This document shows, in pieces, positions 1 to 64,000 of a DNA stretch of 64,000 nt. Where the stretch lies: the NCBI RefSeq assembly GCF_006345805.1, contig NC_042998.1, forward strand, positions 49,476,001 to 49,540,000. The letters are read 5' to 3'. The position numbers were made by a program, and so were the translations under genes. Every line of letters begins with the position of its first letter. Positions within the stretch are counted from its first letter, which is position 1. The stretch is from Octopus sinensis. Taxonomy: Eukaryota. The notes under the pieces are model-generated. The model was not told the origin of the DNA. It made no database searches and saw only the letters and a list, made by a program, of their open reading frames with translations.

Positions 1-35
1 GGTGGTGGGGTGGACTAACACAGAAACACAAACAT

Positions 36-70
<35 letters not shown>

Positions 71-269
71 CACATATATACGACGTGCTTTCAGTTTCCG
101 TCTATCAAATCCACTCACAAGGCTTTGGTCGGCTCGAGGCTATAGTAAATGACACATGCCCAAGGGACTGAACCCAGAACCATGTGGTTTGTAAACAAGC
201 TACTTTCCACACAGCCATTCCTACGCCTATGATAACTTTATTATTAAAAATGCTTTGAAGATAAAAATA

Positions 270-1060
270 AACCTTTCTTTTCTATGTTATTCAATAAAGC
301 CACCTTCAACTTCAATAATTGCTTCTATACAAGATCTAAATCATCTACATACTCGAATCATGTGATCCTGGTTCATTTTAGACATTATTCAGACTATGGT
401 GGATTTCAAAGAATCTTTGGTGTTATGGGCATGTTCATTGACCTCTCTCTCAATAACGCTCCACATGGGGAATTAGGAGGCTAAATGTTGGGAGTTATGT
501 GATTATGAAAATTTTCAGCCATCCATTCCTGCGTTACTTGAGCCTTGTGTAATGGTGCAGAGTCTTTCTGATACACATAGGACCTTCCATTCATTGTGTA
601 TACAGTCTGTGCTGGGTTTCCAAGACCTTAATGTAGGCGACAGCGTTAACTCTAAGGCCTTGTGGGAAGAAGTAAGGAGGCATCACATGTCTTTCATTGC
701 TGACAACCCCTAAGACCATGACAGTTGCAGGACATTTCTGTTTGGTCCATTTTGGAGACGAGGGTCTTGAGCACCCCTCAAGCTTCGCTCGACGCTCTGA
801 AAACAAAACTGCGCCAGGAATGGGCTTCGGAAGAGTCTGTACATAACCATCTATCATTTCTTCCGTTAACTTTATAATCTTAGTCGAAGTTTTTCTCGTC
901 TGAGAGAAGTCAAATCAAATCTTCTTCTACTGGTTTTTTCAGTTTGTTTAAGAGCCTTTTAGTTTTGATGTAGCGATTTTCTTTTGCTTTTTCTGACATA
1001 AATTGACCTATCCTCATCATATTTGGGGGAAAATTACTATCCCGAAATATAACAACGTAT
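270..1060 (-). mobile_element. Decayed Tc1/mariner (DD37D/maT-like) transposase remnant
   Basis: Minus-strand peptides across frameshifts: DEKNFD, KCPATVMVLGVVSNERHVMPPYFFPQGLRVNAVAYIKVL, QKDSAPLHKAQVTQEWMAENF...PPNSP. Confidence 0.7.
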
Positions 1061-1099
1061 ATATTTATCCATTATATATGTGCGTGTGGAATGTATAAA

Positions 1100-2302
1100 T
1101 AGGGTGTTCCAAAATTAAAGAAACCAACTCTTTTCAATTTTGCCACAGCAAAATCTTATAATATTTCGGGTCCGAGCGTAGCAATGCAATGCTAAGGAAA
1201 CACAATTATGACTCTACCGGATTTATTCGATATGGCCACCTCTGTTTCGAATCAGAACCATTAAGTCTTCACACACGACACGCAGCCGTTCTTGCGAATC
1301 GAAGCCCATTCCTGGCGGAGTTTTGTCAGAGCGTCGAGCAAAACGTGAGGCGTGCTCGAGAGCCTCGTCTCCAAAATTGGCCAAACAGAAAAGTTCAACG
1401 GGTTGGATCAGAGCTTCTTGAGGGCCATACATCCTTGCCTATGAACGACGGAATGTTTTTCTGAATCCAGTGTTGTGTTTGTTTGGAGGCTGTGGGATGG
1501 TGTTGAATCCTGTTGAAGGCTTTAAGGTGCGTCTTGAAAATTCTCATTCACCCATGGAAACAGCTCAGCTTCCAGATTGTCGCCAACGATTTTAACACCC
1601 GAGGGCACAAAAACGAGGGGAGACCTTTCAGTGGCTGTCACAGACACCCAAACCATAACCAATTATAGATTTTGACGTTGATTTACGAGCCAGATGCACT
1701 CTAAAGTCGGTCATTGAGTGATTTACTGTCTGTTCGATGTCAAATTTCTATTCATCAGTGAACACCAGGTGGGCAGCGTGCCTTCAGCAATCTGACACAG
1801 GATAAGATGACTTTTTTCCGGTCTCATGGCCTTGTAAACTTGAGTGTGCTCATAACAGTGAATCAGAAATCAATACATCGATGTTCGGCTTATTTTTGCT
1901 GTGACAGCCAGTCTTCGGACGGAACGACTAGGATGTCGTCGTATCTTTTACCTGGTACTTTTGATAAACTGAGGGGTTCACACACTTCTTTTTTGGCCAC
2001 GTCCAGGTCGATCAGTGGTGGATCCAGTCCCTTGAAATTTCTTGACAATTTTCCAGACTGTTATTCGGTTAATTTTAAGCATTTTTGCTATAGCTGTATT
2101 ACTTTCGCCTCTTTTGTGGAGGGCTATGATTGTATTTCGGTCTAAAGCCATTATCTAATTTATAAATCCGAATTTATTTAGTCTGAAACAAAAAGAAGAC
2201 ACACTAAGCTTTTATAATGATGTTTAATTTTCATATCTTGTTACATTTATAGATAGTTATTAAAACCCGAAACTTCGGTTACCTTAATTTCGGGACACCT
2301 TG
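1100..2302 (-). mobile_element. Tc1/mariner-superfamily transposon (DD37D-like), about 1.2 kb, degenerate
   Basis: TIR agggtgttccaaaattaaagaaacc / ggttaccttaatttcgggacacct-tg, TA at the right end. Minus strand carries QQDSTPSH, SNPLNFSVWPILE and RNRGGHIE. Confidence 0.75.
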
Positions 2303-2400
2303 TATGTAACTAATGTATTGACAGCTAGTAATGAAAGATCCTGTAGTTTTCGTTAGACCTTCTTTCTAGAAGTTAAACTCGTATAAAAAAAATGAAGTGC

Positions 2401-2441
2401 ATATCTGTCTGTCTGTCTGTCTGTGTATCTGTTTGCCTGTA

Positions 2442-2477
<36 letters not shown>

Positions 2478-2545
2478 ACTGTCTGTTTGTTTCTCTGTCT
2501 GTCCGACTGTCTGTCTCTCTATCCGTCCGTCTGTCTGTCTGTCTT
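2401..2545. repeat. (TCTG)n microsatellite
   Basis: Directly visible imperfect tetranucleotide run. Confidence 0.9.
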
Positions 2546-2987
2546 TCTAATGACTGAAAGAAGTCAATAACAAAGAACCCCCCCCCCTCCCCACCAAAAA
2601 ACAAAAGCAAAAAGCAAAAAAAAAAAAAAAGAATCTGAAGGGAAAAAAAAAAGCTGCTCTTTTTTTCTATATGTGCTTCTTCGTCTTTCGAACAATGGCA
2701 GTCAGTGGAAAGACACTTGCACTATAGAACATGTTGCCTTCGTAGTAATCTCAACTGATATACTAGAATGTGTATAGTGTTCTAAATATCAGTTCTATGC
2801 AATGTAATTTAAATTTAAATCGCACTATATAATTATATGCGTGCGTGCGCGTAAATTCTTCTTATTATTTGCATTTCATCCTTTTGGAGTCAATAAATTA
2901 ACTACCAGTGAAACACTGGAGTCCATGTACTCAACTAGTACCCCCTCCCGAAAAAAAATTTCAGGCCTTGTGCCTTTAGTAGAAAGG

Positions 2988-3135
<148 letters not shown>

Positions 3136-3350
3136 AAGGCGGCGAGCTGGCAGAATCGTTAGCACACCGGGCGAAATGCTTAGCAGTATTTCACCCGTCG
3201 CTACGTTCTGAGTTCAAATTCCGCCAAGGTGGACTTTGCCATTCATTCTTTTGGGATCGATAAAATGAAAACCAGTTGAACTTTGTTAATGTCAATGTAA
3301 TCGACTTACTCCTTTCCCTAAAATTGCTGACATTGTGCCTATAGTAAAAA
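3136..3350 (+). mobile_element. tRNA-derived SINE, family B (taaggcggcgagctggcagaatcgttag...), (ATT)n tail
   Basis: A-box-like tggcagaatcgttag and B-box-like gagttcaaattcc. Related copies at about 10220-10405(+), 17065-17205(-), 22145-22730(-, several), 25835-25990(-), 29066-29250(-), 29370-29560(-), 44741-44960(+), 45080-45465(-), 58700-58900(+). Confidence 0.8.
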
Positions 3351-3362
3351 GGATTATTATTA

Positions 3363-3421
<59 letters not shown>

Positions 3422-3424
<3 letters not shown>

Positions 3425-4573
3425 TAGTTTTATTTTTATAGCGTGCTTTCATTTCACTACCGAGCGCAGCTCTGTGTGCCTTGGGTATGTGCTGTGATTT
3501 GTTGTGATGCTCTGATGGTTATTGTATGGAAAGTGTTCTGCGTAGGATGTGTGCAGTGCCTAGTAGTGCAATTTTCTGTATGTTTTATGTGTTTGTAAGT
3601 CCTGGTGTTTTTGTTATGTATTTGTCTGAATATTTTTTTATCATGCCTAATGCACCTACTATGATAGGAATTGTTTCTGTTTTCAGATTCCACATTCTAG
3701 TTACCTCTATTTCCAGGTCTTTGTATTTTGAGAGTTTCTCCATTTCTTTTAGAGACACGTTGTCATCAGCCGGTATTGATACATCAATTAGAAAGCATTT
3801 TTTTTCTTCATGATCTCTGACAACTATATCTGGTCTGTTGGCCTTAATTTCTCTATCTGTGTGTATCGGCATATCCCAGAGTATGGTTGCTTTCTCGTTT
3901 TCTGTGACCTTTTCTGGTGTGTGCCTATACCATCTTTTTTCTGTTGTTATTCCATAATGTTGGCATAGCTTCCAATGTATGTAGGTTCCAACTCTGTCAT
4001 GTCTGTGAATATATTCCTTCTTAGCCAGGACTGGGCAGCTAGAGATAATATGATTATTGTTTCTTGTCCATCTCCACATATTCTGCAGTTACTTGTAATA
4101 TTTCTTTTCATTACATGTTTTTGGTAATTTCTGGTGGGGAGGCTTTGGTCTTGTGCTGCAATTAAAAATCCCTCTGTTTCTGCTTTGAGTCTGAGCTTCT
4201 CAACCATTGCTGGGATTTTCTTTGTCTATTTCTTTTGCGTTTAGTTTAGTGCAGTATTTACCATGAAGGGGCTTTTCTTGCCATCGTTTTATCATGGTTC
4301 GTTGCTGTTCTATTTTTAGTTTGGATTTCATTTGTTTTATAGCTTTTGTTGTTTCTTCATCATCTTCTTCTTCTTCTTCGTGTTTATTAGGTGGTATGAT
4401 TTCTTGTTTGTATTTGTCAGCTTCCTTAAATACTGAGAACAGTTTTTTGTTTTGCTCGTGTTTTGCTGCTATCTGGATCAGTTTTCCTTCCTTCTGAAGT
4501 AGGTATTTTTGCAGTCCTATGGTGGTTATTTTATAGTAATTTTCCAGCTGTATAAGGCCTCTACCACCGAAGA

Positions 4574-4574
<1 letters not shown>
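3422..4574 (-). mobile_element. 5'-truncated REL-endonuclease LINE (R4/Dong-like)
   Basis: GGRGL; KAETEGFLIAAQDQ; CRIC..HIISSC..RHD zinc finger; NRPDIVV..LIDVS..EKLSKYKDLE REL domain. (ATT)n tracts on both sides. Confidence 0.9.
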
Positions 4575-4629
<55 letters not shown>

Positions 4630-4656
4630 CATCATCATCATGATTATTATTATTAT

Positions 4657-6882
4657 ATGAAAACTCACTTATATTGCTGGGTATGATGGAAAGTGTCAGC
4701 TGTCCACAGACAGCAGACTAAGGTGACACTTGTTTACTGGTCTTGCTTCAAGAACCCTGCGAAGAATTCTTGCGGTTCCAAGCAATGCTTATTTTTGTAG
4801 GTGTTCTACTTTCACACTTGCAACGATCTTTTTCAACCATGCTGGTAGTTGAGTGCTGATACTTCCAAGTGCACCAATTACTATTGGTATCATGTCTACT
4901 CTCCTCATTGACCACAATCTTCGTTTTTCTCATTTTAAATCGTCATAGTTGTTTGTTTTTTCTTTTTCTTTCACATTGATCCTGTTGTCACCAAGTCCTG
5001 AGTCGATTATCATACATGTTCTTTCTTTACTATTCACCACAACAATATCCGGTTTCGATGTCTGGTCAGCTAATCACACTGGATTATTGCATCCCACGGG
5101 ATTTTTCAATTCTCATTTTCGGTGACTCCTGGAGTTTGCTGATACCACGTCTTTGCTCTTTGTAGGCCGTGATTTCCACAGAGTTCCCAATGGATCATTC
5201 TTACCACATTGTCATGGCATCTTTTGTATTCGTGTTGTGCCAATTTCGGGCATTTGCTAACGATGTGCCCTACCGTTTCACCCCTCTCACCACACATTCT
5301 GCAATTGTCACTATCGGTAGTGTTGTCTATTCTGTACTTCATAAAGTTGGCCCTTAACGCTTGTTCCTGAGCTGCGCATATGAATGCTTCTGTTTCTATT
5401 TTCAGGCCACTCCTCCTCATCCATAACCACCGGTTCGCTATATCTGTCTTGACCGTACATTTTCTTTTCCTTCCGCACATTTTTTCTTTTTTTTTGTTCA
5501 TTTTTTGTTTAAATTTTTCTCTAGTTACATAACTTTCACTTTTGATGACGCCAGCCTTCTTCGTGTTTCAACAGTGACTCCACAGCATTTTTTATATACC
5601 ACCATAAGCTGTTTTCGTCTCCTTCGATACTGTCCTGGCAACTGATCAAGCCTCTCCCACTCTTTCATCTGGACAAGTACAGCTTATCAGTGTCACTCTT
5701 TGGGTGAAAGTCTCCGTGTACTGTCAACATTTTTCTGGTCTTGGTATCCATTTTCTTCACTTCCTTCTTTTGCCACTTCATAATTCCCACTCCATAGCGA
5801 AGTGATGCTATCGCCCACATATTAACTGATTGGATTGTATTCCATCCAGTCAATTTTGAGCGCAACACCAACCTCAGTCTTCGGAAATACTCCATCCTCA
5901 GTTGCTCATTCATTTCCTTTTCCATTATGTCGTTCAACTCCAGTATATAAAGTCATTTGTATGCTTCCGTTTCAATTTGCTTAATAAAGTCTCTGTTCGG
6001 TAATTCTACCCCTGCTAGGGAGTGTACCTTGCCTATTTTTAGGTAGATTATTCCGCACTTCTTGAGTCCAAATTTCAATCTAATATAAATACTAAAACAG
6101 TAGACCTTGTTCACCAAAGAATTCACTTGTATCTTATCTTTTGCCATACAGTTTCAAGTCATCCACGAAGAGGAGGTGGTTGATTGTTTGAGGTTTTCTC
6201 TTTAGTTAGTACCTGAGGTACATTTTCCTAAGTACCAAGGTCAGAGGTATCATGCAGAGAAGGAAAAGCAACGGAGATAGGCTGTCACCCTGGAAAATCC
6301 CTCTTCTGGTACACCGGGTGCCCAGGCTTTTCCGTATGATGCCAGTTCAGTTTTCCATCCCACCATACTTCTATTCAGGAAACACGTTACATTCCTCGCA
6401 ATTCTAAATAGATCTAAGCACTCGATGATACACAAATGTGGAATCATATTATAAGCTTCGTGATAGCCAATCCAGGCCATTCCCAGATTTGTTCTCCTTC
6501 GTTTATAATCTTGCGTTACCATTTTGTCTATCAATAGTTGATCTTTGGTACCTCTGCATCTCCTTCAATAGCATTTTTGTTCCGTCGGTAATACATCGTT
6601 CTCATCAAGAAATTTATACAATTCTTCTGCAATTCCTCCTGACAGTAACTTCCACATTAACGGGAGGCAGGAAATTGGTCTGTAATTGTCAGCAACATTT
6701 CTCTTTAATGCATCCTTCAGACACAACACCATTCGTCCTTTTCTTAACCAGCCTGGGATTTCTTCTCCATTGATCAATGCATTAAACTGCTATGCGATCA
6801 ATTTATGGCAACTACTGAATTTTTAAAAATCCAAAATCCCTGTACACCATGAGGTCCAGCTGCTCTCCATTGCTTATCTTTT
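4657..6882 (-). mobile_element. Degenerate REL-type LINE (R4/Dong-like), RT to 3' end
   Basis: [61 protein letters not shown]. The 3' end abuts the (TAA)n tract at 4577-4656. Confidence 0.85.
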
Positions 6883-8619
6883 TACTACATCCGCTTATGA
6901 CGGAGGTAAAGACAAAGGACCGCACCCCCTTTGGGATGTTTTTTTGGTTTCTTTTTTACAGGAACCCAATATATGGACCCCGAAGATTCCGAATCGGCAA
7001 AAAAATCTGCATTTCAAAATTTGAATCACCCATACCCCGCTTTCTTAAATTTTCATTAAAAAAAAATTTACGGGGTTATTCTGGGTTTCTCGCTCATAAG
7101 GGGTTTAGCCTTACGGCGTATCTTCAGACCCCAAACACTGCTGGCCTGAGACCTTTTTAAAATAATGGAGAGGGGAAAAGCCTCGTTTTATCTCTCTTTG
7201 CCATTGTCCATCGATCTTCGGCCACTCTGCCATCTATCTTGTGGTCACAAAAGCACCACGAAGGTAAACGATTGTCTCTCTTCGGCCTTGGCTATTGGTT
7301 TCCGGCTGTGGTGCCGCCCTGCAGATTCCAAAAAGCCAGCAGGAATTTTCTGTATAGATAGTCAATGTATTGTATATCCGAAAAGAAGAACACTCTAAAG
7401 CATCCACAAACGCGTGAGCCTCGCAGACGTCTCGTCAGACTCTAAAACCGAAGATTTTATATATATATATATATATATGATGGATTATATATATATGATG
7501 GATTCTCTCGTCGTGAACGACAAATGAATGTAAGGTAAAATAAAGCGGTAATTATATTCTATGGACGCACATGTTCCTCTCAAGGCCTGTTGGTGCCTTG
7601 CAAACGTTTTAGCAAATGAAACAAGTTGAGGACTCTGTTTATTCGAGTGCTTGTAGATCATTTACTACGTATTTTCTTGAGTGAACGGCAAGGCCTGCTT
7701 TGCTCCGTGTCACAAAACCACAATGACAGGTAAGGTTTTCATTTAGAGGGGCAGTGTTTTGCCAACATGCCTTCCAGCTTGTACAAAGTTGAATGTATGC
7801 ATGTATGTATATATGTAAACTTTGCTTTTAAACCATTCGATGTCGGAAAAGCAAAGGAAAATAATTAGCCCAGTGCTGGTGTAATCTTCTCACCTTCCTA
7901 TCACATCTTGGATGTTTCAGTAAGTGAGAGGGCGAAGTGGGTCCCTCTATTTTGCTCGGACCAAATGGGTTCCTCAAAAGAATTAGTGAAAAGCATGGTA
8001 GATACCATACTAAGCGGTGGTGTAGCGTAGATTTGGGCCTTGCCCTGCGTGGTAGCCAAACTGACCTCCCACTCACTTCCTTAAACATAACACACCTTCT
8101 ATAAAAGCAATCATCGTCACCAACCCTCGAGTGGCCACCCTGCGCATACCCGACATACCCACACGCTATAGTACTGCTGCTACCCCACGCTGTACTACTG
8201 CTGCTAAATTGTAATCGCTTGTAAGTGGAAAGTGTAGCTTTTTTCTTTTTCTTTTTCTTTTTCTCATGTGCAGAGAAAAAACATGTTGCGAAAAAATATC
8301 AATGAAACAGAGAAGTTAATTTTGATGGATTTTTTTTTGATGTGGAGGAGGATAGAAAGAATGAAGTGATTATGCATAGCGACGACATAGTGAGAGGAGG
8401 AGGAGGAGGCTATTTCTATGCTATGAGTTCGTTTTGACGAAATAGTTTTTTTTTGACGGAATTACAATCGTAAAAGGAAAATGAATACGTATATAAATAA
8501 TGTCAGGCGTGTATATACTGAGGCATATTGTATGTAAATGCATACATACATACATACATACATACATACATACATACATACATACATACATACATAGTAT
8601 ACTTCTGTAAACACCGGAA

Positions 8620-9770
8620 AATATGAAACTCAGAGCTGTTTGCGTTTAACAAGACCATATCTAAATGCTAGTACCAACATTTGGGATATTGGACAGAACA
8701 TCCGATGAGATACGCAGAAAGGTACTGACCACCACTGGCAACATTAACAACAACACAGATAGAATTTACGTGAAACGAAGTGATGGCGGTAGAGGCATAA
8801 AATCTGTACGAATAGCATTTGAATGTCGCATTGTATCACTCAGAAAACACCTGTTGAACAGTACAGAAAGAAACGAGTACATTCTAAGCATACTCAAAAG
8901 TGAGAGCAACATCTCCAGAGCTGGTACTCTGAGAATACAACTGTCTCATGCGAACCAAAGGTGGCTGGACTGGCTTAACTGAACAGAAGCTTGAAGGAGA
9001 AGCAGGCATCATACCAAAAATAAAGCCATGCATGAGTGCATATCCCGTAAGCTAGAGGGCAACAACAGTGTTGACATTTCATCCCACCTAGAAGGATATA
9101 CCTTCGCTATCTAGGAATAGGAGATAGCTACTGAATACCCAATAAACAAGAGGGGAAAAGATACCTCTAGATCTTCATGTTGTGATAAAAAATGTCGGCT
9201 TTGCTACGCCAGTGTGGAAGATATAACCCACATTGTGGCATGATATAGTTGAAAAAGAAAAATTACAATGCCATCCGCAGAAAGGACTGTTTTTTAGCTT
9301 ATGTATCAGAACAAACAGGTATTCACACTTTTAAAAGCAAGGAATACTGGTCAAACACCCCAATAAAAACATCATTTGGGTGCAAACATAACAGACTTGA
9401 TATTGTTCTGTGAGACAGGAAACAAGCCATGCATTGTTGCAGAGGTCAGCTATCCAGCACATATGAATGTACAATCAAAAGTCCAGGAAAAAGAGAATAT
9501 TAATGCGGAATTTCCAGCTGCTCTAGTACAGTGACTACGAATTTGTACCTATTATCATAGGTGCATTAAGATATGTATCAACAATTTTGTACAAGAACCT
9601 GGAAATACTCGGTTTCACAGAAAAAGAGCAAACGAAACTGATACGGATTCTCAGTGAAGATTTGTAAGACATGCTAAAAATTCTCCATTTGAGATTCTTA
9701 TGTGAATAGATGCACACACATGGGTGTGTGCATCGACCGTTCAGCCAAAACCCCAACTCAACAACATATG
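8620..9770 (+). mobile_element. Degenerate REL-type LINE fragment (second family)
   Basis: DRIYVKRSDGGRGIKS, SHLEGYTFAI, CRLC..EDITHI, PIIIGAL; many stops and frameshifts. Confidence 0.75.
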
Positions 9771-10122
9771 TACAAATACCGGGAACTCTCTTAACTCAAT
9801 GAAGTCTTGTTGCTTCGTTAGCAACCAGGTTGAATTCTCTCAAGAATTAACTTAAATTAAACTCAAAGAAAAATTACATATGTGCACGTGCGCACACGCT
9901 CACTCATTATAGATGCAGGCGTAGCTATGTGGTAAGAAGTTTGCTTATCTACCACATGGTTACAGATTCAGTCCCACTGGGTTGCAACTTGGGCAAATGC
10001 CGTCTGCAATAGCCTCAGACTGACCAAAGCCTTATGACTGAATTTCGTAGACGGAAGCTGAAAGAAGGCCGTTATATATATATATGATAATAATAATAAT
10101 ATTAGGGAGTATATCCCTAATT

Positions 10123-10153
<31 letters not shown>

Positions 10154-10497
10154 TATATATATAATATATATATATATGATAATAATAATAATAATAATAA
10201 TTGTTATTATTATTATATTAAGGCGGTGAGCTGGCAGAATCGTTGGCCATGCTGGACGAAATGCTTAGCGGTATTTTGCCCGTCGCTACGTTCTGAGTTC
10301 ATTCGTTATGGTCAATAAATTTAGTACCAGTTGCGTGCTGGCGTCGATCTAATCGATTGACCCCTTCGCGCAAAATTTCAGGCCTTGCACCTAAAGTAGA
10401 AAGGATTAATATCATTATTAAAACCTGCCTAGAAAATATCTCCAGTGTATGAAACTATTAGTGACTGATAACTGTATATTATATACTGTGTACATTA

Positions 10498-10536
<39 letters not shown>

Positions 10537-10721
10537 AAAAAAGCAACAAGAATGGATTAAAGCAACAAGAATGGATTGCTTTTTTCCTATTTGTAATCAC
10601 CCCACTTGTCTTATGGTTAACACCATATAGATTTCCGGTGCATCCTAGTTAAGGACCATATTCATGTGAATTCTAAAGAATTCACTAGAATCTCAATTAC
10701 TTAACTGAATATATATATATA

Positions 10722-12058
10722 TATATATTGTGAGTGTGACACCACCGCTTGCTTTGGAAGAGTACTTCTGGCATCTTCCAACCGCATCGGGGCAAATGGA
10801 TTTTAGTGTGTGGTGTAAGGTTGGTGTGATGTTCAATATTTTAATGTGTTCTGGTGGTGTTGTGTATGGGTTGTTGCTTGTTTTTATGTCTTTGTGTGTC
10901 AGGTTTGTTTTTGTGCTGATGTATTCTATCAACTCTGTATTTTTCGTGTTGATGACAGTGAGCATTGTGTGTGTGTTTGTTTTTGATGTGTTGGTGTTGG
11001 TGTTGTGTGTGCTTTGTTTGCGTTTGGTTTGGTTCTTTTCTTGCTCCTCTTCCTCTTTCTTTTTCTGGCTATTTGCCATTCCTCACTGCTTTCGTCTTCC
11101 GATGAAATTTCTGAGAAATCGGAAATGGGTAGGGGCATGTTGTAAGCTTCTATGTATGTTTGTGTAAGTGGTTGTGTTGTTTTCGTTGATGTTGGTTGTT
11201 GACTGTTTGTGTGTGGTGTATGTGATGTAGGGGAAGGGGAATCAGTTTTTGTATTGTCTTTTGGTTTTTCTGTTTCTTTAGTTCCTGTTGGTGTTGTTGC
11301 TGTTGTTTTTCCGGCTGCTGTTGTATTCTCAATTGTCGGTGTCGTCTTCTGTGTTGGTGGTGGTGTGGGTAGTAGTGGTTTCTTCCAGGTTTTTCTGGTT
11401 GTGGTGATGGTTTTTTTTTTTTTTTGCAGTCGGACAATCGTTTTTCAAATGTGTTTCGCTGTTGCACAGATAACAGCGTGGTCGCCTGCCCTCCACCACT
11501 ACATACAGTTTGTAGCCTTCTGTCAATTCTATGGAGGTGGGTATTTTATTAATCGTTGGCTAATCAATCTGAAGAAGGATCTCAAGTGTCTTCCCGACCC
11601 AATTTTGTTGTTCTAAAACAGCAATTTCTAGGATGTTTGTTTCCTCCATCTCGAAACAGATGGCAGATAATAGCCATTGTGTCTCGATTTCCGGAAGCAC
11701 ATTTTTTATTGTGACTTTTGTCACTCTCTGGCCTAGATACGTTGGTATCATCACTAACCCATCCGTGTTGAGGGTCAGTGTAGAGAAACGTTTGTCCAGA
11801 TTTTCGTCCTGGAATCGGACTTTGACGGTGCCGTATTTGTGCCACCAGTTCACGTATTCCTTGTGTGGCCAAACAGGGCGATGGTATTTTTCTATTTTTT
11901 GTTGTGGTGTTTGATCTGCTCTTTTTGTTTTCGTGTTGATAATTTTATAAATGATCGTTCTTTTCTGTGTGTCTTCTAGGATGTTTTTTGGGATGTGGAA
12001 GTGTAAATTGCTCCTTCTTTTGTATCCTTTATTTGTTGCGCGGTGAATTTGACTATAT
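10722..12058 (-). mobile_element. Tx1/L1-like LINE ORF1 remnant
   Basis: VVVEGRRPRCYLCNSETHLKNDC (CCHC knuckle) followed by a Thr/Lys/His-rich tail; homologous to ORF1 at 27.3-27.7 kb. Confidence 0.65.
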
Positions 12059-12060
12059 AG

Positions 12061-13590
12061 CCTTAATATCAGCCTTAATATCAGCCTTAATATCAGCCTT
12101 GACCCACCGTCCAAGTTTGAAATAAGAAAGGCTATATAATCCCTCAAGAATGGGAAAGCGGGAGGTGTAGACAACATTCCAGCTGAAGTAATGAAATCAG
12201 CTATAGAAATAGCGGTAGAAATGTTTCATCCATTATTTTCTAAGATATGGCAGGAAGAAAATGTGCCTAATGATTGGAAGGAGGGACTCATCGTAAAATT
12301 GCCAAAAAACAGGTGATTTAAGCGTTTGCGGAAATTATAGAAGGATTATGCAATTATCGACTCCCGGAAAAGTTTTTAACAGGATACTTTTAGAGCGGAT
12401 GAGGACAGCAGTTGACAAATTGTTGCGTAAAGAACAAGCCGGATTTAGGAAGAACCGTTCATGTGTAGATCAAGTCGCCACTCTTCGCATCATCTTAGAG
12501 CAAAGCGTGGAGTGGAATGCACCGCTTTATATTATTTATTCATTTCGAAAAAGCATTTGATAGTGTAGATAGGGAAAGGCTTATGGAAAATTATGCAGCA
12601 CTATGGCATACCAGACAAGTATATATATTTATAATAAGAGCAACTTACCAAGGAATGTCATGCCGAGTCTTGCATGGAAACGGAGCTACGGATAAATTCG
12701 AAGTAAAAACAAGAGTTCGACAGGGCTGTATACTTTCTCCCTTTTTATTTCTACTAGTTATAGATTGGATTATGAAGGAAACTACGACTGAAAGCCAAAC
12801 AGGCATTGAATGGACGGATGCGGAAGCTCTAGAAGATCTCGACTTTGCAGATGATATAGCGCTACTTTCACAAATATATAGCCAAATGCAAAATAAAACG
12901 TCAAAACTAGAAGCAATTGCTGTCAAACTAGGATTGAAAGTCAACCGCGACAAATCAAACATTATGCGCGTTAATGAAGAAAACAGCGAACGTATTAAAC
13001 TAGAAACCGGCGAACTAGAGATGTAGCCGAGTTTACGTATTTAGGTAGTAAGATAACGTTTTCAGGCGGCACCGACGAAGATATTAAGACGAGAATAAGT
13101 AAGGCAAGGACTGCTTTTCATCTGTTAAAAGAAGTATGGAGCGCAAGTGTAATTTCAATAAAGAACAAAATAAGAAATTTTAACACTAACGTTATTGTAT
13201 GACGAACAACAGTTAAATTAAATAAGCAAATACAATCATTCATCAACAGATGCTTGCGTAGTATACTTAAAATTAGATGGCCCGAACACATAAGCAAAAT
13301 GAAGATATGGCAAAGAACAAATCAAGTTTCGATTAGAGAGTAAATATTTAAGAAAAAGTGGAAGTGGATTGGTAGCACAATTAGAAAAGAAACACCAAAT
13401 GTAGCGAAAAGTGCTTTACAGTGGAATCCGAATGGATAAGAACTCGTGGCGTAGATCAACACAAAAGGAACTAGAGAAAGGGGGACATTCATGGCAGAGT
13501 ATAAGTACAGAAGCGAAAAATTATGCGACATGGAATTCAATTATAAGTGACCTATATTCCACGTTGGAGGGTTAAAGGCAGAAAGAATAA
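12061..13590 (+). mobile_element. 5'-truncated RTE-clade LINE (reverse transcriptase, frameshifted)
   Basis: DPPSKFEIRKAI..LKNGKAGGVDNIPAE, EQAGFRKNRSCVDQ, FEKAFDSV, VRQGCILSP, LDFADDIALL, FTYLGS. Confidence 0.92.
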
Positions 13591-14600
13591 TAATTTGACT
13601 CTGGTTCTTTTTTGTTTTATTGCTTCAGCAAAATTTGCTTTGTCCTTTGTGGTGGTGGCGGCAGAAGAAGCAGTTGTAGCAGCAGAAGTTGTTGTAGTAG
13701 TGGTGTTGGTGTTGACGGCAGAGTTGTTGTCTTTAGTGACGGTGACGGTGAATGGTCTTGCGGCATTAGTTTTGTTGCTGTTGTTGTCGTTGTTGTTGTT
13801 GTTGGTGGTGGTGGTGACAGCGGGGATCTTTTCGGTTTGAACGGCAGTTTTTAACATAATTTCTAGGTAACTAAAAAATTTTAAACTTCGTATACTGGTA
13901 GAATGTGTTTATTAAACATCTTTTTCTCTTGGCTTTATTGAGAAAATTCTATAGTTTGTAAAATATTTGTTGTTTTTTTTCTTCAATTTCTGCAATGTCA
14001 ACCAATCAGTGACGTCTATGGGGTTAAAAAGCATTCTGTGCCGTATGAATATGTCCCTCGTTTAAGAAACAGATTAGGTTTATTTACATTTGTGAAGAAA
14101 AAAAGATACCCTTCCCCCCACCCCTAACCCTAACCCTAACTAACCTTAACCCTAAAAGAGATTGAAATGCAATAGATCGATTCTAGGGTCATAATTATGG
14201 GTGACAATTTCATATGACACCGCTAGAAAAAACTGCCGTTCAAACCGAAAAGATCCGACAGCGGCGTTCAAGCTGTCAGGTTCAGCAGCTAGGGAAATTT
14301 TCTTCTGCTGTTTTCAGCGCCTTGCTAGCGTTCCGCATGACTTGCGCACTGGCCTTGTGGTTTCCAGTCGCCATTTTCGAAATGAAAAATGGCTAAAATG
14401 AATCCACGAAAGCCTTCAAAAGTTTGTAAATTTCGCCTACCCAGGGGCAAAATTCTATGTAAATATCCATCAAGTTTTGAAGTGAATGTTGTTGCACAAC
14501 TTCTAAACACAAAATATTCGACAATAAAACTTTTAAACATGCAAAAATAGCCAACTTACGTGGAGCCCATTTGACTAGCGTCCGTCCAGAAGATAGATAG
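13590..14600 (-). mobile_element. Probable 5' end (UTR plus Thr/Asn-rich ORF1 start) of a Tx1-like LINE, interrupted by a MITE
   Basis: Thr/Asn/Ala-rich minus-strand ORF, and a ggctattt motif near the start, as in the element ending at 28790. Confidence 0.35.
13824..14256. mobile_element. Merlin-type MITE, copy 1
   Basis: TIR ggatcttttcggtttgaacggcagtttt; exact 8-bp TSD gacagcgg (13816-13823 and 14257-14264). Confidence 0.85.
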
Positions 14601-15444
14601 ATAGATGTAATATACACAAAATGTTGTATATTACATCTCTTACATTAAGATATTTGTGAATATGAATCGGATAGAATCACTGGAAATGTGGTATGATAAG
14701 TATAAGGAATTGTCGGAAAGGAGAAAGACTACCACGTGATCATAACTTTCAGAAACTAGTGATGGAATATGTAATACCAGCAGATCAGAAAGGCTCAAGC
14801 AGTTTTGATGCTGGTACTTTATTTTATAGACTCCAAAAGGATCAAGTACAAAATTGATCTTGGCAGGATTAGAAATGTGAAAGTGAAGATCCAGAAGAAA
14901 TATCGCTGAGCATATAGTTTGACGCTCTAACGACTCCATCAATAGCGTAGCAAGAGTTTTGTCACCCGGAGGAAACAAACCTTGAGATGGTTTACCGTTT
15001 CCACGGAGGTTCCCGAGCCTATACAGGCTTATACAGCAGACTCCAAAATGCCGACCCCTTAAAAGCGTTGCTCGGGTGGGACCACACTCTCACCGCTCAC
15101 TAGCTGCGTTACTAGACTCCATTAACTCACTACCCTCATTTAATAAATATTGTAATAAACTACCTTAAATTTGCTGGCTCGTCCTAAGATGAAAAATTAA
15201 CGGTGTACCTAGAAAAGATTTTCACCTCAGTAAATTAATCTTTAAGGACACCAATAGGTTTAGAGTCATTGTTGAGATTCAATGGACTAAAATTTACTTT
15301 TTAAAGTGTGTGGTAGGAATGTATAATGATGAATAAGCACTGGTAATTCCAGTCAAGTAATTATTTAAAAAATATAAATGCTACAAGAACTATGTAGGTT
15401 AATGATAAAGGAAGTGAGATACAGAGTAATATATGGCTATTAAC

Positions 15445-15494
<50 letters not shown>

Positions 15495-15993
15495 CACACA
15501 CACACACATACACACACACATACACACACACACATAAATACGTGCATACACACACACATGTACGTACGTATGTATATACTACCCAGAGTCAGACAAGCAA
15601 TAACACGTGCCTCAAATTTTACACTTCTCATTTGTGTTATTTTGACCTATCCATCCATCTATCCACGCGCGTGCACCCCCCCCAATCATCATCATCATTG
15701 TTCGACCGTGGTCGAGACTTTCATAGTCTTTTCAAATGGCTAATAATGTGTGCGCGCGTCACTACTACACACATTGGAAAGCATTGTACAACCAAGTACT
15801 AAAGAAGATCTTTCCTCCTCCATGAAACAAAGCTGTTCCCGCTGGACGTCAACCCAGTATTTCTAAGCTACGGACCCAGTGATTTATTGTAAGGTTATCT
15901 CCCTAGATAGATTGCCTTCACTACGGCTAAGGAGCCCTTTCTACCCCCCCCCCCAAATTGTTTCTCAACCACATGCTTCCGGGTTCAGTACAC

Positions 15994-16418
15994 GGATATT
16001 TTCGGTTTGAACGGCAGTTTTTTCTAGCGGTGTCATATGAAATTGTCACCCATAATTATGATCCTAGTATTGATCTATTGCATTTCAATCTAGGTTAGGG
16101 TTAGGGTTAGGGTTAGGAGTGGGGGGAAGGGTATCTTTTTTTCTTCAGAAATGTAAATAAACCCAATCTGTTTCTTAAACGACGGACATATTCATACGGC
16201 ACAGAATGTTATTTTACCTCAATAGACGTCATTGATTGGTTGAAATTTCAGAAATTGAAGAAAAAAACCAACAAATATCTTTCAAACTATAGAATCTTCT
16301 CAGTAAAGCCAAGAGAAAAAGATGTTTTATAAACACATTCTACCAGTATACGAAGTTTAAAAGTGTTTAGTTATGTGGAAATTATTTTAAAAAACTGCCG
16401 TTCAAACCGAAAAGATCC
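15994..16418. mobile_element. Merlin-type MITE, copy 2 (opposite orientation, inside a SINE-A head)
   Basis: Same TIR; exact 8-bp TSD cagtacac. Confidence 0.85.
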
Positions 16419-16974
16419 CAGTACACTTCGTGGAACCTTGAGCAAGTGTCTTCTGCTATGACCTCGGGCCGGCCAAAGCTTTGTGAGTGGATTTGGTAGA
16501 CGGAAACTGAAAGAAACATGTCCTCTATATATAAAGGACGTGTTTCTTTCAGTTTCCGTATGTGTGTGTGTCTCTGTGTCTGTGTTTGTCTCCCATAATT
16601 GCCTCACAACCGGTGTTGGTGTGTTTATGTCCTGTAACTTAGCGGTTTTTATGTACCAGGCTTACAAAAGAAAAAAAAAGTACTGGGGTCGAATCGTTCG
16701 AGTATAATTTTTCAAATTGCTACCCTAGTATAACTACAGTCTAATGACTGAAAGAAGTACAAAATGTTATGTATATATATCATGATAGATCGTTTGCCAC
16801 TACACACATTTTTCTTCTCTCCTTGTTTCTCTCCTTGTTTTTCTGTGTCACTTTCTGTAGAAGAGCGTAGGCTCGAAACGTAAAAGACTTTTTCTATTCC
16901 TGAGCGTCTATACTATACATCTGTTTGTTTTGTACACCACCTGTGTTCGTCTTTTGCTTTTTTTCCTAAACTCT

Positions 16975-16977
<3 letters not shown>

Positions 16978-17066
<89 letters not shown>

Positions 17067-17223
17067 CTTTTCTACTCTAGGCACAAGGCCCCAAATTTTG
17101 GGGGAGTGGGGGCAGTCGATTAGATCGACCCCAGTACGCAACTGGTACTTAATTTATCCAGCCCGAAAGGATGAAGAGCAAAGTCGACCTCGGCAGAATT
17201 TGAAACATACATACATACATACA

Positions 17224-17259
<36 letters not shown>

Positions 17260-17357
17260 TATATATTATACACACACACACACACATACATACATACATA
17301 TATACATATATTATATATATATATATATATACACACACACATACATACATAACATAC

Positions 17358-17392
<35 letters not shown>

Positions 17393-17403
17393 TACATACA
17401 TAC

Positions 17404-17440
<37 letters not shown>

Positions 17441-17486
17441 TATATACCACACACACACATAATATATATATATATATATATATAAT
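16978..17486. repeat. Compound (TA)n/(CATA)n/(CA)n microsatellites around a SINE-B fragment
   Basis: Directly visible. Confidence 0.9.
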
Positions 17487-17559
17487 AAGATATCATGAAG
17501 AAAAGCGTTCAGGATTTTCAGAAATTGCAAGGAAAAAATCTAAATTGAAATAATGAAAA

Positions 17560-18200
17560 CTAGCTTAAATTCATGCATAGTAAGGAAACATTCATCAAGT
17601 AATGTGTCTCTAGTGGTCCTTTTGTCCATTGCCCATCAAATTCAAGGTCCAATCTCTGACATGCACTTTGTAAGAGCAAACAATGTTCTTTCATTATGTA
17701 AAGGGGGTAGTTTTTTTCTTACAAAGGAAAGAACAGATATTTGGGTTATTACTCAAGGTAAAACCTTAAACTGTAATAATCACCTGTATGTTCTTAAGAA
17801 TTTTACTACTCATGTAATCATTCATTATATTCCAACATTTATATTCCATACATTATATTCCAACAAGATGGTGCATCCTGCAGTTCAACAAAATGGACGA
17901 AAGACTGACATTGATATATAATGATATTGCTATACTGGGTAAATAGACAGTTTTATCTTCTGACTTGAGCTCTATAGAAAATGCATCGGATTATATAATT
18001 AAAGACAATTGCATTTTATAAAGCTGCGTCAATACCGGGTTTAAAAGAGCAGATATTACAGGTCTGAACACAGATAATCCGAGATTACTGCAAAAATTTG
18101 ATTGAAAGCATGACAAGGAAAAGGGCTACAAAATTAGGTGGTGAGCGATATAACATTGGTATTTGTTGTTTTGCAAATTATCTGCATATTTTATTACAAA
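17560..18200 (+). mobile_element. Tc1-like transposase C-terminal remnant
   Basis: QQDGASC, SSDLSSIEN (compare SPDLNPIEN) and LIESM..KLGG across frameshifts. Confidence 0.5.
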
Positions 18201-18924
18201 ATATTTTGCCTGTTTTTCATCAACATCATCAATTACAGTATAATACTTTAGTTTTATTGTGAATTGAGACATTTGACCAGGGCTATGCATGCATGTATGT
18301 ATGTATGTATGTATGTATGTATGTATGTATGTATGTATGTATGTATGTATGTATTTGGATGTTCTGGTGATGAGGCTCCAGTTCTGGGTTAGTGGAGAGC
18401 ATAGAGTCATTTTTAATTACCATTACTTCCAGATCCGTTCTGATCCGGAATAGCAGTACCTGCCAGAATCCCATATAAGAGTTAAATAGATTTCCCATGG
18501 ATAGAGGAGGTTCCACTTTATTTTTGACAAGGCTGTGGGGAAGGCAGCTCTTCCAGGAAAACGATACTTTGATATAAAACTTGAAGTCAAGATTAGTACC
18601 AGTCATCTCACAATGTTTGTCACTGAACCTACTATAGCGATTACGAGAGTGGCAATAGCGTTTTATAAGCTTTTGTCACTTAAATCTAATGGCGTACGGA
18701 CGTCTCACTCTCATTTCATTTCTTGATCCATTATGCATTTTATGAAGTCCAATGCCGATGGATATCTGTGCATATGCAAGGATGAAAGTAAATCAGAACT
18801 ATTAGGCTATCATCCGAAAAGATGAGGCAATCATAATGTATTTGGGTACATACCCACACGCGATGATTGCGCGGCAAGGTAGGTAGTGATCGATAGCAAT
18901 ATATTCCTTTTATGGCAAAATATG

Positions 18925-19024
18925 NNNNNNNNNNNNNNNNNNNNNNNNNNNNNNNNNNNNNNNNNNNNNNNNNNNNNNNNNNNNNNNNNNNNNNNNNNNN
19001 NNNNNNNNNNNNNNNNNNNNNNNN
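18925..19024. other. Assembly gap (about 100 N)
   Basis: Run of N. Confidence 0.98.
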
Positions 19025-19416
19025 GGGAGGAAGACAGAGAGGAAGAGAGAGAAGGAGAGAGATTCGTCTCTTTTCTACTTGAAAATTATCGTCGCAATGT
19101 TTTCGCGAGTGTTAGAGACGGTTGATGGCTCATATTTAGTTTAGCGTCTATTAAAATATATTGCATATTTAACACTCATCATTGTTGTTATTTACGCTTC
19201 TCATCGCCCCAGTTGCTTTTTTTCTCCTTTTCTTTTCTTTTTTTTTTTTTTTTTTTTTTTTCGGTTCTCGCTATTTTTCATGCACAGGTTCATCTTCCGT
19301 ACCAAGCTCTCTCGTGCTACTGATCCTACATTCTTTGCATGACTCGGTTATATTAATTCTACTTTTCAAGCTACCAATGATGATTTTATTCTCTGTTAAC
19401 GGTATTTCTTCTAGTT

Positions 19417-19802
19417 ACTCTTTTACTCTTTTACTAGTTTCAGTCATTTGACTGCGGCCATGCTGGAGCACCGCCTTTAGTCGACCAAATCGACCCCTGG
19501 GACTTATTCTTTGTAAGCCCAGTACTTATTCTATCGGTCTCTTTTGCCGAACCGCTAAGTGACGGGAACACACCAGCATCGGTTGTCAAGCAATGCTAGG
19601 GGGACAAACACACAAACACACATACATATATATATACAACAGGCTTCTTTCAGTTTCTGTCTACCAAATCCACTCACAAGGCATTGGTCGGCCCGAGGCT
19701 ATAGCAGAAGACACTTGCCCAAGATGCCACGCAGTGGGACTGAACCCGGAACCATGTGGTTGGTTAGCAAGCTACTTACCACACAGCCACTCCTGCGCCT
19801 AT
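19417..19802 (-). mobile_element. tRNA-derived SINE, family A (the most abundant repeat here), near-complete copy
   Basis: Head ggagtggctgtgtggtaagtag...ggttccgggttcagtcccact, internal (TA/TG)n, tail aagtaaaagagtaaaagag. Other copies or pieces at about 1-230, 9905-10075, 15950-16760, 21035-21495, 30130-30380, 31500-32910, 33143-34385, 34710-35190, 35845-36320, 36560-36880, 40870-41045, 43445-43815, 48010-48335, 56030-56560, 58990-59185, 60045-60432, 63553-63870. Confidence 0.9.
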
Positions 19803-19977
19803 AGTTGTTTACGTTCCGAGTTCAAATTCCGCCGAGTTCGACTCTACCTTTCACCCTTTCGCGTTCTGTGAAATAGAGAACTTGTCAAGTACGAAGGATC
19901 GTTGTAATCGTCTTGCTTCTCCTTTAAATTTGTTGGCCTCGTGCCAAAAGTTGAAACACATCTGTACATATACATCT

Positions 19978-19978
<1 letters not shown>

Positions 19979-20027
<49 letters not shown>

Positions 20028-20185
20028 TGTTTAACGTCCGCTTTCCATGTTGGCATGGGTTGGACGGTTTGACTGAGGACTGGCGAGCCAGATGGCTGCA
20101 CCAGGCTCCAATCCGATCTGGCAGAGATTCTACAGATGCATGCCCTTCCTAACGTCAACCACTCCGAAAGTGTAGTGGGTGCTAC
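19979..20185 (-). mobile_element. SINE-like repeat with (GAT)n tail (family C)
   Basis: (CAT)n then gtttaacgtccgctttccatg...gcccttcctaacg.caacc; second copy at 58135-58375. Confidence 0.7.
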
Positions 20186-21287
20186 TACACAGCCACACCT
20201 GCAAACGTCTTAATGACAGCAACCGTGAGTCTTTTCGAAGCCGCGTTGACTGGACTGTCAGTAAAAAGAAATAAGGAAATAATTATCTCAAGACTGCATA
20301 TTTAACTTGTGTGTTTGTAAACTGAGGACTTTCTATCTGGATGATGAATTAAATATACCACCTAAGAACAGTTGGAATATCTAGAGGGTTGCAATCTTCC
20401 TAATAATTCAGTCACCACCGTCTGGAGTCTGAGTATGTGTTCGCTCTTTCCCTCCCTTCCTTCTGTCTGAAACTTAATCTTTTTATTGAAGGAATTCCTT
20501 TCTAGCATTTATTTCTTTTACAAAAGCAGTTATATATTCAAAATTTATTTACAAAGCATATCGTATTTCTCATAATTTCGTAAGTTTATGACTGGTTAAT
20601 CTGTAACGCTAGTTGACTTGCTGATATGTGTGATTAAAGTGCGTAATATTGCAAAGTCTTATAAACCTAGGGGGAGAAAATAATCAAGGAACTGTGTAAC
20701 TGATGTTTCGTTTAGTCGTAATACTAAAATCAGCCCTTGGGTATAATCCAACAAATATCAGTTCGAGGAGTGGGTTGGGGGTTATCAAGCGTTACTTCCG
20801 CTAAGTGGTAGTACAGTTTTTCAACAGAAGTCGGATCTTTTCGCTTAATAAATACATAAAACAAATGCTGCGAGTGGATAAGAGAAATGATGGAATACAA
20901 CGAAAATTTTAGAGGGATATGACAAAAAAAGGAAGAAATTATTCAGTTGAAAAATAAAAAAAAATCTTATCGTTTTCTCGTTTATTTGTTTTAGTTGTTA
21001 GACTGCGGCCATGCTGGGACGTTGCTTCACTCTTTCTCTTTTACTCTTTTACTTGTTTCAGTCATTTGACTGCGGCCATGCTGGAGCATCGCCTTTAGTC
21101 GAGCAAATCGACCCCAGGACTTGTTCTTTGTAAGCCTAGTACTTACTCTATCGGTCTCTTTTGCCGAACCGCTACGTTACGGGGACGTAAACACACCAGC
21201 ATCGGTTGTCAAGCGATGTTGGGGGCACAGACACAGACACACAAACATACACACACGCACACACATGCACACACGCACACACCCACG

Positions 21288-21325
<38 letters not shown>

Positions 21326-22874
21326 TACATACATGTATACGACGGGCTTCTTTTCAGTTTCCGTCCACCAAATCCACTCACAATGCTTTGGTCGGCCCGA
21401 GGCTATAGTTAAAGGCACTTGCCCAAGGTGCCACGCAGTGGGACTGAACCCAGAACCATGTGGTTGGTAAGCAAGCTACTTACCACACAGCCACTCGGAA
21501 AGGATCGATGGGCCACGCTTTCGCGGTCCGTATTCATACTGAAAATCGAGATCGAACGAGCTTTTGCCCTTTTGCTCGAGCAAATCGACCCCAGGATTTT
21601 TTTATGTAACTCCGATACTTATTCTATCGGTCGCTTTTGCCGAACCACTGAGTTACGGAGACTTAAACTAATAATGGTTGTCCAGTGGTGGTGGTGGTGG
21701 TGGACACACGCGCGCGCATTAATTTCATTCGGGTGTTAACCCTGGAGTTAAATATTTTAAACTCGTCAACGGGTACAAGTTATCAGATCGGACTTGAAAT
21801 CGGAAATCGATTGTTTTACAGATCATATTTCTTAAAATCTATTGAGATCCACAGAATTTATATTATCATTCACAAGGAGAATGGAGTGAGCAAGTTGTTT
21901 TATTACATAATTTTACAATTTTTCATCGATATGCAACTATAGATTTCTGATGCAATTGAACGTTGATTCTTCATAGATGTATATAAAATCCATTTGCTGC
22001 TGTAGTTTGTATTATCAACAGATTATACCACCAATTGTCGGTAGGTGTGTTTATATTATTACATTTGCATATCACAAGCAAAAAAGTAAGATAAAATAAA
22101 ATAAAATAAAATATAGTATAAAATAAAAAAATAATAAAATAATCCTTTCTACAATAGGCACAATGCCTGAAATTTGCGGGGGAGGGTGATAATTGATTAC
22201 ATCGACCCCAAAACTCAATTGGTACTTAATTTATCGACTCCGAAAGGATGAAAGGCAATTTGAACTCAGAACGTAACGACGGGCGAAATACCGTTAAACA
22301 TTTCGTCCAGTATGCTAATGATTCTGCCAAAATAACCCTTTCTACTGGAGCACAAGGCCTGAAATTTGTGGGGAGGGGACTATTCAATTACATCGACCCT
22401 AGTGTTTCACTGGTACTTAATTTACCGAACCCGAAAGGATGAAAAGCAAAATGGACCTCGGCGGAATTTGAATTTAGGACATAATGATGGGCGAAATACC
22501 TATTTCTTTACTACCCACAAGGGGCTAAACATAGAGTGGACAAACAAGGACAGACAAACGGATTAAGTCGATTATATCGACCCCAGTGCACAACTGGTAC
22601 TTATTTAATCGAACCCGAAAGGGTGAAAGGCAAAGTCGACCTCGGCGGAATTTGAACTCGGAACGTAGCGGCAGACGAAATACCGCTTAGCATTTCGTCC
22701 AGCGTGCTAACGATTCTGCCAAAATAATGAAAAGATACAGAATGCACCACAATTCAAACCAACCGGTCGCTAAATAAGAGAAAGGAGAAAGAGCAGAGAA
22801 AGAAAAAGATAAAACATAAAACAAAATAAATCAGATAATATTTTCTGTCACCAAAGGATATCTAAATAATTTAA

Positions 22875-23080
22875 CCCATTAGTGCCCAAATAATTTTATT
22901 TGATTTATTAACAATAATCTTTTTTTAATACAACTTTATCTGATACTAAATATATAAAAAACATTATTACAATATTTGAAAGACACTTCAGTCTTGATAT
23001 CTAAGCAGAATACAGGTGTTTCAGAAATATGATAGATTATCCTTCTGGTCCTAAGAAAAAGGATGATGGGCGCTAATAGG
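22875..23080. mobile_element. piggyBac-type MITE
   Basis: TTAA on both sides (22871-22874 and 23081-23084); ends cccattagtgccc / gggcgctaatagg. Confidence 0.75.
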
Positions 23081-24221
23081 TTAATAGTCTGTTTTCTTAA
23101 ACTATTATTTTTTTTAAAACCAGATATTTATTCCATCAGCCACTAAGATAAACTGTGCACATTTTTCCGCACCATTATCACAATGTGACGTAGATGGAGG
23201 AAACTATCAAAGTACATGTCGACACAAAGGCTAAATTTCAGCCACCATTAAATTCAGCGGCCATGATTCCACACATGCACACATGCACGGATGCAAACAG
23301 ATATGGAGTCAAAGATAAAGTTATTAATATCTTAAAGGGCACGTCTTACTTACTATGGAGAGAAAGAAAAAAATTCAAAGAAAACACAGTATATTAACAA
23401 GCCAAATGATTTATATATCTTGTGGAAACAGAAAATATTATCTACCGATTTATTTTCTCGTTTTATGATTGTTTTCCAAATTTTCTTCCTTCCCATCCAA
23501 TTTCTTGACCGGTTGATTTGAATTGTGATTTAATGTTATATTTTTTAAATTTCGTTTTACTTATGACATACAAATGTAATCATATAAACAGACCTACTGG
23601 CAATAGGTGTTAACTGTTGATAATATAGGTTACAGTAGCCAATGGATGTTATATATAACCCTGAAGAGTTGATGTTCGATTGTATCAGTATAGTGGTACC
23701 TCAGAAATCTAAAGTTGTGTTCATTATAAAACATAGCAATACTCTTGAGATTGAACATTGAGGAAAGAATTGTTGATTTATGTGCTAAAACAACTTGCTC
23801 ACTCTATTCGCTGTGTGAATATTTAACGGGCTTCTTTCAGTTTTCGTCTATCAAATTTGTGAATGAACCTGTTTGAGTGGGAATATAAAAGGAAAATAAA
23901 GTCTTCAGTGTTAGAATGTGGTTTGTGGGGTTGACCACGTCTTCCACTTCATCATTGTTAAGCATTCGATTCTTTTACTTCATCCGTATTTTTTTTTTGT
24001 AATTTTTAACGTTCATCCTCATTCGTTCCCCGACCCCTGTCTGTTTGTCTGTCCTTGTTTCGTCCTCTCTTCATTTTAAAATCGTAATGGTGAATAAAGA
24101 AAAGAGTTTTCGTCTATCAAATCCACTCACGAAACCTGGGGCGACCCAGGCCTATAGTAGAATATAACTGCCCGAGATACCATACAATGGGACTGAACCG
24201 GAAACCATGTGGTTGGGAAGT

Positions 24222-25762
24222 TAGAACCAGCGGAGAGCTACAAATACCTAGGGGTATTTGGAGGGGGCAAAATCAAACATGTGATGAGGGAAAGGATCAG
24301 AAGAAGATGTTATAGTAGGGTAAGGGCAATACTCAAGAGAGAGAGCTGAATGCAAGAAACAGGATCGAAGCGATCAATATTTTAGCCATATCAGTCGTGA
24401 CTTAAAGTTTCAATATCATTAACTAGTCAATTACCGAAATATGTAATCTTGACAGAAAAATACGAAAATTGTTGACAATGCATAGAATGCACCATCCTAA
24501 GGCAGATATAGAACGAATTTATTTGTCACGAAAATAGTGGGGCCGTGGACTTTTACAACTGGAATTAACAATGAAGATTGCCACAATTGGCCTAGACACC
24601 TGCCTGAAAATCTCTGATGACTGGATGTTAAAACTTGTCTCAAAGCATGGAAACAAGAAAGCATCATACTCAGTAACAAAACAGGCAAAGGAATATCTAA
24701 GTGAATTCCAAATACAACAAATTTTAGAATTAGACATACCAGAAACAAGCTCAGAAAAAGCTAGCATATGAAAATCCGTGCTAAAACTGCGGCCTTAGAT
24801 ATTCTTACTGATAAATGGCAAGAACAGCCTCTGAATGGCAAATATCCAAAGAGAGCTAATAGTGCTGATGTTGACAAAGCCCTGACCCATCAATGATTAG
24901 TGTCTTCTGGCTTAAAATCAGATACAGAAGGGTTTATCATAGCAACCCAAGATCAATGCTTACATACAAGTAACTACCAGGCCAACATATTAAAGAACAG
25001 CAGTAGCCCAACATGTCGTGTATGTCAACAACAAAATGGAACCATTGATCACGTTGTCTCCATATGCAGTCTTCTTGCGCCTATAGAGTATCTCAACAGG
25101 CATGATAGAGCAGCAGAATATATTCACTGGGTAATTTGAAAAAACCTGGACTTGCCCCATGATAAAAACTGGTGGGAACACAAACCACCTCCAGTGCTTG
25201 AAAATTATCACATCTCACTCCTCTGGAACTTCATTCAAACTGACAGAAAGATAGATGCGAATAGGCCAGACATTATATTGAAAGACTTCTGGCAAAAATC
25301 ATACCTTCTCATTGATATGACTGTCTAAATCGACATAGATGTATCGGTCAAGATCTACCAAAAACTGAGCAAGTATAAAGATCTTGAGATAGAAATTGGC
25401 AAAATGTGGAACCTCAAGACCAAAACAATACCTGTTGTCGTAGGTGCCCTAGAAATGTAGCAGAAGGGGCTGATCCCTACCTCAGATACCAGGAAACCCC
25501 AAAATGGCAGAAATTCAAAAGATAGTGCTCATGGGAACTGCCCATATCTTACATAAAATACTGTCTATGTAATCTCAAATTTTAAAACAAGCTCATAATT
25601 TTCTTATGTTTTCTTAAACATTCTCCGGAACAATACTATGTGCAAAACTAAATATATGACACCCTAGGCATAATACCAGCATGAAATTCTAACTTGTTGC
25701 CTCTTGAGGTCTCTGGATGAGACTTGGAGACAACTTGTACAAATACAAAGCAAAAGTCAAAC
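24222..25762 (+). mobile_element. 5'-truncated REL-type LINE (R4/Dong-like)
   Basis: SYKYLGV, GGRGL, LKSDTEGFIIATQDQ, CRVC..HVVSIC..RHD, ANRPDII..LIDM..KLSKYKDLEIEI. Followed directly by (AAT)n. Confidence 0.88.
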
Positions 25763-25819
<57 letters not shown>

Positions 25820-26007
25820 TAATAATATTTTGACACAAGACTAGTAATTTCGGGTGAGGGACTTCAGTATTCAACTGGTACTTATTCTAATTGACTCCGA
25901 AAGGATGAAAGGTAAAGGCAAAGTCAACTTTGGTGGAATTTAAACTCAGAACGTAATGATGGACAAAATACCGCTAAGCATTTTGCCCGGCGAGCTAACG
26001 ATTCTGC

Positions 26008-26059
<52 letters not shown>

Positions 26060-26081
26060 TATTATTATTATTATTATTATC

Positions 26082-28800
26082 AGGGAGACGAGCTGGAGAA
26101 AGGCCCGTTTGACAAACAGCAATCACACCTGTTCACCACTTATGCAGAATATCTGGAGATGCCGCAGCCTCAGCTCATGCCTGTGCATCATTAGCCACAG
26201 CATATCCAGCCCTCCGCATAGAGGATGTTGGCAGTAGATAGCCCTCCTCACCAATGGAATCTTTCCCCTCAGCAAGAATTTGCAGAGAAGGCGCTTCAAC
26301 TTAGCGTGGGGTGAACAGGGGCAAGGCACGACGGTCAGGCGGTAGTAGATGACGGATACGATGTATTCATTCACCGCCGCTGCCCGACCTTTCAGTAACA
26401 GCTTCCTTGCAGTCTATTTCTGTGTGAGACTGGCTACCCTGCTCGTCACTTCGTCCCAATTTTTATCCACCTGCAGGTCTGATCTGAACCAAACTCCAAG
26501 CAACTTTACCGGTCCGTCTGTCGAGCGCCAAACGACGCTGTTGGACGGCATGGACTTACCTCTCCAGGTGCCAAGTTGCAAGCCCACCGACTTTTCCGGA
26601 TTAAGTTTTGCTCCTGTCAACTTTTCATATTTCTCCAATGATGTGCCGACCACCTCAATTTCTGATGTGTCCGATACCATCACGGTGATGTCGACCGAAT
26701 AAACCGACACAGCCCTTCCGCGCTTCGGTTCGAGTGAGATGCTCTTCAGTAACTCCAGCTTCTGCTGTAAAGGCTCAAAAGTCAATTCGTTCAGAAGGGA
26801 GGAGAGAGGGTGCCCTTGACGGACCGATCGGGAGATCTTATAGGGTTCCGAGAGGTGGCTATTAAGAGTTTTGATCTCCTTTCTGATGAGTACGAAGTTG
26901 GGTGTTTTGTGTTGGTGTTGTTTTATTTGTTTGCTTGACTGTAGTGGTAGTGGTCTTTATTGCTTTGGTTGTGTCTGTGTTTACTGTGAGTGTGGTATCT
27001 GCAGTTCCTGATGTTTGTGTGAGTGTTTGTTCTTGTGTCTGTTTAGCTTGTTTGCGTTTGGGGGATTCTAGTGATAGTGATGGCTTTGGTTGTGTTGGTG
27101 TTATTGAGATGTTTGCATGGGTGGTGTCTGTATTTTTTATTGTGGGTGTTGTTATGATTTGTGGTGTTTTTCTTTTGTGCCTTTTTTTGGTTCTTTTTTT
27201 TTTGGGGGGGGGGGTCTTTTGGTTTTCCTTCATCTTTACTAATGGAAGATGAAGGGTCTGTGACTGTGTGTCTGTGTGTATGTTTATATTTTTATTTATG
27301 TATATTTTTTGGTGTGAGGGGGTGGGAGAGCTTTCTTCGTTGCCCCTAGGGTAGTTAATATCTTTGGTAGTGTTTCGTTTGTTGTTGCTGGTGGTGTTGC
27401 CGGTGTTGGTGTTGGTTGTGGTCCTTGTCCCGGCGTAGGCAGCAGTGGCGACCTTCGACCCCTTGTACCTTCAGTCAGTTGAGAGCAGATAGCTCGCAAA
27501 TGAGTAGTTTCTCCACAAACGAAACAAGGCGGCCTTCTGCCCTCAGTCATTATGTGCAATACCGTCCCGTTTTGGAGATGGATGTGGTCCTGGATTCTTT
27601 TGAAGTTTTCGGGCCTGATCTGGAGAAGTATCTCCAGATCCACCCGGGACCAGTCCTCCCTGGCAGTTTTTGTCACCTCTATCGGGACGGTATCTGACCC
27701 TTTCTCGATTATGCATCTCAGAAGCCATCAAATGTCAAGTCCTGGTGGAATCCTGGGAATGCAGACATACGCTATTCATTTCCCCATATGGCATTGGTAC
27801 ATAATGGCCGTGTTGGTTTTTCAAAGGGTCACTGAGTGCTTCATAGCGAGGGTTTCTGACTTCAAAAGCACCGAAATGGTGTCGCATTGTCTGCCCCTCG
27901 CTATGTATTCGGTATCATATCTGATACATCTCAGGGCAGCTTTAATATCTGCTTGTGCAGATATTAAAAGGTTTCTTTGACTGCTGAAATGCATCCGAAA
28001 TGAACCAGTTTTTTTCCCACTGTTTCAGTTGCCTCTTTTGATATGGTTAAGTTGGCCCAGCTTTCTTCAATATTGATAAGCTTCCAGGCTTCTGCCAACT
28101 TTTTGTTTTTGTTCGTGAGGTCTATGCTGTAACGTGGTCTTGTTCTGGCCGCTGTTGCTGCGAACGTGTTCTTGTTGTTGTTGTAGGTAATATTGGTATT
28201 GTTCTCGTTGGTGTTGATTTTATTGCTACTGCTGCTGTTGTTGTTTGTTGTGGTGGTGGGGTTGCAGCCCCTTATTTTGTTGCGACCATCACCGCTACCA
28301 CTGCTGCCTTCAATTTCTTCTCTACCATTACTGTTGTTGGTTCTGCTGCCACCGTCTGTGCTGCTATCACTGCGACTGCTACTGGTATTATTGCCGTTTT
28401 TGTTTCTGCAACTATCTGTCTTAATGTCGCAGCCTGTGCTGTCTCCACCCCCACCATCACTACTACTTCCGCCACTTCTACCATTGACACCCTTGTCCCT
28501 GCTGCTGTTTTGTTGTAACTAATTTCATGAATTTTGCACAATTTCACATTGCTTACGCTGCTACTGTTGTTGGGGGTAAGTGATATGAGGGGGGAGTCTT
28601 CTTCTGTGGGAGGGCTGGTTGTTGGATGGCTTTTCCCCTTAGCGCTTCCATGGTTGCTAATACCGATGATAATAATGATGATGACGACGATGTTTCTTTT
28701 TTTTACACAATGCAATGGATAATTAAAATGTATAAGTAAATACTGGTCCTTACGGGGCAGAAATAGCCACCGAAAGCCTATCAACAGATTCTTAGTCTTC
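26082..28800 (-). mobile_element. Tx1/L1-clade LINE, degenerate, internally deleted
   Basis: ORF1 with EGRRPPCFVCGETTHLRAIC knuckle. ORF2 piece SVRQGHPLS, GAKLNPEKS, KLLGVWF, HPLCGGLDM. Confidence 0.8.
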
Positions 28801-28913
28801 TTATTGTCAGTTTATAAGAAAAATTAATCACATATATTTGTACAGACAGTGTGAAAAACACAGTTTAAGCATAACTTACGAAGCGTGTTCGAAAAAACGT
28901 CTTACATATCCCG

Positions 28914-28914
<1 letters not shown>

Positions 28915-28997
<83 letters not shown>

Positions 28998-29005
28998 TAA
29001 TAATA

Positions 29006-29050
<45 letters not shown>

Positions 29051-29248
29051 TAATAATAATAATAATCCTTTCTACTCGGAAGCACAATGCCTCAAATTTA
29101 GGAGAAGGGATTAAGTCGATTACATCGATCCCAGTGCTTAACTGGTACTTATTTAATCGATCCCAAAAGGAGGAAAGGCAAAGGTCGGCCTCGACAGAAT
29201 TTGAACTCAGAAAGTAGCGGCAGACGAAATACCGCTAAGCTCGCCGCC

Positions 29249-29282
<34 letters not shown>

Positions 29283-29305
29283 TAATAATGATAATTATAA
29301 TAATG

Positions 29306-29355
<50 letters not shown>

Positions 29356-29365
29356 TAATAATAAT
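28915..29365. repeat. (AAT)n microsatellites flanking a SINE-B copy
   Basis: Directly visible. Confidence 0.9.
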
Positions 29366-29717
29366 GAGATTTCTAATGTAGTCACAAGGCTAGTAATTTT
29401 GAGAGGGAGTGGTTAGTCAGTATCATCAACCCCGGTATTTGACTGGTACTTCATTTTATCGGAGGGTTGGACGACAAAATTGACCTCGGCAGGATTTGAA
29501 CTCTGAACGTAAAGAACTAGAACAAATACTGTAAGAGATATTTTTCCGATACATTTTTGGTCCTGCCAATCCACTTTTGGTTCTGCCAATCAGTTTTGCT
29601 TGGAAGGGACGCATTCCACTGGCCAGATGGTCCATCTGTTGCCAGCGCTCTACGAAGTCATGCTTGACAGGCAATGGCTGCTAAAGCGCAGACATGCACT
29701 AAAGCTATTATGTATAT

Positions 29718-29992
29718 CAGTGATTCTCAATTTTTTTCAGGCTGCTGCTTCCTTAGACTCCAGGCCACATTCCTAGCGATCCTAATTCACCGTCACAAAC
29801 ATAGACCATTTTCTGCAGCAAATTCAAAACAACTGTATATCATAAATAACACTTAACCCATTATTTTGGGATTTTTTTACATCCATCACCCACCTTTGGT
29901 CACCCCATTATCACCCCCACTTTTGTTCAGCGTCCACTTGTATTTTTTCACTGTCTCAAAGGAGGCAGTACCGCCGACTTTGGGAACCACTG
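29718..29992. mobile_element. hAT (Charlie/Buster-like) MITE
   Basis: Ends cagtgattctcaa / ttgggaaccactg; 8-bp TSD atgtatat/atgtatac (7/8). Confidence 0.75.
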
Positions 29993-30650
29993 ATGTATAC
30001 CTTTCAGAAAGCCCTGGTCTGGCAGTGCTACCAAGAGGAGCTATATGAACTCTATAGACAAGGTGACAAGTGTGACTGTTCGAGATGTACGCAGGGCGAC
30101 GAAACTGTACACACACAGACACACACACACACACACACATACACACATACATATCTACTTGTGTATGTCCTTGTGTCTGTGTTTTTCTCAACAACCCACC
30201 CACTGACCGCTTGACAACTGGTGTGTTTACGTTCCCGTAACTGAGCGGTTCGGGAGAAAAAGACCGATAGAATAAGTACTAGGATTAAAAGATAAATCCT
30301 GGGGTCGATTTATTCGACCAAAACTCTTCAAGGTGGTGTCCCAGCATAGCTGCAGTCTATTGACTGAAACAAGTAAAAAATAGAAGATAAACGACAAATT
30401 ATAAACTGCTCTTGTAATGCACACCACATCAGACGAAGAACAAAGATGTAGGGCGAGCAACTAAAAGAATAACAGTCGCTAAGAGGATGCAAAATGAAAC
30501 CAAGTGACCGAAATATAAAAAAAATATTTCGTAACGCAGGCAACATGAGACGAGTATAGTGTTGCAGGATGCAATAAATGAATAACTGAACACTTTCTGA
30601 AAAACATTACAAGAATTATTCATCGGAGAGTTTAACGTAATATATCACTT

Positions 30651-31076
30651 GGATCTTTTTGGTTTGAACGGCAGTTTTTTCTAGCGGTGTCATATGAAAT
30701 TGTCACCCATAATTATGACCCTAGTATCGATCTATTGCATTTCAATCTATTTTAGGGTTAGGGTTAGAGTTAGGGGTGGGGGAAGGGTATCTTTTTTTCT
30801 TCACAAATGTAAATAAACCCAATCTGTTTCTTAAACGAAGGACATTTTCATACGGCACAGAATATTTTTTTTACCGCAATGGACGTCATTGATTGGTTGA
30901 AATTTCAGAAATTGAAGAAAAAAAAGCAACAGATATCTTACAAACTATAGAATTTTCTCAATAAAGCCAAGAGAAAAAGATGTTTTATAAACACATTCTA
31001 CCAGTATACGAAGTTTAAAAGTGTTTAGTTACGTGGAAATTATTTTAAAAAACTGCCGTTCAAACCGAAAAGATCC
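30651..31076. mobile_element. Merlin-type MITE, copy 3
   Basis: Same TIR; TSD tatcactt/tatcagtt (7/8). Confidence 0.85.
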
Positions 31077-31678
31077 TATCAGTTTTGTAAAGTAAGGTAT
31101 TTTCTTGCTGAGAAATCCAGCAATGGTTTATTTAAGGTGAAGATTAGATCCACAGCGCTTATGCTTTCTGTAATAGCTGAAGCATATTAGGAGACACTCA
31201 ATTTTTGAAATAATATTAATTTTACAACTCGTCACTTTCGTTTGCTTCAATATAGACTGAAATAAATGGACCACGTGGTCGACTTTCCTTTTGTTTTCGG
31301 GTGTATGAGCAATTGTAAAATAACCTCAAACATCGCAATTATAGAAAGAAAGTAAAGAATGAGGAGCGTGCAGCATTTTGAATAAATCGATACCTAATAG
31401 AAACAATAAGAATGAAAAAAGCGCCAATTTTTTTTTTATCAAATCATACCAATAAAATAGAAGGATTTAAAAGGAACCGAAAAATAATGTTCCAATACTA
31501 AGCACAGGTGTGGATGTGTGGTTATGAAGCTTGCTTTCCAATCATGCCGCTTTGAGTTCAGTCCAACTGTGCAACAGCTTGTGCGAGTGTCTTTTACGGG
31601 CCGACCAAAGCCTGACCAAAGCCTGATGAGTGGATTTGGTAGACGAAAACTGAAAGGAGTTCGTCGTATATCTATCTA

Positions 31679-32675
31679 GGATCTTTGTGGTTTTCGTCAC
31701 TGTTTTTACAATTTTGTTCCAATTGTTTTCAAATTTGGTATATGGATTAAGTTTTGTATACTAATTATGAAAATGAAATTCATTTTCTCTACAAATCCAC
31801 AATTAAAAAGTTATTAGCCTTTAAAATTTGCAAAATTTGGGTATTTTAACCAATCAAAAGCGAATATTTTACACATCACTGTGGCAAAGAACTGTTTTCT
31901 TAGTAACCAAAGATGCTGCGCATGCGCACAAGGAACGTAACCACCAAACTAAGTGTAATCAACAAATTGAGAGTACCTGGGCATCTTTAAAGCGTGGAAA
32001 CAAACGCCAGTGTGGGACACACCGATCCATTGTTGACATTTACATGAGAAAGATAATTTATTTTATAAAATCCTAGAGTGTAATTGCAAACTTTCGTTCT
32101 TGAATTTTTAAAACTTATAAATGTCTGTTTTTAGCAATGTTTTGATTGTTATTTCTAGCAACTCCTGTTGGTTTGTCCATAGCTTTTAAATATTCAATTT
32201 GCTCGCGAATGTTTTTCACTGTTTTCACTGTTTACTTTGCTCGTGTATATTTTAATTCTTTGACTGTTATTTCTAGCAATTCCTGTTGGTTTGTTCGTAG
32301 TTTTTAAATATTCTATTTGCTCGTGAATGTTTTAATGTTAGCTTAGCTCATGTTTATTTTAATGTTTTGACCGTTATTTCTAACAACCACGAATGTTTTC
32401 ATGTTTTCCTGTTTACTGTAGCTAGTTAAGTGTCTTGACATGCCGATGCCCCCTTCCCCCATCGTTGAAGGAAGAGGCAGCGAACGCGCTGTTTTCTGAT
32501 TGGCTGAAAATTCTGAAAATTATCAAACTTTGAGCACCTCTAACATTTTTTCAAAATTTTTCTGGAATAAATGAATACCAAATTCGGATTCAGCGTCAAA
32601 AATTACATCTATACGATACATTAAAAAAATTTTTTTAAAGATAATTGTAAACAGCGACGAAAACCACAAAGATTC
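31679..32675 (+). mobile_element. Merlin (IS1595/IS1016-like) deletion derivative
   Basis: TIR ggatctttgtggttttcgtc; TSD tctatcta/tctatata. Residual ORF 31828-32076 has QQIESTWASLKRGNKRQCGTHRS, typical of the IS1595-type transposase C-terminus. Confidence 0.8.
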
Positions 32676-33071
32676 TCTATATATCTATGTGTGTGTGTCT
32701 GTGTTTTACTCCCGCCACTGCTTGACAGCCCGTGGTGGTGTAATTACGTCCCCGTAATCTAGTGGTTCGGCAAAAGAGAACGATAGAATAAGTACTAGGT
32801 TTCAAATAATTATATGTCCTAGAGTCAACTTGTTCGACTAAAAACCCCTCAAGGCGGTGCCCCAGTATAGCCGCAGTCAAATGACTGAAACAAGTAAAAG
32901 ATAAAAGATACCAGAAAAGGTTTTATAGAATGACAGAGTGGCCGTACGCTGGTATATCCTGGGGGACCGTCTTTAAAGGTTTTAGCCGAACAAATCGACC
33001 CCAATATTTTATGTTTTGTTTAAAGCTTTGTACTTAATCTATTGTCACTTGAGCACAAAAAGAAACTAGCA

Positions 33072-33108
<37 letters not shown>

Positions 33109-33227
33109 CACATATCTCCCATATGTATGTATATATATATATATAGGAGTGGGTGTGTGGTAAGTAGCTTGCTTACCAACCACATGGTTCCGGGCTCAGT
33201 CCCACTACGTGGTACTTTGGGCAAGTG

Positions 33228-33735
33228 TTAGTTAGTTAGTTAGTTAGTTAATTTGGCTCAAAAGCAAATAGCAAGGCCATGTAGGGGGACATGGAGTTAA
33301 GTACAGGGTGGTGTTCATGTAAAGAGTTCAGGCCACTTGAGGCCAAGGGAGGCTTTGAACAAAGCGGTCGTCGGCATCTTCACCATCTCGTCTGGCAGCT
33401 TGTTCCACGGATCCGCAACCCGGACAGAGAAAGCTCCTCTCCTTCGATTGAGATGAAATCGTCGCAGGTAGAGCTTTTCAGAATGACCCCGCAGCCGACG
33501 CTCTGGAGCAGGAGTGAAGAACAGCTCTTTCGAGAGGTTACACTTTCCGCTTATGATGTTGTGGGTGAGAATGAGATCACCACGGCGGCGGCGTTTTTCA
33601 AGAGAATAAAGGTCGAGCGTCCTCAGCCTTTCTTCGTAGGACAAATTTTTGAGACCATGAACCATGCGGGTAGCCAGCTTCTGGACTCTTTCGAGATGCT
33701 GTATGTCTTTGAGGAGATAAGGAGCTCACAAGACC
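33228..33735 (-). mobile_element. CR1-clade LINE 3' fragment with (TAAC)n tail, inserted in SINE-A
   Basis: SPYLLKDIQHLERVQKLATRMVHGLKNLSYEERL..SLEKRRRRGDLI..FSVRVADPWNKLP. Confidence 0.9.
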
Positions 33736-33790
33736 AAAGCCTTGTGAGTGGATTTGGTAGACGGAAACTGAAAGAAGCTCGTCGTATATT

Positions 33791-33878
<88 letters not shown>

Positions 33879-34397
33879 TAATACTAAGCAATAAGGGTTT
33901 AGCAACGAATTGCCTTACCACAGACCGAATTTAGAAATAGCAGTCAAAGAGTTATGCTATTTCGTCTACTAAAAAGGGAGATCTCAGTAAAAACACTGCT
34001 ATTTCTAAATTCGGTCTGTGGTAAGGCAATTCGTTGCTAAACCCTTTATTGCTTAGTATTACTTAAATTTTCCTCGAATGAGGCTTTTCCATGCCGAAGA
34101 CTACTTGGTGTAATTGATAATTATTCCAAATTAATTAATTTCACCCTTCATTATATATATACATACATGTGTGTGTGTTTGTGTGTCTGTGTTTGTCCCC
34201 CCCAACATCGCTTAACAACCGATGCTGGTGTGTTTACGTCTCCGTAACTTAGCGGTTCGACAAAATAAACCGATAGAATAAGTACTATGCTTACAAAGAA
34301 TAAGTCCTGGGGGCGATTTGCTCGACTAAAGGCGGTGCTCCAGCGTGGCCACAGTCAAATGACTGAAACAAGTAAAAGAGTATATATATACACACAC

Positions 34398-34700
34398 ACC
34401 TTCTGCTCGACTTACGACCTATGCGACTTACGGTCATCCACATATACGACCATAATAAATAAATAATCAATTTTTGGACGTTGGAAAGCTGCGCGTACGA
34501 TAACTATGGCAGCATCTGGCAACGCAAGCCGCCCTCAGACCCAGGTATCCACTGGCTGCCACCGTCTTTCATGCTGTCGCTTTCAAGCATCAGCTACGTT
34601 TGAATAAAAGTAGTGTTGAAAAATACTAATCCGACATACGACCAGATCGACTTACGATCTATCAGTCGGAACGGAACTCGGTCGTAAGTCGAGGAGTAGG
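34398..34700. mobile_element. pogo/Tigger-type MITE
   Basis: Ends ctcgacttacgacc / ggtcgtaagtcgaggagtagg in a TA context; internal cgacttacga subterminal repeats. Confidence 0.65.
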
Positions 34701-34822
34701 TATATATATATACGACAGGTTCCTACACAGCTTCCACCTACCAAATACACTTACAAGGCATTGGTCGGCCTTGGGCTATAGTGGAAGACACTTGACTGAA
34801 CTAGACACCACATGGTTGCAAG

Positions 34823-35140
34823 TGGAGGCACATGGACTAGTGCTTAGAGCTGCGTACTCGCGGTCGAGGGATCGCGGGTTCAAATCTCAGACCGGGCGAT
34901 GTATGTGTTTATGAGCGAAGCACCTAGGCTCCACGCGGCTCCGGCAGAAGGTAATGGCGAACTTCTGCTGACTCTCTCGCCACAACTTTCTCTTACTCTT
35001 TCCTCCTGCATCTTGCTGTTCACCAGCGACGGACCGGCGTCCCGTCCAGATGGGGAATCTATACGCCAAGGAAACCAGGAAACCGGCCCTTATGAGCCAG
35101 GCACGGCTCGAGAAGGAACAAACAAACAAACAAACAAACA
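34823..35140 (+). mobile_element. tRNA-derived SINE family D with (AAAC)n tail, inserted in SINE-A
   Basis: Exact 13-bp TSD acatggttgcaag (34810-34822 and 35141-35153); A/B-box-like head. Related elements at about 47365-47610, 50478-50725(-), 55375-55660. Confidence 0.8.
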
Positions 35141-36031
35141 ACATGGTTGCAAGGCGAACTTCTTAACCATACAGCTATGCTTTTGTCTACGTGCATATTT
35201 TACAATTAAACTTTCAACACCAAAAATGTAACTACCACAAAATGTATTTATAAAACATTCGTTGAGGAAAAAAAAAAAAAAAGAAGAGACGTGAAATAGA
35301 AATAAATTTAGATTTCAACACACTTGAAGATAAATTTGGAATATATCAAGTTTTGAGGGTGTATACTTTATAGTGCTGTATACTCTATAAGTCTAGCTAT
35401 TATATTCTTTGGTCTCTGATAATCAAGGAGAACATCATGCTCTCATGTTCTGTCTCTTGAAGATTAGTGTCTTGCTGATTTATATCAGCAACACCCGTCA
35501 AAGGAATGTTCTCTTCGAAACGCTTCCGCTTTCAGAATACGGTTTATTTAGAAAGATATATAGTTAAAACCCTAAATATATCAAATATAGAAATAGAATA
35601 TTTGCATAATGAAAATTCAATGAATAGAATACAAACAACAACAAAGATGAAAAATATAAAAAAAAGCATTGAATCTATGAACACCCAGACCATTAATTCC
35701 TGAAGAAATACCTGGCACAAGCAAAATAAGCAAGTGGAATTAATAAAATCTAAATGTATCATACCTGCAAAAAATATGTAGCAAAAACGAAATGTGAATT
35801 TGAGGAAGATGATAATCTATGGGAAGAGGTAGTTCTTCTTTTACTTCTTTCAGTCATGTGACTCCGGCCATGCTGGAGCACCGCCTTAAAGAGTTTTTAG
35901 TCGAAGAAATGAACCGCAAGACTTATTCTTTGTAAGGACTTATTCTATCGATGTCTTTTGCCGAACCACCACATCCGTTGTTGTCAAGCGATGGCGGCGA
36001 ACACCAACACAGACACAAACACACACAGACA

Positions 36032-36098
<67 letters not shown>

Positions 36099-36768
36099 AC
36101 ACACACACATACATACATACATAAATAAAAACATATATATATATATATATATATACGAAGAGCTTCTTTCAGTTTCCGTTTACCAAATCCACCCACAAGG
36201 CTTTGGTCGGCTCGAGGCTATAGTAGAAGACATTTGCCCAAGGTGCCATGTAGTGGGACTGAACCCAGAACCATATGGTTGGAAAGGAAGCTTCTTACCA
36301 CTGATCTACACCTGCGCCTTTAAGTTATTAAAATTAATGGAAAATCTTCCTATGGACCAAGGAAGATTTCTACTTGGCCACGAATTCCCTATAAACTGGA
36401 CAAAAGGTGCTGATCAAAAAGAAAAAGAAAGAAGAAGCAAAAGTAAAAAAGAAACAAAAATAGCGTTTTTTAAACAAAATCCCAAAGTTTCCAATGGAAA
36501 ACTATCCAAAACATAGTAATGTAGATGAAAATAGAATAACTCAAGACTGTCTGCTATCTTTTACTTGTTTCAGTCATTGGATTGCAGCCATGGTGGGGCA
36601 CCGACTTGAAGGGTTTAGTCGAACAAATCGACTCCAGTACTTAAAGCCTGGTACTTATTCTAGTAGCCTTTTTTGCCGAACTGCTAAGTTACAGCGTAAT
36701 CAAACCAACAGTTTTCAAACGGTGGTGGGTGACAGACACAGACAGACAGACAGATACACACACACACG

Positions 36769-36825
<57 letters not shown>

Positions 36826-36826
36826 A

Positions 36827-36875
<49 letters not shown>

Positions 36876-36884
36876 TGGTCTCAA

Positions 36885-37420
36885 ATCTACATTGATGTCA
36901 TTTCAAGCACGTGTTGTGATACTGAAACAACAGTAGAGGGAAAAAAAACTCGTAACTATCTTGTCCAAGTCTGTGAACATGAAACTAAGAACATAACTAG
37001 GATGGTTCATGAACTTGAGGAAAGGTACGAAGTAAAAGCTAATACAGCTCTCTCCTTACGGAGCATTGGTAAAATCTATTTATCAGAACAACTGAATAAA
37101 TAAAAGAAAATGTACCAGTTTGCTGAGAAGATAGTACATAAGTACCTGATACGAAAAACACAAACCATAGAAGGAACTGATCATGTCAAAAGCTTGGCAT
37201 GGAGTACCGACAAGTTTATGCCATCCCACTTCGTAGTCTACATCCATGGAATCCAAGAACGAGAGATCGTCACTAAGTACTTACAGCATAAAAAGCAGAA
37301 AACTTTGACAGACAACAAATGTAGGCCGTGCTAGACCAAGACTGAAGACATCAACCACATGATTGCTAACTATGAGAGAATGTCTTCAAGATATCTTCCC
37401 ATGTGGCATGCAACAGGATA
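36885..37420 (+). mobile_element. REL-type LINE fragment (second family)
   Basis: SHFVVYIHGIQEREIVTKYL..NKCRPC..EDINHMI..MSSRYLPM. Confidence 0.7.
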
Positions 37421-37661
37421 CATAGCAACACGTCTGGAGCAAAGTTTGGCTGAACTTGGGACCTTGTGGAGAGAACGCAAATTCTTAATTCAACGCTACA
37501 AATGATCGCGATGTATGGGACTAAAAGAATCTGTAAGAGCTTAAGATTTAAAGGATGGTGGTTAAAACAAGATGCTTTCCTTCACAACATTGCTATCAAG
37601 TAGGTTGCCGATCAAAATTTACTCTAAATTAAAAAGATAAAGATAACATACATACATACAT

Positions 37662-37739
<78 letters not shown>

Positions 37740-37917
37740 TTCATGCATTTGTATACAGATACATGCGCACACACGCACACATACACGCATCGAAATTAAT
37801 GTTTGTTTTTATGTCGAGTTTAATTTAAAAGCAATTTAATATTAATCTGAAAGATTACTCTATACTTTGCAGTAGTGTGTGTATGTCTCTTCTATTTTTT
37901 TAATCATTATAAATCTC

Positions 37918-38805
37918 CCACTGAGGAGGGAGCCGGTTTCCAACAAAGATACAAGGCTCCATCTTTAGGATATAGTTAACACAGACACATTCACATTTGG
38001 AACTTGAGAAAAAGTCTTGCATATTTTTACTGTTTCACTCACAGATTGCACTTGTACGAATTAGCCAATCGATTTCTCTTTCTGAAAATCCCAGTTGATT
38101 CAGATTCTCCTTTAAGCATTTACTAACAAAACCTAGTGCTCCAATTATTATTGGTATGAATATGAATTCATAGTCTGGATATAGAAGCTGAAGATTTCGA
38201 AGCAGTTGTCCATAGATATCCTCTTTTTCTTTGAGTTTCAAAGAGATATTTATATCTGCAGGACAGCTGACCTCTATGATGGTACATGCCTTTGCCCCTC
38301 CGTCCTAAACAATATACGGCCTGTTATGCTTACATTTGACAGAAGCTTTGATGGGAATATCCTACCAGTATTCCTTGAGTTGGTGTTTATGAAGGATTTT
38401 CTAAAGTTTATTTCAGGACAGTCTTTTTTTGCGGATGGCATTGTAAATTGTTTCAGCAACAACAATGCGCGCATAGGGAGGTAGTACCGTGACGACATTT
38501 TAGGACAGCTGCTAATTACATGCGTGATCTCTTCTACAGAAACATGACATAGCCTACACATGCGGTTGCACCTTGGGATTACAAGACTGTCGCTGTCTCT
38601 CTTGTTCACCAGGTACTTTGTGGTAATCTCTTGTTCCCGAATTGCAAATGCATAGCCTTCAAAGTGTGATGTGATGTAGTGATCTTGTGTCCAAAAGAGG
38701 CTGCACTTTGTGTCAATTCTACTGTTTTCTTCAAGCTTTCGGCAACATACCCATGTATAGTCTTTTCTTTTTGTATGCCGAGTGCTTTCCAGCAAGGTCT
38801 TCTCT
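37918..38805 (-). mobile_element. REL-type LINE 3' fragment (second family)
   Basis: SHFEGYAFAIREQEITTKYL..CRLC..HVISSC; EVSCPAD..KEDIYGQL..IPIIIGALG. Confidence 0.78.
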
Positions 38806-38823
38806 GAGTTAAGAGAGCCCCCC

Positions 38824-38864
<41 letters not shown>

Positions 38865-38865
38865 G

Positions 38866-38920
<55 letters not shown>

Positions 38921-39109
38921 TCGAGTTTCAGTTTCAATAATTTGTTATCGAAGAACGAAAGAATAAAAAAAAAGTAATAAAAAATAAAGGTTTATAGGAA
39001 AATGGCCTACTGAAACTAAAACTCGAGTTGTGATAAGGACTATCAATTTAAGTTTTATTGAAGAAAAGCCGCCATGTGTTGTGCACACTTTATTCATCCG
39101 ACATAAATC

Positions 39110-39149
<40 letters not shown>

Positions 39150-41044
39150 TATATAAGTATGTATGCATGTGTGTTTTTGTATGCAGCTTTGTGTTAGCAT
39201 GTCTCACACTTCTTGACAACCGGAATGTTTTGAGGAATTTCAACCGTGTTTCGTGGTCTGCTACCTCAACAGCTCCTTTATAGGATCCAGTTAGCTCAAG
39301 ACATCATCAGGAGGAACCACGTCCGGTTTCGGCCCCTACTCCTCTACCGTTTTGACGTGCCCCCCCACACACACACTTTCGGAGGTGTCTTCAGCTCTGG
39401 TGTTGGGTGCATGTCTTCTTTCTTCTTCTTTCTTCTGTTCCCTGGCCTCTTCGATGTAGCGTCAACGAATGTAGCGGCGACTGACTGTCTTGTCAAATTT
39501 TTTCCTCAGACTTAGAAACAAATGTATAACAGTCAATTTCTTGGACTAAATCTTCCAAGGGAGTACCACAGTATAGTCACAGTCCAATGATTGAAAGGAG
39601 TAATGAGTAATATTAGTCGTAGAGGATTTTTTTCTCAAACCCTTATCACCAACTTCATACAGAAAACTTGAAGAAGGCATTCCTACAGATGTGTACCTCC
39701 ATCGATTTTGCTTCCTCATTACTTCCAGAAAAATGGATGTTTTTTAATGAAATTTTCTACGAATACGCTTAGGATGGTGTAGATTCTGATTACATCGGAA
39801 TTTATTGTGGAAAAAATTTTCTGTGGGTGGGAATAGGAGTTTCAGATAATTCACACAGGTTGGCTTTCTTGCCCCTTAACTTTCAGAAAAATAGGCATTT
39901 TTTCATGAAATTTTCTACAAATACTTTTCAGATTGTGTAGATTAGAATTACATCGGAATTTGATGTGAAACGTAAAATAGTGAACACACACACATACATA
40001 CTGACACGCATCACAATTTTTTTTCGAAATTTCAAGTTTCATTTTGTATGACTTGTATTACTATGTATGTGTACGAGTCCACAATTTTTTTCATATTAAA
40101 TTCCGATATAATCGTAATCAACCCAATCTGAAAGGTATTTATAGAAAACTTCAATAAAAATTACCCATTTTTCTGAAAGTAATGAGTAAAAAAGTTGTCA
40201 CATCAGAAAGTTGTCACATGTGAAAGTTGTCTCATGTAAAATTCCTCGCCCCAACCTCGGAAAACTTTTTTCACTACATATTCCGATATAATGAGAATCT
40301 ACACTATCTGAAGTATACTTGTAGAAAATTTCATTTACAAATATCCATTTTTCTGAAAGTGTACATTTGTAGGAATTCTCTTGAAGAAAATGCTGAGAGC
40401 TTCGTTAGGACGATAATAATTTGGCCTCTTCTCCGTCATTTATTTACAACCTCAGAAATGATCTTATAAGCTACAAGACAAAGTCAAAGAGTGGGATGAT
40501 TTCACAAAAAAACATTGTAATAACATCTAGATTATATTTAAAACGTAGCACCATCTGATTCGCAACAGGAAGTCGTACAAGAATTGTTTTTACCAGCTTC
40601 ATCTCAGAGGCGCATAGCTTTACGAATATCCGTGTCTGTAAAAACGCAATAATATAGCTAGAATTGGAAGTACCCAATTACAGGACTGTTTCAAACATGA
40701 ACGTGGATTAGCAGCTGTTCTTTAAGAGGGGACACGAATTATAGGATGGAACATTCCTCAAGAGAACGTATCAATTACAAATTTAAAGTTCAAATTTGCA
40801 AAGCCACAAAACGAGCTCAAAGAATTCTTGGATTTGTCAATTTTTCAGTTTACTGAAATCTTATATCGCTTACTTGTTTCAGTTACTAGACTGCAGCCAT
40901 ACTGAGGTTCCGTTTTAACGAATCTGGTCGAGCAAATTAACCGCTGTGCTTGTTATTATTTTTATCCTGGTACTTATTCTATCGGTCTTTTCTGCCGAAC
41001 CGCAGAGTTACGAGGGGATAAACGAACCGACACTAGTTGTCCAG

Positions 41045-41117
<73 letters not shown>

Positions 41118-41473
41118 AAACCGCTGTCAGAGAAAAACCATTGCTGTGGGAAAAGTTCTGTTGCAGTGTTAATTTAAATTTCGCTATGGCGGATCGAATC
41201 CACTTCATGCATGCAAGGTTCACTACATATACATATATATACATATATATATACATATATGTAGTGAACCTTGCATGCATGAAGTGGATTCGATCCGCCA
41301 TAGCGAAATTTAAATTAACACTGCAACAGAACTTTTCCCACAACAATGGTTTTTCTTTGACAGCGGTTTTACATTTTCCAGATGCATTTAGCTAGGCCGA
41401 AATAATGTTTTCACTACTTGACCCTTTCTAACCTCTTCTACTTCACCAAAAGCTATTTCTCTGAACCAAAATA

Positions 41474-42801
41474 CAAGGTTGTATCAAAAGGTCGCTGGAC
41501 TAATTCTGAAGCGCACCTATAGATGGCATCACACAGTTGTGTGCGCAAGGAGAGCTGGCAGTGACCTCCATGAAGCAGTTTGCCGAATGAAATCGCTGTG
41601 TTTACTTTGCAAGTTGTGAAATTTCTGATTTTGTGACCACGTGTATGCTGTAGTCTGCAATTTCGTCATGGACAGGAAGTTAGAACACAGAGCCAACGTA
41701 GAATCTTGCATTGAACTTGGGAAGTCTTCTACAAAGACATTGAGCATGCTTCGGCAAGCTTATGGCAACAGGGCAATGAGTCTTATAAAATGTTTCAAAT
41801 GGCACAGATGCTTCAAAAGCGGAAGAATGTCTCTGGGAGACGATGTGCGATCTGGAAGAGCTGCCACGAGCGTCATCCCCGGAAATGTGAAGAAAATTCA
41901 TCAGCTTGTAAATGAGGATCATTAAAGGACAATCAGCGACATTGCTGATATTGTAGGTCTTTCATATTGGTCCGTGTAAGCAATCCTATCGTCTGAATTG
42001 AACACGAAGCGTGTCTCTGCCAAGTTTGTCCCTTGCCTGCTGACCTCTGAGCAGAAAGAACATTGCGCCGAAGTCTGTCAAGATCTCCATCTGTGTGTCG
42101 CTGACGACCATCCTTCATGTTGAAGACCGTCAACGGTGACGAGAGTTGGGTTTATGGGTACGACCCTGATACAAAGCAGTAGTCATCACAATGGAAGTGC
42201 CCTTCATCTTCATGACTGGAGAAGGCACAACAAAACCTTAGTTCAATCAAGAGCATGCTCATCGTGCTTTTCGACATCCGCATTATTGTGCATCGAGAAT
42301 TCGTCTCCCAGAGCCAGATTGTCAATTGAGAGTTCTGCGACATTTTAAAGCGTTTGAGAGAGGACATCAGCCAAAAGCAACCAGATCTGTGGAGCTCGAA
42401 GAATTGGATTCTTCACAATGACAACGCACCCTGTCACCCACCTCTTCGCACTCGTGAGTTTCTTGCCAAAAACAACATGCTATTGCTTCCGCACCCGTCC
42501 TATTCACTAGATTTAGTACCTGCAGACTTCCATCTCTTCCCAAAGATAAAACGGCAGCTCAAAGGTTGCCGATTTAACACCGTTTTAACACCATTGTCGA
42601 GATCCAGAGCAAATTGCAGAAGGTCCTCAACTCGCTAACAGAAAACGACTTTCAGGCCGGTTTCCAAAAGTAGCAGGAACACTGGGACCGGTGTATTGCT
42701 GTGCATCGTGACTGTTTCGAAGGAGACGATATAAAAACTTAGATAAATAAGTTATTTTTTTATTAAACATAACTAGTCTGGAACCTTTTGACAACAATTC
42801 G
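41474..42801 (+). mobile_element. Near-full-length mariner (DD34D) transposon, pseudogenised
   Basis: TA-flanked, about 1.33 kb, imperfect TIRs. Transposase from 41667 with GDESWVYGYDP, HNDNAPCH and YSLDLVPADF; several stops and frameshifts. Confidence 0.92.
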
Positions 42802-42881
42802 TATTACAACTGAAAATGGTACGCATTTCTATATTCTACATTCAGCATAAATGCAATACACGTCAATATACAAAGGATTTA

Positions 42882-43094
42882 AGGCGGCGAGCTGTCAGAA
42901 ACGTTAGCACACCGAGCGAAATGCCTAGCAGTATTTCGTCTGATTTTACGTTCTGAGTTCAAATTCTGTCGAGGTCGACTATGCCTTCCATTCTTTCGGG
43001 ATCGATAGATTAAGTACCAGTTGCGTACTGGGGTCAATCTAATCGACTGGACCCCTCCCCCAAAATTTCGGACCTTGTGCCTTGAGTAGAAAAT
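42882..43094 (+). mobile_element. SINE-B copy with TSD, about 180 bp upstream of the first visible C3-like exon
   Basis: aatatacaaaggattta duplicated at 42865-42881 and 43095-43111. Confidence 0.85.
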
Positions 43095-43270
43095 AATATA
43101 CAAAGGATTTACTTTTTTAAAATTATAAATGAGGTGATATTTATATATTGTAAGAATATGTGATCATTGTAAATCCATATACCGTTATTGTTTTCATATA
43201 AATATCTTTGTATTTATAAATGCCTTCTTTGAAATTTCTAATGTCTGAATATATTCTTTCCGGAAAATAG

Positions 43271-43428
43271 CACCGAATATATGATCTTCATGCCAAAAGT
43301 TTTCCGATGCGATGAAAATGAATCGGTCCTGCTGCAAATCTTCGACTATTATAACTTATGTGTGCGAATAGAGTTACTTGATGTTAACACCGAGCAAGTA
43401 CTGAAGAAATATGTGAAAGTATTTGAGG
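43271..43428 (+). CDS. Complement C3-like / thioester-containing protein (A2M/C3/CD109 family), first visible coding exon (MG1 start)
   Basis: aatag|C acceptor (phase 2), G|gtaagt donor (phase 1), 158 bp open: TEYMIFMPKVFRCDENESVLLQIFDYYNLCVRIELLDVNTEQVLKKYVKVFE. Aligns by eye with C3 [23 protein letters not shown] and A2M YMVLVPSLLH. Confidence 0.8.
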
Positions 43429-43600
43429 GTAAGTACATTTTATGTTTTTCTTGTTTGAGTCATTAGACTGCGACCAGCCATGCTGGGGCACTGCTTTGAA
43501 TTTTTAGTCGAATGTATCGACCCCAGTACTTTTATATTTTTTAGCTACGGGAATATGAACACACCAACACCAATTGTCAAGAGGTGGAGGGGGGCACACA

Positions 43601-43650
<50 letters not shown>

Positions 43651-44418
43651 TATACGACAGGATTCTTTCATTTTCCGTCTGCCAAATCCACTTACAAGGC
43701 TTTAGTCAACCTTGGGCTAGAGTGCAAGACACTTGCCCAATGTAGCACCCAGTGAGACTGGATTCAGATCTATGTGATTGGGAAGCAAGCTTCTTACCAC
43801 ACGGCCACGCGTGCACCTAAACAGCCACGCCCATGCCTGTGTGTATAACTTTCATGATCATCATCTGGTCAGGGGACTTGCCCTGATAAGCCTCGTTGGT
43901 CATTCGATCGCTGTATGTCTGATGTGCACATGTCACAGCTTCAAATGATAGCAGTAGTTCATTAACTGAACTGGTTGATCCTAGCCTTTGACAGTCTATT
44001 GACGGTTCATCTACTTAGCATCTAGTGATATTCGCCATTGACTTAATAAGTTTATCTGCAGAAATAGTTCACATCCACCGCGCTACATCCTATGATTTCA
44101 ACATAACCATGGCTTGGGTGGTTACCGGATACTTGACCTTGTCAGGCAGCCACCCGTGATTTAACCCGGGTCTGTTTATTCCACATTTAGAACTAACTTC
44201 TAATTAATCAGTTGCTGGGACCACGACAGCTATGGGTTAATTATATGTAATTTTAAATTAAATTTAAGGGAACCCAGTAACCCCATTTACAAATGCTTCC
44301 AGTTCCAACTGGTCTTATTCTTATACATTGTATATTTTCTAGTTGTTATAAATATTTTCTTATTTTTCATTGTCTGAAGTTTTAAACTCTTTAAGTGTCG
44401 TATTTATGTACTTTTTAG

Positions 44419-44646
44419 AAAACCAAGTTTTATTCAACATCAGTGTTGAAGGAAATGAATGTCTGAATGATGAAGTGATTTTGAATATTAATGGATATAA
44501 ACCACTACGTGTCATTGAAGGAACTCAGTTGTGTAGTAACATGATTGATGATTCAATTAATATAAAACAAATACTTCCTGTAAAGAGAACATTTGGGTAC
44601 ATTTTCATTCAGACTAATTTGCCCATTTATCGACGAAACGAAAATG
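44419..44646 (+). CDS. Complement C3-like / TEP, next exon (MG1 end, MG2 start)
   Basis: tactttttag| acceptor, G|gtgagt donor, 228 bp, phase 1-1, in frame with the previous exon. Ends KQILPVKRTFGYIFIQTNLPIYRRNEN, matching the family motif GYLFIQTDKxIYxPG. Confidence 0.85.
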
Positions 44647-45499
44647 GTGAGTAATTACTTTATATTTTATTAAAAATTCAATAAAATAAGTTTAATATTA
44701 TAATTGATTCAGTTTAAGAGTTTTAATATTTATTGATTTCTAAGGTGGCGAGCTGACAGAAACTTTAGCACACCGAGTGAAATGCTTAGCAGTATTTCGT
44801 CTGTCTTTATGCTCTGAGCTTAAATTCTGCCGAGGTCGACTTTGCCTTACATCCTCTCTGGGTCGATAAAATAAGTACCAGGTGAACACTGGAATTGATT
44901 TAATCAACTTAGCCCATCCCCAAAACCGCTGGCCTTGTGCTAAAATTGGAAATCAATATTTATTGATTTCGAGTTTTTTCATGGTGCCTTAAATTTATGA
45001 GGAGGTGGGTAATTTGTAATGTATAATCAACTACACCGCTACTCACATGACCATTATCCTTCGAACTATTTAAAGAATTCTTTCTACTGTAGGTACAAGG
45101 CATGAAATTTTCGAGGAGGTGGGTGAGTTGATTAAATTGACTGGTACTTATTTTATCGACCCCGAAAGAATGAAAGGCAAACTCAGTTTCGGCAGAATTT
45201 GAACTCGGAACGTAAAGCCGAAAGAAATGTTACAAAATATTTTGTTCGATATGCTAACACATCTTTTCTACTCGAGGTACAAGGCCCGAAATTTTGGGAC
45301 AAGGGGCCAGTCGATTATATCGATCACAGTATGCAACTGGTGCTTAATTAATCGCTCCTGAAAGGACAAAGAGCAAAGTCGACCTTGGTGGGGTCTGAAC
45401 TCAGAACGTAAAGACAGACGAGATACTGCTAAACATTTCGCCCGGTGTGCTAACGTTTCTGCCAGTTTGATTATGTTGAAATCAGGGTTAATCTAACTG

Positions 45500-46370
45500 A
45501 TAAAGATTTCAAATAAAGATTGTGTAATGCTGGCTGTTTTACAGAGTTTCCACTATCATTCTTTGTTTATAAAGTGATTTTTACTCCACCACAGTGGCTT
45601 CATTCTCATAGAATATGTATTCAACGAGACATTCCTGAGGTTTCACTTTTTATCAAAGTATTTTATTGTTTTTCTATTCTGGTTTTCCCTCTTTATAAAG
45701 CTTTCATAAAGTACTCATTATGTTAATAAAGGCAAGTCATTTTAATTCACCCAATTCTTAGGCAGGATTTTGTCAGACTATCTTCGGAGTGCTGTCATTT
45801 CTTCAAGACTCTTTTGATATAATATTGTCTACATATGTTTCATATTTTCTCAGGCAAATATGTTCCTTTAAGCAAAACAGGCTGCAGATATTTTTGTGTT
45901 TTTTAATACATGCAAGTGGATGCAGGTCCAAAGTAGTGTGTAGTTTTTCAAGAATGTATGTTTTTGATGGCATTTTAATTATTCCAAGTTATTTCATTTG
46001 TGAAGGGTGTTTTGCTCCATGTTGATGATTTGATAATTCCCTTTTGTCACTACAACAATAAATTTACATGTGAAACTTTAGAAAAATCTTGTAGAATATA
46101 CTGTGTTGCTTACAGAATTTAATTAGAACATATTTTTGTATAAGCCACTACTTATTTTTTCAAGGTTCCAACTCAAAACCACAAAACGAATTCATACAAA
46201 AATGTACTAATAAACCGTAGTTATTTTAGCTTCCCATTGCCTTTTGAAAACGTTTCATCCATCAGACTTGATTTCTGCAATGTTACAAGTTTCTGTGTCT
46301 ACATTCTAGATTATTATATTAAACATGTTCTATTTATTCTTGATTGAAATATTGAGTGTAATGTTCTACC
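45500..46370 (-). mobile_element. Highly decayed CR1/L2-type RT remnant
   Basis: ILQDFSKV-SHVNLLL..KGII resembles LDFSKAFDKVSH..LL.KL...GI; many stops. Confidence 0.35.
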
Positions 46371-46384
46371 AATGTTCCTTGTTA

Positions 46385-46598
46385 ATTGTTATTATTCATG
46401 GTTTGCACTAATGTTTTGCATTCAGAATCAATCTCCTTGGAAGTGCGTCACAACCAGATTCTTTAGATATCAAAAACTTTTTTGAACAATTCTTGCTGTT
46501 CCCAACAGAGCAGATTTCTGAAATAATACAACTCTTGTAGCTACACCAATGTAAATAAGTTAACTGGCAAGTCTGTTGGTGATGGTACCAAGGGTACC
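46385..46598 (-). mobile_element. Short REL-LINE 3' end fragment
   Basis: VIGTLG..FQKSALLGTARIVQKVF*; (AAT)n on its 5' side and aataataac on its 3' side. Confidence 0.7.
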
Positions 46599-46603
46599 TA
46601 TAA

Positions 46604-46629
<26 letters not shown>

Positions 46630-46649
<20 letters not shown>

Positions 46650-47178
46650 GAGTGAGTGAGCAGTGCATGCCATCAAAGTGACACTGGGGTAAAATATACG
46701 AATCCTAGTATACCCATCATGACTACACCAGGCACATGCATCACAACCATGTGTGCGCGATATGGTGATTTCATATCAAGATAAACAGCACATGACCTAG
46801 CAGGTGGGGCCTAGTTAGAATTTTCTTCTGGTCAAGTAGCCCATCCTGCTCAAAAGGTTCTTGAATAAGGATTGTTTAAGGATGTTGAACGAACCACCCA
46901 TGTTTCCAAAGGTGAATTATCCAAACCTTCAAGAATTCCTTTCAACTCACGTCTATGATGCTCCCCCACTACTTCTGCTCGTGATCAGAGATGCACATAT
47001 TGTCAGCCACTAAGGGACATGGTCAACTGGTTAAGATCAAACAACTGACAAGCAAATCTGTGGTACTTAGCAGAATATTTGCTGTAGCCCATCTTTTATT
47101 CCAAGACTAAACAATGTACATGATAACACTTCCAATCAGTTAAGATGAGAAGCCATGAGAGCCACTGTCTGATACTGC
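46630..47178. mobile_element. About 550-bp non-coding interspersed element embedded in (ATT)n
   Basis: Sharp boundaries with (ATT)n tracts on both sides; no ORF or TIR seen. Confidence 0.5.
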
Positions 47179-47186
47179 ATCCGGGC

Positions 47187-47236
<50 letters not shown>

Positions 47237-47624
47237 TATTATTATTATTAGTAGTAGTAGTAGTAGTAGTAGTAGTATTTTTTGTTGTTGATATTATTAT
47301 TATTATTAGTATTAGTATTTTGTTGTTGTTGATATTATTATTATGGGCACATGGTCTTGTGCTTTCAATTCTTAGACCGGGTAGTGCGTTGTGTTCTTGA
47401 GCGAAACACTTCATCTTACGCTGCTCTGCGGTCATGTCGGCACCTGACGCATGGCACACAGTGCACCTATTCAGGAAACGTCGATTTGATGGAGGGAGTG
47501 AGCTAATGTGCAACACGAACATTTGATTACTCTAAATAAATCATTTGTGCATGTCGTTCGGTGAAAGCTGAACACTCCTATGTTGTCTCCGACAGGAGAG
47601 GCCATCATCATTATTATAAGTAGT

Positions 47625-48005
47625 AATACTATCTATTACGCTAGTGCATGCTAATTTAGTAAGTAAATATTTTATCTTGAGGTTTTGTGACAAGTCTCTT
47701 CAAATCCCAATAATTATTCTTAGAATTCTTGCAGAACACAAGATGATATTTTTCTGCAGGTCGACAATGCAAGTTTCTGTTCTAATTTCTTTCAGTCTTT
47801 TAGGTAGCATTTTGGGTGTTGTGCCAAGTGCACTTGTTACTACAAGAATAATTGTTGGCTACTGTTTCCTCAGTTCTCTGATTAGATCCTGGAATTTCTC
47901 AATGTTTTCCATTTCTTTGATATCAACTCTGCTATCATAAAGAATTGCAAAATCCATGATCTTCCTCTATAATCTATAGTCTTACCCGGTCTTCTTGCCT
48001 CAATA
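47625..48005 (-). mobile_element. REL-LINE 3' fragment
   Basis: IMDFAI..DSRVDIKEMENIEKFQDL..LVVTSALGTTPK..LQKNIILCSARILR. Confidence 0.7.
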
Positions 48006-48226
48006 GTATGCTTTTGTTCTTTTACTTGTTTCAGTTATTTGACTGTGGCCATGCTGGAGCACCACCTTTAGTCGAATCAAATCGACCCCAGGACTTATTC
48101 TTTATAAGCCTAGTACTTATTCTATCGGTCTCTTTTGCCGAACTGCTAAGTTACAGGGACCTGAACACACCAGCATCGGTTGTCAAGCGATGTTGGGGGG
48201 ACAAACACAGATACACAACACACACA

Positions 48227-48277
<51 letters not shown>

Positions 48278-48553
48278 GATGGGCTTCTTTCAGTTTCCAT
48301 CTACCAAATCCACTCACAAGGCTTTGGTCGGCCCGAAGTTTAAAAGTTGTTCTTCTCCATAATGGTAATTTGAAGCCCTCCATTCCTATTACACACTCCG
48401 TTCATCTTCATGAATCATTTGAAAATATGGAAATATTTGCATATATCTATCGAAAAACTGATACGTGTTGCATACAAATGGAGTGAAGTTTTGAAATCAG
48501 CATAGAAAATTAGTCTAAAAAAGTAGGTTTGTGTATAATACATTTAATTTTGT

Positions 48554-48554
<1 letters not shown>

Positions 48555-48611
<57 letters not shown>

Positions 48612-48680
48612 AACCAGCACCACCAGCACCAGCACCACCACCACTACCGCCACCTCTTCTTCCTCCTCCTTCTCCTCCTT
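48555..48680. repeat. (ACT)n(ACC)n(CTC)n compound microsatellite
   Basis: Directly visible. Confidence 0.9.
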
Positions 48681-49350
48681 GAAGGCAGCGTGTTGGCAGT
48701 ACCATTAGCGCGCTTAGCAGTATTACTTAACATTTTCATTTTTCGTATTAAAAAATGTTAATGTGTCAGTGACATTTTATGACTGTAACTGATTCAGTTA
48801 ATAGAGAAAGAGAAGTTAAACTTCCTTGTTGATGTTGATCCTAAGAACGTACTCTCTATTTATACATATTTACAAAAGCCAATGTGAGAGTTTCTCTCGT
48901 GGTAATGGTAACTACCGCAGTATAGTTTGTTCTAACAGAGCATCCATGTTCAAGTGGGGATAACTATTATGTCTCGGTATTAATACTACCTTTGTCGTTG
49001 GTGTATATTTTAACAAGCTCACTGGCTAACCATGGCACCCGTTCCTGTTCTGACACGGTTATTTTATATATCGCTGGCTGGGAGATAAGTCGCTGCTATC
49101 TGTAGCGGTCGGGCATCCATCATTGATAAACCCAAGGGAGGTCAGATTCACGTGATCTGGTGATATCGGCGCTGAGGTGATGGAGATTTATCTCACCTCT
49201 AGCGATTTAAACAAAAGTGCATTTTGCACTAAAAGTCAATACAAGAGTTTCTCTCATGGTATTTGCCGCAGTATAGTTTGTTCTAACATCCACATTTAAG
49301 TGGGGGATAAATATCAACTATTTATTAGTTTGCCGATTGCTGTTCAGTTA

Positions 49351-49862
49351 CCGTAAATCCTCGAGTATAGTCCGCACTTGAGTATAATACGCAGGGGATT
49401 TTTAGGAGGCTGTACCTCTGAAAAACCTAAACCTTGTGTATAATACGCACCCCTTCTCTAACTTGAGTCAAGGAGGTCTATATAACATCCTTGGTTTGTA
49501 AAAATGTATACGATAACGTACTTTATTATTATTGTATATATAACATAATGCAAATGTGTCGCATTTTTGTGCATTTTGTTTGCAGAAAATAAAGAAATAA
49601 CAGTAATAACGTTTAATAAATGTTGCTTACTGCAAGTTATGGATGATCCTTTTATGACTTCATTGCTTTCAGGCTTAGCTTAAGGTATTTTTGCGCCCGA
49701 CATCACAAAATGCATCTGAATAAACATTGCCGGACAGCAAATAGAGACTCGAACATTGCTTAGAAAATAATTTTCCTTTTTAACCTCGTGTATAATACGC
49801 ACTAGGGATTTTGACCATTAAATTTTGGGAAAACAATGCGTATTTTACTCGAGGATTTACGG
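49351..49862. mobile_element. Tc1/mariner (pogo/Tc2-type) MITE
   Basis: TA-flanked TIR ccgtaaatcctcgagta / tactcgaggatttacgg; repeated gtataatacgca subterminal motif. Confidence 0.85.
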
Positions 49863-51597
49863 TACACTTCTTCAGGTCATTATGAAACAACCTATCTAAT
49901 GGTTCTGAGAGGGTCACGTAAAATACCATTAAGCTCTGGCATCTCTTGAATAAAAAATTTGTTATTATTTTTAAATCACTATTTCAATGTATTGAGTGTT
50001 GTTTTTGATGACTAATAGCCTGTCATTATACAACACTTGACAACTATCTGAATTGGTCCCAGTCAATATTTGGTAGCGTAGCTGGGAAATGGGTGGCTAT
50101 GGGGGAACTCTGCCCCGAGCAACGCTTTTATTGAGGCAGCACTTTTTAATCTACTGTATAAACCAATATAAAGGGGCAAAAATAGGGGGCCATCACACAT
50201 AAGGACTGCCCCGGGTGGTACACACTCTAGCTACACCACTATCGATATTGTTTCTTTCTAGTCATAATGGTCGATACTATTATTTCTACCGTTCAATTTT
50301 AAAAGCGTTTGGGATTAATTATCAATAGATTCTATTTCCTCTTCTGTTTAACCTTGCATGTTGAATATTTCCGCAAGTATTACTGATATATTGTAGTACA
50401 TAATAAAAACAATCTAATTGCAAAATCTTTCTGAATCCATTGTTATTCTAAAGTTACTTTTAATAATAAAAAATAAATGCGCCCTTTTAAAGCCTAGCTA
50501 GGCTCATGGGCCTGGTTTCCCGGTTTCCATAGCGTATGTGTCCCCAAGCTGGATGGAACGCCAGTCCATCGCAGCGTTACTCATTTTTGCCAGCTGAGTG
50601 GACTGGAGCAACATGAAATGAAGTGTTTTGCTCAAGAACACTACGCGTCGCCGGGTCCAGGAATCGAAACCACAATCTTACGATCATGATGCTGACACCC
50701 TAACCACTAAGCCACGCGCCTCCACAAAGTTAGTTTTACTTTATCATAATCATCGAATACCTTCTCATCTCTCCTTTGGTATTTGTTGTTCTCAAGTATC
50801 GATTAACCTCTTTCCTTCGAAATTGCTGGTTTTTTGCCTAAACCAGAGACAAAAAGATAAAAAGACAGTGAGCTAGTAGAACCGTTAGAGTGTTGGAAAA
50901 AATACTTTTTGGCATTTGCTTTGACTCTTTACATTCGGAATTCAAATCCTGCCAATGTCAGTTTTGCTTTTCATTCCGCTGGGGTTGATAGAATAAAATA
51001 CAAGTCAAATACTGGATTCGGTGGTATCGACCCCCATCCCTTCAAAATGACTAGTGTTATACTTAAATCATAAATCATTAATGATAATATGTGTAACCTA
51101 GTGACAGAAAACAACAGCAGTTCAGAGAGCGTGCCTTCAAGAAATATTTCTTGTAAGAGATTCATAGTATTGCACTGCCTCTTGTTCAATGACAAAATGG
51201 CTTAGTAAAATACTTTAATCTTTAAAAGGTAGTAATTTTTCAATGCTATTATTCACTATTATTCATTGTTAGACATCAAGAATCTAATTATGATTACTGA
51301 ACTGAAACGAAAGCATTTTATAGTCTACTCATTTTCTTATGAGGTTTTTGAACTTAGAAAACAGTCTATTTTCTTTTTATCTATTAGTTGTTCAGTGCAC
51401 TTCCACACTGCTCTTTCTGTTAGTTTGTTGATAATTATTATGCCATATTTTGAATTGTAATTTTTGCCTAATCAGAGCTATTAGTTTTCTTTTTCTTTCG
51501 GTGTACATTATGTTAATGCCCAAAGTAAGAAGTACACCGGGCAAAAATACCGAAATGATTATATGCCTGTATATTTGTTTGGTTAGCTTTATATACA

Positions 51598-52050
51598 TAC
51601 TAGCTATTTTGACCCGTGCTTCACTCGGGTTTTGGTGGTGGTGTTGTTTTGTGTGTGTTGTCTCCTTTTCCTTTTCTTTTTTTTGTTCGTCTTCTTTGCC
51701 TGGTTCTTTTTATTGCCCTCTTCTTTACCCCCATTTCCAAAATCCCCCAAATTTTTACACCCACAATTAAAGATAACCGCCTCTAGCCCATGCAGCAACA
51801 CGAAAAGCCACCATTATCCAAACAGCGCAACCTGTCTATCCCATAAAACTCAATTTTTCCCATATTCCTCACCATGGCAACCAAACAGTATCCCCAAGCG
51901 ACTTGGAACCCTCCTCACACCATTGCCCACCCCATTTTACCCCCCAGTGTAAATTTTGACGCCAATCTGACCTTAAACCGTTCCCATACCAAAATGAGAC
52001 AAATAACCAAGAAATCAAACAACTTTTTCACATTTCAGCTTTATAGATAT
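51598..52050. mobile_element. Helitron/Helentron-associated (HINE/DINE-1-like) non-autonomous element
   Basis: Starts tactag..acccgtgcttcactcgggt (short stem) and ends cagctttatagatat. The same architecture occurs at 58093-58695. Confidence 0.45.
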
Positions 52051-52589
52051 TGATGTATGTGATAATGTGTGTGGTTCTCAGTGTTTATTTCATCGCTTAG
52101 TTTTGAGATAATAACTATTGTATATGAGCTTTTTAAATAGTTCCCATATTTGGCGGCACTAAATTATGTCCTCTGCAATTTTGTAAAACTCAACTTCTCA
52201 AAACAGGTATCGAAACATTTAGTCTCACATAACGATGTTCCCAGTGATCACAACTACATCCGCATTACACGTTTGCCTTTCCCTATTCTGGTGAGCTCAA
52301 TCGCGTTTATAAATTCTTTAAGTAGTGATGCGTACATCCTAGGAAATCTTTTTTTTTGTATCTAAAGTTTTCAAAACATTGTAGCTTCTTGTGTGTCAGT
52401 CTTAACGTCCATCATAAGACTAAATTCACTAACCTCGCCTACTTACATCCCAGCTGTCAGTCACTGCTTTTTATTTTCATATTGAGTCTACTTTACATTC
52501 ATTTAAAATTAGTTCAACCAAAGCTGAAAACATTTCTTTCTATCTTTATTGTACACTGCAAGAGTCTTCAAAAGTGCATAGTTCTTGTA

Positions 52590-53400
52590 CTAGAGGACAT
52601 TTCAACAAGTGCTCCATAGTTTACGTATCTTTGTCATATTCACACATGGTGGTGTTGGAGAAGTTATAATTCCATTTCTTGAGTATCACATTGACTCATC
52701 CAACATCATTCTTGGTCAATTAAAACATTTCCACCTTGCCCAGCTCACATCCACATTAGGTGCTAACTGTCTTCTTGCTACCCACTAGCGTAGTAAGGGG
52801 GCAGTAGTGGTGGCACTTTTAGGTCTGCTGTAGATAATATATGTTTTTGTGGGGTCTGGCGGGGTGGCAAACGGAAGAGCCTCCTCGGGTGACATAAACT
52901 CTAGCTAGGCTAGTGTTGCTACCACTTCTATTATTGATGAGGGTGGTAGGATGGTCTTTTCTTTCTTCCCTCAAAACAAACAGTTTCTTAACCTCGGTAG
53001 TGGTACTGGCCTCAAGGAAAGTAATATACTTAAGAAAGATTTTCCTCGATGTCAGCTGACTTTGAACTGGTATTTCGCCGAACATTTATTTTCTGCCGAT
53101 TACATTCCTTCATACGGATTCAAAATGGCTGGTGATGCCACACCTGCCGGAATATGGAGGCTGTCAGTTTCTGTTGGAGTAAACTTCCTGTGATCAGTCG
53201 ACACAAAGCATTAAAAATGGGATCTAGCTTCTTACCATCGATCGGTCTTTCCTGTACTAGCAGACTCAGCCGTGGAGTACTCAGCAGGATGTTCAAGTAG
53301 TCCGACACATGGTCTGAGGAGGATCGTGCTACTGAGAGTTGGCGCAATGTTTCACAGTTTTTTAGTTGGAAAGGGCACGGTTGGGTCTTAAATGAATTGG
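52590..53400 (-). mobile_element. Ingi/Vingi-like LINE 3' remnant
   Basis: LDPIFNALCRLITGSL..LHILAGVAP; C-terminal CEYD..TMEHLLKCP. Confidence 0.55.
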
Positions 53401-56400
53401 ATTCTTCTCATAATACAGTGTTAGCTGATCAAGAAAACTGATTACTTGTTATACTACCGAGAAATTTTAATCGTGTGCAGCAGCATACAAATCATCAGAT
53501 CATCATAAATCTGTGTGAATTACCACTTCCTGTTTGGTAATTGACGCAGGTACTGCAAAGCACGAGCAAGCACATTCGTTCCCTTGAGGCAGACTATTCT
53601 GTGCATTTTTGTCGACAGGAAACAAGTCTATTTTGGTAGCATTTTTGCTGACAGGGAACAACTTCGTTTACGTCTCAACACCATAAAAATATGTTCTCCA
53701 GCATTCTTTCATTCAGCTCTGCAAACCTGATGTCCTTAATGCTTGCTGAGCAGATACGGTTGATTGTATTGTATTCTGCATAGAAATCAACAAAAAATGT
53801 ACTGGTTACCATTCATTTTTCAAGGTCATTTTCGATGTGGTGTTTTTTTATTTTTTAAAGAAAGCCTATTTGTTTTTAGAATAGGTGTTACATCAGCTGC
53901 TGGCATTATTCCGTTGATGGTTAGGTGCTCAAAGAGATTGACTATTGAGTGTGATTGAGAAGAGTAAGCTCAGCATGTAACTTTTGAGGATTAATGTGTC
54001 TTCTTTGTTTCAGCTGTACTGTTACATGAATCGTCTTCTAGATCTTATGCAGTTTATATGCTGTCACATAATAATTGTGTAGCTGTAAGGACTTCGATGA
54101 CGTGTTCTGAGGCTTCCCTTTAGAAGTTCACATTACCATATTGAAAACTCACTAAGGACTTCTGTATTGTGTTCTGATACTGAGGTGACTTCGATCACAA
54201 AGGCTGCCCTTTCAAAATTCACATCACCATATTGAAAAACCCAGTAAGGATTTCGATATCGTGTACTGATATTGAGGTGACTTCAGTTACTAAGGCATTA
54301 CCATATTGAAAACTCAGTAAAAACTACAATATCGATAGTTTGCTAAAATGTTCATTTCACTTTCAGCAAAGTCATTCTTTTCAACTTCATTTTCTTGTGC
54401 TGTATTTTTGTTTTGTTTCTGTTTATTTTTTCCTGCCAATTTCTTTTATATTTCTATTAGCAATTTAACCCTAATATTTTCTTTGTCATAGAGTCCAGCC
54501 TTAAGATAGATATGATTTCTACAGTTGTAATTGAAGTAGTTCGACTACGAGCTCAGTTACTTCGATATGAAAAATGCCAACTTAGGTCAAACGGAACTCT
54601 GAGTACTGAAAAATAACCTTCCAGTGAAGTTATTTCACTATGAGTGCCATCTTTCTTTTATGTGATATAGAAGCTTCCTGACAGATGGTTTCATCAGGAA
54701 TTTCCTTCTATTAACATAGGATTACTCGAAGGGTCTGCCTTCTCAGTACATAGACGATCTGCTTATAGGATTAACAATATACATCCTTTCATATACGACA
54801 TTATCATTCATTTCTCCTTAACCTCTCGCTTACTGGCTTCCAGCACACAGACTATATATACGTGAGATGCAATATTTGTACAAATAGTACCTGTAACCCC
54901 CCATCTCCTTTATTTAAAGGAGATGGGGGGTTACTGCCATTCAACAATGCTAAGACACAATTCCTTCTTATGTCTACACCTATTTAAAGTCTCAGTCCCT
55001 TCAAATAGCAGGGCTTCACAATCTAGGTTGTAAGCTGTAAATAAATGAACTTCCATTTCGACGATGAATGAGTATTCATTTGTTCAATCTATGGACCTAT
55101 CTATTCATTATATATCATCTTGTATGTTAGTTGAGTATTCCACGGACATGTGTACCACAAACATAATCCTCGATCAGAATCAGTGTGACAGTGTTTGGCA
55201 AGGTTGGACTACAAGTAAAACCATCCGAAGGACTTCCATACAGTTTCTGTCCACCAAATTTCATTTACAAAGCTTGGAATGATCCAAGGCTATGATAAAA
55301 GATATTTGCTCCAGATGCTACGCAGTATGATTGAACCCAGAACATCATGATTACAAAACGAACTTCTTAAACACGATCGTAAGGGTGTGAGTTCGATCCA
55401 TGGTGGCACATTGTGCCTTTGAGCAAGACGCCTTATTTCACATTGCTCCAGTCCACTCAGCTGACAAAAATGAGTTGTACCTGTATTTCAAAAGGCTAGC
55501 CTTGTCACATTCTGTGTCACGCCGAATCTCCCTGAAAACCACGTTAAGGGCACACATATCTGTGGAGTGCTCAGCCACTTGCAAGTTAATTTCACAAGCA
55601 GGCTGTTCCATTGATTGGATCAACTAGAACCCTCGTCATCGTAACCGACGGAGTGCCAGTTATAACAACTACGCAACACAAGTGACTCACTTGTGGGACA
55701 GGCAATACTTAAGATATAAAAAATTGCTGGTTCTCTAGAAATCATAAACAGTGCTCATAATGCGTGTAAGGGAGCTGCAGATGCACACACAAACATTCCA
55801 GATTACATCATAAAACCATATGACTGACATGCAAGCTTTCTTCACAAACATTTTACATCTGGTGAACTTTCACATCACTATTCACATACACTATTGATGT
55901 ATGAGTATTCAGCTGTTTGATCACATGGACAGCCTAGTCATTGAATTAACATGCAAAGCGGTTGAGTATTCCGTAGATATGCATACTTTTAACTTAATTC
56001 TCAGGCATCTTGAGCAAGTCATTTCTACTAGAGGTGCAGGAGCGGCTGTGTGGTAAGTAGCTTGCTTACCAACCACATGGTTCTGGGTTCAGTCCCACTG
56101 AGTGACACTTTGGGCAAGTGTCTTCTACTATAGCCTGGGGCCGACCAAAGCATTGTGAGTGGATTTGGTAGACAGAAACTGAAAGAAGCCTGTCGTATAT
56201 ATCTATATATATGTATGTGTGTGTATATGTTTGTGTGTGTGTCCCCCAACATCGCTTGGCAACCGATGCTGGTGTGTTTACGTTCCCGTAACTTAGCGTT
56301 TTGTATTTTGTGTATTGCTGTGTGCATGTGTACTTGTCGTACCCGTCACTGTTTCACAACCAGTTTTGGCTTGTTTTACGTGTCCGTAACTTAACAGTTT

Positions 56401-57046
56401 GGCAACATAGACCGATAGTATAATTACCGGTCTTAAAAAAAAATAGGAAAAAAATTAAAGAAATAAAAACTACTAGAGTCGATCTGTTCCATAAAAACTG
56501 CTTTAATGTGGTATCCCAGCATAGCTGCAGTTTCATGACTGAAACAAGTAAAAGATAAAATATACTAATTAAATTTCTGGGGTCAGCTATATCGACTAAT
56601 CTCTCTCCATAATTGTTGACCTTATATATAAATCAAAAACCATTGCTCCTTACACCCTTCACCCCCATTTCAAATGCAGCTTATTCTTTAATTTTATAAC
56701 TCTCCCTATAGTGCAAATAATCTTCATACGCAATTACATATTTTTTTGACTGGATATCTGTCGTTAGTATTTAGAATAGACTGTTTACACTTAATATTTT
56801 GATTTTTTTAAAACATATGTTGCGTGATCATTACATCAGTAAATTGTTTTCTCTCCTTTTCCTATATCGTCATACTATCGTAGTAGATTTCTTATCAAAA
56901 GCAATAATTTTAGAACAAAGCAGCAGTTTTCTCAAACTATTCATCGCTACTCTTACTATTAATGCAACTCTTGTGTGTAGGGACTTCCACATAATTGGTT
57001 TGTTGCCTCAACCTATTTATATGATATTTTGGCATAGTTTCGGTAT

Positions 57047-57964
57047 AGTTTCGGTTGTAGTAGCACAGATTTCCGTCGATTTCCGTAAAAAACTTTTATT
57101 TTTTTACATAAGTAATGAGAGCGAAAGAGACTAAGAGGAAGCGATTTTACGACGAGAAGGTTTCACTTTGAAGTCGGCCTGTGTGTGTTTGATGGGGTGT
57201 GGGAGACAGACAGTATGTTGTGTAAGTGAAGTGCTTCTGTTAGTGTGTGTGAAGAGACAGACATACATATACACATACACCGAGTAAAAAATTACTATGA
57301 ATCGGCCATACATACATACATACACACACACACATACATAGATACATACACACACACACATACATACACACACACATACTTACACACACACACATAGATA
57401 CATACACACACACACATACATGCAGACATACATATACACATACACCGAGTAAAAAATTACACTGAATCGACCATACATACATACACACATACATACATAC
57501 ACATACACACATACATAGATACATAACATACACACACACACATACATGCAGACATACATATACACATACACCGAGTAAAAAATTACGATGAATCGTCCAT
57601 ACATACATACATACACACACACATACACACACACACATACACACACACACATACATAGATACATACACACACACACATACATGCATACATACATATACAC
57701 ATACACCGAGTAAAAAATCAGTTATCTCTCTCTTTCACACATTACTCTCTCTGTCTCTTCGCACACACTAACAGAAGCACTTCACTTACACAACATACTG
57801 TCTGTCTCCCACACCCCATCAAACACACACAGGCCGATTTCAAAGAGAAACCTTCTCATTGTAAAATCGCTTCCTCTTAGTCTCTTTCGCTCTCATTACT
57901 TATGTAAAAAAATAAAAGTTTTTTACGGAAATCGACGGAAATCTGTGCTACGACATGCGAAACT
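57047..57964. mobile_element. Foldback-like element: 215-bp inverted arms around a composite tandem array
   Basis: Arms 57047-57261 and 57750-57964 with 8 mismatches by manual comparison. Internal units start ccgagtaaaaaat at 57280, 57445, 57571 and 57706. Confidence 0.8.
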
Positions 57965-58092
57965 TCGCCGATATTTTAATATAACGACAGCTATGCCTGT
58001 CGGGCGAGTTAATGGTCAGAAAAACTTATCTGTATAACCATAAATACTTGCATTGTTCATCTTCAGCTTAGCTATTTTTAGTCTTTTAATAA

Positions 58093-58695
58093 TACTATCA
58101 GTATCGCCCGGCGTTGCTCGGGTTTGTTTCGACCATCTCATCATCATCATCATCGTTTAGCGTCCGCTTTCCATGCTGGCATGGGTTGGACGGTTCAACT
58201 GGGGTCTGGGAAGCCAGAAGGCTGCACCAGGCCCAGTCTGATCTGGCAATGTTTCTACGGCTGGACGCCCTTCCGAACGCCAACCACTCCATGAGTGTAG
58301 TGGGTGCTTTTTACGTGCCACCGGCACAGGTGCCAGACGAGGCTGGCAAACGGCCACGATCGGATAGTGCTTTAGAATTGGAATTTTTGAAAAGTAAAAA
58401 TTTTGCATTATGTAACTTGTGAACAGAAACATTAAGTGAACATTTTTCTGGTTGAAATACACCAAAAAAAATGGCGAAATAGCAGTAAAAAAAATCGTAA
58501 AAACTAGGGACTTTCATAGAAAAGAAGCACCTTTTTGATGTAAATAAATTTTGGTTAACACGGTCCGATTTGAATCTTCTATCATACTCTCAATTTTGGT
58601 CAACTTGCGCCGCAGGGTCTCGGAGGAGATAGTGTTAGTTGAAGGCTACCAAACCTGCCATACACAGACAACTTCAGCTTTATATACATAGAGAT
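58093..58695. mobile_element. HINE-like element carrying a nested SINE-C
   Basis: Starts tactatc..cccggcgttgctcggg and ends cagctttatatacatagagat. Confidence 0.45.
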
Positions 58696-60439
58696 TTACT
58701 TACGAAGGTGTAGAATTGTTAGCACACCGGACAAATGCTTGGCGGAATGTCATCCATTTTTACATACTGAGTTCAAATTTTGCCGACGTCGACTTTGTCT
58801 TTTCATCCGTTCGGGGTCGATAAAGTAAGTACCATTTAAACACTGGGGTCGATGTAGTCGACTTATCTCCCTCCCCTTAAACTGCTGGCCTTGTACCAAA
58901 ATTTGAAAAGAGGACGGTGAATTGGTAGTACCAGTTAAATGTTGGACAAAATTTCTTGCACTGTTTGTTTCAAATCGCTTCGCTCTGAGTTCAACTCCCA
59001 TCGAGTTATTATACTGCGGCCATGCTGGGGCACCACTTTGAATAATTTTAGTCAAACAAATCGATCCCAGGACCTATTTTTTAAAAAGTATGGTACTTAT
59101 TTTATCGGTCTCTTTTGTCGAACCACTAAGTTACGGGGATGTAGACACACCAATACTGGTTGCAAACGGTGGTTAGGGAAAGCAAATAAGTGAGAAGAAA
59201 TAGAATTAGTTGAAATGACCTTTTATTTTTATTGTCATCGTTACGCTGTAAGATGTAGTTTTGTAACAGGATGAGAGATTCCTGCACTGGATGGGTGCTG
59301 CTTGCATCCTTTACATTAAATATTAATTGAAGAAAGAGTGAAGATCTTCCGTTAACTTCAGCACTATAAATATTTATTCTTTGATTCGCAATATAAACAT
59401 TTCCTTCTTCTGGGCGAATCGGCAACTTAGGAGCTTATCGGCAGTAGTCAAATGGAGTGAGTCAATCCTGCCAGCTCAAGCATAGTGGGGAGGCCCCACG
59501 AGGTAGAAGCTCGAGAGAGCTGCTAAACACACATCTGTATTGTTCAGCTGCTGGCGTCCAAGAGAAAGATACAAGAGAATTTTGCTGCTGCTAGTTTTCT
59601 GTGCATGCGCATGAGGGAACTTCCTGCAGGCCTTCCGGAAGATTCCAACCCTGCGCATGCATGCTGGAGATTTCCAAGATGGCATCACTACAGTTTCTTC
59701 ATGTTGTTGTTATACACAGATTATTTGCCATTCTGGTTTCGATTCTGTAGGTAGTTAAATTCATCTTTTGTTGACTGCTAGGAGAACAGATGAAAGAAGG
59801 AGAGAGAGAAAGAGTAAAAGAATTTAGACAAGTAGAGAAGATGAAAGTTGTGTAGTCGCTCAGAGACATACCATATATGAAGTGTTCCTTTTAGCCAGGA
59901 GCCAAATGAAAGAGGTAGAACAGAATGTAAACAAGAACATCGGTTGGGGTATTTTCCATATTTTCCATATTTTCCAAGTTAATAAATGTGGGGATTTTGT
60001 GGAGTCAGCACATTAAACCAAAGCAGCAGTAAAATGGGATTCTTATCTTTTATCTTTAACTTGTTTCAGTCATTTGACTGTGGCCATGCTGGGGCACTAT
60101 CTTGAAAGGTTTAGTTGAATAATTTGATCCCAGGACAACTTTTTTTTAAAGGGTGGTAATTATTCAATAGTTTTCTTTTGTTGAGCTGTTAAGTAAAAAA
60201 AAAAAGCCCAACACCAGTTGTCAAGCAGTGGGGAACACACATACACACACACACACACTCACTCACTCACGCGCACATAGTCAGGCTTCCACACAGTTTC
60301 AGTCTACCAAATTTTCTCGCAAAGTATTAGTCAGCCTAGGGCTACAGTAGAAGACACTTACCCTAGGTGCCACACAGTGGGATTGATCCCAAAACCACAA
60401 TGTTGCAAAGCAAGCTTCTTAACCACACAGCCATAACAT

Positions 60440-61080
60440 GACCAATTGCTTTTATAGCCATCATCTGTTCTCCTGCTCCTTTATATTTTCAACAGTGGCA
60501 TTTCACATTTTTTCTTATTTGCCCTAGCTCATAATTTGTTTCCATCCTGTAGTCAAACACATATTTGTAAAACTCAAAGATTGTTTCTTCATAACCTTCA
60601 GACATCTGCTTAAGTTATGCTTTTTCATGAAACTGTAGCACCAAAATGAAGATTTAAGAATCTCAGTTGCTGGTATATTTCTCTTGTCTGCCAGTCTCCT
60701 TATCTCCAACATTATCCATCGTCATCTTTGTTGAGACTGTATATCCCAAACTTCATTGATTGTCTGTCTATAATTTGTGTGGTTTCCTTCATATGTAGAA
60801 ATTTTGCTTCTTTATGGCAAATCCACATATTTTCATTCTCATTTTATTTAATGTCTCCAGCTGTTTTTTCCATTTATGAATAACTTTTTTATGTTGGTGA
60901 TGGTTCTTATTGTCACTTAGTTGTCTGATTGCCATATAGCTTGGCATATTTAACAATTCATAGCTTTTAATTTGTGATTGTAGTTAGGTGGAAGCTGGAT
61001 TATTTGGTCTGACTGCATGCTGCTTCCAAATAAAACCAACTACAATATTCAGATCATATTAGCATGTTTATTTACAAATT
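60440..61080 (-). mobile_element. pogo-family transposase N-terminal remnant (Brinker-type DBD plus CENP-B HTH)
   Basis: KLKA..KYAKLYGN..KVIHKWKKQLETL; EIRRLA..FWCYSFMKKHNL (compare GWCxRFMKRHxL). Confidence 0.55.
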
Positions 61081-62470
61081 GATGTTACAATTAATTTACA
61101 ATACCAGTAGCTAGTGTGTGTGTAAGAATGTATGCTTGGCAAGAGGTGAAAGTGATATGCATTTGTGCTCGGCAAGAGGTGATCCTTTTAACATGAGGCT
61201 GGAGTGGCAAAGCTATCAGCTAACCAAGAAAATCTCTGTGAATCCTCTGCCAACCATGATTTCTTTGTGAAACTGCTTAGACTTTTCCATTAATCTTTAC
61301 AATTCACAAATATATTAGAATAATGACTGGCTGAAATATGGGCCAAGATCACCTAATAAGGACATTCACCACCAAATATGGAAACTCGATGCACTGTGAC
61401 CTTTGCTCATTACTGAACTGACAGGGTTTTGAATACTGATTACTGCTGTGTGTTTGTCTTCTGTGCATAGTTGCAAATGGTTGTATAGTGTTTCTTACCA
61501 GCTGAATCGCTAAACTGACAGATAAAAGATGGTGTCCATTTCTGTGATGCTTCTGTCTGTCTATATATGATGTGTGTGAAACATCACCAAACAAAAGATA
61601 TTACCATTGTTGGTAAACCCTTCTTACTGGATAATATCCAACATATAACAAAACTAATAAACATGATAATTATACTTTCTGGGATAAATTTATTACAAGT
61701 GAATACTAACTGTAGGTTTATATTACTTAATGGAATTCTACTGAGGACTGAAATCAGCTGTTAACCTTTATTCTACAACTTGTCTTTCAGTAATAAGATG
61801 CAGGATGATGTTTGGGGATTTTTTTTTCATTAACAGAAAAAGTATATGCAGAAAAAACCCCCAAATAAAAATGTAAATTGCTCTCTTTTAAATTTATTCA
61901 ACACAACATTTGTTGAGAGTATCATTTTAACTAGCCAAAAAAAAAAATATATATATATATATAATAAAAAAATAAATAAATAAAATAAAATAAAAATACA
62001 AAAGTACCCCAAAAGGGAATTTGAATATTTGATTTGAGAGAACTTGTGAGATAAGTAGAGGTCATAACTTGGGACAGCGAATTAAGTCAACCTGATTATA
62101 ACATTTATTTATTCTGAATGGAAGACTAACAAAAGTTAGCTTTAATAAAATTTGGATTTAGAATGCAGTAGGATGTAACTAAATATCTCACTGCAGCTTT
62201 TTAGTAATGTCATAGTAAGAGGTTAAAATGCTGTTGAGAGTCAACTTCATCTTTTATGTTTTGGGAGGTTGATAAAATTCTCATGAAGTATTGTTGTTAT
62301 ATAATGTGCTTTCAATTCAATTTTGGGGACTGATATTTATGTTAAAAATCCTCGTTATAAGATACAAGTAACTTTAAACAACGTTTTTGCAAGTGAAACT
62401 CATATATTTGTGTACTATAAAGAAAAGAGCATAAGAATTCAACTTAATTATTCTCTCTTTCTTTTTTCAG

Positions 62471-62541
62471 TAACAATACGTGTATTCCTTTTAAATGAAA
62501 CAATGCATATTAACAAGTACCATGTGCAAGTAACTTTGAAG
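62471..62541 (+). CDS. Complement C3-like / TEP, 71-bp MG2 exon
   Basis: ctttctttttt cag| acceptor, AAG|gtaact donor, phase 1-0. G+TA restores Val: VTIRVFLLNETMHINKYHVQVTLK, like C3 [24 protein letters not shown]. Confidence 0.8.
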
Positions 62542-64000
62542 GTAACTATTCTAAATTAGTTTCTAATGTTGTTTGTTATTTTGGGCAATTGTCAATTGAG
62601 TTTTGTCTGAAATGTTAACTTTTTACATTTTTATTTGATGTGGCCTATGCAATTTAAATTCTTGGACAATGAACTGCTGACATTACTTCTTCTTTTTCCA
62701 AGAAAAACAACACAGAACACATGCACAAGTCAGAATTACTTAGCATAACTAAGGACAGGATTAACCTTTACAAGGTACAAATCAGCTTTGTTTCAGGAAG
62801 AAATACTGCTGTTGTTGTCTCATTAGTGAGACAACTGTCTAGCATTTGTTGATATGGTGAAGACGTGATGGAGTTCCATGCTGTATATGCTAGTGGTCAC
62901 TAAGGGACCTAGGAATTGACTGTTTTTAGAATTACATTGTAGGGTAGGCATGAGAGGCCAAATTTGGCTAGTTTGAACATAGAACGGAGAATATTTGGGG
63001 CAGATATGACTGATTTAAATGCTAAAGTGTTAAAAAATGTTGTCATGTGATTGAGGGAGTTTTGGCCAGTGATCCTCAAACTAATGAATACTAGCCCCCA
63101 CCCAGCTAAAATATTAAGGAAATACTTTGCCTATCCCTGCCAATTATTAATGAGAAGATAAAATAAATTTTGCATCTATATACTTCTGAAGATTATTAAA
63201 GATAGTAATTTATACAATTCCTTTTCAGTCTTTGCAACACCCCATTCCTTGTCCCTTACCATGGGAAACACTGGTTGAGGTCACAAACACAGTTTATTCA
63301 TGATTTTTAAAATTTGATGTGACAGATGACATGTAGTGCCTAGAGGAATAGGTGTAAGTTAAAGCATTCAGAAATGGCGATGGAAGATTGAAATTCTAAA
63401 TAACATATGTTTTCAAGCTTTCAAAAAATATGGAAAATGTGATAAGATTTCGGATGACATCAAATTTAGCTGGAATGGTTATGTAGTTATTCAGTTATGT
63501 AATCAAAATGGATTTAAAAAAAAAAATGAAATTAGTTTTTAGTAACTAAGTACAGGCATAGCTGTGTGGTTAAGAAGCTTGCTTTGCAATCACATGGTTT
63601 TAGGTTCAGTCTCACTGCAGGGCACTTTGGGCAAGTGTCTTGTACTATAGCCCTAGATTGACCAATGCTTTGTGAGTGAAATTGGTTGATAGAAACTGTG
63701 TGGAAGCCTGTTATACACGTGTGTGTGTGTGTGTGTGTGAGTGAGAGAGAAAGTTTGTATTAGTCCCACACACTGTTTGACAACTGGTGTTGGTTTGTTT
63801 ATGTCATTGTAACTTAGCAGTGCCCCAGCATGGCTACAGTCCAATACCTGAAATAAGTAAAAGATAAAGGATAAATCACTGGCACCATAATTATGAATTT
63901 TTGGTACCTTTTGATGTCAAGAAAGACTCAGTTATCTCAAGCATTTCAACGAGCAAATGATACATTTCATCCTTAACTTCCTTATATTTCAGTTTTGCAC

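Follow-up and report, generated by a model that had tools for sequence, protein, structure and literature searches.

The window analysed here, a 64,000-nucleotide stretch of the Octopus sinensis genome, contains three exons that encode the MG1 domain and the first third of the MG2 domain of a protein of the thioester-containing protein (TEP) family. They lie on the forward strand and are separated by two introns of very unequal size:

43271-43428, forward strand: exon a, 158 nt, phase 2 in and phase 1 out
43429-44418, forward strand: intron 1, 990 bp, phase 1
44419-44646, forward strand: exon b, 228 nt, phase 1 in and phase 1 out
44647-62470, forward strand: intron 2, 17,824 bp, phase 1, splitting a Val codon
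62471-62541, forward strand: exon c, 71 nt, phase 1 in and phase 0 out

All exon boundaries are canonical AG/GT sites (aaatAG/CACC and GAGG/GTAAGT for exon a, tttttAG/AAAA and AATG/GTGAGT for exon b, ctttcttttttcAG/TAAC and GAAG/GTAACT for exon c). Exon a covers the N-terminal half of the MG1 domain, (x)TEYMIFMPKVFRCDENESVLLQIFDYYNLCVRIELLDVNTEQVLKKYVKVFE(E). Exon b encodes its C-terminal half followed by the start motif of MG2, ...ILPVKRTFGYIFIQTNLPIYRRNEN(V), which aligns with the motif GFLFIQTDKPxYTPxQxV of C5, C3, C4 and A2M, and exon c continues MG2 as (V)TIRVFLLNETMHINKYHVQVTLK. Joined with one leading base, the three exons form 152 codons without any stop, with phases 2, 1, 1 and 0. The sequence-only reading of this DNA had proposed such a stop-free junction of three exons hidden among repeats, and the coordinates, splice sites and phases that it gave are recovered exactly. 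SINE-like copies (42880-43095, 43608-43818 and 44741-44940) indeed adjoin exons a and b.

Intron 1 holds, besides the second of these copies, a (CA)26 microsatellite, and intron 2 is packed with SINE-like copies, microsatellites and one foldback element. Large introns full of repeats are typical for this region of the genome, and low-complexity repeats create many stop-free stretches of at least 90 aa in the window. No additional TEP exon was detected within intron 2, either by a profile HMM run over the open reading frames or by a search with the peptide of Argonauta hians. A signal-peptide exon, which would be exon 1, was looked for and not found; it lies further upstream, or past the 5' end of the window.

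The top Pfam families for the spliced peptide are MG1 (E=2.8e-4, 21.5 bits, under the gathering cut-off of 23.6) and MG2 (16.7 bits for a cut-off of 32.8, the domain being cut by the end of the window), both thus below threshold. In a phmmer search of the full library (1.84 billion representatives), the genuine matches were limited to one from Argonauta, at E=4e-20, and to C5-like proteins of fish, at around 1e-4. Against the PDB, C5 came first by phmmer (3e-5) as well as by profile search (9e-6), followed by C3 (2.4e-4), C4 (3.9e-4) and then A2M (0.03). Every row of the profile search is a TEP except for one chance ribosomal protein (uS8, E=0.5), and CD109 (chains 8S3O and 9FX2) and TEP1 are missing from its matches up to E=10. 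These results agree with the earlier assignment of a segment of about 150 aa to MG1-MG2 of a TEP, the Pfam matches being sub-threshold. The best sequence matches are the vertebrate C5, C3 and C4 proteins (human C5, PDB 3CU7 and 6RQJ; C5-like proteins of Caranx and Astyanax), with about 20-26% identity to the peptide. Human A2M (PDB 6TAV) shows a weak similarity at the start of MG2 and scores below all three.

When a TEP N-terminal HMM was run over all window open reading frames of at least 12 aa on both strands, exon a ranked first and exon b eighth (E=2.4), among chance-level frames; exon c was not placed at the MG2 position and no other convincing TEP exon appeared. An AF2 model of the peptide is all-beta, with ten strands and no helix, at low confidence (mean pLDDT 54.6). 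The top 48 Foldseek matches of this low-confidence model in the PDB are chains of C3, C5, A2M and CVF (TMq 0.42-0.49), a fold match that is partly circular because the alignment given to AF2 contained TEPs.

The same three exons, and only these, are matched in another octopod, Argonauta hians, on BAAFZT010000059.1 (L001), in the same order and on the same strand:

7321-7469 of the Argonauta locus: exon a', 149 nt, tblastn E=1e-16
9974-10198 of the Argonauta locus: exon b', 225 nt, E=3e-25
15587-15657 of the Argonauta locus: exon c', 71 nt, the same length as exon c

Their phases are identical to those of the window and their splice sites are canonical. Exon a' falls short of its counterpart by 9 nt and exon b' by 3 nt, so that the length differences (9, 3 and 0 nt) are all multiples of 3, whereas the introns, of 2504 and 5388 bp in Argonauta, differ widely from those of the window. 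Conversely, the Argonauta peptide searched against the window matches the three exon sites and nowhere else, and the DNA that flanks the exons can be aligned between the two species at shared repeats only. Over 148 codons the two peptides are identical at 59% of their amino acids, and both keep the MG2 start motif ILPVKRTFGxIFIQTNLPIYR. Identity at codon positions 1, 2 and 3 is 0.71, 0.79 and 0.43, and pN is 0.244 for a pS of 0.768, which is saturated; this pattern shows that the exons evolve under purifying selection. The Argonauta annotation divides the gene. A hypothetical protein of 83 aa (GAB1607439.1), whose model begins at an internal ATG, has b' spliced to c' at the junction seen in the window, and apart from this fragmentary model no annotated protein that includes these exons was found in any species.

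Only in Argonauta can the rest of the gene be seen; in Octopus it falls beyond the end of the window. The next gene called in Argonauta follows in the same orientation after about 6 kb and encodes a product of 1226 aa that matches A2M_BRD (PF07703), A2M (PF00207), TED_complement (PF07678) and, weakly, A2M_recep (PF07677); the bait-region, A2M, TED and MG8 domains were thus found for this orthologue, outside the window in Octopus. The exons with which it opens translate as MG3. Nearly all the DNA from exon c' to the MG3 exon is minisatellite, and the latter half of MG2 was looked for there and not found. That the N-terminal exons belong with this TEP body is thus argued from their order and strand in Argonauta and from domain logic.

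Introns were mapped on four real loci, namely a fish C5, a primate A2M (the A2M-like gene of Sapajus apella, P0007) and two molluscan CD109-like genes (the Mytilus coruscus 'CD109', P0057, and a gene of Batillaria attramentaria, P0054). The first coding exons of fish C5 measure 68, 196, 160 and 71 nt, with phases 2, 0, 1 and 0. All four loci have a phase-2 intron before the N-terminal Tyr (before QY in A2M), and that of the window falls within 1-2 codons of these positions. In the same way, all four have a phase-1 intron in the Val that follows FxQTDKxxYxPxxxV (after FVQTDKPIYKPGQT in A2M), and that of the window shares both its phase and its column of the alignment. The 71-nt exon running from phase 1 to phase 0 is found in fish C5 and in both CD109-like genes but not in A2M, where its equivalent is divided into 53 and 21 nt. 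The sequence-only reading had seen in these positions the introns of C3. The Val intron and the 71-nt exon do match those of C5 exactly, whereas the phase-2 intron, which adjoins the Tyr in C5, is two codons further from it in the window. Human C3 exons 2-4, which we take to be 193, 166 and 71 nt long, agree with that reading.

The deep conservation of intron positions that it had deduced is well borne out, as they are common to fish C5, primate A2M and molluscan CD109-like genes. For the very same reason its use of these introns to favour C3 over A2M or CD109 fails: both introns also occur in A2M and CD109-like genes, and the 71-nt exon in the latter. Features of the MG1/MG2 boundary that are present in every TEP branch mapped (in every one but A2M for the 71-nt exon) cannot assign the fragment to C3, and a C3 label drawn from them is not justified.

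The intron within MG1, which had already been singled out as unlike that of C3, is in phase 1 in the window and in phase 0 in C5 and A2M; that of C5 also lies some 14-25 residues further along, the exact distance varying with the alignment. It most resembles that of the molluscan CD109-like genes, in which exon 2 measures 161 nt and runs from phase 2 to phase 1, compared with 158 nt here and 149 nt in Argonauta. The window and CD109-like introns are nevertheless 16 columns apart in a MAFFT alignment, in a region too rich in gaps to be reliable. Other features separate the octopod gene from the CD109-like ones. In these a retained phase-0 intron, absent from the octopod gene, sets off an additional exon of 26 nt, their N-terminus has an 'RPG' motif in place of 'FRCDENES', and their MG1-MG2 similarity is very low, below 13 bits with the octopod profile. 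Alpha-2-macroglobulin proper does not fit either, since the 71-nt exon of the window is undivided and its MG1 intron is in phase 1, unlike the arrangement in vertebrate A2M.

Taken with the homology and the Argonauta orthologue, these data make it very probable that exons a, b and c represent coding exons 2-4 of a TEP/alpha-2-macroglobulin superfamily gene of an octopod cephalopod, one that is functional though highly divergent. Its subfamily is harder to read, since the signals conflict: MG1-MG2 is nearest to fish C5, and the MG3 segment of Argonauta is nearest to CD109-like and A2M proteins.

One possibility, which we consider tentative and on the whole unlikely, is that the exons form the start of a genuine C3-type complement gene, whose exon structure would derive from the C3 lineage and whose downstream part would encode the ANATO and C345C domains. 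The ranking of the C3/C4/C5 clade ahead of A2M in the PDB profile search points in this direction, as does the recovery of fish C5 as the sole non-octopod family in the full library. Furthermore, the octopod MG1-MG2 profile reaches about 40 bits on fish C5 and at most 27 bits on any A2M or CD109-like fragment, the N-terminal motif YMIFMPKVFRCDENESVLLQ of the window resembles that of C5, and a C3 has been reported from another cephalopod, the squid Euprymna scolopes (PMC4361686). The intron positions, however, have no discriminating power, and the MG1-internal intron departs from the phase 0 of C5, its exon matching the molluscan CD109-like genes in length and phase. In addition, the MG3 segment of Argonauta scores best against CD109-like proteins, those of molluscs among them, and A2M, ahead of C5. 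Neither ANATO nor C345C was seen in the window. For the 1226-aa product of Argonauta, the precomputed Pfam list has no match on record for ANATO (PF01821) or for NTR/C345C (PF01759), although such lists can miss domains (that of a fish C5 fragment likewise lacks both) and the gene model may be truncated. A length of 1226 aa would fit a TEP ending at MG8 and would be too short for both modules. On balance, we lean towards a TEP that lacks the ANATO and C345C domains specific to C3, in preference to a true C3 orthologue.

A rather improbable variant is that octopods possess their own fast-evolving TEP lineage, with an N-terminus derived from the C3/C4/C5 clade and with ANATO and C345C either lost or never present. 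Such a lineage would account for a C5-like MG1-MG2, for an MG3 closer to CD109 and A2M and for an N-terminus without match in other animal TEPs of the library. If true, the octopod protein would be a 'stripped' complement-like opsonin.

It is still less probable that the exons survive from a TEP gene in decay, a unitary or duplicated pseudogene lying among transposons that would no longer contribute to a functional transcript. Such a status could explain why exon 1 and the Argonauta second half of MG2 escaped detection, why intron 2 is huge (17.8 kb) and laden with repeats, and why the only annotated protein that contains these exons is the 83-aa fragment of Argonauta. Big repeat-filled introns are nevertheless common in this part of the genome, and the frames are open, the splice sites canonical and the phases identical in two octopod lineages. 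Moreover, only 24% of non-synonymous sites differ despite saturated synonymous ones and all changes in length keep to multiples of 3, a pattern unlike neutral decay. Finally, the idea that AT-rich DNA produced the open frame and its splice-like sites by accident, which the abundance of long stop-free stretches might have suggested, is effectively refuted by the conservation with Argonauta confined to the exons, by the codon-position substitution pattern and conserved intron phases, and by TEP-specific matches from two independent databases.

The reading retained here, a functional octopod TEP gene, is carried by its splicing geometry, the purifying selection on its exons, its TEP homology and its link to the TEP body of Argonauta. 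The remainder of the Octopus gene, with further MG domains, a bait or ANATO region, CUB, the thioester domain, where a GCGEQ motif would be expected, and MG8, would lie past the 3' end of the window. Judging from the family, the product is probably a protein secreted into the haemolymph, in which MG1 and MG2 would help to build the rigid ring of macroglobulin domains on which the thioester domain is carried. After proteolytic activation, this putative immune protein may tag microbes or trap proteases.

These findings leave the known working mechanism of TEPs unchanged, and their main value concerns annotation. Since the N-terminal exons are missing from the protein models found, save for the 83-aa Argonauta fragment, cephalopod TEP gene models are probably truncated at their 5' end in repeat-rich regions, a truncation that skews counts and phylogenies of the complement-like genes of molluscs.

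Three coding exons on the forward strand of the window, exactly where the sequence-only reading had placed them, are confirmed by their splice sites, their common frame and their conservation in Argonauta hians (contig BAAFZT010000059.1, locus L001, reversed relative to the record), where the counterparts lie on the same strand and in the same order, with canonical AG/GT borders. Slashes mark the exon boundaries.

Exons of the window gene and their Argonauta counterparts
43271-43428 (+), exon a, 158 nt, acceptor aatAG/C, donor GAGG/GTAAGT
44419-44646 (+), exon b, 228 nt, acceptor tttAG/AA, donor AATG/GTGAGT
62471-62541 (+), exon c, 71 nt, strong polypyrimidine tract with acceptor cAG/TA, donor AAG/GTAACT
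L001 7321-7469, exon a', 149 nt
L001 9974-10198, exon b', 225 nt
L001 15587-15657, exon c', 71 nt

Joined with one leading base, the three exons give 152 stop-free codons with phases 2, 1, 1 and 0. When 1.84 billion representatives were searched exhaustively with the spliced peptide (phmmer), five proteins only were returned: one from Argonauta, two fish C5-like proteins and two repeat artefacts. The best is an 83-aa "hypothetical protein" of A. hians (62% identity, E=4e-20). The two artefacts, P0002 and P0003, were discarded as repeat-driven. A word-indexed protein search with the same peptide gave no match, the index evidently being devoid of Argonauta proteins.

Phases are identical in the two genes, and exon lengths differ by 9, 3 and 0 nt. 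Furthermore, the Argonauta annotation itself splices b' to c' at the junction that had been proposed between exons b and c. Over 148 aligned codons, identity is 59% for amino acids and 64% for nucleotides (0.71/0.79/0.43 at the three codon positions), with pN of 0.244 and a saturated pS of 0.768. Away from the exons, only shared repeats align between the two loci; by blastn, SINE-like repeats align and the exons, too diverged as DNA, do not. The Argonauta peptide has no match in the window beyond these three exons. Judged from sequence comparison, the restriction of conservation to the exons and the substitution pattern argue for conserved coding exons under purifying selection and exclude chance frames.

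The proposal that the spliced peptide covers the MG1-MG2 segment of a thioester-containing protein (TEP) is supported. MG1 and MG2 are the top Pfam families, both under their gathering scores. PDB sequences searched with the single peptide and with a window/Argonauta profile gave TEP chains almost exclusively. The sole other row is a chance match to ribosomal protein uS8 (E=0.5). Profile E-values were 9e-6 for C5, 2.4e-4 for bovine C3, 3.9e-4 for C4, 0.005 for human C3 and 0.03 for A2M. A weak, all-beta AlphaFold model (24-row alignment, pLDDT 54.6) has C3, C5, A2M and CVF chains as its top 48 Foldseek matches; this fold match is partly circular because the alignment behind the model included TEPs.

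The strongest argument for the family comes from position. The gene called next in Argonauta lies 6 kb further downstream on that strand and matches A2M_BRD, A2M, TED_complement and A2M_recep. It opens with exons that read as MG3, and its intron ahead of the "YxYxKPV" motif agrees in phase with that of fish C5. The PDB and Pfam matches, together with the Argonauta gene order, therefore indicate that the window carries the 5' part of a TEP gene: it holds MG1 and the start of MG2, and the gene body lies past base 64000. The family is well known, and this gene adds a divergent, poorly annotated new member to it.

When all ORFs of both strands were searched with a TEP N-terminal HMM, exon a ranked first and exon b eighth (E=2.4, in chance-level company); exon c was not placed at the MG2 position and no other convincing TEP exon appeared. 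A tblastn search with fish C5 for additional exons found MG1 and MG2 only. For the signal-peptide exon, strict and loose scans, pairing of window and Argonauta candidates and upstream tblastx yielded microsatellite or SINE matches and nothing credible. Three-frame reading and tblastx against Argonauta recognised no next exon in the 1.46 kb past exon c (62541). The window closes with a polypyrimidine-cag acceptor-like sequence at 63990-64000, tatatttcag (cag at 63990-63992) followed by TTTTGCAC; the next exon could begin here, truncated by the window end.

In Argonauta, ORF lists, HMM and motif scans for the second half of MG2 found minisatellites only at 15.7-21.8 kb of L001; the interval from exon c' to the MG3 exon (15700-21860) consists almost entirely of minisatellite and microsatellite arrays. 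The missing exons may be very divergent, lost or masked by assembly collapse. A word-indexed protein search with the Argonauta MG3-MG4 exons for the 1226-aa downstream protein or octopus orthologues gave no candidate.

Because the attribution to a C3-type gene relied on intron positions, an exact spliced mapper was used to locate introns in actual genomic loci. Lengths are counted from coding exon 1, which is missing (-) in the window and Argonauta rows.

Lengths of the first coding exons in six TEP genes
Window gene: -/158/228/71 nt
Argonauta gene (L001): -/149/225/71 nt
Fish C5, Caranx melampygus (L002): 68/196/160/71 nt
Primate A2M, Sapajus apella (L003): 83/184/160/53/21/169 nt
Mytilus coruscus CD109-like (L004): 50/161/26/154/71/126 nt
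Batillaria attramentaria CD109-like (L005): 62/161/26/154/71/126 nt

In a joint alignment, all six genes have the phase-1 intron within Val of ...YxPxxxV in one and the same column, and each has a phase-2 intron beside the N-terminal Tyr, its position varying by no more than one or two codons. The window gene, Argonauta, C5 and both CD109-like genes share the 71-nt phase 1 to 0 exon; vertebrate A2M alone has it split. Exons 2-4 of human C3 measure 193, 166 and 71 nt, in agreement with the coordinates used in the sequence-only reading. The deep intron conservation that it proposed is thus real across the six mapped genes. However, the three supposedly C3-type features are common to every mapped TEP branch (the 71-nt exon to all but A2M) and are therefore non-discriminating, so that the preference for C3 over A2M or CD109 on this ground is unsupported. 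Such conservation is family-wide and broadly expected.

The MG1-internal intron does depart from the C3-type phase 0, as had been noted: it is in phase 1 here, whereas in C5 and A2M it is in phase 0 and some 14-25 residues further on, a distance that depends on the alignment. The nearest counterpart of the window arrangement is the 161-nt phase 2 to 1 exon of the molluscan CD109-like genes, in a loop-rich region aligned too poorly to prove intron identity. No octopod TEP exon structure or TEP-wide intron map was found in the literature searched.

Other subfamily evidence conflicts. MG1-MG2 points toward C5, which scores about 40 bits (at most 27 for any A2M fragment, below 13 for molluscan CD109-like proteins) and has a similar N-terminal motif. 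For the Argonauta MG3 segment, CD109-like and A2M proteins score best, rather than C5. For the 1226-aa Argonauta remainder, neither ANATO nor NTR is on record, which is no proof since the list for a fish C5 fragment also omits both and the gene model in Argonauta has evident flaws; the length of the remainder would be compatible with a TEP ending at MG8. For the squid Euprymna scolopes, C3 and A2M have been reported as well as two TEPs and CD109 (PMC4361686), so prior knowledge gives no preference among these types. A true C3-type architecture for this gene appears rather unlikely.

The surrounding DNA is repeat-rich and AT-rich (GC about 0.38), with two SINE-like families, LINE reverse-transcriptase fragments, mariner remnants and many microsatellites.

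Repeats and other features of the window
42880-43095, 44741-44940, 45081-45258, 45264-45465, 58712-58897, 3135-3350, 17068-17204, 22146-22721, 25865-26006, 29069-29240: SINE-like family 1 (about 215 nt, at least 12 copies, 71-88% identity)
36-217, 9911-10086, 16424-16579, 19604-19800, 21295-21497, 31510-31671, 36095-36301, 43608-43818, 56032-56242, 60235-60433, 63550-63743: SINE-like family 2 (about 200 nt, (CA)n head, at least 11 copies)
41629-41922 (+): Mos1/mariner-type transposase remnant, HTH_48 (E=5.8e-7)
42330-42635 (+): Mos1/mariner-type transposase remnant resembling the C-terminal DDE region, no Pfam match
12499-13023 (+), 26417-26956 (-), 5109-5567 (-): decayed LINE-type reverse-transcriptase fragments (Pfam RVT_1 1.5e-19 and 1.9e-7, zf-RVT 1.1e-4)
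18925-19024: exactly 100 N, an assembly gap
57040-57261 / 57750-57971: foldback in the 17.8-kb intron, 222-nt inverted arms, 95% complementary, enclosing a (CATA)n / 26-nt minisatellite (57307-57705)
41113-41241 / 41246-41374: near-perfect 129-nt palindrome

Family 1 copies lie immediately upstream of exon a and immediately downstream of exon b; the mariner remnants, with the frame broken between them, are close upstream of exon a. Family 2 also occurs in Argonauta as an inverted pair (L001 2271-2383 and 2583-2695), so it is either older than the split of the octopod lineages or active in both. An Rfam search found no RNA family at gathering score.

The Argonauta annotation divides one TEP gene between two models (L001 10001-15672 and 21902 onward): the 83-aa model lacks exon a' and starts from an internal ATG of exon b' that is out of frame, and the first residue of the 1226-aa model is a Met inside the MG3 exon. 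The C5-like gene of C. melampygus is also divided, into 350-aa and 966-aa models; its annotation splices a 97-nt exon directly to the MG3 exon (L002 5255-6148) and probably skips an MG2 exon. The window gene is of value for annotation and as a warning that intron positions should not be used to type TEP fragments.
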